A stretch of DNA of 56,156 nucleotides, filler included, from Sphacelaria rigidula (taxonomy: Eukaryota), in assembly GCA_964200075.2 (NCBI GenBank). It is 4 parts of 4 records of this genome, joined end to end, with 100 filler letters (N's around TTAATTAATTAA, not from the genome) between each part and the next. Parts side by side here need not be neighbours in the genome. Positions count along the whole stretch, not along the records: positions 42,196 to 56,156 come from CAXNAA020002547.1; 3 more parts are not named here. One strand, 5' to 3'. Positions 1 through 56,156 of the stretch are shown piece after piece. Every line of letters begins with the position of its first letter. The stretch's first letter is position 1. Below the pieces are notes generated by a model. The model saw only the letters and a program-made list of their open reading frames with translations. It did no database searches and was not told the origin of the DNA. The translations under genes and the position numbers were made by a program.

Positions 1-70
1 AAGGGGCTCCTAACAATTCTAATCTCAGAAATTATTTCTCTACCCCTACCGTAGCATCACTCGCTGGTAA

Positions 71-1035
71 GATGCACGATGCCAGTCTCTCGAGCGATTG
101 GTAATCGCCGAGTGACGACACACATATGACACGGGCGAGGAGCTTCCTCTCTGTCGTTGCTCCTCTCTCTGGTGATATCGTCATCGACACGCGTGTACAC
201 CGCATCCGTTGGGTGCACCTAGCCACAGCTGATTGACTGCTGCAGAGTATATTGGGGGGAAAGATGGTTTCGCTCTGTGCAACTGTGTCGCGTCATCCCT
301 GCAAAACAGATACGCCACTTGAACCTCATTTTTGAGATCGACCCCATTTTCCAGGATTAGCTGTTAGCAATAAGGTCGCCACCATAAGCATGTTATTTCA
401 CTCAACATGACAAGAATGTCTCCATAAGTGTATTATCTCATACATCCCCCCAGCTGGCGTGTGACACGCTCTTGTCGTCGCGCACGCACATACATGTACG
501 CATGTCCGGTGAAATCAACAATGAATAACGCCCCCCAAGTTGCGGGTGGACCTGTTATTGCCGCAGTACCGTCCTGCTGCACGATGGCATGTGTGTGACA
601 GATAACAGTAGCGTAACGGGAACATCACCCTGTTTTCAACGACGTCTTCTGCAGCGCACAGAGGCGCGTCCTGTCCAAAACGAGAGGCAGAGAGGAATCG
701 ACCTTTTGGATTGGTAAGCTCCACAGATACACCGGTACATGGGCAATTGGGTACGTGCTAATAACATGCATGATGCCCGTGTCTCCAGCGACGGGGAATC
801 GCCGAGCGACAACACACAAAGGAAACGGGAGAGGAGCTTTCTCTCTGCCGTTACTCCTCCGGTGGTATCGTCATCGACTTGCGCGTACACCGCATTCGCT
901 CGGTTCACCTAGCCACAACTGCTTCACTGCTGCAGAGGTTGGGGTGGGAACGTGGTTTCCCTTGGTGTAACTGTTTGGCGCCATTCCTGCAATAAATATA
1001 TACCGCTTGGACCCCGTTTAAGTGTTCAACCCCAA
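71..1035. repeat. Diverged direct duplication (about 71-345 vs about 767-1035, offset about 0.7 kb)
   Basis: Alignable blocks such as tatcgtcatcgac, gtacaccgcat, cacctagccaca and actgctgcagag occur in both copies. Minus-strand translations are similar: TERKLLARVICVSSLGDYQSLERLASCIL vs AERKLLSRFLCVLSLGDSPSLETRASCML. Confidence 0.8.
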
Positions 1036-1153
1036 AAATTAGAAGCTGTTGTTATTTGGTCCCACAGCAATGCAGCGTTGCTGTTGCCCACATTTATTTT
1101 TAAGTTATGATTCAATGAAATGCGGAGTGAATCATTGACAGTACACGACTATT

Positions 1154-1716
1154 ATGGACTTCGCCAAATCGTCGTAGATTTTTACGTTCCGTGATACGCT
1201 CGGAGTCTTGCTTGTGGTATTGTACGGCGAGTCAGGCCTCAACATTTTGTCGTTTTTTTTCAAATATTCGTTCCATGATACTGTATCTACGACACGACAG
1301 AGATAAGAAGAAGCGGAACTTGGAGGATCGAAACCATCGGTCGAGACAAGTCCTTTCCCGAAGCTTCGATGGAAAAGATAACAGAACTGACAAATCCCGT
1401 GAAAACGTAGAGCGAACATCATGGAAGCGACACATGATGGGAGCAGATCTGGTCGCATATCACTTGCGAGTCCCACGACTCGTTCACTCCCACGCATCGC
1501 CTGTCGAAATGTGTACATAACGGCGGACAGGTTGTCGACTCTGGCTTAGACGAAACTTCGTGTTTCTTCATAGACGAAGACGGATTGGAGATTGAGCACG
1601 GATCGTTCTACGACATAGGCACGAATCCGGATGGAGACATCGATTTTGTGGAGACCGAAGGCCCCTACCCCTACGATCTCAGCCGACGCAAGGTTTGTTG
1701 TGCGGATATGCCCTAG
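1154..1716 (+). pseudogene. Decayed intronless coding sequence of unknown function
   Basis: One frame reads protein-like YDTTEIRRSGTWRIETIGRDKSFPE...WEQIWSHITCESHDSFTPTHRLSKCVHNGG...DIDFVETEGPYPYDL with isolated stops. 1438-1716 is open for 92 codons without a start codon. Not recognised. Confidence 0.25.
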
Positions 1717-2138
1717 AATGACGACGATTCGGTCTAGTATTTCTCATCAAAATTGCTCGTCTAGTCACCACTATACAAGATCGTAGTCGGCAGTCAATCT
1801 TGCTCGTAGTATCTACTCCAGTGAGAAGAATGAGTTATACATGCTAAGTTTTTATAGACTTTGAGAAGAGCTCCCCTACAGGTAACGTTATACGCAGTGA
1901 GGTAGCCCGTCTTCGTCAACTACTTTGTCATCGCGCTGAGGTCACACACTTGGTCGCACTTGAGAGGTGCCCACCCTGCCTTCAGGGCAAAGTTCGTTGC
2001 CGTACACACAAATTCCGACACGGGCGACACTAGATTCGAGGATAGCCGAGATATGTTTGACCAGGTGGACTCATGAAGGATATGGTTCACAAATTTCTTC
2101 GCCCATCACACGCAAAAGGACAACCATAGGTAAACATG

Positions 2139-3506
2139 CACACGTGGACAGATATCACCCTGTAAAACGTGCTGCACAGGGTTCTTCACAGTCTTTGTCA
2201 GAAACCCTGCATTGCATTTGCAAACCCTAGTACCTGTAGTAGCCTTATGCATAGCATTTTTGTCGAAACCCTGCAAGCAACCCTGTGGGGAGGCCCTCCC
2301 AGTGTTTAAAATTCCACTTTTTCCTTAAAAATTCCAAATTGTTTTGGTATAAAATCTGAAAATTTATTTCTTTTGAATTGCTTCTCCTGCTGTCCGAGAT
2401 AAATTCCTATTCGGGAAAAAATGAATTTATCTCGGACAGCAAGGAAAGCTATTCAAAACAGATCCTTTTCTCGCCCAATATATTTGGGTAAAAACAGGAT
2501 TTACTTCGAACAGCATACGAACCTATTCAAAATAGATCCTTTTTTCGCCCATTTCAATTGGACGAAAAAAGGATCTATTTCGAACAGCTTCTTCTGCTGC
2601 GCAAATCCCATGCACACTGGCAGATTTGGAATTTGAAAATCGGAAGAAGCTCGAAATAAATCTTCACTTTGCCCTCCAACTCATCCGGAAATTGGGCAAA
2701 AGCAGATTTATTGCGAACAGCATCAACTCGGCATATCCCGTATACTGCACCGTTACCACCGTATGAGATCCGACACGCAGAAAAAATTGTTGAAAGTAAT
2801 TCATCCTTTTGCCCCCCGGTTCATGTGCCAATCAGACTGAAAGATGAATAACTCTCAACAGCTTTTGCTGAATAGAGATTCAACACACTGATTACGAGTG
2901 TATGTCCACACGCCTACGAACTTAGGTACGACGCTTTGGCTTAAGGCGTGGATGCTGGAATGACGGTAAATACCTCGCATTTGAGTCCACATAGCTTATG
3001 AAAACCCCGTCGTCCGCAGTCTACCAAAATCACTCAATCGAGCACGCTTTTGTTTATGGAGGTTTTTGCTTGATAGTTATTAGAAGCACAAAATATTGAC
3101 CATATCAAAAACAAGTCAGGTAGCTCCATATGCAACTCGTCGCACTCCCGAACACGACCAATCGTGAGCTCAATTCCTACCCCTGCACTTTCTCGACGTT
3201 TTGTTTGCCAGTACCATGCCCATGCTGTATGGAGTATATTGTATGTGCGCTATAAAAGCTGTACAGTATATTAACAACAATGAACAGTATTCGGGATGAC
3301 GAAATCCTGTGAAGCGTACTGTGCGGCGCGAAAAACAAACTACAGCCAAATCCCCGCGACAAACACTGCACAGTTTCCCTGAAACCCTGTGAAGCGTACT
3401 GTGTGGCGTAAAAAGACACCCTACAGCTAAATCCCCGCGAGAAACACTGCACAGGTTCCCTGAACCCTGTAGACGTGCTCCAAAGGGTGCTATCTGTCCA
3501 CGTGTG
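2139..3506. mobile_element. Non-autonomous CACTA/EnSpm (CMC)-like DNA transposon
   Basis: TIR CACACGTGGACAGATATCACCCT at 2139 and its reverse complement (1 mismatch) ending at 3506. 2-bp TG duplication at 2137-2138 and 3507-3508. Subterminal aaccctg-type repeats at both ends. Confidence 0.75.
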
Positions 3507-3739
3507 TGACCCCCACAATACATTCATGTACATACAAGGGTGCGGCGGCTCTCGCCTCCAAGCTCAACGGATCGGCAGCCAAGGTACACGAGCAACGGTA
3601 ACAGTGATGTGTGTTGTGTCATGGCACATGGCAAAGTTTGAAGGAAAAAATACAGCTGCTCGTCAGCTGAGCACGTTGTGCGTGAACTACCTCAAGTTTA
3701 TTCGGATTCAATGAAAAACGATGGTTCATGTGAGGCACA

Positions 3740-4650
3740 CGTACACAGAGGGTCAGCACTCGTTGAGATGATGCCGGCTCAAATTCGAGAAAGAAGTGAA
3801 CGGTGCATCCGACCACGATGAACGAAAGTTGCATGTGCCGCTGAAGTAGTAGCAGCAGCTGTAGCAGCAGTTCAGAGGCAGGGGAAAAGTAAGCGCAGTT
3901 GAGACAATTGGACATGCGTGCAAGATCGAAACATGCTCCAGGTGTTCAAGCCCTTCCCCGAGAGGACGACTGTGTTCAATGGAGAGCGCTGGCATGAATT
4001 TGTCTCGTGCCTTCTGATTTTCAAATGAACACAATGCCGGTTCAACTTGTGATTCAAAACGATGCAGATTCCGCCAATGAAGAGCGCTCGACATGGATGA
4101 CGGTATCGCCGACGGTCGAAGGATAGACTGAGACGTGGACAAAGAAATTAAACGGATGCATCACAAGTTCATCGATGCCCTGAGGCTATGCAAATACAGC
4201 GCGGAACGACAATGTACTCCGCACTGAAGCAGAAACAGAACGCACCCCATCGTCCAGCGAAATGCAAACGAACAGGTACTAGCGAAAAAATGCACCCTAA
4301 AATCAAGTGAAGTGCTGGCTTCAGAGCTTCAGTGAAAGGGTGACACTAAACGATGTATACTCTGCAATCAAGTAAAATACTGGTCCGTGGGGGGTTCAAT
4401 GCGAAATGATACCTGTCTGCAAGAAGGGTAGACGACGAAAAAAACAACTCAGAGTACTCGAAGATCAAGTGAAGGCGGCATGCTGGTCTTTGAGACCTCA
4501 CTCTTAAAATGGCACCTGTCTGCAGGGAAACGTTATCGCGCAAACTATAACTGCTATTACTGGTGCAAGGATTTTGATACTTCGCGCTACCGCCCAATCG
4601 AGTAATCCTAAAGCAAAGGATGGTTCGGAGCGCTCGGCGCTGAGAATATG
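3740..4650 (+). pseudogene. Heavily decayed hAT-like transposase remnant
   Basis: Motifs occur in the expected order: RVSTR*DD (TRW with TGG>TGA, 3758-3766), NWTCVQDRNMLQVFKPFPERTTVFNGERW (resembles hAT W..LKPF..AT..SGE, about 3905-3995), and a weak dimerisation-domain-like LKW..KRY / ARILILRATAQSS (about 4505-4605). Many stops and frameshifts. Confidence 0.4.
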
Positions 4651-5094
4651 ATTTGGAGACGATTTCAAAATCTCGAATGAAAAATGAGACTCGAGAAAAA
4701 GGGTAAGCCCTTGAATGTAGGCTGGCGATCGCATGCGCGACTTTGCCGTTCGGGCTGTTCATCGGTCATGAATAAACTGCACAGAAAAACACTCATTATT
4801 ATCCCTCGAATGAGAAAGAGTAGTCCATCAGGTCCGTGACTTCTGGAGGTGCACGGCACGAGGTATGACGTTGGTGACAATGGACGAGGTTTTGACATAC
4901 GTCTGAGAAATGCCGTTAGGATTTTTTGGAATAACGTTTTGACCGACAGAGAGGGAGGTGCTGACGACCGAAAAGGGGAATACAGAGGGGCTGACGGGAA
5001 GACAAGCAACTTCCCAGAAAGTCCAACAGAGGAAATGCTGGGGTATCGTTCATCACAGAAAACAGAAGAACTAATTACTGCGATCTGGCGCATT

Positions 5095-5204
5095 CACGGG
5101 TGGCCACTGGGGTGCCTGTAACCTCAAATTTGGACGTTACAGACCTTGTGCGACGTCCGTAACGTCCAAATTTGAGGATATAGGCACCCCAGTGGCCACC
5201 CGTG
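5095..5204. mobile_element. 110-bp fold-back MITE with CAC...GTG ends
   Basis: Near-perfect arms of about 46 bp (cacgggtggccactggggtgcct...aggcaccccagtggccacccgtg), flanked by TT at 5093-5094 and 5205-5206. Confidence 0.85.
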
Positions 5205-5333
5205 TTGCACTGCGGGAAAGTGTTGCGCTGTTGTACATTGCAAAATGACACCTGTTTGCAGGGAAGCCATAAAACAGAATCTCAATGTCTGTATTAGAGT
5301 GTTTCGGAAAACGATTTTTCAAATCTTAGGGTC

Positions 5334-5591
5334 TGTGACGCCAGCCAGTGGAAGAACTGCTGAATCATTGCTGTCGAGGGACTCCACAGTCTTACTGGCC
5401 TCAGTTTCAGTTGTCAGCCTTGACAACATCTCATATTATCGGAGTAATCTTCCAGGGCACCAGCTTCCTAAACATGCAGATACCATCTCTGTGTCCCCGG
5501 CCATTACCCAGAACCCTCCAGAATCTCCGTGCCCCCAGTTATTATTCATATCATCACTAACAACTCAACGTAGCGGCGTATTTTCGTCACA
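5334..5591 (-). repeat. 3' LTR (258 bp)
   Basis: Direct repeat of 10192-10899 once the MITE is removed. Roughly 90% identical by hand count, mostly transitions. TG...CA ends with 7-bp inverted termini. Confidence 0.92.
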
Positions 5592-6287
5592 GCACCCCCA
5601 AAGTGCGTTGGACGAAAATCGATCAACAAGGTTGAAGCATAGAAAACACCAAAACGATGAGTAAGTCACAATTGGATGACAAACGCGCTCGTAATTTTAG
5701 CAGCAACGGCTCGAGTCGTGCGTAGTTTACGCAATTCTTTCGTAAGAAATTCCGGAGCGGCCTCAAAAATATCCGTGAAAGGCTCCCACGTACGCTCCTC
5801 AACTTCGGAACCAACCGAGTCGACCGACACGATCAACGGACGATCATCTGCTTCTGCCACTCGGATAATACAAGCCATCTGATATTGCCCCTGACTAGAA
5901 GCATGCTGGAACACGTTCTTGACGTCAGCCACAACATTAAGCTGCGAGTCTGCATAAAAACGCAAACGAGCGACATGGGCGGTCTGAATACAACCCGAAA
6001 CAATGTTCTGAATCTTAAACACGTGCGGGTGGTGAGCACCAACCACTCTCCATGGACCAGTCCACGTCGCCGTCAAATTGGGCGTAACACCCGGACGATG
6101 CACGCGTGCATACAAGACATAGTCGTTTACCTCAAAATTCGGCAATTCTAGCCCCGACGAGGACCGCTCACGTCTACGCGCACGTTCAGCGGCAACGCGT
6201 TCCTGCACTTGAATGTGGAAACGTTATTTTAATTCCAAGACTTCTTGCAATATACTCTTAATTTGAACATCGTCCGGAGCATCATAC

Positions 6288-6516
6288 TGTAATGCGTGAG
6301 AGGACCGCGTGCTTAGAGGACCGCATCGGAATTTGACCACCCCTATGGTTAGGGTTAGGGTTAGGGTTAGGGTTAGGGTTAGGGTTAGGGTTGGGGTTAG
6401 GGTCAGGGGCGTGGTACCTGCACGGACTGATCCGATTGGTTTCGAAAAACGTCGATCCTGAGGTATTTTGAACTATGGTGCGGTCTTCTGAGCACGCGGT
6501 CCTCTCACGCATTACA
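6288..6516. mobile_element. 229-bp MITE with TGT...ACA termini carrying telomeric repeats (Ginger-like ends)
   Basis: TIRs of about 40 bp (tgtaatgcgtgagaggaccgcgtgct / agcacgcggtcctctcacgcattaca). 4-bp flanks ATAC and ACAC. Removing the element plus one flank rejoins the integrase frame (GEWRC|DAPDDVQIK). Confidence 0.88.
6349..6408 (+). repeat. Interstitial telomeric repeat (TTAGGG)7 TTGGGG TTAGGG TCAGGG
   Basis: Read directly from the sequence. Confidence 0.97.
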
Positions 6517-8873
6517 ACACCTCCATTCCCCCGCCGACGAAGACGCCAGCACCGTCCGAGGGGCACAACTAAACATCACGCGGTACGGCGTACTATCGTA
6601 ACGACTATGATACGCTGTATTAAGCGTCCATTGCACCGCCGGTAACACGTCCACCCACTCGGAAAACGCTCTACGCTGCTCGAAAAGAACAAAACGAAGA
6701 GCACGAACTACTTCCTTGGCCATGCGTTCGCACGTGCCCTTAGACCGTGGAGAGTACGCTATCGAAAACTGGTGATCAACGCGCATAGCCTCTCGCAATC
6801 GGACCAAGATCGTATTTTTGAAATGCGTGGCGGTATCACTCACCCACACACGCGGCACCCCAAATTTTTGCCCCGACTTAGCAAAGATGCAGCGGTCGAT
6901 TCAGCAATACACACTGCTACTGGTTTCAGAGCCAAAACGTTGCTCAAATAATCCATGATTATCAAAATGTATCGAAACCCAGCATCCTCCGACAAACCTT
7001 GGGAAGCAAGCGGGCCACTCTCGCCCACGTACAAGAAGTCAAAATGAACGACTTCATTCGGCGTGGTCCCATGGACCGTATCGCCGAGCGGGCGGGGAAC
7101 AACATCGCCCATCCTCGAGTTAGCACAGTGAAGACACTGGCGGACGAATTCGCGCACATGAATTTCTATCCCCTGCCAGACACGAAACTCTTGCAAGCGC
7201 ACGAGCGTCGCAGCCACACCACGATGTCCGGCGTCGCACATGTGCGCACAAATCATCAGACGTACTTGCAACTGCTTGTCACAACTCGGAATCCACAAAA
7301 CGTCTCGGCCACGCACATGCACACGAAAGATACCTTGATTGTCCAAGATAGCGGTACCAACGTCCGACTCGAAAGATTGTACATCCGCATCTTCGGCCCC
7401 AAGGTCTTTTCGTTGCGCTTGGCGGACAACAGATTTGAACTGCATCGACTCATCGGGTTCACACGGACCATACCAAGCCACAGCGCGCACAGGCATTTGA
7501 ATTTCAACTGTAGGCACCTGCATGACCAAACTACCCCAATGGCACCCAGATGCATCCGGAAACATAAACACGTGACAATCAGGGCGAGGATGGAACAGCA
7601 TCATGGCATGAGCCATCAGACCCTTCACTGGCGCCCACGCCTGCAGCCTGCCCTCCGTCCACGATGCAGCCTTCTTCGGAAACGTCATATCTGGACTGGA
7701 CCACCCCGCCTGCGAATTCCGTAACACCAACCCGAGCGCCAAAAGAGCAGTCATGCACACCGCCAACCAACTTGACTTCACCGGATCGTACCGCCGCGGC
7801 TTCGCCTTCACCGCGGATGCCCCAGGTTTCAGCTGAACACGCATGGGCTCCACGCGCGCAGGGGGATCACCCCGCAGCGCACGACGAAACACGTTGACGC
7901 GGCGATGCAAGATGCCGCGCAGGAGTTCCGCTTCGGGGACACTGATGCCTTTCGCCAAAGCATTCGTCACGCTCTCCTCCAGCACGACCTTCCGACCGAA
8001 CTCCTCTTCCACCAGGTCCATAAACATGTCCGGATCGCGCTCTACTAAGAGTTCCAGCGCTGCATCCTGCTCCTCGGTCACCTACCCCCCAGCCTCCTGA
8101 AAAGCATCCACCGACAAGCTCACGCGACGGCTGCCCAAAAAGGTGGGCGTCTCCACGTGCGGACCAGGCGGAGGTATCCGCGTCTTGATGGAGCCCTTCA
8201 ACTGCTCATATGGGTCGACTCCTGGATCCTGTAGCAACGGCAGCCCGAGAAGAACAACACCATCCGACCCTAGCATAATCGCAAACGAGATCGAAGGCAA
8301 CGGCACCGGCCCCCAAGCAGTCTTGAAAGCTAGCTGCAACGGAACAGTACGCTCCGTGAGTGTAACATGCTGACCCGACGCGGTGACTGCCTACCGCGCC
8401 CCGAGCAATAAAGGGATGCGCAGCGGCACACCCGAATGTTGATGCTCCAGCATCTCAACCATCCGCACCTACTGACTAGTGAAATGGGCGCCAGAATCCA
8501 ACACAGATCGAACCACAATGGCTCCACGCTGCCGTTGATTCGGAAGACATGAGTCCGCCAGAATGTATCTGTCGGCAAATTCCACGGGAACTTCTTCCGC
8601 CGACCAATGCGCCGTTAATCCCACTTGATGCCATGGCTGCGCAAGCTGCGCAAGCTGCGCAGGCGAAGAGGCCCCGGCAGGTTCAAACGGCACCGCCGGC
8701 GGGTACGCCCCCCAGCCAGCAAACCAAGACTTTGGCGAACCTCCTATCAACGCATCACGTGGCGCCTGGCGCTGCTGCCGGTGTCGCCGCCGGCGCCGGT
8801 GGTGGCGACGGCGCAGTGTTCGGCTCTGTAGAAGTCGGGCCCACCTGCTCCGCCCATTGGGGTGCAGCAGCAT

Positions 8874-9877
8874 CTACGGCGGCGCCGGGCCCAGAGTCAG
8901 GCCCATGCTGACGCCACTGCCCCTGCTGCGCTGGTGCTGGTGCTGCTGCGGCTGCTGCTGAAGGCTCGCCTGCGACCCTCCATCGCCGGAGGATCCGCCG
9001 GCGCCACCACGATTACCTCGTCTCTTGCCCTTGTGCTGACGATGCTGATGGCGCGCGGCACTAGACTGCCCAGACTCTCCACCGGAAGACGGTGGGCAAT
9101 CTCGCGCGTAATGACCGACCTGGCCACAGCGGTGGCAAGTCATACTCGCGGCGCCACCAGCCGATTTCGAGCCATGGTTGCGCAAAGCTTTCGGCAAAGA
9201 GGTGGACGACTGGCCGAACACATATATTTTCCGCCACTGCTTGGCCTCGGCCACGACGGTGCTCATCACCAGGTATGGGTCGGCCTTCCAGTCTGTTTGG
9301 TGCTGCAGCTTGATAAGCACGGCTTGCTTGAATTCTCCTGGTGCCAACCTCTCCACCAAAGCCTTAGTTATTACTGCTGCCGAGACGGGAATGAGCTCAC
9401 CATTGGGGGAACGATATACTAGCTCCACGTTCGAATTTTCCGTGAAGTACTTATCCAAATTGGCCAAGATGAGCTCCATCCGCTCCAACATCGTTTTCCC
9501 CCGAGAATCCATGGCGACAGCTTTCGCCATGGCCGCGGACACTTGGGTCAGATCTACCTTAGCACCCGCTGCATGCCCTGTATGCGTTTTGATCGCCGCA
9601 ACGAATTGCGGCGGGGTGATAGTGCTCTCACTTTTGTTCCAAACGAGCGAACACTCTCTGTACATGAGTTGGCACTTGTTGAGCCTCTGTCACCACCTGA
9701 TGCCCCACGGCACCCCCTGCATTAGCGTGCTCCACACGTTTCTTGCATTCCAAAATACCTCGTGTGAAAAGTGCGAGATGCACTCTCTGAGTACCTATCC
9801 CCGTATTGGGGAGGTCGCAACACTTTCCGCATGACCACGGGTGTCACGGTGGTCGTACCTCGTGAGATGGTAGCCAT
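8874..9877 (-). pseudogene. gag: gag (frameshifted) with CCHC zinc knuckle
   Basis: ORF 8874-9665 contains CHRCGQVGHYARDC (C-X2-C-X4-H-X4-C). A probable original ATG lies at 9877 in a shifted frame. Confidence 0.85.
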
Positions 9878-10191
9878 AGCTGTAGCTTTAACCGACTACC
9901 TGCAAACCTTTGCAGGCCAGCGGACCTTCGCGAATTGCACTGTCCTTACCTCGTCGCCGCACCACACAGTTGTATGCGACTCCGAACTCCCGCTGCACGC
10001 AGCTTGGGCAAGTCTCCAGCCTGGATCAATCACAGGCCAGCCGCCTCTCTGCAGCCTCCTCAGCCGGAATCCCCCTCCACGCGTCCGTGGGTTATCAGGT
10101 TTTCACAGCTACCAGAGTCCTTTCGCCGAATTCCTTTCCAGCAGGTTTCTAGCACTAGCACTAGCACTAACACTGTCACTCATATCGATAT

Positions 10192-10899
10192 TGTGACGCC
10201 AGCCAATGGAAGAACTGCTGGATCACTGCTGCTGTTGAGGGGCTCCACAGTCTTACTGGCCTCAGTTTCAGTTGTCAGCCTTCACAACATCTCATATTAT
10301 CGGAGTGATTTTCCGGGGCACCAGCTTTCTAGACGTGCAGATACCATTTCCGTGTCCCGGGTCATTATCCAGAATCCCCCAGAATCTCCGTGCCCCATTC
10401 ATTATCCATATCATCACTACCGACTTAACGTAACGAACACGGGATGTTACAAATTTGGGATGGATCTTTCATTGGGGATGAGAAACCCGGAGAATTAAAA
10501 TCTTCGTATCCACACCAAACCTTCGAAATATGGTTCCATTTCTTTATTTATTGATGGCTATTGACAACAGCTACATGCCATGGGAATTTGGATTTCGATC
10601 CCCGAAATGTTGGGGTTCTAGGTGAAAAACCAATTTCCGGGAATTCCGGGTGTCCGAACGGACGCCAGAATTGTTCCGAAATCGTTTATTTACGTATGAC
10701 CCCAAACACTCGGTGATCGAAATCCAAATTTCTGTGGCGGGTAGCAGTTGTCAATAGCACCCAGTAGGTGAAGAAATGGAAACATATTTCGAAGATTTGG
10801 TGTGGATACGATGATTTTAATTCTCCGGGTTTCGCATCCCCGAAAAAAAATCCATCCTCAACTTGTAAGATCCCGTGTTAACGGCGTATTTTCGTCACA
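10192..10899 (-). repeat. 5' LTR, interrupted by a 444-bp MITE
   Basis: 10192-10435 matches the 3' LTR, and the terminal ggcgtattttcgtcaca resumes at 10883-10899. Confidence 0.9.
10436..10879. mobile_element. 444-bp long-TIR (fold-back) MITE inserted in the 5' LTR
   Basis: Ends AACACGGGAT...ATCCCGTGTT with imperfect arms of about 190 bp. 4-bp TSD AACG at 10432-10435 and 10880-10883. The insertion is absent from the 3' LTR. Confidence 0.9.
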
Positions 10900-12274
10900 A
10901 TTCAGAGTGGAAGGAAAAAAAGCCGGTAAAAGTGCACTTTCTGCTATGAAGTTGTTTTCAGAGCGAGGTTTTCAGAGTACGTGTGCCATTTGCGCCCCTT
11001 CACTCTGAAAACCGTTGTTCCTCTTCAGAGTTCATAGCGAAAAGAAAAATAACCACGCCCACCTTTACCACCATGGTCACGTCCAGCCCAAAGCGAATAC
11101 ACCCTAACAAGCAAAGTGAGGCATTCATTATCCAACACCACTGCCATATTCATCACAAGGCCATTCACGAAGTAGAAAAGCTTGGCATCGTAATCAGAAG
11201 ACCTTCCTGACGCCGCCGTGGTATCAGCATTCGCTTGATTGTGTTGCGTGAAATTTCAAATGCTCGACGGGTACACGTTGCATTGGGTGCAGTTCCTCAC
11301 TCTTGTCAGCTTCAGCTGGAAGAAGATGGTGTGAACGATTTGTAGTCTACAGCGCACAACAAGCAGTACTGCTGCACCTGGCTGTATTTCCATCCTGTGA
11401 GAGATCATAACGTCTTGCACCACCGTTATGGGTGACATGTGAAAAAATCATTTCAATGCAGCCGACGTCGTTTGTTTGAAAGTGCTGCGTACCGCACTGT
11501 CTGTACTACTGTTTGTAAAACTGACTCTCTGTACACTATCGCTGTACAGTAGTTCACAGCATCGCAATTCACTGCTGTCGGGTTCTGTATTGCACTCTCT
11601 GTACTGCAATCTACTCCACGCTGCACAGCACTACAGCACTACAGCACTGCAGCACTGCAGTGTCCTGTAGTGCGCCGTAGTGGATTGAAGTACTGCAGGT
11701 GCAGTGAAAAAGCGTAGTGTATGGTGCGTACGGTGCCGCAGTGTACGGTACAGTCAGTGTTGTGCCGGCCTATGTACTTTCGAAGCGGACGCTGGTGGAT
11801 CGTACATTTAGCGGGGCAACGTGCGGTCAATCACTGCGACCAAACAAAATCACGTCAAGCCACGTCACATCACCTTCTGCTATGAACGTTTTAACGTCCA
11901 CTGTGAAGTTTCGAAGCTTGCACTCTGCACTCTGACCCTGACTCTATGATAAAAATAAAGGGCAAACGTCACAGTAGGGTATACCATGGTGCATTAGCGA
12001 AAAACCTGGGTACCCTCTTTGTTTGGAGGAAAAATGAGCGCAGCTGATTGGCCAACGACCATTTTCACCCGACGGCGGCGGTAGACGACCGCGGTGTACC
12101 CTGCTGTGACTACGTTTCTCCCAATTGTACCCTTGTTTTTGGAAATTGTACCCACATGTGACGGGGAATCAGTCTCTTTCATCCGCCTTCTTTCCTTTCT
12201 GAGGCCGTTACTTATGTCGTTTTTCTGTTCCTTTCTTTCTTTATTGAATTTTTTTATTTTTCTGTTCTATTTTT

Positions 12275-12354
12275 GCTGCTCCTGACAACGGGCTGGATTG
12301 TTGCAATCAGCTAATGTGAGATAATCGATCAATCACTCAATCAATCAATCAATC
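12275..12354 (+). repeat. Retroposon-like 3' end with (CAAT)n tail; second copy at about 37985-38037
   Basis: gctgctcctgacaacgggctggattgttgcaatcagctaatgtgagataatc is nearly identical at both sites, which lie on different contigs. Confidence 0.7.
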
Positions 12355-12788
12355 GGTCATCTCCGACGCAACAATCGCTTCCCGCTCCCAACAAAGGGCC
12401 CCAAAATACAGATCTTACCGCTGCAAACAACCATGTAGCCAGTGCAGAATATCGTGACCACGGATCTTCCATCGGCCACTTTGGACGAAGGAGCCACTTC
12501 CCCCTCCCAGCGAAGGGCCCCAACATACAGATCTTACCGTTGCGAACAACCGCAGCACCCCGCTCAATGCCATTGGCACGGTTCTTCCGCCCCCCTCTCC
12601 ACACACCACATATCACATACTGCACCCGCTGCTTGCTGTACACAGCTTGCTGTACACAGCTTGCTGTACACAGCACTGTATGTAGTAAGGAGGGGTGATG
12701 TCCACGGGGCATTTACGGTATTGCGTCGTGTGTCCTGCTGCGATAGTACTACTACTGCTGCACACGCTGTTACGTAGAGTATCATTAA

Positions 12789-13900
12789 GGAGTGATGTGT
12801 GTAAAACGCTTCGCTATACGTAGCTGTATATTTTCAGAGAGGTATATAGACTGCAGTGCTTGCTGTGACAACAGCAGGTCTTTTTTTACTACTACTGTTC
12901 TCCCTGTATGATGGCCCCTTTGTTGAGGATTGTCCACGATAGGTGACCGCCGGAGGTTCATGAGCCCTCGTCTCTCCGCAGACAGCGCCCGGGAGAGGTT
13001 GACAGTGAAGTGTACATGAGCACCGGAGTGAGGCGGGAGGCGAGGGAGTAGCCTCGCACCTTGCCTCGGAGAAAACGACAGCCCAGAAACCAGTAAAGCA
13101 CATAGAATGTGATGATGGTATTGGGTGTAACACCCTTGACTTCAGAGCTACACATAGGACCGTAACTCCAAGAAGGCTTACAGACATCGGTGTAGCCGAC
13201 AACCCGAGGAATCGTTCTCGTGGCTAGAACTCTCCTATGGACAGATTCAAGAAGTACGGTGGGTTCTGGACAGAACCATAAAGCATGTCGGGTTCGCAGG
13301 ACTGGGACTGACAGTGTTGTCGAGTACGAGATACCTAAAGAATACTATTAGGGTGGCATGGAATGAAAACATCAATAACAACATACGGAGACGTACTAAT
13401 ATCAAGCAGAAGAAGGCAGGGTGCTTCCGCCTGGAGTCGTGCGCCTTCATACGGCTCGCGGACAAACAACGCACGCATATCCCTTTGTGCGTGTCGGTAA
13501 TTGTAACAACTGCTGTATCCCTTCCCGAAAATAATTCGGGTGCAAATGACCATGTAGATCTAGGATATCTGAGGCCTGATCGCTTGAAAGAGAGAACAAG
13601 TTGACCGCAGGACGATTCCCATGTGCCTGGGGTCCGCGTACCTGGGGTGCAACGCAGAAAACCAAGCCCAAGGATTGATTCGTATGGTAAGAATCAAGTA
13701 CACTAAAAGCAACTAATTTTCAGGCTGATGAACCTCCGGCGGTCACCTATCGTGGACAATCCTCAACAAAGGGGCCATCATACAGGGAGAACGGTAGTAG
13801 TAAAAAAAGACCTGCTGTTGTCACAGCAAACACTGCAGTCTATATACCTCTCTGAAAATATACAGCTACGTATAGCGAACCGTTTTACACACATCACTCC
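12789..13900. mobile_element. Kolobok-like non-autonomous DNA transposon (1112 bp)
   Basis: 173-bp near-identical TIRs (12789-12961 and 13728-13900) with GG...CC termini. TTAA at 12785-12788 and 13901-13904. TTAA target plus RR...YY ends is the Kolobok signature. Internal open frame at 13158-13604. Confidence 0.8.
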
Positions 13901-13904
13901 TTAA

Positions 13905-13967
13905 CCCTTTGGGAACTAGACCCCCAGGGAGTGCTGATTTTTATTTTGGTGAATCGGCATCATTTTC
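13905..13967. mobile_element. Terminus of a piggyBac-like element, cut by the contig end
   Basis: TTAA|CCCTTTGGGAACT matches the TIR of the element at 39166 (TTAA|CCCTTTTGGAACT). Confidence 0.55.
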
Positions 13968-14067
13968 NNNNNNNNNNNNNNNNNNNNNNNNNNNNNNNNN
14001 NNNNNNNNNNNTTAATTAATTAANNNNNNNNNNNNNNNNNNNNNNNNNNNNNNNNNNNNNNNNNNNN
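13968..14067. other. Artificial contig spacer (N44-TTAATTAATTAA-N44)
   Basis: Exactly 100 bp with a six-frame-stop 12-mer between two 44-N runs; identical to the other two spacers. Confidence 0.97.
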
Positions 14068-14573
14068 TACCACACTCATGCAAAAAATGACCGTCTCTGT
14101 ACAGAACCGTTTCACAAATCTGTGATACTGTACCGTCTGTACCATAAAATGGTCACCCCGATTCTGAGTACACGAATTTGAGTCCCCCCGATTTTGAATT
14201 TTTTTCGAAATCGGGGTCCAAAAAAATCGGGACTCGTTCGCCACAAAAGTGGGTCTAACAGTAGCGCTCCGAAAGGCATCGCGAACAAACAACATCGAAT
14301 TGCGAGACACAGTCTGCCGACATCCGCACTAAACGGTGTACAATATGTCGTCCCTTATTGTTTCTACAATAACTGATGATACTTTAGTGTGGCACCAGGA
14401 TTGTTGTCTGCATGGCAACGCACGTCCACACATACGAATAGTCGATTTGGTCGGTCAGGTACTGGATCTTTCACGCCTACTTCACAGATGCGTCACTGCC
14501 CCCACGGGTGCCAAAATCCAATCGGGGATAAACACATTTACTCAACCGGAGAATATCCTCAGGGCACACCCAC

Positions 14574-17500
14574 CTCGCCGATCTTCATCGTCGTTTTCCG
14601 CACTCCATCAGTGCAAAGCGAGTTGTTTGGCTCCACCGATAGCCCCTGAGCACACGATGGACAATACCGTTATTCGTACATGTCAGTCCCAACAAGAGTG
14701 CAAGAGCGTGGGTGATGGTTTTTCTTGTTCGCCTAATGTTCGAGGTTCTTCCCTGGGACGAACGCAACCAAGAACGCGAAACAAATAGAGATAAACACGT
14801 ACCATCTTGTAGCTGTCGAGTGCCTTGTGGTATTCCTTCATGAAAAACTCGATGTCTCCCTTCTTGGCCCACGCCTTGACGTAGTTACGGTCCAGCTCCA
14901 ACGCCTGTGGAGATTGATTGAGGATGAGTCAAACGAAGAAGTAGCAGTCGATGGTCCAACCATGTGGGTGACGTCGGCTGGAAGTGAGCGCTAGTATGTG
15001 GGTTATGTTGGCTTCTCAAGAACCAGCGCCTAGTAAAGGGATGATGTTTCTAGTTCAGCGCCCTCCCCACAGCATGCGCGTCACCTACAGCACCACCAGT
15101 GCGAATATGGACATGTTGATACACTGACTGGTATGCCGCGTACCTTGTCACACGCCGCTTTGGCGGCGTTGAAGTCGCCGATCTTGCTCAGCGCCGCTGC
15201 CAGGTTGTTGCGGTAAGCGGCGTTGGTTGGGTCGCGCTTCACCGCCTGGACACAACACACGGAAGGGCAAACAATAAAAAAACTGATCGTGCCGCGATTG
15301 AGGTCTCAGGCTCGAATACGCTCAAGAACACTACACTACTCGCTGTGTACCGACAAGAGTAATGCAATCGACACCGGCGGCCAGGAGATCAAAAGTAACC
15401 GATCATCAGATCTATGTGGTCGACAGATATCGATGACTACTCCGATACTAGAAGAACTGTCGTGAACTACCAAAAGACAAGGGACCTTATCAATCCGGTC
15501 ATATTAGATCTCCCGCGTTCACAGTAATATACGGCCCGTGATTCCATTTGCCAAAGGCTTTGCTCTCACCTCCTCGTACTCTTCTATGGCTTTTGCCCAC
15601 TGGCCCGCTCTGAAGTGTTCGTTGCCTTTCTCCTTAGCCTCCAACGCCTTCTCCGGGTTCACATATTGCGCCTGGATGTTCCATCAAGAAGGAGTGAGTG
15701 ATGTACCTTCCTGCGCCAGCAAGAACCAGCGGATCATCCAACCCCTTCCACCACCGAGCAATGCAGTTTTTCTCGATGCCAAACACAAACTGAGATCATT
15801 CCAGATCATGCTACACCTTTTTCTATTGTGCTCTTTTCAACCCGCAACTAGTGTTGTCTCGCTAGTAATATAACATAGTGTTACCCTATCCTTCATCTGC
15901 TAACATCAATATTCACCCGCAGGCTAGAGAACGGAACCCACGACAACTTACCGCACACGTCCTTCAATTTCACGATCGTATGTTGCTCCAACTCTACAGC
16001 TTTTTGAAACTCACCGCTGCCTCCTTGCGAGCTTCCAGCTGCAGGTTTTTGATGGTGCGTTCGTTTTCCTTCGTGTACATCTCCATCTGCGACGTCGATC
16101 GCAAGGTACACATGGATTCATCATTATCTCCATCAGTCTGGAGTTATATACCGCTTAGAAGAAAAGCTGGAGCTCATTGACTCCATCATTATTATTTCAT
16201 TCTTCTTATTTCCGCACATTAGCCCGACCTCTGGAACCCGTGGTCACAGACCAGGCGCTCAAATAACACAGCCACGAACGAGATCACCGACGTTTGCTTT
16301 AGCAAAAATAACCGCCTACTTGTCAACTGCGGCATCAGTTAACGCACGAGAGAAATTTAATGTCGATGAAGTGCGTTTGACATTCATCGCGACCCTAATT
16401 CCAGCCCCGATACAAGCGGCTTGACCTCAACTGTGCTCAGAATACGTCAATAAAGTCTCGTCCCTAGCGGGGCGTGAAGTAGTACAGGGCGGTGTGATTA
16501 ACTGTGGTCACAGACTGCACGATGTATATACCACGCGAAAATGATAACTACTCCCGACGCGCTCGACAAAGACGGCGTATGGGGGAGTCGAGAGAAGGTG
16601 GTATTGGTTTTTGCTTAGGGTGAGAACGACGTTTAGCCATACATCGAACAAGTTGATAATCCACTGGTAGGTTGCGACCAGTTTACAGGCCTCTGTCGCT
16701 TCATGACATGGCAATCACCTGGGCGTCTTCGAGGTAGCTGATAGCCTGCTTCTTGTCCCCCATCTTTATCGCAGCTTTGGACATGCGCACATACACTTTC
16801 CCGATATCGGCGAAACTAGCGCGGTGAGCCCGTCCCACTTCAATAGCTTTTTTGCACTGTCAAGAGTATCATCACATGGGCAAAACCAAGAAAGCGAGCA
16901 CTTTAAACGACGCTTTCACGCGCGCGGTCGGATTCCAGTAGAGGGTTTGCCAACCGCTGCACGGTAATACCCTCAATAATGGTGCACTATGTTTCATCAC
17001 ACACTTAGTGATGACTGGTCAGCGTACTTTCTGCTTGCCTTTCGCCGACGCATCACAGGGCCGCAGGTGGTGCTACGCATGTCACCAGGTGCGTACTCCT
17101 GGTACGAACACTTCGAGCTATTGACCTTATGCGACCGAGGGTATATGTGGGATATTCCCACAACGTTAAGACGCATTTCGATAAACGCAGTAGCTGACCT
17201 CTGAAATACATCCCTCGTAGTCCTTCTTCTCAAAATGCACCGCAGCTCTGTTGGAGAAGAACGACATGTTCGTGCTGTCCAGGTCGATGGCCTCCGCATA
17301 CGCCTCCAGCGCCTCGGAGAAACGCTGTCACAGTGGAGAAGAAAAATGGCAAGTCTACATATGAGCTGAGTCGTTATTCGTTTTTTCAATAGTAGCCAGC
17401 TATTGGGAAAATGGGCGTTTCAAACATGTAAGTCATGTCCATGTTCACGACCGCACGCAATTATGGCAGTAACACCAAGTACACTTTCACGCGCTCCCGT

Positions 17501-20500
17501 TCACTGGATTTGGACAACGACCGTCGTTACGTACATCATCCTTGGCGCGACATCGCACCGTCAATTCCATCATCAGCTGAACAGGGCATCGCGACCTTCC
17601 CTTGACCGTCTCAGATTTAGCCCCACCTTTGCAGAGTAGTGTTCGTTCCCCTTCTTCTTGGCGACGAGCGCAGCAGCTTTGTCGGCCTTGAGCTTTTTCC
17701 TCGCAGCAACCTCCTCTTCCGTCTCATCGGGGTCACCTTCTGACTGCATCGCGTTGAAGAAATAGCGTTGCAGACAAGCAACATGGCAGTGGCAGAATCG
17801 TGAAATGACAAGTCAATTTTCTTGCGTACACCGGCTGGGCGATTGACCTGACTGAGACTACAAGATTGAGTAATTTTTTCACCGACGCATGACAAGCGTG
17901 ACACTGACTGCACGGGTCGCATGATAATCACGGACTGTGAGTTCGACATGATGCCGGCGGTATGGACTACCCGATAGTTTACACTGGGGTCTTACCTCCT
18001 CCTCCTCCTGCGGAGTCTCGGGTTGTTTTGGCGCAGGAGGAGGGGTGCTCCTCATGGTGTCCCCGGCTTCGTCCTCGTCTCCAGCAGCCCCCCCGCCCAT
18101 TCCCTTCAAGTCGATCCCAAGAAGGAATCCGAAGACCTGTAGTCCGATGACAGATGTGGTGTACCAGCGCTCATGAACCCGGCATGTCTCAAGCATTTGC
18201 AAATTCGGTATACACATATCTGCATGTAGGTGTTTACTATTGCCACGTGAGAAATCAATCAGAGTTCTGCACGGTGCATGTTTTCACCCTCCGTGCACCA
18301 TACATCCTGAGCAAAGATCTTGATATGACGAATGCGTCCGCGCATTACCTCGGTGCTATTTCTCGTGGGGTCACCACGCAAGCAGTCACGACAAAAGACC
18401 AACAACGCCTCACCTCCATGATTCTTGGGTCCGACAGATTAGCCTGCATGTTGTTCGGATTTTGCTGCAGACTGTGGAGTTTGGCAACGAAAGATGGATC
18501 CGCCAGGTAAGGCACAAACTTGGGCTCGGCGGCGAGCTTTGCCATCATATCCGGCCCAAAAGCATTAGCTAGAGGATTGCCCACTCCCCTGTCTGCGTCG
18601 TCAAAGGTCATCGACGGCGCGCGGGTGGAAAACGGGTGGTTCAATGTCTGATGTTCGTACGAATCTGTTTGTTCGTTTGTGCTATATGGCAATCCACGAC
18701 ATGCGCAGCAAGAACTGACGCTACCATACGAAAAAGTTTCAGTCAGGAGCACCCGTAGCCACAACAAAGCAGATACGAAGACGCTGAGCGTGAATCGTCG
18801 GCGGTATAAGACAACGGAACAGTAGCATACGCTGAGCACCCTGTCCGTCCTATTCGTAGTCATCGTGAGCAATCACCAGCGGAGGCCTTGGCCGATGACT
18901 GCGCCTTCAGCACGTCCTCCAGCCCACGGCCCAATGCCTCATCACCAGGAGATGTCTTCAAACCTTCCTCGTATGCTTCAGCGGCTTCGCTGTACCTGAG
19001 GATCGGAAGGCAATGACCGGCGGGCTCGACCATCACCACTCTCACGGAGTACCGGGGTATGTGTGCGATTGTAGATCGTGGTCGCTTTCAACAACATCCT
19101 TGCAACTACTGCCGGAAAAAAATGCAAAAAAATGTAAATGGCGTGCCTCGACGGTCATCGGTATCATCGCATGCAGGCAAACCTACGCCAACCAGATTTT
19201 GCTCAAAATGTTTCGCAAGATCCATTGTGACACACAGTCTCGGATCAAAACCTCTGCAAACCGTTAAACGTATACTGTAGTGATTTTTGAGTCACTGACA
19301 CGTTTTTCTTTGGTCCCTACCTTTTCATCTTATGCAAAGCAGCACCCTTGCGAGCGTAACCTTTTGCCCATGAACCATTGACCTTGATGCACGACTCCGC
19401 ATCATCCAGCGCCTTAGGAGCGTCACCCATGCTCAGGTACGCAGCGCTATGCATCAGTGAGGAGAAGCGAACGATACGTTGGTGGGGAGCCAAGAGGAAA
19501 ATTGTAAATCATGCCCATTTCACCATTTTGCGTGTACTTTCGTCATTGATATCTTCCAGCTCAAAGTTCGGCCGCGGCGATATTAAACCGCATCATTCAG
19601 TGAAAACACGCGACTGAGAAATCAGGTCGCACATGTTCTCTCCTCTAGATAGATGGCTGTCGTATGGTGAGGGTAGCGAGCGGCGAGGACGGGAGCTGGT
19701 TGAAAATGCCGCAGTGACCCCCTGCAGCAACCCGTTTGGCCATGTAGAGAACGCCCACTGGATTCGTAGTATATCAGGTCTCTAAAAGCGCAGCAAGATG
19801 GATGTACTCCGGATACATCAAGGTAAATGTAATTTCATTTCTATTGGCCCGCATGACCTACCGACACTGGAGAAGTCTACCGGTTCTTAGACCATGATGT
19901 GGACCATGGTCGTCATGCTGCTGCTGGTGGTGACGGAATTTCATTTCTCACATCGTGTGTCCGAGTTGGATGTTTTTGAAAAATCTAGTCGGAATAGAGT
20001 AAAATGTGAAAAAAAAATGCTGCCCCAACGCTGCCGGCAGCAGCATACACGACCACGGTCCATACCACTCTCTAAAACTTGGTGGACTGCTGGTGCACTG
20101 CTACCGTGGGTGTGTCGGTAAGGCATGCAAGAAAGCTGACTGCAATTTTTGGTGAGTAGGAGGAGCTATCGGCTACGAGTTTCTGAGAAGTGACAGCGGT
20201 ACGGACATGCGGGTAGATAGGATTTGCGAAAGAAGTCAATTCGCGTGAACAAAAAAATTGCCTCCCGAATAGAGATACAGCATATCCGAATAGAGATACA
20301 GCATAAAGTTGAAACTAATGTGGGGTTTAGCAGCCCATCCAGCATCGCTTGTGCAATCCAAGCCCTGCCGTCAACCCGAAATTTTGCATCATGGAGCCTC
20401 ATGGGTAGTCTATCGAATCGTTTCACCAGTGCTGCGCTGAACTTCCTCGCCGACTATGTTCACTCCGCCGCGGGCTTAGTTTTCGAGGGGGGGTGGGACG

Positions 20501-21742
20501 CGATCGGACGTGACGGGAAACAAATGCTGGGCGAGATGCTGGAGAAACACGTTTCCTCAGCAGAGCACGAGTAAACCGACACTTTCAATAGCTGTGCGGA
20601 TGATGTTCACCTTCTGTTGGAGAAAAACACGTGATTGCTGGAATCCAGCTCAATCGCCCTGCGAGCGTGTACGACAAGCCGTGATGGGTTGACAGCGAAT
20701 AGGGGGGGGGGGGGGGGGGGGGGGGCGCCAAGAAAAAAACGAAAAAGCCAAAAAACCCAAGGGAGGAAACAAAGAAACGAGGGTGGGCCCCCCGGNNNNN
20801 NNNNNGAGGCGGGGGGGGGGGGGATAGGAGGGGGGGGGGGGGGATGGGGGGGGGGGGGGGGGGGGGGGGGGCGTTCGCTCAGGAAACATTCAGAAGGCGT
20901 AAGAACCGCAGGGATGAACAATCGAATCGCAGGTTAGACCCGCGGTCATCAGGTGAACCAGCGTGAGACGTAGTGCTTGCGACATTCTGTAAGTTGTAAA
21001 CGTAGTCTCGAGACATACGAGCCGCAGCATTGTGCAATCAGGGTGGATAGCAGGCTGGTTTGTCGCGGACAAGCATCGCGTTGCAAACTTGACTTCTCAA
21101 ACCACTCACTTGGTGTACATAGAAACAGCCTCTGCATAGTTTCCGGCAGTGAGTGCCGCGTTCCCCTTTGCCTTCCACTGTTGTAACGGATACAGATAAC
21201 GGGCAAGTGTGAGAGGTGTCGTAAACAATCTTTGCATTATCTCAGCCCCCGTTGCGAGCTAGCTACAACTGTCTGATCTGCACGATGAAGGCAATGGTGC
21301 TTGCTGCCCACTTGGATTACGAAGAGTATTACCTCCGAAACAAGGGGGAATCTAGAACGACAGGCTGGAGCAGAGATGAGGACCCATCTGTGGATCCAAC
21401 AGTAGTGCTGTACAACAGTACAGCAGACAAGGTACTCCGATACGTCCGGCGCAGGCTATGCTCGGCCCATGAACAACAGACACGTAACACAGACAACACA
21501 GTCAAGAAACAGTACCACTAGCATAACAAGTAAAAATGAAGTACCGCACCGTGCTGCCGTGATGCACCGTCTCTGCCGTACCGTTCAGCAGTATCATCTG
21601 TCGGTCTACTACTACAGCTGCAATGTCTTGCACCTTACGCCACAAAATCAATGGAGCAAGAAGCCAAGATGGGACATTGATTCACGATTTCCAATTTTGA
21701 TGTAGAAACTACTTCGATTTTGTTTACCTCTGCTGCTGCCAT
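14574..21742 (-). CDS. STI1: STI1/HOP Hsp70-Hsp90 organising protein (TPR1-DP1-TPR2A-TPR2B; DP2 exons lie beyond the contig end)
   Basis: 15 phase-consistent GT-AG exons: 21742-21728, 21177-21110, 20658-20611, 19446-19321, 18995-18877, 18592-18414, 18136-17996, 17743-17627, 17324-17199, 16856-16719, 16086-16015, 15671-15570, 15245-15144, 14904-14803, 14645-14574. Translation includes MAAAEWKAKGNAAL...NHVFFSNRSAAY...WAKGYARKGAAL...DPRIME...KKKGNEHY...YVNPEKALEAKEKGNEHF. Confidence 0.96.
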
Positions 21743-22095
21743 GGTGTCTACTGGTGTTGCTGCCGGAGAAGGATGAGCGTGCTGCTGCTGTATCCATGTG
21801 CTTTCGAGAACACGAAAGACCTCGACAGGTGCAGTGATACCATTTTCCAATCGTAATTCAAAATGTGTCATTTTTCATTCGGCAAATCCAAACAAGCAGG
21901 AGGACCATGCGGCAGCATATGCGTATGTGCCCTGACGCATAGCAGTAGCACCCGGAGCGTGCCTGTGCAGCCATCTACGTGGTTGAATTCTACCTGTTGA
22001 TTTTATCTCTTTTGTTGGGCTGTTCAATTCGTTCAAAAGCGAAAGAATATCTGAAGGGCAGCTTGCTGGTCCTTGGTGTTCGCAACCAGAGCACC
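21743..22095. promoter_or_regulatory. Short divergent (probably bidirectional) promoter/5'UTR region
   Basis: Only 353 bp separate the STI1 ATG (21742, minus) from the Z-ISO ATG (22096, plus). Both have CACC-ATG context. No specific promoter motif was identified. Confidence 0.6.
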
Positions 22096-25000
22096 ATGCT
22101 GAGCAGGACGCTTGGACGATGGGGGCTAGTGTGCTTGATGGCAACGCCGTGTCGAAGTTTCTTCACAGCACCTGGCACTTGGCCTCCATCTACCTCTCAT
22201 AGGGGATATCATTCCTCTGCTCTCCATAGATCTGCCATCAAGGCCGCAAGATCGCCAGGATCCATTCAAACGGCGAACATGAACAGACAGCCGATTGCAC
22301 TGTGGTACGTGACGAGGTATCTGGCATGGGGGGATTGACGCTGCTTGCATGATAAGTGGAGGAAGCGACCAGGTTCACTTGGGGAGGACTTCGCCCGATA
22401 GTTTAAAATGGAAATTGCATGGTTATCGCTGCATTGAGGATTCCCAAATCCACAATACGCCAACACTACAGTGGATAGTGAGCGGAAAACCGAGGTACAA
22501 AACAGATTTGACACGGCTGAAACGAGCACCCCGTACCTGTGAAAGCTGACTTCGTCCGGAGAGATTATGTCGACGGCTGCGCGTCGCATACAGTATCCGC
22601 AGCGTCAGATGTTGTTCAAGAGATTGACGGGTGAGCATCCCAGTACCCATCAAAAGCTGGATGTATTGTTCAGGAGGATGGGCAATGCGTGTCCCAGTAC
22701 CGTATCCCGATGTATTGGTGAACACCCGCTCGCGTTCCCGTACAGTCTATTATTAGGCCGGGGTGAGGGTAGGGGGTTGTCTATAGACCCCGCCCGAAGA
22801 TAACACCAGAAATGTTCTTGCAGCCCTTCACGCTCTCACACGGGAGCCGCACATGTTCCCGCACATCGAGCAATAAAATCAATGCGCAATGTGAGATGCT
22901 GCAAGGTTCATGGTGCTTACGCTCCGTGTAGGGTTACAGTACATAATATACACTTTAGAACCGTTCTGTACACTGATGGTACAATACTTCCTCTGTCCGA
23001 AAAGTTAGGGTCGTTTAGTTTTACGAAGAATGTTCACCCCAACAGCGTGTGTGGACGACACTGAAATTGGTATCGTTGGAGAGATGGAACGTAGGGGAAG
23101 GTGATGAAAAAGAACAAATCCGACGCATGTGCTTCGTTCGAAAATGGAGACAAGATGAAAATAATTTTGGCCATATCGAATCCGGCTTTTGCCGAATTCG
23201 ACCGATGTTTGCCATTTTCGTGATGGACATGGACTGAAAACGCGGCAAGTGACTTCGGACGAGGCGTAGCTAGTCTCTGCACGAGAAGTAAGCTAGAGCG
23301 GAGAGTTTTTTGGGGGGGGCTTTTTGCCATTTCCACTCCGCTTCTTCGTTTCCTTTGTCTCCAGAAAAAGGCTTAAATACGGTCATTCGCCGTTCGGCCG
23401 CGTTGAGTAAGCGACGTCTGCTGTAAAAAAGAAGTCGATTTTTACTAAAAGAACGCCGAAAATGCAAATAAAAAACATAGGAGAATAATGGGACACGCTA
23501 AGTGTTTGTACAAACTTAGCTACCCTAACTGATGTGCCAGAGGAAGTACATGGTCGGTACCGTACCGTGCAGCAGCACTCCACGATTCTCTCGACAATGC
23601 TGTGCATGCACCCGGCTGTACGGGTATCCCATATATTCCACAACCTGTTGTACCGCGGGTGTACTATGCATCATGGGTACATGTGACGAAGCGTGATGCA
23701 GAAACGACGATTTGTTTTCTGCTGCGGCTGCTGGAAAACCCCATCATTCGTGTAATGTATAATGTAGGAAGGGCACCCGGGAGCCAGCGAAGAAGCAAGC
23801 GATGCTCGAGAACTCTATGGAAGTCAGGGACACGTCGCCACCAGTTTGACGGCGTTGCGTTCGGTGTAGAGATGAAAATCTAAAATGCTGCACAAGCATC
23901 TCCAGAATACCCCCGAGATCCGCTGAAACCTGGAAAATCAGTCGTCCCAAGGACGTCGAGGACTTAGTGTATTTTTTTTGGAAAATGTGCAACTGTCGTT
24001 CTCTGCCCTTGTTCCGATGCCACCCATTAAAACCAGTTTTCGACCCGAGCACAAGGTTTTTGTGTATAGTGAGTGTTGAGATGCCCGACAGGGACGCACT
24101 TGTGAGACAACCACGGATCAATAACGGGTTTTTTACGTCGAACTATATTTTTTTTCAACATGGCATAGCCATTCTGTGATATATTCTTCGCAAATTGATT
24201 GGGCTGTTCCTCCCATGCTGTGGTCGAGGTGTGCCGATACTAGCTTGCACTCCTCGGCATGTGATGTTCCACAACTGGCGAAAATTCCGTGTCGAAATGT
24301 TGACGAGCTTGTTCTCCTTCCGCACCCTTCAGCAGCCGTGGCCGAAGATGTACCGTGAGGCCACTGGAAATGTCGTCATCAGAACTGGAGGGTCTGCAGC
24401 GCGATTCTGGCTTGATCGGAGAGGATGCCGCGGTATTTTCGTTTGAAAGTCAGAGCTTGAAGAGTTGGGGCGCCTTCCTTGCTGTTCTCGGGACTGTTCT
24501 AACAGCCTTATACTACCTCTGGCTCAATCCTGACACAGGATACGGTGAGATCCTGGGTGTGTCAATATTTCGGTATTTTCATCACACTTTCGCGGTACAA
24601 CTACACCCAGGATTCCGCATGGCGATGGGTTGTTGTCATGGGCTATATTCCACGGTTGACGAGGCCACACCACAGCTCCATTTTGAGAATACTTGTGTCA
24701 GGCTCGCGAAAATGCTTTCTCTGGCGAACTCCTCTAATATCTGCGGCGAGATGCCATGTTCAGTTGTGCTGCACGACCTTTTCATCTGGTAAATGAAGTT
24801 CCTTCGGGTAGGCAGCAAACCTGCTGTGATCCCGCTCTGGTGTGCCCCGAGCGACCGCGATCTGAGAGAGATGGTGATAGCCCCGATAGCTGCGGATTTA
24901 CGGTGGTAGCCTTATTCACTTCCCCCCGTCCGTGATCCACAACCCTCATTTTTTCATCGTTGTACAGGTGATGACTTTGTTCGAGTCCTGGAGGAAGTTG

Positions 25001-27397
25001 CAGGAGGAGACACGAGCATCACGATCTCACTGATACTCGCCGTATTTGCCGTTGCCCACAGCGGCCTAGCCAGCCTGCGACCAAAGGTACACATTGCTTT
25101 CACCTCAGTGTCTTGCTAATCTCGCGCATAAAAACAAACGGAAGCAGTCCGAGTTATGGTGAAAGCATATTCGCGCATCGAGAGCGATTTTGCTCACATG
25201 TGCGGTGGGTGCGGTATGCCTATGTCTTACCCTTTCATCAAAAACTTTTAACTCGTCCTCCATGTCCTTCAACATCGCATGTTTTCATACCCCATAGGGC
25301 GAAGAGATCATCGGCGCACGTGCTTGGAGAGTACTCTTCGGAGTAGTATCGTTACCCCTGGCTGTCTCCGCCGTTGTATACTTCATCAATCATCGCTATG
25401 ATGGAGTACAGTTGTGGGACATCAAGGTGAGCAAGATGAACATTTTGGGGCATTGGCCACGAAATGAAATGCTCAATATGGTGTAGTGGTAGCTTGGTTG
25501 TCCCCCACTTACGATTAGATCATGGTCGTTTGCTGTCAAGAGGCTTTCGCGCCACGCGTTATTTTTAAGAGTACACCCCTCTATGTCTAACTGTGCTCAT
25601 TGCAGCATGTGCACTGTACATTCCATCATGATACTGTTGCGCTTCTTGTGATCTTCCTCGCCTGGGTCTCCATCGGATGAGTGGCAGCTGCACCTGTGCA
25701 GACAAAGAGGCAGCTACAAATTCTATTAAACTTGTACGCTGTGCACTAGGACTGTAGTTACACAATGCAGTACCATACGGTAAGTCAACACTGCGGCTGG
25801 TGGTTCCTCGTGGTTGCAGTTTAGACAAGCCGGGGCTAAGCACAAAGGTTCAAGCCCACCTGGAGGCAGCTGGGTTCTCGCGCAGTGCCGATCGCTGCAG
25901 ACCTGGGCATCTCGTTGCCCGGTTGGTTCTCGATCGTCACAAGCCCGCCGTCTTCGTTTTTTTGTGTTGGGCACGCTTGAGTCGTGTTTGAAAACGACGG
26001 TTTGTGGCTACTACCTACATGCTCGCTAAAATCACACGGAAATGAACGTGAAGGGGGTACAAGATATTCACGGAAGGACAGAGGTAACGGGCAGGCGACG
26101 AGGGATAAATCACAACATCGATAGAGACGAAGTGGTGTTCTCCCGACCCGCCTGGTCTGAACAAAGTACAGGGACACTTCAGGTGTAACCCTTGTCGTTA
26201 AACGTGAGGATGGTGTGTGGCACTCCGATTTATTTTTGGCCAATAAACCGTTGGTATAAGGCCTCACAAAGTCGAGGGGCTATGTATCGTGACAAAACCC
26301 CGTGTGTAGCCCTTTGAACCCACGTGCTGAGCCCTCTCCTCAGCCCCAGTTTAGTGTGGCTGGTTTTGGCCACAGTCAGACGAGGTACCCAACATGAGTC
26401 ACCCGTTTCTCTTCTCAAGATGTAATGTACTCCGACCAAGTTTTGAGTTTAGTTACGCCTTCTGGCGTAGCTGCTGTGGGCCGTGTGGCATGAGAAGCAG
26501 GAGTGCTGATCGACTTTATATGATACTACACAACTCTTGGACTGAAAGTTTAACTGTGAGTGGTATACCTTCGCTAGCTGTGCAAACCGTCCTCTGACCG
26601 ATAAGTTGGACTTGTCTTGCGATGTGATTCCTGACTCGTACTCATCATCGTATCTGTTTATCCCGCGGTGTGCACAGATGGTTCCCGGCGTACACTCTGC
26701 GTGTTGGATAACGTCGTTCATCTCCTTCTTGTTCCTGTACCCTAGTACGTTCAACCTTCTCGAGGTGAGGTCGCGTGTTTGCTATACTCGCACACGTGGA
26801 GGTCGCGTGAATATCCGGCCTGGACTCGTGTCGTCGTGAACAGCATCAGCTTGTATACTTGTTGACTGTACGAAGCGTGGATCTGACGTTGCTGAAGCTC
26901 AGCGTTTCAGCTAAGAACACATATTCCGTCTACTTGCAGGTCGCAGCTGTGGATAAGCCCCAGCTTCACATGTGGGAAACTGGAGTCATGCGGATCACGA
27001 GGTGCGAGATTAATGTCTACGGCCACTCCCTCTCAGGAGCAACCTCTTGAAACCGGCGTTTCAGCAAGAAAACGTCGGTCGCAGAATATGGGGACCGTGC
27101 TACAGTTTCCCAAGTATTCATTTGTACGGGTGAAAATATCTTCCATGGCACTCGGCACGTTCACGGTGCAACTACAAGGCAATCGTTTTGACGTTGCTTC
27201 GGCCGGGCCTCTCGTTACATCGCAGCCCTCCGTCAATCCGTTGCGTGTGCTGTCAACAGGCATCCACAGACTATGGGACAGGCCATGTGGTGCGCAGCGC
27301 ACCTGGCGTGGGTTGGAACATCGTTCACGGCCATCACTTCTGCGGGGCTGATGGCGCACCACTTATTTTCTTTGTGGAATGGGGACCGTCGCCTAAG
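22096..27397 (+). CDS. Z-ISO: 15-cis-zeta-carotene isomerase (NnrU-domain membrane protein), plastid-targeted; 3' partial
   Basis: 7 phase-consistent exons: 22096-22304, 24333-24544, 24968-25086, 25298-25426, 26678-26764, 26940-27001, 27260-27397. Motifs [80 protein letters not shown]. The N-terminus [23 protein letters not shown] resembles a signal peptide plus a Phe-initiated transit peptide. Confidence 0.95.
22987..23546. mobile_element. Tc1/mariner (Stowaway-like) MITE in Z-ISO intron 1
   Basis: TA|CTTCCTCTG...CAGAGGAAG|TA with imperfect TIRs of about 40 bp that include agttagggt/accctaact. Confidence 0.75.
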
Positions 27398-27844
27398 GTG
27401 GGCGCTAGACATAATTGCCGTAGGTTGAATGCACAATCTCCACCCACTCATCGCGTCTGACAGTACCATACAGAGTAGTTGTTCCCACTGCGAAACAGCA
27501 AATTGGGTTTTTGTACGACTAGCCGCGTTTGGTGAGCACCTTGCGCACGTGTTTGGCTGTATTCTCTGAAGCCCCTCCCTTCCCTTAGCCTGGTCCGGCG
27601 AAAATCCGGCGTGCTCCGTCCCGACTTTGTAGGGACGGGCCCCCTATGGGATTGGCGTCGGTTGGCAATGACGCTGTAAAACACGCCACTCACTGCGTAT
27701 GCTAGGCAACCAGGTTACCGCTTTTCTTTGCGCGCTTGCGTTTTCTTCGCGGTAACCATGATGGTAGTCGAGCTAGATTATACTGTGCGGGGTGGGAGAA
27801 CCTCCATTCCGCGCAAAGAGGATGACCGTACTATTTGGTGTTTG

Positions 27845-28031
27845 AATGGGGAGGCATCCATGAGGCAGTATGTAAGTCGTGGCTGTATCTGGAAATGGCG
27901 ATACCAGAAAATGAAGCAAGTCATTGCAGGTTGTCATCCAAATGCAAGATAATCAGTAGGCTTCGGGCCGAACAATCTTACCAGGATGCACCTCACCCTT
28001 CATGTGACTCACCGAACACATCACGGCGCTT
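27845..28031 (+). repeat. Dispersed repeat; second copy on the minus strand at about 55130-55300
   Basis: ggctgtatctggaaatggcgataccagaaaat...tgactcaccgaacac aligns with the reverse complement of 55130-55290. Both copies end at assembly gaps. Confidence 0.8.
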
Positions 28032-28131
28032 NNNNNNNNNNNNNNNNNNNNNNNNNNNNNNNNNNNNNNNNNNNNTTAATTAATTAANNNNNNNNNNNNN
28101 NNNNNNNNNNNNNNNNNNNNNNNNNNNNNNN
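28032..28131. other. Artificial contig spacer (N44-TTAATTAATTAA-N44)
   Basis: Same 100-bp structure as 13968-14067. Confidence 0.97.
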
Positions 28132-29467
28132 CGAGTGCCCAGGCAAGCACCGAAGAATGGGGAGTCATCAACACCATCTCCCCACCGCTGGTCATCGAAG
28201 CATCGGGCCAGAAATACGCCCAGAAAAGTAGTCTCCGATACTTGGGCGGGCTCGTCAACGAGGGCGAGCTCAAGCAAGAAATCAACAATCGGAGCAGAGC
28301 AGCGTGGGCGTGCATCAGGAAGTTCTCCCGGGAGCCCTTTGACCGACCGAAAGCACCATGAAGACTCAAGGTCCGACTGCTGAAAGCGGAGGCGATGAAG
28401 GCCCTACTATACGGATGCCTGACGTGGGCCCCACGCCGCGAACACTACGACTTGCTTCGAAAGGTGCACTACCGACTCCTCCTGCGCGTCATCGGGTACC
28501 GCCGAGTGTGCGGCACATACAGACAGCTGTCGTGTGCACAGGTCCTCAAGAAGACCGGATGCCAAAGTGCCGAAGCCATCGTCCGGCAATAACGACTGCT
28601 GTTCGCGGGAGCCCTGGCTAGTCAACCGAACGAACGATTACCGAAGCAAATAGCATTCGGAACACTAGTCGGGGGGAGGATCCAGGACCAGGGTGCCCGG
28701 AACAAAACTGGCTGAAGTTTCTGAGAGACGATCTCCACGCTTTCGGAGCCACAGACGGCTTTACGGACGACAACCGCCTGACATTCGGACTTGACCGCGC
28801 CCTATGGACCTCAGCAGCAAACAAGGAGGGGGGGTTGCCGTGGCACGCGGGAGTGCTGCAGGGAGCGGAGAGGTTCATGACTTCATGGCCCAGGAATGAA
28901 GAGGAGGCCAGTCGACTGCGTGCGATTACACGGGAGACCAAGGAAGCCCAAATAAAACAGCAATGACGACGGTCCAGAGAAGGGGGAGGGTGGGGGGTGA
29001 ACCCCCCCGATGAGGGGTGTCGTTATGTCATGCAGTGCTTGTCTTGATACACCTGGTATGCTTGTACGTATGGTTGTCCCTTGAGAGGCCCAACGATGGA
29101 ACCTTGCGATTCTTAGTTTTTTGGTTGGTGATAATTGGGGCCTTGAGTTTCGCCCGTAGTCGGGCCCCGTGTTCATTTCTACTTGGCGTCGCGCGTCAAG
29201 TTGGAAAGCTGGGTGCCACCCCCTGAAGTCCGAATGGCCACCTGCGGCACCGGACCTTCTGAGGTTAGTCATATGTCTCTCTTCCTTTTTTAATCCCTGT
29301 TTTGCTTGTATCGCGTTTTGTGAGTTTTGATCTGGGTCTATTTTGTTTTTTTTCGTTTTTTTTTCTGTGACCACGGAAGGCGTCCACATCAGAAGCCCAG
29401 TACGAATGTACCGCGCAGATATCGGAACGGTTTTTAATGTGAAGACAACAACAACAACAACAACAAC
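28132..29467 (+). mobile_element. RTE-like non-LTR retrotransposon 3' end (RT thumb/C-terminal region, 3'UTR, (CAA)n tail)
   Basis: Translation RYLGG...EINNRSRAAW...RLKVRLLKAEAMKALLYGCLTW...RLLFAGALA...ERLPK is typical of the post-RT region of RTE-clade ORF2. It has stops and frameshifts. (ACA)n tail at about 29445-29467. Confidence 0.85.
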
Positions 29468-31569
29468 GAGAAAGCTGCAGACACACACAACGGGGGTGAG
29501 GGTTAGTCCCACGCTTGGGGTTGTTTCGCCAGTAGTGCCCATGCGAGGCGCTTCATCCAGTCTGAACCAGCTATCAAGCCTTGTATGGTCACCTCCGCCG
29601 TGGTTGTGTTGAGAACCGGTTTCGCGATGAGGCTGTCGGACAATACTGCTGTAGTGCAACGCGCTCGCAAAATCCGAGCCGTTTCTTTGAATTTTGAACC
29701 CGCATCAGCTGTAGTTTCAACATCCTTTTAACGGTCCCAAACGGGGTCTGATCCAGCGACGAAAAGCGCTGGCAGCTTCCCCCTCAGATAGGATTTGTGA
29801 CAACTGTGGGGGTATTGGGGGAAACATCGCTCGGAATGAAACATGTAGAGAATAGTATTCAGGGGTATCGCAGTACATCTTTCTCTGTTCAAAATCGAAA
29901 TTTCCTTGCTTGAACGCTCTATACCCGTTACAATGAACGATTGGTTTCCAAGAAAACCATCCGTTATTTCAGGACTTCCTCTGGGGTCTAACTGTGATGA
30001 AATCGATATTTTAGGCAGGGTTCATTTTTGTGAGTCACTCCTGTTTCTCGGGTGTCAACAGATGACGAGCTGGGAAATGACACATTGTTTCACTACTCAT
30101 CGCCCGCACCCCCCCTCGCCTCCGTCCCTCCCCTGCAGGCCCCCAGGTGAGCTTCTCAGCTCTTACTCCAGAATTGAATCGCCCCTAAAAACATTTCTAC
30201 CTACAATACTGTACACACCGCAGCATAAAATTATAGATAATGGGACAGTTTGCACACACGTACTCGTACAAATATAACACAAACATCCATTACAAAATTC
30301 GAAGCACGACTGACATCGCAGTCCTCAAGAAAAACCTCGGCTGCCACCATCTTTGGGACCGCAACCACTGACTATTGACGCCTTCCCACACCCCTCTCAC
30401 CCTAACGTACAGTCCCTACCCTTAACCCTCTTTAGCACACAGTACAGTACAATGTGGCACAGTACAAAAATGTGCGCGCTGTCCCATACCCGTGTCCCCA
30501 ACGAATGCTACAGCGTTCACCTTCCCTGCGCTTTCCCCATTCCAGGGTATGGGGTAGGTAGAGATGAGAGGAGTAAGATGAACCAGGACTGAAATCGCAG
30601 TCTGTCTCGTGGGGGAGGGGGGTGATCAAGCCATGGTACCGTGCCGGAGGTTGTGCGAGAAAAAGCTGACGTGCTCATGTGTACCACACTACCAAGTGCA
30701 TTCAACTATTTATCTTCATTCCTTCCGTACAAAGAAAACTGATCACTGCATATTTTTGGGCTTGCCATACAGTAGTCACGTGGCACACTAGTAGTGCAGA
30801 ACAACAAGCAGGCCATAAAAAGACATGAAGCGACATAGAAATACCGTCAACATTAACCGATACATTATACTTTACGGTACCACAGGATATGCAGTAAATA
30901 CTGCACCCGAAGCTCCGTCTTCTTGTCCCGTAAACTGCAGGGCAAAGATCCAGTAGCTGATCAAGCAGCGGGCAGTGTTTGCACGTACAAGGTGACATAA
31001 ATGTTTGAACAAGAAAACAATAGCAAAACAGCAGAACAGCAACATATCCCTCCATGTAGCAGACACGAATCTCCCCACACACCCACTTCATTCACCACCT
31101 CGCCCACCCCGCTGTATAAATGACGTTCTTCCACTTGAAACTTGTTTTTCGATGCTGTTCCTTCCGGTGTCTTTGTCATGTCAAATAGTCACTCCCATCC
31201 CTTCCCTCCCCCCTCCAATCACAGTACGCTCGTCGATATGATCTGGCATACACGCAACTTTGCAGCCCCGTGGCGTGGAGCGTATGTCGTCCTCGACATT
31301 TCGCCGCCTCCGAATATCCTTGCAGCAGAAATTGATGGACACATCGACAATGAAGACGTGTATGTATATGATATTCGGAGCAAACCCACACGACGATCGA
31401 AACGGTACCACCCACTCTCGCACCACTCCGTCTTTGGTAAGGTAGTACGCCGCTGTCACCCGTATTCCATTTTGCACATGGGTCACATGTATTTTCAGGC
31501 ATGTTTCCTCACCCTGAAGCAACCGGCACTAACTTAAAGATGGCGATCGCCGACTGAAGCGAACATTTA

Positions 31570-31790
31570 CGGTGGGGCGGTGCAGCTATATGACGACGAC
31601 AACAGCAGCAACCACATGCAACAAAAGACGATCACCACCACACCACACCACACTACACTACACAACACCACCACATGCAACAAAAGACCACCACCACCAC
31701 ACCACACCACAACGAACTACACCACCACCACCGCCACCACCACTACCACAACATCATCAACATCATCATCATCAACAACAACAACAACAT
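31570..31790. repeat. CAC/CAA/CAT-rich microsatellite and low-complexity tract
   Basis: Read directly from the sequence. Confidence 0.8.
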
Positions 31791-32994
31791 GGGCAAGTAC
31801 AAGACTCACTCACTTGATGAATTTATGACTGAATCCAAAGTTGAGGCCATGCACACGCCGCTGCACAACTGACTACTACACACACTACACACACTGAACC
31901 GGCACCCCGACCGTCGCGGTATATACGTACTACATGTGATCTCGTCCGCCTCCACTTTACTAAATAACCTCGTCGGCATGTGTCCTCAACGGACTGAGGT
32001 ATGTGCCGACAGCAGTAATCAACAAGAGAACACACGACACACGCACAGCACACACATTCCATACACACAACACAACACACACACCGATATATAAGTGCAC
32101 CACCGCCGATCTCGATTGCTCCCTTTCCTAACGAACCCCTGTGGATATATACCCATACATCTTCATCGTCCAACAAGTAGTCGTGTTCAACTTTGTGTGC
32201 GGAATATTCCGTTTATATTTTTTTCTGGCTTGATTTCGCAACCCTTTGCATCAATTTCACTGGAACCCGCCAAGCCCCCGTTTGCACGAACGACGCAAAG
32301 ACACGCACGTGCTACGAAATTCACACCAAATCGGCGCCTCGAGCAGTGAAAATATGATCAAACCCACAACATGACAAACCATCATGATTTGTTGGGCATA
32401 TTACATCACGTCACCATCATGAAAAGCATCACGATGTGCTATCGCACTTCCGAGAGTGCCAAAATTGGCTCATTGTACTGCTCACTGGTTCTAGCGTCGC
32501 TCACGCGGCCGATGGGCTTGACGGATTGCAGTGAAACGTTGGGGGTCCTGCCCGCGAAAGTGTACTGCGTACAGTAAAGACTGTTGCGCGTATTGCAACA
32601 GACAACAGATTTCATACTGTACGCAATACATATCTTTACAAAACAATATATTGTCCAGGGTGTGCATAAAAGGGCGCCGGACCATTGCAGCCATACCGCC
32701 AACACCATGAACGGGGAAGACCGCACACGACAGAGCTTCCTCGGAAGTTTCTAGCACGCACACCTCCCCCACCAGGCAGCAGTAAAAGCACACCGGTGAC
32801 GTGCTCGCTGTCGGCGTTGCGTTCTCAAAGTCGAAGGCCTGACACATAGCACCGACGGGAAGTAGCAGCCGGGGACAAAGAGAGCAAGCCATGAGCATAT
32901 ACAACCCACGCTTTAGTTATTGATCAGGGTTGGTTGAGTGACTGATACATCTGCATCACACGTGTAGGATCGAACCCTCCTGCAGTACCACCAA

Positions 32995-32996
<2 letters not shown>

Positions 32997-33060
<64 letters not shown>
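32997..33060. repeat. (TG)n microsatellite
   Basis: Read directly from the sequence. Confidence 0.97.
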
Positions 33061-33061
<1 letters not shown>

Positions 33062-33224
33062 CACTCCCGTGGAAGGGGAAAAGTGATGAGCGTGAAGCGG
33101 AAGCGCAATGATCAGGAAGCTACAACCAGCGACACACACGCACACAATGAGATTGGCGAGGTTCCTGTACATCTGTTGGAGGGCCATCTCTTCAACTGTT
33201 CATCGTAACTTGATCACCCGCGAT

Positions 33225-35129
33225 CTACCTCGAGGGGCACAAGTCTGCCCTTGGACAACGGCGCTCCGCTGTCTCCAGCAAAGGCAAACACTCACGTTTC
33301 TGCGCCATATACTCCTGTTGAGCGGCAGTGGGTCTAACCGCCCGCTTCCCCTCCCTCCGGACGACCTCATCAACACCTGCGCCTCCGCCCACCCTTCCCC
33401 CGTCGTCGGAGTTGCCACCACCACTGCTACTACCACCTCCGCCACCGTCGCCCGCAATTCCCCCTCCTTCCCTCTCCAAGCGCTGTCGGCGTTCTCTTTC
33501 CGCCCTGTTACGAGCCCGAGTGGCTTGTGCTTTCATGTTGGCCACCCTTCTCTTCTCTGCGGCCGCTTCCCTCGCGGCGGCCGCCTCCTCCGCCAGCATC
33601 TCCTCTAGGCACGCTTCTTGCGGGGACATGGTGGGAGCAGGGAATCTCGGGAACCCCACCGGCCCGGCGCCCTTTACCCAACTACTCGGACGTGCGATCA
33701 ACGAGTTGTACTCGCGCGGACCTGTCCGCATCACCTTCCGCGTCTCCTTCTCTATGGCAATCTCAAAACTTCTGAGATGTGCCTTCGCCTCAGTGGCTGC
33801 TCGCTCGGCCGGCTCCAACTCTTCAGCTTTAACCTAGAAGTCGCAAGTGGGAGAGTTTGGTCACGGGATCGAACAGGGAGAGGGAGGGGAAGGAGGGGGT
33901 GAAGAGCCTCCACAATGTGAACGTTTTGGATCAACTCTCCACTCGGGGCGACACAACACACACGAGCTCTGTTTGTGGTGACCGAGGAGCGCTACATGTG
34001 CTGATGCTACCTTCGCCTGAGTTAGTTACCCACAGCTCATTACAACAGGAGCAAAAAAGAAAAAAAGTCGCCTTGAGCTAAACGTACATGATCTCTTCAA
34101 CGCTTGCATTTCCCACGGCTGCTACGAAACACCCACTCGGCAGCGGAACGCACACGCATCTCGATAATTTGGACAGCTACTGCAACGCCAAAGCTCGGGA
34201 GGCAAGCAACTACCTGTTTTCGGGCAAACAAAATTCTCAACATGTGCAACCCCCCTTCCCACCGCTACGATTGTCATATTCACGTCAACACTTTGTCTTA
34301 CCCGAGCACACGTCACGTCGGCCTCATCGGCGGCATTCTCGGCCCCGACAGCGGTCGCTTCCAGCTGTGCCGCCGTCTTCGTGAGGCGAACCTCCACCAA
34401 CCTCATGCGCCTCGCGCTCCTGCGTGCCGCGGCAAGTACTCTTCTTGCCACCAAGATCATCTTCTCCTCGGGCGACTTCTCGACGGTCATGCTTACACCC
34501 GGGTCACTCTCTCCACTGTCACCGCCATCTTCACGGGAGCCTTCCATTACCAGGCCCGCCGATGAGCCGCTGCAATCTCTTTGAGCCTTCAGCGGGGGTG
34601 GGGAAATTGTGTCCCGCTTGCGCTTGCCTGCTTCTGCAGGCAGCGGTGATGTGGTGATCTCTCCCGCTCCCGCTGCATGGAGCGAACTCTCTCCAGTCGG
34701 CGGCGGAACACGTGACGCGACGTCTTCACCGCCGCGGGCAGCCCCACGCCTGAGCTCTTGACTGTTCTCCACCTGCACCATGAGTCTCCCCAGTCGCTCT
34801 TCATCACACCGCTCAACGTCCTTTGCGACTTCAAGGTTGCGTCGAGCGTGCTTGAGCTTCCTCGCAGAATCCTCGGCCTCACGGCGTGCGTTTTTCGCAA
34901 CTGTTTGCATCACCAGTGCCACCCGGTCCAACTCATAAACACGGAGACGGACGTCGAGGAGACGTAGCGACTTGCCACAGCTGTCCTGTTCCGCCTTGTC
35001 CATCTCCGTGAGGTCATCACCCCCACCACGAAATGCGCCCTCTGTCTCTGCCTCTTGCCCCTCCGCCCCGACCTCGAAGATGCCGTCGTCCGAGCGATTG
35101 CAGCTTCCTGCCCAAATGGGCGAGTCCAA
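33225..35129 (-). CDS. Uncharacterised Ala/Glu/Arg-rich coiled-coil protein, at least 2 exons; start uncertain
   Basis: Two long GC-rich ORFs join in frame through a phase-0 intron: donor CGG|GTAAG at 34302/34301 and acceptor TTCTAG|GTT at 33833, giving ...DVTCAR|VKAEELEPAE.... The first in-frame ATG is at 35003. No recognisable domain. Confidence 0.6.
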
Positions 35130-36299
35130 CTGTCCTTGTCCCGCGCCAGCCTGCCTCCCGAGAGGTTGGAACGGAAAGAGAGCGATACACCCGAGACCGC
35201 AATCAGCGACGGGAGGGGGTTACAGCTAGAAATTGCAGCGCACGCTGGAGGGGGGAAACGCTGGAGAGAGAGAGAGAGGGAGAAAGGCGCAATCAAACGG
35301 GGACTCGGTAAAGGCTGTAGGTTCTTAGGATATACGTACTGTACCGCGAAACACTCGGCACGGAGAAGTCAGAAAGCACATACGTCATCGTGAGTTACCC
35401 AAATTTCCAACATTGTTGTTGTTGGGTGAGGAAGGTGGAAAGAGACCTTCGTTTACGCACTTTGCCGCGCAATCACGTCAAGAGAACGAGGGACCCTTCA
35501 GTTTCTACTTATCGGCGTTCACCACTCGCCATCGTGGATCCAAGCGTGTGCGCCTACCGAAGAGCAATTAGGCACACATGACCTTCGGCTTATCGTGCAA
35601 AACACCAACGATGAGGCCCCGCATGCTGCCAGTATGTCAGGATATGCTCATGGATACACCACGACAAGATCTCTCGGCGTTCAGTGTACCCTCTTGTCCT
35701 CCCACTCTACCCCCACAAACCATGGAGCTCGTGGGCACTGTGGAAGCGCAATCTACACTGTCTTGCGACACGTTGGGATAGGTCGTGTATCGCAAGACAC
35801 GAGCTTCACTTGTACGGATAAAGCATACAAATTACACCTGCACTTATACTCAAACATGATAGCCGTTGCGTACTCTTCGTATAGAGCAGCAAGCAGTGAG
35901 TGTGGCATAGCACACGGGAGAAATAAGGCTTGTACTACATACATGCAAGCTGCACTCCCTGCGATGCTACCGAAGCTCCGTACACTCGGAACACATCTGT
36001 CTGCTTCGTGCTGACAACAAAACGATCGGAGCGCCGTGGCCGGATTTGCGCTGCCAAGGGCAGTACTGAATCATTAGGGAACGAAGAAGAAAAACACTAT
36101 TTTGGATCAGATTCGATCCTATCTGTAGGAAAGTTTTCGTTTTTCATTTCAGCATTTGAAATGATCAATGTTGCTATTGTACGGACAAGGGCTAGGCGGG
36201 CATGTCTGACCGACGATCAGGGAAATTTCGAGATCGAAGCTGATAACTAGCCAACAGTAACCAGGTTGACGACGGAGCGACGAACTTTAATGACATGGG

Positions 36300-37350
36300 C
36301 GGTAGGGGGGGAACACCGCTGGTGGGAACAGACACGCCAGAGAAAGATATATGACGACATACAGTAGTTTACAGCTGAAACAGGGGATTTCTGTAATTTT
36401 TTCGTAGTCGACGATTTTCGACAGTGTTTTCGCGTGCCTCCGCCCATTCCAGTGACTGTTTGATCCCAAACTTTGGGGATTGAAAGATACTAGGTGTCTC
36501 TGCTCCACATTCCGAACCAAAATCATCTCTGCACTCAATATTAAACGGCCTACGGTTTGACCGGTTTTCCGGGGGTCCTGTGACTACCCGCCCCAGGTTT
36601 TGACCCTTGGGTATTATTGCTCGATTGGAGCACTTCACTTCCGGTCGTTCTCGTTAACACATGAATAGGAATGGGTTTTCGACTTTCTACATAACCATTA
36701 CGCTAGTGCTGAAATAAAAGGTGTTTTTTGGTCTGGTGATGGTGATGTATATATACAAATCGTGTCATAGCACACCCGTGATAAACGAGGTACGTACTCC
36801 GTATCACCGTGACAACACCCATTGAGGATTTTGCCATGGGCACGACCTTTTTCTTTTTCCAATATCTATCGACGGTAGGGCTTTTGAGTGCTAAACAAGA
36901 ATGGTATACGAGAAAAAAATCAGAAAAACACCCAACTGCAAAAATTGCTCAACCGAGCTTCGCACAGCACATCGAGGGTAAGCTAAAATCCAGATCATTC
37001 TCGGGAATGATTTCGCGAACCCTTATTTTGTAGTTTCACGTATTCATCGCAGTCGAGCATAAAAGAGATGTGCTCGGATCAGGAACGTTCACCAACACCC
37101 CCTGTCAACTCAGCCCGTATGTCGTTCAATATTCAGCGCAGAGACGATTTTGTTTCGGAATGTGGAGCGGGTTCCTATTAGTGGTATCTCCCGATCCCCA
37201 AACTTCGAGACCAAACGTTCACTTGGATGAGCGGTGGCACGCGAGAAACTATTGAAAATCGTCGAATACGAAAAGAGTACAGAATATCCTATTTCAGCTG
37301 CAAACTACTATACAAGACACTACCTAGCCGAATGGACGTTCTACCCCCAT
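36300..37350. mobile_element. Old long-TIR DNA-transposon relic
   Basis: About 36360-36541 is a diverged reverse complement of about 37128-37310 (e.g. gctccacattccgaac / ttcggaatgtggagc and tagtttacagctgaaa / tttcagctgcaaacta). Outer limits are approximate. Confidence 0.7.
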
Positions 37351-39165
37351 TTGACGCCGAATGAGCGGCACTGTACGCGCTGGTTCTGTTTTGACTTCTT
37401 CCCGTGTTCCCCCCGCCTTTGTTGGGATTGTCATGCTTCTTTTGGTCTTGATCCATTTTGCTTAGTTTCTAATAGTTTTCGTGATACAGCTGATTCCTCT
37501 CCTCTCTGCTGGTCTATTCTTTTTTCTAGCCTCACCTGCTTTGGTTGCCTCTGCATCTGTCGATCATGTACGTGTACCAGTAGATAGCCATGTATGTCAT
37601 TACTTTCTCCTGGTATCTCCTGGTTGCTTTACTGCAGTACAGTATGTCATTGCTCGGGTTCCGAACAACAGCACTATCCGACTTTTCGCATTGATGTGAT
37701 GGGTCTTGCAGCGCGAGGAAAGTATCGCCTGCATGCAGTTCGCCTCTGCAATGAAATACCCGTTCCTACTAGGGAGGGGTGATATTTTCAGGTGTGTTTG
37801 TCCGGGAATCTTGTCTTTTTCGACCGCAGGTCTGAGATGAGAGGCTGATGCGACGGTTAGCAAAAAATAACAGAGCCCATCCGTTACTTGTTGTTTGTTG
37901 TTGTCGTTGCTTCCTTCTTTCCTTTCTGTGACTGTTGCTGCTGTCTTCTTCTGCATCTTTCCTTTTTCTCATGCTGCTCTTTTCTGCTGCTCCTGACCAC
38001 GGGCTGGATTGTTGCAATCAGCTAATGTGAGATAATCAGTGGATCATTAACTCCATCGCCCGTTGCCTCCTCCACACACTCTCACAACCGCACGCAAATA
38101 TAACGAACCAGACGCCATGGTCTCTGATAAAGACCAAGCTAGTACTAGTCGCGGCGGCGTGCATTGCTATCCTAGCTCGTTAAGGCCATGGTGACGAACT
38201 GGCTCGATTCACTTTCTTGGTGGAATTTGTGATGATACGCTATTTTTCACATTTCCTTGCAACGGTTTACGAGATACGGTCGACGTATATTGCCACAAGC
38301 GTGTGTGCATTCGAAATACGTGGACAAAAAGGTGTCTGGACGTCACTGGTGCTTCCCGCCTCTGAACTTGAGATACTTTGACATTCACGGGGAACACAAA
38401 AATTCTTGTAAAACAGCCGATTTTCCCGAAATGTCGGAATCGAATGCAAAAAAAAAAAAAAACGTAAAACTGAAGTTATTATTTTTTTCAAATGCGCAAA
38501 TGAAAATCGCTCGAAAAAATCTGTGTTCGTTGTATACGAGTATACCCCAGTGATGAGCTCCGAGTTCCGGACTCCCACCACACAAATGCCAACTGATCGT
38601 GGAAATCATATTTTGATTATGAAAAACATGAAAGCTCAAACGGGGTCGGGGGCCAAGGGCTCAAAAACAAAGCGATATGAGATGTACGCATATGTGAAAA
38701 TGGTATATATATATATTATATATATGTGTGTGTTTTCACGAGAACTCGAGCACTCTCACGCAAATCCTAGAGCCCCGTATGTCGAAATCGTGGATAGACA
38801 GCACGCATTAATTCGTTGTACACCAGACATTCGGCTGTTTAGACGTTCTTCACTCAATGGTTCACTGCGATGTATTATTCACGACATGCAATCTGAACGT
38901 TCACTCTCAATTGCACACGTACAACACCAAAGTCGTGACTGTTGACCTCTTCTTGATCTTCACCTCCCCAATCGCAATATGTTGCCATCCGAGATAATAA
39001 CAAATTGTTTTGAAAATATGTCTTGCTGGATTATCCTGATCCCCGGGAAAAGAGAAAAAATGCCCACATGCCAAGTGGTATTTTTTTTTATATGCGCGTG
39101 ATCACGTAACTGTATATTTTTCTCTCTCCACACGTTTTAGTAACCATGAGGCCGTGTCTTCTTAA

Positions 39166-40675
39166 CCCTTTTGGAACTCACAATGGAAAATTGATCATTT
39201 GCGATTGACGGTTTCTGAGCAAGATATGGTTGATGGTTCATAGCTTAGACGAAACAATTTTGGCCAAACGCGTATTTTTCAGACCCGTACGAGTAACAAG
39301 TGGAGCAAGAGAAGGTTTCCTATTTTCTTGCTGCGATCCGCCGGCCTTTTTTTCTACACTCATGAGGTCCTTGCTCGGCCACAGTGCGCGGCAGGCCTCT
39401 GTGAAGCATGCTTCTGGCCTGACCTGCACGCCCTGCCCGCTGCAGTTTATACTCTTTACAGTGTCACAGCAACAAGGGCAACGCGGATGGCACATTCGGT
39501 AAATGTATGAACTGGCGGTATGCAATCCCAGGCAGTCGTGCCGCCGGGGGTGCTGCGACACTGCCCTGTACAGTACTGGGTGTGTTTACAGCAGTTTGGG
39601 GTTATCTTGACTGCAGACTCACGTCATGCACACCATCGCGCTCATGCACGTTCCGACAGCACCATCCCGCCCTTTGAAAAATGGGTAAAGGCGACGCAGA
39701 CGCCATGTGCCCTGCAGTTATGCACCGTCACTGTGGTGTAGAGTCTGCCAAATGCCGTCGCCCCAGGGGTGATACCTTACTGCTTCGTGTCATGTCTGTA
39801 TTGTATTTTGAGAATATCTCTGTAAAACGCGGGGCATGCACAGAACTGCGCACTGCCAAGTACGTGCCGACAACATCATATTTTGGGCTGACTATTACAC
39901 AACGGCGTAGCGAAAGGCATAGTGGCTCCACCACATCTATACCGCGGGTTGATCGTTCCCGACCGTTGCATAAACATACTCCATGCTGCATGAGATTCAT
40001 GACGCCGGCTACCGCTATCGTCTCGTGCCGTCTACTCTCGTGGCCGACTTTTCACGACATGCCCATATTTATCTTGCACGGAGTGTAGCCGCAAGTTAAT
40101 ATTGTAATCTACTGTATTTACTGACTGTAGTGTTCTTCATCTGGCCTGATTACGGTAGGCGGTGTCCGTCGGCTACCTCCGGTGTACATGTATATCGCCT
40201 GTTCGGACGCCTGCGATTACACCCGCCATGTACCGCCCGCACAACCCACTGTGCCTTCCACATGTGGTGACGGGATTTCGCTGGGTTCAGCCATACTGTG
40301 CTGTATGTACGGTGTGGCTTGGCAAACTCGCCACCCGATGCTGCAGCCCGTCAAAGCGGTGCTTCCCTCATTTACAAATTCTAATATACAAACGTGCCCG
40401 GTTGGACCCTGGAACCCATTGCTATTTTTTGAATGGAATGTCTCATGGTGGTTTTGCTGATTGTTGTCGATGGATGCGATTGGACACGCTTTATCCGGTG
40501 CGTTGTGTGATTGGACAAACCTCACTCGATCTCTGCGGGGAGGACATTCTTCTCCGATCTTCCATTGTAAAAATAGTTGCCGTCGGCCTTTTCTGTTTTC
40601 ATCTTTTCCGCTTCGTTAGGGCTTCTCATAATAAGGCGTTTGACCAGGGGACAGGAGGGGAGGGTTCTAACAGGG
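39166..40675. mobile_element. Non-autonomous piggyBac-like element (1510 bp)
   Basis: TTAA|CCCTTTTGGAAC...GTTCTAACAGGG|TTAA: 10 of 12 terminal bases are inverted matches, with CCC/GGG ends and a TTAA TSD. Confidence 0.65.
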
Positions 40676-42095
40676 TTAAATGGCCCAAAGTTACGTTTTT
40701 TCCACTTTGTTCACATGTGTCACGTGTGTGACGTATCCCTCCCTGGAAATTTCGATCTGGTGAAAATGACGTGGAAGTGAATGACGACCAGTCAGATCGG
40801 AGTTTTACTTTTCCACCACACCTTACCTTGACAAAATATGCTCAATAGTTGCAATAGACAAGAAACGTACTGCATAAAGTATAGGTCTATTGCGACTATT
40901 ATCGGCCAGCAATAGTTACCATAGGCCAATACTTCATGGAGTATACTTCTCGTCTCTTGCATCTATTGACCATATTTTGTCCAGGATGCGAAAAAATGCT
41001 CTGGAGAAGAAAAGCAAATCGATTTGATAGGTGATCATTTCAAAATACACGATGTACATGAGTTTCGACCTATCCTGACCTATCAGATCGGAATTATCAT
41101 CTTCCGTCTCACTTTTTCGATCCATCGGAAAATAATATGCGGCCGAAGACAAGGCGTGAGACTTCACAAAACAACGCAAAATACGGCGCAGCATCCTCTT
41201 CCAGGTACTGTTGTGAATATGGGTGATCTATGATACAGCCAGTAGACAGATGTCGGTGTGTGCTGGCGGAATGTATAAGTAGACCTATACCCTGAAGAAG
41301 GTCAGTGGGCAAACCAATCACGAGAAATCGCTAGTTCTTCGTGCCGTGTTGACCCTCTTGGAACTCGCGAAAAACGGTACAAACTACGATATGCGAGCTT
41401 TCGTCGCCCGGAAAACGTCGCTTTGAGCTCAGTGCACGAATGTGTCACATGAGTCCACTTGAACTCAGAGTGGTGCACCGTTTGGGTGGGCTGCATCACC
41501 AACACTTGCAGAAAAACAGTCATATCTTGGCCAAGAAAACGTTAACCTAGGTGCAGTGATCTGTCCTGATCTAGGCAGTCGACTGGCGTAAAAACCTCGA
41601 TGAGATATCTCAACACACACACAGCAAAATAACCGAGTGGGGTCGAGCTTTACAGCTACCGTCTGTACTATTCATCTGCGCTGCGCTGCGTACCATGCTG
41701 AATATATACGAAGTTTCCCCGCTATTCTGTACAGACTGTACTAGAGGCGTCCGAATGCATCACACGGGAGAAACATGCAGAACTCGTTACTTGCCGTCAC
41801 GTGGAACTTTCCCTTGGTGAAAGTATTCTGCCGGCATCCAGAGCGACACCACTATTATAGGCAAACCATACAAGACAAATATTGCATCACGTGCTCGTTT
41901 GCGGTGTGCTGAGCTATCGCCTTGTCTGGTGCTACTCCATGGTGTTCTGGATCTTGCGGGCGATTTGATGCCGATCGCACGAGATGGTCGTATCAGGTGC
42001 TGGGCGATGTGTCTCTTTCAACATTGGTCGATCGAGAACAGCATGGCCACGCCCCCACTCCCCCCCCCCCCCCCCCTACCGTTTTTTTCTTGTTC

Positions 42096-42195
42096 NNNNN
42101 NNNNNNNNNNNNNNNNNNNNNNNNNNNNNNNNNNNNNNNTTAATTAATTAANNNNNNNNNNNNNNNNNNNNNNNNNNNNNNNNNNNNNNNNNNNN
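42096..42195. other. Artificial contig spacer (N44-TTAATTAATTAA-N44)
   Basis: Same 100-bp structure as 13968-14067. Confidence 0.97.
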
Positions 42196-42421
42196 GGACA
42201 GAGGTGACCATAACCAAAGCGATCACCATTAAAAAAAAAAAAACGATATATGCCGGACGTGGGAGAGAAGCATAGTCATATGTCGGTTGAATCGACTACA
42301 CATCCTCAATGGAAAAATACACAAGCAGAAAGACTAGATGACTACTGCGAGATGTTGCAAGAACGAAACACCAGCAACGCAAGGACCCCCCCGTAAAAAC
42401 GCGGCAGTATAGCGACGACCG

Positions 42422-42779
42422 GTCGCCACAGTGGCCCAGTTGGTAGCCTCGAATCCTTCTGACGGTTGGGTCGTGGGTCAAAATGTCGGACCGATCTACG
42501 ACTTTTTCTCACACAGTGCCCAACAGTGGAGAGCGCCTATGTCGTGGGCACACAAAATTTGGCTTGACGGTCAACGAGGGAAAGGGACTGCTGAATCCCT
42601 CTCGCGATGAAAAAGATTAAGGCAAGCACCGCAGAAGAAAGGTGGAGAGCTAAAACAAATAATAAAAATAACAACTGTGTTTGCCTTCCTCCTGTGTGAT
42701 TCCGGCTGATGCGCCCACATATACCGACAGGTGTAGACCGGCGTCCAGAAAAGATGGGATGACAACACAGTACAACACA
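42422..42779 (+). mobile_element. tRNA-derived SINE, copy 1
   Basis: Head with A-box-like TGGCCCAGTTGG and a degenerate B-box. The body aligns with the copies at 50580 and 54190. CA-rich tail. Confidence 0.8.
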
Positions 42780-43234
42780 TGTCGTTCACCCTCAACTCTT
42801 CGTACAAACACCAAATTACATGCCACCGATGGTTTGGGGGAAGACGAAAAGAAAAGAAAAAAACGGGGACATGGCATGATCACTGCATGTTTTTTTGTCG
42901 ACGTTTTTTTTTTTTCATATGCGCACAACCCGCCACCAATCAATTGGGCGAGAACCCCAACGAGAGCACACCGAGAAATGATAAATAGATGCATCAATAG
43001 AACAGATACGCCGACTGGAGTGGCTGGAGCCGCGCCCAAACGACAACTATAACGAGTGCTGACGCGAAGAAAATAGCGCGGCTACGTTACAACGACAAGA
43101 CACCGACTGCACTGCACTACTTCAACGCAGCCATGTCCACATCACCCGCAGTGCTTTTTTGGTGGTGAAGAAAGAAACACGTGTTGGGCTTGAGCACTGC
43201 ACCTCTGCTGAAAAAAAATGACAGATGCGACCTG

Positions 43235-44373
43235 GGCCGGCCCAGACGCGGATTTAAGCTCTCAAAGCAGTATTTTATCGACACAGATGAATTTGTCCAT
43301 GATCCGCATGGTCTTTTTATCAAAAGTCTGGGTCAATGGTTCTCGTAGATTGAACCTCTAGTAATTCCTATACCGTACGAAGATAGTGTCCATACTAAAA
43401 GTTTATTTGAAACCCCGAACGATATTTACACCGGATGACGACAATTTTTGGTGCGGACATTCCCTGGAGCACGGGGAAACGATCGATACTCTCATCTTTG
43501 CCTAATTCGTGATCTATCTCGACATATGGTGCACATAAGGTTCTTTACTAGAATCAATATATTACGAGCAGAGGCACTAAATGCACCAAATGCATAAAAT
43601 CGGAATATCGCATCTCAGTTTCTGAGAGTTGTGCTCTGAAATTTGGTATGGAGAATCGTTGGTGCATGGTGAAAAAAACAGATTTTGTTTTCTTCACTTC
43701 TTCTCTTTTTTTTTCTTTTTTCAAGGGGAGTTTTAAGGAAAATAGACAATGCTCTCGGACCTCATCTCAGCTCTTCAGCTCAATTTCTAGAAGTGTGATT
43801 TGAAATTTATCATGGAGAATCAATCGCAATGGCATGCCGAAGTGAAAAAAAATGGGCCTCCATATAAAGAGGTACGGACGTTCTCGTGAGGAGACGGTTT
43901 TTACTGAATGGTCCCAACACGCGTAAAATAAAACCAAAATCAACAATTCCCACTGTTCTTGGTTCATTCTGGCCTAGCGAGTTCCCACAAAAGAATTCAA
44001 AACACGAGTACCAAACCTGTGCCGGTAAATGGCCTGGAAAATATTGTTCCAAATTTCGCCCGGCCTAGTTTCTAAATCGCCCCGCCTCACCTCAACTTCG
44101 AGAGTTGAACTTTCTAACTTTGTACGGAGGAAGAATGAGGGATGCAGGGGAATATTGTTTCGGGACAATAACTTTTTTTCCTTCTCGTGAGTTAATGACG
44201 TGATTACTGTAATCAATTTACGACCAAATATATATATATATATATATATATTGTCCCAAAATAACATTTTCAAGTGTACCCTATTCTTCCTCCGTACCGA
44301 AGTTTAAAGTCCAACTCTGAAAATTGAGGTAAGGCGGGGTTTCCAAAACCACAAATTTGCGTCTAGGCCGGCC
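43235..44373. mobile_element. Possible PIF/Harbinger-like non-autonomous element with a nested fold-back (about 44080-44339)
   Basis: TIR GGCCGGCCCAGACGC / GCGTCTAGGCCGGCC with 3-bp flanks CTG and CGG. Inner inverted arms ccccgcctcacctcaa...ttgaggtaaggcgggg and tacggaggaagaat / attcttcctccgta. Confidence 0.55.
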
Positions 44374-44574
44374 CGGCTCGTACGTTCTCCGGCATGGCAC
44401 CAACTAGCTCCATCACGGTACTAATAAACAATTGATATTATTTTTTCCGCACATGAGCCCGATCTCTCGAACCCACGATCACAGCCATCGACTCGCCTTT
44501 CCACTACCATCGCTACTAACCCCTACATACATCCGCTGAAAAAAAGAAGCATGCGTTGGGATTGGGCATCTCAC

Positions 44575-47500
44575 CTCTGTGAACGTAGCTCGGTCGATGC
44601 CAACACACTCCACCGGTCCGTCAGCGGTCGCCGTCGAGCACATGGGCAAGCTCGCCACCAAAGCCTCCTCGCCAAACATCTCTCCGTTTTCCTGCCGTAC
44701 CAACCGAACAATGTCATCATCCACAGAGCACAGAACTTCTGTCAATCTCAAACAAATGTACACCAACAGCGTGACGGCAAAACGAAAAAAAAAACAGCGC
44801 ATCAGACTCCTTGCCAGTGTCGCTCACACGCCCCGTAGCGCTCACCATGCTCGATGTCTCCCAACAGTACAACGGCGGCAGGCGTCAACCCCATATGGGA
44901 ATTCGTAGCCGTCTAATACAACATGCATCATTGCGATCTTGTCGGGGGAGCGGGGGCAGGAGGTGTTGCGGAAAAAAATTCAAGCGCGGACTTCGTAAAG
45001 CTATGGCAGTTCTCCATAAGAGGAAGCAGTAGCGGCACACTTTTTCGTTTTTGGGTGCGGAGATTAGGCTGTTGGGGGAAGATGAGAGCTCGGCCACTTC
45101 TCATGGCAAACAAAATTGAAAATCTGGAAAATTGTCTTCGTGGAGCTTCTGCGCCGTTCCATGCCCCAAAAGAGAGCTAGGCGGTTTTTGATACTGTACC
45201 TTCGAATGTCTGGCTGTGCTCGTTGAGACGCCTGCGGCACACTTGTGCATTTTGCCGGTGGCCGCAGTTTTTCGTTATCCAAACTTCCATTTTTCTCGAG
45301 ACCGCTCGTTTTTCTCGGAGTCCGGTCAAATGAAAAAAAAATCCGAAATTTGTCTGAATTTGCCCTGTCTCCCAGAAGAAGCGATCTCCAAAAAAAAAGC
45401 TAGGTTGGCCAGGGGGCTACAAGAAAAAAAAATCGGGACACTTAGGCCCCAAGATCGAAAACTTGAGTTTTTAAGGGGGGGGGGGGGGACGCACCCAGCC
45501 TGCTGTTCCCTAGTTTATTGCCGAGGCGTTGGTGGATGCGGTCAGCTACCGTGTACACAGATCCTTGGCATGGAGACCGCTGAGATGGCAGACACTCCTC
45601 CCTCCCCAAGCTCATCACTTACCATGATTACATTTATTATCATGTTCCGTGTTGTGTGCCTCGAGTACCCACCAGTAGTCCGGGCAAGTTTGGCAGGGCG
45701 TGAGATGTTGTTGCTACTTTGGCTACAGGCTGTCGCTACCGTGCGCTCGGGCAAATACATGTCTGTGAGCGTGGCCGGCATCTGAGGCCATCGGGACAGA
45801 GCGGGCGAGAAGCAGATGCAAATATACGAACTTCGCAAAGCCCACCAGACTTTTCCGTTTTTGTCAGTGTTTTTTTCATCAACTTCTTGCAACAACATTC
45901 AACAACGACAACAACGACAACAACAACAACAACAACGACAACGACAACAACGACAACGACAACGACAAAAACAACAATAATTATGACAATTTTCGAAAGT
46001 ATGCCCTTCAGGAGGGCGGGGGGCTCCGTGTCCAAACATCTTTTCCCCATAGCGCCCTGGGTTGGCCAAGAAAACAAGCTGGGCCCACCGGAAATGCACA
46101 GGTGTACTGGAACCCTCAAGGAGTACAGCAAGGCATTTCAAGGTGTCGATATCTGCCTAGCTCTCTTTTCGGGCGTAAATCGACGTAAAAGCTCCAAAAA
46201 AGGCATTTTTCTACACTTGATTTTTGTTTGCCATAAGCACCGGCCTTAGCCCATATCATCATGTTTGTATACGACAAAAATGGCGCATTAGCAACGTGGC
46301 GTGAAAGCGCAGGAGAGGCACAACAAGTCATGGTGTGCGATCGATGTGACATGGCCCTTCCTCGTGCACCCTATGCTACACCTCACCACGGCATACCACT
46401 CCTACTACAAAAACAGCAAAAGGAAAAGGTCTGCAAAACTCACCCCCCTCCACCCCCCCCCGCCTCACCCAACGCAACGCAACGGATGGCAGAAATGGCG
46501 ATGAAGCACAAAAAGAATTGAATAAACTAACCTTGGTCTCTATGGGGCCGTCGGGACCTTCCAGCCTTACAACCCCCCTGTTGACGAAGTAGCAGCAGTG
46601 GTGGAAGTCGCCCCTCTGGTAGATAACCTCTCCATCCGCGAACTTCTGCTCTCACAACACAAAGGACAGCGCACGGTAGCGCGCAATGAGCCGAGTCAAC
46701 ACACGCCCACGCGCGAGAACATAGCAGATGGAGAGCCAAGTTAGAACATGATCACTTGGGATCTCCTTCCTCCGGGAGGAGGGGGGGGGGGGTTCATGAA
46801 ACCAAAACTGACATCTTGATCGTGAACAGCCCGACGTCCAACGGTCGACGAGCAGTTCACATCACGATTGAGGGGAAAATGAAGCCCCTTCCACGAATAC
46901 ACCAGCCACGTTCGCGATCGTCAAGGGTCAGGGGGGGAGTGGCACCAGGCGAATCGTGTTTATATTCGTAACGTGGCCAAACATGATTATAAACTCCTTC
47001 TTACAACCGCAGCACCGACATGCTATAGCACATGTCTCCACCTTGCTTGTTCAAACAAGAACGTGACAAGCCAAAGAAGTCACGATCACATCACAAACGA
47101 ACCACGAGATGCACACGGTTCTCCATGCCGCACAATACTACTGCTAAAACTGCTCAAGAGGTGTCGAAGGTGGGTCAGGGGATAATGGACTATAATGACA
47201 ACCCCGCGCAAGCAAACAAAACAACCATCAAGAACACGCACGTGTCCCACGTAAGTCAAGATACCACATATCCACATGCTTCCACCGGTGCACAATACCT
47301 GGTGGTTGAGAGGGTGGCTATCCGAAGACTTGAGCTTCTGGTACATAGATCGTTCGAATGTCCTCAGGCTGCGATCCCCTCTCGTCTTCTCCTGCAAAGC
47401 TCGCAACAAGTCCACCTGAACAACAGCGAATCGCGCCAGTTTCCAAGTAGACAAGTATGTTGGAGTGAGCGCAAACTCGACAGACACATGAAGAAATAAA

Positions 47501-50500
47501 AAAAAAAGTGCAAAGCGTCAAGTAGACGTACAATGCATACCCGCCTTCTCTGACAAAATTTGGTCGCAATACGTCCGACTGCACACACACCCTTACGGCT
47601 CCATCATTCACGCATCCCGCATACTGCAACAAATCCTTCGATATCGATATCACGCGTGGATTCTACGACAAGCGGATTCGATTTTGTTCAACGCTAAAGC
47701 TCCGACCCACCAAGTGGTTCACTTTTTCTCCTTTTCCACCGTTTCTTGTGCTTCTTCTTTGGAGCGGGGGAAATGAGCTTCGAATGTTGGTGCGCTCTAC
47801 TACGATCACGTGGACATTTCACGGGAAATAAGAGCACGCTTCATGTATTCTTGGCCGGGCCAGCGAATTCAAACGCAAAGTGGATTCCCTTGAGAGTAAC
47901 CACCTTCGTTTGTTCTTACAACAACAACATAAAAAGGGGCAGAGATTTTCCGCAGGATTCATCAACTCTTGACCGTCAACAGCTTCGCATCTCCTTTGTT
48001 GCGTTGCTATTTTATTTTTCCGATCGTAGAGTGATGTTGCGATTGCCCCCCCCCCCCCACTTGCGGCGTAATTAGATGGGTTTCCGTATGAGGCGTTATA
48101 GTGGGAAGGACGCAAATTTAAAAGTACTGGCAGTAATGACTGCCCCTTTTCCATTACCAGTACACAGTAACAATACCAGTAGTTTAGCGGTGTTTTTTTT
48201 TTCACGTCCCCAGGAGACAGGAAGGAGCCTTTCAACATGCACTTCGCTATTTCTAGTTTCGTGCAGTGCATTCGAGTGCACTGCACCCGTCGTACGTCCC
48301 CAGCCCTTAGGCTAGCTAGTCCGGTCGGATGTAGGGGTAGGCACCAAGGTGGGAGTGCCCCCCCGTCACCCAGGTAGTCTCGGACTTATCCCTTTTCCTC
48401 AACTAGGTAGGGTCGCCCTCACCGAGCGAACTTCCTACAATGTTCCCCAGCTCGACCCTGTACACGCGTCACCCTACCCATCCGGGCATAGGTCCTCATA
48501 GTCTACCGGTGTGTACTAGTCCAGTACTCAGCCCTCGTTATGGCCTTGTATACACTATGCAATATGACACGAAGTGGAAAATGACACGAACACAAGAGTA
48601 TGACACACACACACCCACACACACACACAAGGAGGGTGATGAACCGGGTTCTTTACCTTGGCGTAGCTCTGGCAAGCTGTCAGCTCTTCCTCGGTGGGGA
48701 TCACTGACTTGGTGGCAGACCCTAGCACCCTCCGGGCTTCTCTACCGGTGTTCACCTGAGTCGCCCGGGTGACATTAAGCTTTGCCGCGCGCTGGAAACA
48801 CCGAAAAAAACAGCACAAAGAGAGTGCACGCCACGCCACGCCATACCACGGGACAAGTGTTTGTGACAGGCCAATGAAAAACAACGCGTATGAGATGTTG
48901 CTCCGCAAACACGATGAGGTACGAATCAAACCTCATGCCGTGCCGTGGATACTGCCGCCACCGACGGGGTTGGGCGCGCATTCCTGTGAATGGAAATATA
49001 CTACAGCATACTCCCAAAAGTTCCTTCGGCGATCGCACATACGCGAGCGCAAAAACAAAACAAAAAACAATATGAGTCGATCGGCTGCAGCAGTGCTGGT
49101 CCAACGCTCTGGGAAATGAACAGAATGCGATGCAGGTACGGGGAAAAATTGGCCAATCCCTCGAAACAACGGATTCGTCCCAAGGAAGAAGAGGACAAAG
49201 TCTAGAAGCGCCACATAAAAAAAAAAGTGTCCTCATGCCTCGCAGCCTTTGCATATTCCGGACGCCACACAGGCATGCTGCTGGGAATGTAATCGCGGAC
49301 ACGCGAATCTCTTCTTCGAGTCAGTCGGCGTATTTACATGCATGCACGTTACAGTAGCGTGTACCTGAGTGAGATTCCGCCCCCATAGGCGCAGAACCCT
49401 CTGCTTTTGGTTATGCTCGTACAGAGAGTCCTGCAACAGCTGGTCTGCCTTCCTTTGATCTTCCAAGTTTTGTCTGCTTTTCTCATTGAGGGCCTCCCTG
49501 TGTGGTCCATGCACACAGCGCCAAGCCGAAACAAGAGCAAAACGGGGAAAAGATACATGTATAAGGAGAAAGAAAAAAGATGCAGAAGAGCCATGAATCC
49601 ATCCCTCTGTTCACCCATCATGTGCCCACGAGCCACAAAAAACAAATACCCAACAATGATGAAAAGGGATGGGAAAACAAAGTAGCAAAATAGTCGATCT
49701 AATCCGCACACGAGATAATTATTCTTGTATTAAGCGCCAATACTACTAAATATTTTTCTTCTGCTTCGATCACGTCCGCGCCGAATCGACACAAAATGAA
49801 GCGGTGTCGGAGGGGGGAGGGTGGACGGGGGGGGGGACACACAATCACGTACCTCCTCTGACACGACGGTGCAAAAACAAAACCAAAAAAAGTAGAAAAA
49901 ATAACACAAGATAGAATCTATACAAGATAAAAGTAAACCAAACAAAGGACTACACGCGATCATGAGCAACGCACAGCGACCCTTTTCAGGAACACGCTGT
50001 TGAAGACACAACCTCGCGGTCGACGTTTTCACCATCGTCGCAAAAGCCCATCAATGATCATCACCTAATTCCATTCATACTTCGGAAATATATTTCCCCC
50101 TGCAACCCGGTCCGCAGAAAACCCGGCGTGCCCCATCCCGGCTTTGTAGGAATGCGAGTTCAATGGTCTCACGACTACGGCATGCAAGATGATGAGTACA
50201 CCCCCCCGCCCTCCAGCCGTAGATTATTCCCCCTCACCCGTAGAGCTGAATCATGATGGCCGTCAGCAGGTTGAACACGATCAGTACGCCCACCACGTGA
50301 TAGAGCGCGAAGTAGAGAAACGCGGAGTGGCCCACCTCGTTCACCGTATCCTCCACCACAGCACTGAAGTCTACGCCGACGAACAGTTGCAGCGTCGTCT
50401 TGAGGGCGGTGCCTGCGTCCTTGAAGGCGGACGCCTACACATTAAATAAAAAAATAAACAAAAGCAGGAGGTTGGAATAAGATTTCTGAAAAACAGGAGC

Positions 50501-53500
50501 AAACGAAATCAAACCGAGCGAACGAGCGCAAAAAAGCAAAGCAAAGCAAGGCAATAATAAAAGCAAATAGTGCGTGAGCTGTGCTGTGCTGTGTGTGTGT
50601 TGCCATCCCATGTACTCTGGACGGGAGTCTACACCGTTCGGTAAATGTGGAGGCATTAGCCGGGATCACACAGGAGGAAGGTCAACACAAGAGTTTTATA
50701 TTTCAGTTTATCGTTAGCACTCCACCTTCCTTCTAATCGCGAGAGGGGTTCAGCGGTCCCTTTCCCTCGTCGACCGCAAAGTCGAATTTTGTGTACCCAC
50801 GACATAGTCGCTCTCCACTGTTGGGCATGATGTCAGAAGAAATCCCAGATCGTGTGATTTCATCGAGATCCGAACCCACGTCCTAACCGTCACAAGGTCC
50901 CGAGGTTACCAACTGAGCCACCGGGGAAACCCCAGAGTGTATACGCATCTCTTCCAATGACGAGTGTGTAACCAGTCGACCGTTGACTTTGAAATGCAAG
51001 CATGAACCATCACGCACGAATTCGTGCTTCAACAAATGTTGACGTTCAAAGGCGCCATTTTTTTGCTACAATACATCTCTTTTCCATAAAAAAATCTCGC
51101 AAGCCCTTTCTTATCAGACCATCTTCCAAAAATTTCGACTCAAGTGCTTGTGCCTTATCGGGATTACAACCACTTGGGCGCCAGGACGACATGAAACACA
51201 CACACACACACACACACACACATGGAAATGATGGAGGTAACTTTTCGGATAAGATTCAAGACGCACAGTCCCGTCTCTCTTCTCTCGGATAAATACTTGG
51301 ATTTAACCTCTCCTGCCTCCGATCTCCACCTGACCGGGGATGGTTGTGTCGGGGTAGGCTAGTCCAACCAGCAACCAAACAACACACCCGACGCGTAGGA
51401 GGAAGCGACATGACTCACGGACTATTGTGGTCTGTGTTCTGTGTCGGTGGTGATGCAGCACACAGCCTCAGGCAGTGATGACCTCTAGGCTCTATTCTGC
51501 AGCTGCGGAGTTGTACCCTGTACTGGGATCCGAATTCAACCCCGCAGCTGCAGCGCTTGACCCCAAGTTGGAGCACTGTCACGAAAACCTTGGTGGAGAT
51601 GATGAGACACGTGTGTGTGAATACCAGATTCGGCGGATTGTAGCTAACGGCCGACATGGATTGGGAAGGCTGCACCCTCCCCTCCCTGCGAGACCAAAAC
51701 TAAAGACAAGTACGATACCATCCATGACCGATTTGCCTTCCATGCGCGATAATCAATCAAGTGAAATGAAATAATCAAATAATCAAATAGTCAAATCAAA
51801 TTAAATCAAATCAAATCAAATCAAATCAAACCAAACCAAACCAAACCAAACCAAACCAAAGATTGTTGGTTTTCCACCTTCATGTTTCCAACGGTCGTGT
51901 GTAGCCACCGATACTCGTCGATCCACGCAACATACTGTGTCCAACATCGAAAGTCGGAGTCATGAGTAATTTTGTAGTCTCCTTCTTTCCCCAGTTCTCT
52001 CCCTACTCATGTGCTCTTTCCTCCCGGTGTATGCCAGTATTATAGCACTTTGGTACCTCGCCTTCGTAAGGTTCATTGATGATAACTCCATACCCAAAAT
52101 ACTGAGGTCGAGATGCATGCAGTCCCCACGGCTCTTTGTTCCCCACGATTGAGGATGAGTGTGGCTTTTGCGCAAGTCCATTTCCACCGAACACATGTGG
52201 GAGAGGACGGCCATTTCTAGTTTGTTTTTGTCACTGTTCTTGTTATGATCTTCCTCTTGTTATTTTCTTTTCTCAGTGTACTCTGTCTGCTCCACTGAGT
52301 ATTCCCATCATGTTGTCATCTCGGGTAGGTCTATCATGTGGATAATGACCAATCACGGTTGGACTACTGGGGGATCAGTTAAATTGTGACAATCAATCAA
52401 TCACAAGTGACTGTTCGAGCGATAGTATGGGGGAGGGGGTGTTATACAGTTGGGGCCAATTTTGATGAGAAATGAGACGAAAACGCCTTCAATGCTCCCG
52501 CCTCCTGCGGCCTGCTCGCTGCGCCGGCCGATATTTCTGAGATATGTGCCAAAAAAAATCCGGTATAGTCATGCGACGATAGGGGTTGCACATTTGAGCC
52601 CAAATATTTGTCGTTCGGGGGCTCCCAAAGCTAGCAGCAACACGAGAACATGGTTTAGGACGTTCCCGTTCTCAATTTCATTCGGGATATTCCCAGCCAA
52701 TTGATTGGAATGCTAAAGCTAATGCTAATCGTGGCGTGCTGTCACGTATTTCACAAGCCGCTTTCTTGGATGAGAAAAGGGCTCTTGACAATTCGAACAT
52801 CAGTAAATAGTTGTGCACCCTTGCCGTAGCAGCGCGGAAAAATATCAGCACACATCTGCTTTACCGATCCCCCACGTACAGTATATTGGTTATTGCTGTC
52901 GACACAGAACCCTAATGTTCATACTTCATTCATAAGTACTCGCGACGCACACTGGTAGTCAATGCGGCCTCTTCACACTGTCATGATAGCGCCCGCCCAC
53001 AGGCGCGGGCAACGTTTACTTCCGTTGACCACAATACGAAGAGGCAGCGTGGGACACTTTTTACGATAGCCCCCCCCCCCCCCCCCCCCCCCCCCCAAAG
53101 CAACCGCGCACAAGCCCAAAAAAAAAAAAAAAAAAATGAANNNNNNNNNNGAGAGAGCAACATGTCCCCTTGCCGCCGTCACAAAAGATCAAGAAGGAAC
53201 GGTAACGTTGCTTAAGAGCCCAACCCCCCCCCCCCCCCCCCCGAAAATCAGCCCGAAAGTGTCACGAAAAAAATGGACATACAGTGCCTGATGTTTGGGT
53301 CCAGGCTACATGAAGCGCCTCATATGGGCGACATTGGTGAGAACGAACCCAAGCGTGGGAATTCCCAGCTGCTCGTTGTGCTCGGCATTTTCCATTTAGA
53401 TTTACGTGAAGATTTCGTCTCCCCAAACCAGGCACTTTTATGGTGGGGGGGGGGGGGCGTACTCATTTGTTGCTTGCCTTAGTCGTTTGACCATTGACCA

Positions 53501-54109
53501 CGCATCCCTTTCGAGACGGAGCAAGGGGGGCGATCGTGGAAAGTGCCGTGGATCTGAAATTACTCAAAAATTGTTTTGTAAGAACCCTTGGTGGCATGAT
53601 TTCGGTGTTCGAGGGGGGGTTGGTAAATTTTGCCGAATAGGATCACCATCTAGACACAGGATCAATAACAAGGGATGCATGCCGGTTCATCTTCATCACG
53701 CCCCAAACTAACTGACTTCGTACGCTCAAACAAAGCGTAAGACCGTGCCTTAATCTTGCTACACCTGCAAAACACAAAACATAGTCACACACCACCTCGT
53801 TTTTTTTCTTCTTTCTTTTTTCATTATACACCGCATCACGACAGACAGAAGGCAACTATGCTAGGGAAAAAATAAAAACATGAGTTGTACCCGAGGCCTC
53901 CCTCCCTCACCTTGTCAGCGAAAAACTGCATGCCCCCCAGAGCAAAGGCATACGCCACGATGAGCGCAAAGCTGAGCGTCTGAGCGAACACGGGCACCAC
54001 AGAGAAGAACGTGTCTACGTGCGCGTGCAGCGTGTCGTTGAGGGTCACCAATCGCCAACAGCGCATGAGCCGCATCGTATATGCCAAGGCCACCATCCCG
54101 TCCATGCAC
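44575..54109 (-). CDS. Voltage-gated cation channel, two-pore-channel-like S4-S5-pore-S6 module plus C-terminal cyclic-nucleotide-binding domain; 5' partial
   Basis: 7 phase-consistent exons: 54109-53911 (S4 TMRLMRCWRLV; S5 ...AYAFALGGMQFF), 50434-50238 (pore FKDAGTALKTTLQLFVGVDFSAVV; S6 VLIVFNLLTAIMI), 49497-49365, 48791-48657, 47415-47299 (linker), 46645-46532 and 44691-44575 (CNBD FADGEVIYQRGD...YFVNRGVV...GEMFGEEALV...VECVGIDRATF). A possible terminal exon at 43207-43142 is weakly supported. Confidence 0.85.
45890..45980. repeat. (CAA/CGA)n microsatellite
   Basis: Read directly from the sequence. Confidence 0.9.
50580..50926 (-). mobile_element. tRNA-derived SINE, copy 2
   Basis: Minus strand reads CCCCGGTGGCTCAGTTGGT...GGGTTCGGATCTC, followed by the same body (gagggaaaggg, ccctctcgcg, ccttcctcctgt). 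Confidence 0.8.
51770..51860. repeat. Compound pentanucleotide microsatellite (AAATC)n(AAACC)n
   Basis: Read directly from the sequence; probably a retroposon tail. Confidence 0.9.
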
Positions 54110-54189
54110 CTGTGCCCGGGGTGGGGGTAGGGGGGAAATTACGTAACTGTGTAGGGGGAAGTTACGTAATTGTGAACTTCACAACGTGT

Positions 54190-54547
54190 GTGTATGTTGT
54201 GTTGTCGTCTCATCTATTCTGGACGCCGGTCTACACCTTTCGGTATATGTGGGCGCATCAGCCGGGGTTATACAGGAGGAAGGTCAACACAGGAGTTTTT
54301 TTTCTCTTTAGTTCGTTTGTAGTACTCCACCGTCCTTCTGCGGTGCTTGTCTTTATTTTTTACCGCGAGAGGGGTTCAGCATTCCCTTTCCCTCGTCGAC
54401 CGTTGAGTCGATTTTGTGTACCCACGATATAGTCGCTCTCCACTGTCGCGCATTGTGTGAGAAAAAATCCCAGGTCGCTCCGAGATTTGAACCCATGACC
54501 CAACCGTCAAAAGGTTTCGAAGTCACCAACTGAGCCACCGGGGCGAC
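54190..54547 (-). mobile_element. tRNA-derived SINE, copy 3
   Basis: Minus strand reads GTCGCCCCGGTGGCTCAGTTGG (A box)...GGTTCAAATC (B box), followed by the same body of about 280 bp. Confidence 0.85.
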
Positions 54548-55734
54548 GTGTACACACGTCATACCGGTACCGGTACCTAGCCACCTCCTTCGCGAAGAGA
54601 AAGTTACGTGAATCCCCTCAGAATGTGAGGCTTGTCTCTTATGCGTACCTAGACTGCTATCCTACAACGAAGGGAGGTTATGTACGCACAGATACATCCG
54701 TCATACTTCTTGAACTCACCCCCCGTTTCTCCTCGGGACGAGCCTGTAATTTCAAGGGATTACCCGACCTCTGCCACGGTACCCGCCTGACAATCCGTTA
54801 CCAACGGTTGGGTTATGAACCCACGATACACCCCGTCGACTCTCGACGAGTCTTTCTTCCGCCGCCGATGTCACCACATTTTTCAAAAGACGACAAGCAA
54901 CAGGTCTTCAAACGATCAACTGTGATGGACAACTCGTACCTCGACCGGAAAAAGACAACACTTGAAACGGGGTGGACGGGGCGGACGGGGTGTACTCATG
55001 ATCTTACATGCCATAGTCGTTTGACCATTGACCTCGCATGCCTACAACGCCGGGACGGAGCACGCCAGGTTTTCGCCAGACCAGGCTCGCAATCAATCAC
55101 CAAGCGCGAAGCGCCGTGGNNNNNNNNNNGTGTTCGGCGAGTCGCATGAAGGGTTAACTGCATCCTGCCAAGATTGTTCGGCCTGAAGCGTACTGATTGC
55201 CTTGCATTTGGATGACAGCCTCCAATGAGCTGCTTTATTTTCTGGCATTGCCACTTCCAGAGACAGCCATGGTTTCCACACTACCTCATGGGTGTTTCGC
55301 CATCATTGGGAGAGGTAGAGTGGGGTAGTGTATGTAAGCTATGGGTTTCATAGCGTAAGACATACTTGAACCATGGATTCATGGATTCCCCTGCCCACGA
55401 GTCCTCGCTTCGTACCCTGGGGGCTGTTTGACTCTCTTCGACCTACCCATGATACTACCCGTTAGAGCATGTGCTTGGACGGGAAGACGGTATCGAGCAA
55501 ATCGCTCAACACCATGGGAAAATACAGGGGATCGTACTCTGCACATATCGTGTGGACGCATTCGCATTTGGTTGATGTACACAACATTGCACAGTACGAC
55601 GATAGCCAAACGACATCTCAATCATTGGAAAAATAGGGCCGTCCTCCCAACGCCAGCCCGTCCTAAAGAAAGAAAACCAAACACACCCCCAAAAACATTG
55701 AAAAACCCCCCCCCCCCCCCCCCCCATCAAGTAC

Positions 55735-56080
55735 AGGAAGGCGGCACGAAACCATTTGGTAAACTGGATAGTAGCGAAAACCCGATCGCTTTACTGCGAT
55801 TTAGATGGTGGACACAGGCGGCGAACGAGGAAGGGGATGACAAAAGTAAAAAGTTTTCGTGCAATGTCTGGAAGAACCAGAATAAGCGCCCAAATGTTCG
55901 AGGTGTCTTGATTAGGAGTAACTATGGTGCTCGGTCTCGGAGGGATGAGTGGTCCGTGATCATATGACTCAAGACCAGCAGCAAATAAGTTCCTCCCCCG
56001 GCCCCCGCCCTCTGCTTCGTCGAAAGGGATGCGCGGAATATGGTCAAACGACTAAGGCGTACTTCTTCCCCCCCCCCCCC
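55735..56080 (+). mobile_element. LINE-like 3'-terminal fragments followed by C-rich tails
   Basis: Coding-like stretch KPFGKLDSSENPIALLRFRWW...NVWKNQNKRPNV, then two copies of the terminal motif (ggatgcg..atggtcaaacgactaagg). The same motif occurs at about 50152, 53477 and 55013. Confidence 0.55.
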
Positions 56081-56156
56081 CGACCCACCCCCCCCCGCCC
56101 CCGCCGCCCCCACCCACGCACCACTCCCCCCCGCCGCGCGTCAGGCGCGACGCGGC

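Follow-up and report, generated by a model that had tools for sequence, protein, structure and literature searches.

What kind of channel does the minus strand between 54109 and 44575 encode, in a 56,156-nt stretch of Sphacelaria rigidula DNA (GCA_964200075.2; hereafter the window)? The initial annotation, made from the sequence alone, read there a pore module resembling domain II of two-pore channels (TPCs), fused to a cyclic-nucleotide-binding domain (CNBD); it suggested, too, that the protein may couple cyclic nucleotides to Ca2+ or Na+ flux. We followed up both the fusion and the proposed coupling by computational analysis.

Exon model

Seven coding exons, with the coordinates first given to them, were found on the minus strand, and they make up the 3′ part of a gene (Table 1). 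Acceptors are AG and donors GT in all seven. Joined, the exons amount to 1012 nt, or 337 codons, with no stop and an open frame, and the reading of seven exons spliced in frame is borne out by this and by the spliced contigs described below. Every motif quoted at the outset is present: an R-x-x-R-x-x-R S4 with three Arg at every third place, S5, pore, S6, a linker of about 130 residues, and a CNBD. The filter stretch in exon 2 has Asp directly before Phe, its S6 carries an Asn-Leu pair, and the linker from S6 to the CNBD (exons 3 to 5) is 128 residues long. What the window holds of the channel is thus S4 to S6 of repeat II plus the tail.

Table 1. Coding exons of the channel gene in the window
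Exon	Coordinates	Strand	Encoded part	Splice sites	tblastn match
E1	53911..54109	-	S4 of repeat II, S4-S5 linker, S5	GT-AG	
E2	50238..50434	-	Pore helix, filter stretch, S6	GT-AG	
E3	49365..49497	-	Charged helical extension continuing S6	GT-AG	
E4	48657..48791	-	Linker	GT-AG	P0003 and P0004, E 1e-11
E5	47299..47415	-	Linker end and helix leading into CNBD	GT-AG	P0004, E 3e-11
E6	46532..46645	-	CNBD beta-roll, first half	GT-AG	E 2e-12
E7	44575..44691	-	Phosphate-binding cassette, last beta strands, start of helix B	GT-AG	

Pfam searches with single exon frames placed Ion_trans (cut-off, 25 bits) in exon 1 (E 8.5e-08, 32.1 bits, profile positions 95-156) and exon 2 (E 7.9e-08, 32.2 bits, positions 170-233). 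The cNMP_binding profile matched exon 6 (E 3.4e-05, 24.2 bits, positions 2-37) and exon 7 (E 8.8e-06, 26.1 bits, positions 40-85), each half alone being slightly below the cut-off of 27.5 bits; the two together cover the CNB fold.

Relatives

The window protein is 72% identical to its orthologues in Ectocarpus (P0003, 242/337 residues) and Ascophyllum (P0004, 241/337), more than chance would give. Exon 1 shares 51 of 66 residues with both species, and exon 3 shares 36 of 44 with Ectocarpus. The caution that the gene might already be annotated proved right insofar as it is predicted in public records and wrong as to a functional name, since these records are labelled just "unnamed protein product" or "hypothetical protein." The Ascophyllum protein carries Ion_trans in two stretches (E 5.4e-36) and cNMP_binding (E 5.4e-14). 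Scored as a whole domain, cNMP_binding reaches 50.9 to 52.4 bits in the brown-alga orthologues, and 50.9 to 55.3 bits over P0003, P0004, and P0012.

A search of 1.84 billion representatives returned 11 matches, 6 of them long proteins. All six contain two Ion_trans stretches and five also contain cNMP_binding; the sixth ends within repeat II. Two of the long relatives are complete MMETSP transcripts, and a Chattonella subsalsa sequence lies within one cluster. Full-length relatives with two Ion_trans repeats and, at the C terminus, one CNBD are found in brown algae, in a raphidophyte, and among marine transcriptomes. The count of 6-TM repeats, left at the outset to homologues, is taken from such proteins because the window holds only S4 to S6 of repeat II and the tail. 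The inter-repeat linker, a segment outside the window, aligns in P0010 with the EF-hand region of Arabidopsis TPC1 (AtTPC1). There, EF-hand_7 scored 21.9 and 19.2 bits in two of the six long relatives, under its cut-off of 30 bits.

Other searches led back to the same family. A word-index search with the family alignment gave eight matches, six of which were family members; the remaining pair were a channel of 1875 aa that is unrelated and an MFS-CNBD protein from a bacterium. With repeat I of P0012, both matches were family members. A metagenome scan reduced 589 pattern matches to one true relative (L001), and matches in the ESM Atlas, all below 0.9 with a best score of 0.81, serve as leads only.

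The C-terminal domain

The CNBD is of the kinase type. In the PDB it comes closest to PKG of apicomplexans (E about 1e-44) and to R subunits of PKA, and the nearest solved relatives, which include Epac as well, are true cGMP and cAMP receptors. Its matches by structure include PfPKG, with a Z of 13.2 and an rmsd of 2.2 over 86 aligned residues at 30% identity. This kinship lends weight to classical gating, in which the tail domain would bind cAMP or cGMP and open or modulate a TPC-type pore, turning a cyclic nucleotide signal into Ca2+ or Na+ flux. The full CNB fold fits this reading, as does the cassette F-G-E, kept in seven of eight sequences, the window included. Moreover, among brown algae the CNBD is conserved about as much as the linker (22-27/38 residues identical in exon 6 and 27-28/39 in exon 7; 20-36 of 39-45 in exons 3 to 5), which argues for a maintained function. 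The phosphate-clamping Arg, however, is mostly gone. In its column, set by HMMER alignments to PKG, the window has Met, Ectocarpus and Ascophyllum each have Thr, and the others have Arg, His, His, Tyr, and Ser; the Arg is thus kept in one of eight sequences (P0011) and lost in seven. The canonical pairing of Gly-Glu with an invariant Arg is therefore broken in the window by the change to Met. In PKA, HCN, and CNG proteins, losing the cassette Arg cuts cyclic-nucleotide affinity by orders of magnitude. Judged by these residues, canonical cAMP or cGMP gating of the window channel is doubtful, and we regard this reading as unlikely; the cyclic-nucleotide coupling is not supported in the form first suggested. 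With the Arg missing, the tail is likelier to be a CNB-homology regulatory module than a classical cyclic-nucleotide sensor.

Lineage of the pore

A family profile (A1), whose aligned sequences also supplied the filter counts given below, was compared with the PDB. It matched AtTPC1 with an E of 1.4e-32 in one stretch, profile positions 97-644 to chain residues 122-695, which takes in both repeats and the linker. TPC3 (8.2e-29) and mouse TPC1 (4.2e-27) were also matched; Cav3 and Nav chains followed at 1e-12 to 1e-15, over one repeat, and no HCN, CNG, or KCNH chain was among the best 60 PDB matches. With P0010 as the query, all 15 matches at an E of ≤1e-5 were TPCs. A Foldseek search with the model of P0012 had TPCs as its best 14 matches, at low TM-scores (0.21 to 0.39), and brought up CNG, HCN, and SthK chains at E values of 1e-9 to 1e-8, with the tail and one repeat aligned. 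These results support two-repeat, TPC-type proteins as the relatives of the window gene and agree with the likeness of its transmembrane part to TPC domain II.

The two pore exons matched NALCN, TPC, Cav, Nav, and BacNav chains in the PDB, with one HKT2 chain at an E of 2.5, and a K-channel filter motif of the TVGY/FG type is absent from the window filter stretch. A grouping of the pore with CNG, HCN, or K channels, named at the outset as grounds for rejecting the idea, was thus not what these matches gave. By structure, S4 to S6 matched NavRh (Z 14.2), CatSper (14.2), mouse TPC1 (14.0), and TPC3 (13.4), values within 1 of each other and of a size that helical bundles can reach from their arrangement alone. 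Across this VIA comparison Z stays at 11 to 14 for Nav, CatSper, and TPC chains and for many CNB proteins, so it indicates class only. Sequence comparison supports placing the transmembrane part on the Nav/Cav/TPC branch, not the K-channel/CNG branch.

AlphaFold models of P0012 and P0003 show S6 running on in a single long helix (residues 593-662 and 109-182, respectively). Both models are middling (pLDDT, 62.7 and 61.1), with the linker below a pLDDT of 50 and the exon 4 region at low confidence.

The selectivity filters set the family apart. Known TPC filters end in Asn, as TSN or TAN in repeat I and MGN or VNN in repeat II, according to PMC11085791; the family has such Asn-ending motifs in neither repeat. 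Filter I has Asp or Glu in all eight sequences that include repeat I, aligned to Asn of AtTPC1. In filter II, Asp is invariant in the nine A1 sequences and present in the window; its placing against TPC and Cav filters comes from a weak alignment (NALCN, E 0.52) and from the motifs quoted in PMC11085791. One acidic residue per filter motif would give a dimer four carboxylates at the pore mouth, an arrangement that should favor cations, probably Ca2+.

Transcripts and gene limits

Contigs from four runs (X1 to X4), presumed to be RNA and not recorded as such, were compared with the window by record coordinates. The spliced contigs, of 4275, 4392, 3182, and 4503 nt, respectively, have depths of 94 to 125 and show no mismatches. 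Exons 1 to 4 are contiguous in all four runs: the contigs cover 53910-54110 (E1), 49365-49496 (E3), and 48655-48791 (E4), with junctions from 53910 to 50433 (E1-E2) and from 50237 to 49496 (E2-E3). Among the matches listed, exon 7 (44575-44690) is also on the contig in two of the four runs, X3 and X4. There, the gap between exons 4 and 7 is 230 record letters, versus 231 nt for exons 5 and 6 (117 + 114), the two figures being reconciled by junction bases that can be assigned to one side or the other. The presence of exons 5 and 6 is read from this gap length, as pieces of these two exons are not among the matches listed. Contigs spanning exons 1 to 4 and exon 7, with a gap the size of exons 5 and 6, put the pore and CNBD exons in one transcript. 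The S6-to-CNBD junction, which the initial annotation wanted confirmed from RNA, is accordingly covered, insofar as the runs are RNA as presumed, and relatives have the same fusion. We conclude that the CNBD is fused to the pore module in one expressed transcript.

Toward the 5′ side, three contigs end 96, 138, and 148 nt upstream of exon 1, and the X1 contig starts within it. Repeat I, the inter-repeat linker, and S1 to S3 of repeat II are absent upstream of 54109 in the window, as searched by tblastn with P0004 and P0010. An S4-like tblastn match on the plus strand (5670-5732, E 0.34) was put down to chance, the neighboring frames being without Pfam support. The region upstream of exon 1 is rich in high-copy elements. 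Toward the 3′ side, the contigs run about 3.3 kb past exon 7, and that stretch found no place in the window; motif and Smith-Waterman scans of 30000-44575 for the rest of the coding sequence brought up just one match, "GTLEN" at 44280. It enters a (TA)n tract and a stop and is located in a 91-nt inverted repeat (I6), and was rejected as unreliable.

As none of the contigs reaches more than 148 nt upstream of exon 1, the two-repeat state of the window gene is taken from its orthologues. One could instead propose that the gene encodes a BacNav- or EukCat-like channel with a single repeat, to which a CNBD was added, the upstream half being missing here or sitting in a neighboring gene. The 5′ ends of the contigs in all four runs and the absence of repeat I from the window agree with such a channel, and in the PDB the window exons alone match BacNav best (E 0.02 to 0.13, versus 0.6 to 0.8 for TPCs). 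We nevertheless hold it to be quite improbable: the 72%-identical Ascophyllum orthologue carries both repeats in one model, as do more remote family members in complete transcripts. The window, moreover, ends just 2 kb upstream of exon 1, and such contigs break at repeats, of which the upstream region is full. Least probable is an artefact, with the pore and CNBD exons in two adjacent genes or the intron-less form a retrocopy: the runs are indeed not recorded as RNA, but in independent runs the record coordinates are contiguous from exon 1 to exon 7, without a mismatch, intron pieces occur in runs X1 to X4 at a depth of 2 to 5 versus about 100 for the spliced contigs, the frame is open across all six junctions, and the same fusion is found in MMETSP transcripts and two other brown-alga gene models.

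Discussion

Taken together, the window probably contains the expressed 3′ part of a gene that belongs to a small ochrophyte family of TPC relatives, with a tail domain likelier to be a CNB-homology module than a classical sensor. The full subunit, as seen in orthologues, would have two 6-TM repeats joined by a linker resembling a degenerate EF-hand region. After S6 of repeat II, a long helix would lead through a linker of about 130 residues into a single CNB-fold domain of PKG/PKA type. One pore may be formed by two subunits, as in TPCs; such a dimer would have two CNB-fold domains per channel, not a ring of four. The S4 of repeat II, with its three Arg, could sense voltage, and the CNB-fold domain could modulate the gate via the S6 extension, either ligand-free or by binding something other than cAMP or cGMP in the canonical manner. 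That the channel is a dimer, which ions it selects, how it depends on voltage, and what the tail domain does are inferred; the exons and their splicing, the domain families, the two repeats of the relatives, and the lost Arg are observed.

Voltage, Ca2+, lipids, and partners that bind NAADP are the regulators usually assigned to TPCs. A TPC relative that is conserved and expressed, has acidic filters, and carries a built-in CNB-fold domain departs from that rule as well as from the supposed confinement of such domains to the K-channel-derived CNBD family. It would offer a test case of how two ligand-type domains, rather than four, can drive a two-fold symmetric gate. For brown algae, raphidophytes, and related groups, about whose Ca2+ signaling machinery little is known, it is also a candidate channel for Ca2+ release. 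More tentatively, one may imagine a separate ochrophyte class of TPCs, with a Ca2+-selective pore of four carboxylates and a kinase-type CNB-fold domain on the S6 of repeat II that gates by a small ligand: a cyclic nucleotide where the Arg is kept and, in brown algae, a different metabolite or no ligand at all. We hold this to be less likely than not. If true, it would provide a direct route from second messenger to TPC Ca2+ release, without counterpart in animals or plants, with possible sites of action in the vacuole or in flagellated zoids and gametes of ochrophyte algae.

The combination of a TPC-like pore with a C-terminal CNB-type domain seems to be undescribed, in keeping with the first impression that the architecture was uncharacterised. 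We found no description of a TPC-type channel with a CNBD in the literature, the supplements of PMC11085791 and PMC7576140 being places that may list brown-alga TPCs, and a 2020 survey of CNBD channels, in the excerpts considered, confines the CNBD to channels with K-type pores (PMC7576140).

With TPCs (plant TPC1; animal TPC1, TPC2, and TPC3), the relatives share two 6-TM repeats per chain and the Arg triplet in the S4 of repeat II. TPCs form one pore as a dimer, are endolysosomal or vacuolar, and are gated by voltage, Ca2+, NAADP, or PI(3,5)P2; a pair of EF-hands between the repeats is a trait of plant and diatom TPC1. In contrast, the family has acidic filters in both repeats where TPCs have Asn, an apparently degenerate EF-hand region, and a CNB-fold domain about 130 residues past the S6 of repeat II, of which the TPC chains matched have none. 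The diatom TPCL, likened here by its description, is also a TPC-like stramenopile class; it is without working EF-hands and has Asp at the end of its second filter motif (VND) (PMC11085791), as the family does. It differs in that no CNBD is reported, the term "cyclic nucleotide" occurring 0 times in the text of PMC11085791.

Channels with a CNBD (HCN, CNG, KCNH, plant CNGC and Shaker-type channels, and SthK) likewise have a CNB-fold domain after the last pore-lining helix. Their pore, however, is of the K-channel lineage, with a TVGY/FG consensus (PMC7576140), and each of their 6-TM units has its own CNBD, preceded by a C-linker, whereas the family combines a Nav/Cav/TPC-type pore with one CNBD per two repeats. 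BacNav, CatSper, and NaVEh give the best structure matches of S4 to S6, and the exons alone match NavAb-type chains, but these are one-repeat subunits without a CNBD. A parallel for the tail is KCNH, whose CNB-homology domain keeps the CNB fold, has lost the cyclic-nucleotide-binding residues, and acts as a built-in regulatory module. Scaffold and lineage differ, and since most members lack the cassette Arg, the family would be a second, independent example of a channel CNB-homology domain beside KCNH.

Exon structure and domains of the channel gene

Seven minus-strand exons (E1 to E7), defined from stop-to-stop frames and the DNA at exon boundaries, form the 3′ part of a channel gene. Every exon has an AG acceptor and a GT donor, and the joined exons comprise 1012 nt, or 337 codons without a stop. 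An initial annotation had proposed that a two-pore channel (TPC)-like pore module is spliced in frame to a cyclic-nucleotide-binding domain (CNBD) over 44575-54109. Its outer coordinates are identical to those of our model, and the S4, S5, pore, S6, linker and CNBD that it described were recovered exon by exon. In single exon frames, Pfam Ion_trans matched E1 (E 8.5e-08) and E2 (E 7.9e-08), and cNMP_binding matched in two halves: profile positions 2-37 in E6 at 24.2 bits and 40-85 in E7 at 26.1 bits. Scored singly, either half is slightly below the cut-off of 27.5 bits. The linker encoded by E3 to E5 has 128 residues.

Features of the channel gene and of the rest of the window
Feature	Position	Strand	Content
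E1	54109-53911	minus	S4 (Arg every third place, three times), then S4-S5 linker, S5
E2	50434-50238	minus	Pore helix, filter stretch, S6
E3	49497-49365	minus	Linker (part)
E4	48791-48657	minus	Linker (part)
E5	47415-47299	minus	Linker (part)
E6	46645-46532	minus	First half of CNB fold
E7	44691-44575	minus	Second half of CNB fold
Dispersed repeat, ~350 nt	50596-50926, 54198-54547 (direct); 42422-42769 (inverted)		Three copies, 77-88% alike
Inverted repeat, 91 nt	44080-44339		75% complementary, around (TA)n tract ~44219-44261; 235 nt downstream of E7
LTR retrotransposon remnant	6840-9689	minus	Integrase zinc-binding (E 5e-08), gag zinc knuckle (E 2.8e-07), weak RNase H-like match
Open frame, 365 codons	34122-35219	minus	GC-rich stretch
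Open frame, 273 codons	28883-29704	minus	GC-rich stretch
N runs	13968-14067, 20796-20805, 28032-28131, 42096-42195, 53141-53150, 55120-55129

Pore and CNBD exons in one transcript

We compared positions 42200-56156 with contigs from four small sequencing runs (X1 to X4, with contigs totalling about 80 million letters per run), whose libraries are guessed to be of RNA, though none is recorded as such; the runs hold 12-16% of the words of the window. One long contig per run (4275, 4392, 3182 and 4503 nt; depth 94-125) matches E1, E2, E3 and E4, with record coordinates unbroken and 0 mismatches, and among the matches listed those of X3 and X4 also include E7. From E4 to E7 the contigs leave 230 record letters, a gap that fits E5 plus E6 (231 nt) by length, the listed matches being to the other exons; the count allows for two bases and for one base fitting either side of two junctions. 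Intronic pieces from these runs occur at depth 2-5. Taking the libraries to be RNA as guessed, we read these contigs as spliced messenger, so the CNBD exons do not form a separate gene: E1 to E4 and E7 share single contigs in X3 and X4. Upstream of E1, no contig reaches further than 148 nt: those of three runs stop after 96, 138 and 148 nt, and that of X1 starts inside E1. Beyond E7, the contigs carry about 3.3 kb that found no place; this unplaced 3′ part may run at the pair of N runs at 42096-42195.

A small family of relatives

The E2 peptide retrieved four longer proteins, two of them with both Ion_trans and cNMP_binding: a partial 401-aa protein of Ectocarpus sp. and a partial 1104-aa protein of Ascophyllum nodosum. 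The E1 peptide matched only 11 proteins at E <= 0.001 among 1.84 billion representatives; five are short frames reading through this exon in other genomes, and six are long (683-1421 aa). Five of the six long relatives carry two Ion_trans stretches and one cNMP_binding, the sixth stopping within repeat II. Two of the long proteins represent complete ORFs from MMETSP transcripts, and a sequence from the raphidophyte Chattonella subsalsa is contained in one cluster. The window protein is identical to the two brown-alga proteins at 242/337 and 241/337 positions, and to other family members at 95-121 of 327-336. With so few matches and these identities, the family is small and conserved and, judged by the named sequences, limited to ochrophytes. 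The source of the window is probably a brown alga or a near relative of one.

The family is related to the TPCs

When the family alignment (A1) was compared as a profile with PDB sequences, plant TPC1 matched in one stretch (E 1.4e-32; profile 97-644 to chain 122-695) covering both repeats plus the intervening linker. Zebrafish TPC3 (8.2e-29) and mouse TPC1 (4.2e-27) also matched, and Cav3 and Nav chains did so at 1e-12 to 1e-15 over a single repeat only. With P0010, a member without the tail, all 15 PDB chains at E <= 1e-5 are TPCs. The two pore exons of the window alone matched chains of BacNav, Nav, NALCN, TPC and Cav weakly in PDB (E 0.02-10). No CNG, HCN or K channel was among these matches; one HKT2 chain matched at E 2.5. 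The 14 best Foldseek matches of the AlphaFold model of the relative P0012 (pLDDT 62.7) are TPCs, at TM-scores (0.21-0.39) kept low by poor packing of the repeats in the monomer model. The model of the Ectocarpus fragment, the counterpart of what the window encodes of the channel, ties between the pore modules of NavRh, CatSper, TPC1 and TPC3 (Z 13.4-14.2). The colinear A1 match supports membership of the TPC lineage, as the initial annotation had supposed of the scaffold.

In repeat I, 8/8 sequences have Asp or Glu in the column of the AtTPC1 filter Asn. In repeat II, an Asp directly before an aromatic is invariant in 9/9 sequences and the window, and the aromatic replaces the usual Trp. A diatom Ca2+ channel paper gives the filter motifs as VNN for animals and for diatom TPC1, MGN for plants and VND for diatom TPCL (PMC11085791); by these motifs, known TPCs have Asn at the position of the family's repeat II Asp, and diatom TPCL has Asp there. 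There is an acidic residue in each filter, so that a dimer would present four carboxylates. Judged by the behaviour of filters in Cav, CatSper and engineered BacNav channels, these would be expected to make the pore Ca2+-permeable.

A divergent CNB tail

The CNB fold lies about 130 residues past S6 of repeat II and scores 50.9-55.3 bits in P0003 (Ectocarpus), P0004 (Ascophyllum) and P0012. Both models extend S6 as a single helix by about 45-50 residues and give the remaining linker low confidence. Because its closest solved relatives are apicomplexan PKG (E ~1e-44, profile), PKA regulatory subunits and Epac, with no HCN, CNG or KCNH channel in the best 60 PDB matches of either search, the domain looks kinase-type and gained separately from channel CNBDs. 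The cassette Arg column, set by HMMER alignments to PKG, holds Met in the window, Thr in Ectocarpus and Ascophyllum, Arg in the relative P0011, and His, His, Tyr and Ser in the remaining members; the Arg is retained in 1/8 sequences and F-G-E in 7/8. Conservation among the brown algae is 22-27 of 38 positions in E6 and 27-28 of 39 in E7, similar to the linker exons (20-36 of 39-45) and below the pore exons (51-53 of 66). The domain is probably functional, but is unlikely to serve as a canonical receptor for cAMP or cGMP. The initial interpretation stands for the TPC-type scaffold and for the fusion, and canonical cyclic-nucleotide gating becomes doubtful with Met at the cassette Arg of the window. 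A weak match was also seen to P0022, a bacterial MFS transporter with cNMP_binding from Marmoricola sp., another fusion of a CNB domain with a membrane transporter.

Surroundings of the gene

Two copies of the ~350-nt repeat lie in the channel gene's introns or next to them, and its sites have a summed contig depth of 1e4-1e5. As one end resembles the reverse complement of a tRNA T-arm, the repeat is probably a tRNA-derived SINE. The inverted repeat downstream of E7 looks like a MITE; a frame in it reading GTLEN resembles what comes next in the orthologues, probably a chance likeness. The E6-E7 intron holds a long trinucleotide tract (45897-45986; poly-Thr and poly-Val in two frames), at which reads are cut. 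Nine N runs (10 or 44 bases) were counted in the window and taken as scaffold gaps, two of them in or beside the gene, in intron 1 (53141-53150) and upstream of E1 (55120-55129). Elsewhere, the LTR retrotransposon remnant sits in a GC-rich stretch at 6-10 kb with long, open frames, and the two other open frames, which have no Pfam match, may be exons of other genes or derive from repeats.

Comparison with known channels

A full-text literature search found no paper in which a two-pore channel is combined with a CNBD, and public records predict the family proteins only under the labels "unnamed protein product" or "hypothetical protein", which fits the earlier view that the architecture may be uncharacterised. 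In the accessible part of a 2020 CNBD-channel survey, the CNBD is treated as limited to channels with K-type pores, and tandem forms are two 6TM-CNBD units, found in dinoflagellates and oomycetes and none in phaeophytes (PMC7576140). The diatom paper, in the part available, covers TPC1 and TPCL with cyclic nucleotides unmentioned (PMC11085791), and the combination goes unmentioned in the corresponding parts of an oomycete review (PMC4820453) and a vacuole review (PMC4844392).

We propose that the protein would assemble as a TPC-like dimer in which S4 of repeat II may sense voltage. Four acidic residues would line the cation path, which would probably pass Ca2+, and the two tail domains could bias the gate via the S6 extension, with an uncertain ligand. 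The family departs from known TPCs by its acidic filters and its CNB-fold tail. For that tail, we take the closest analogy to be the CNB-homology domain of KCNH channels.
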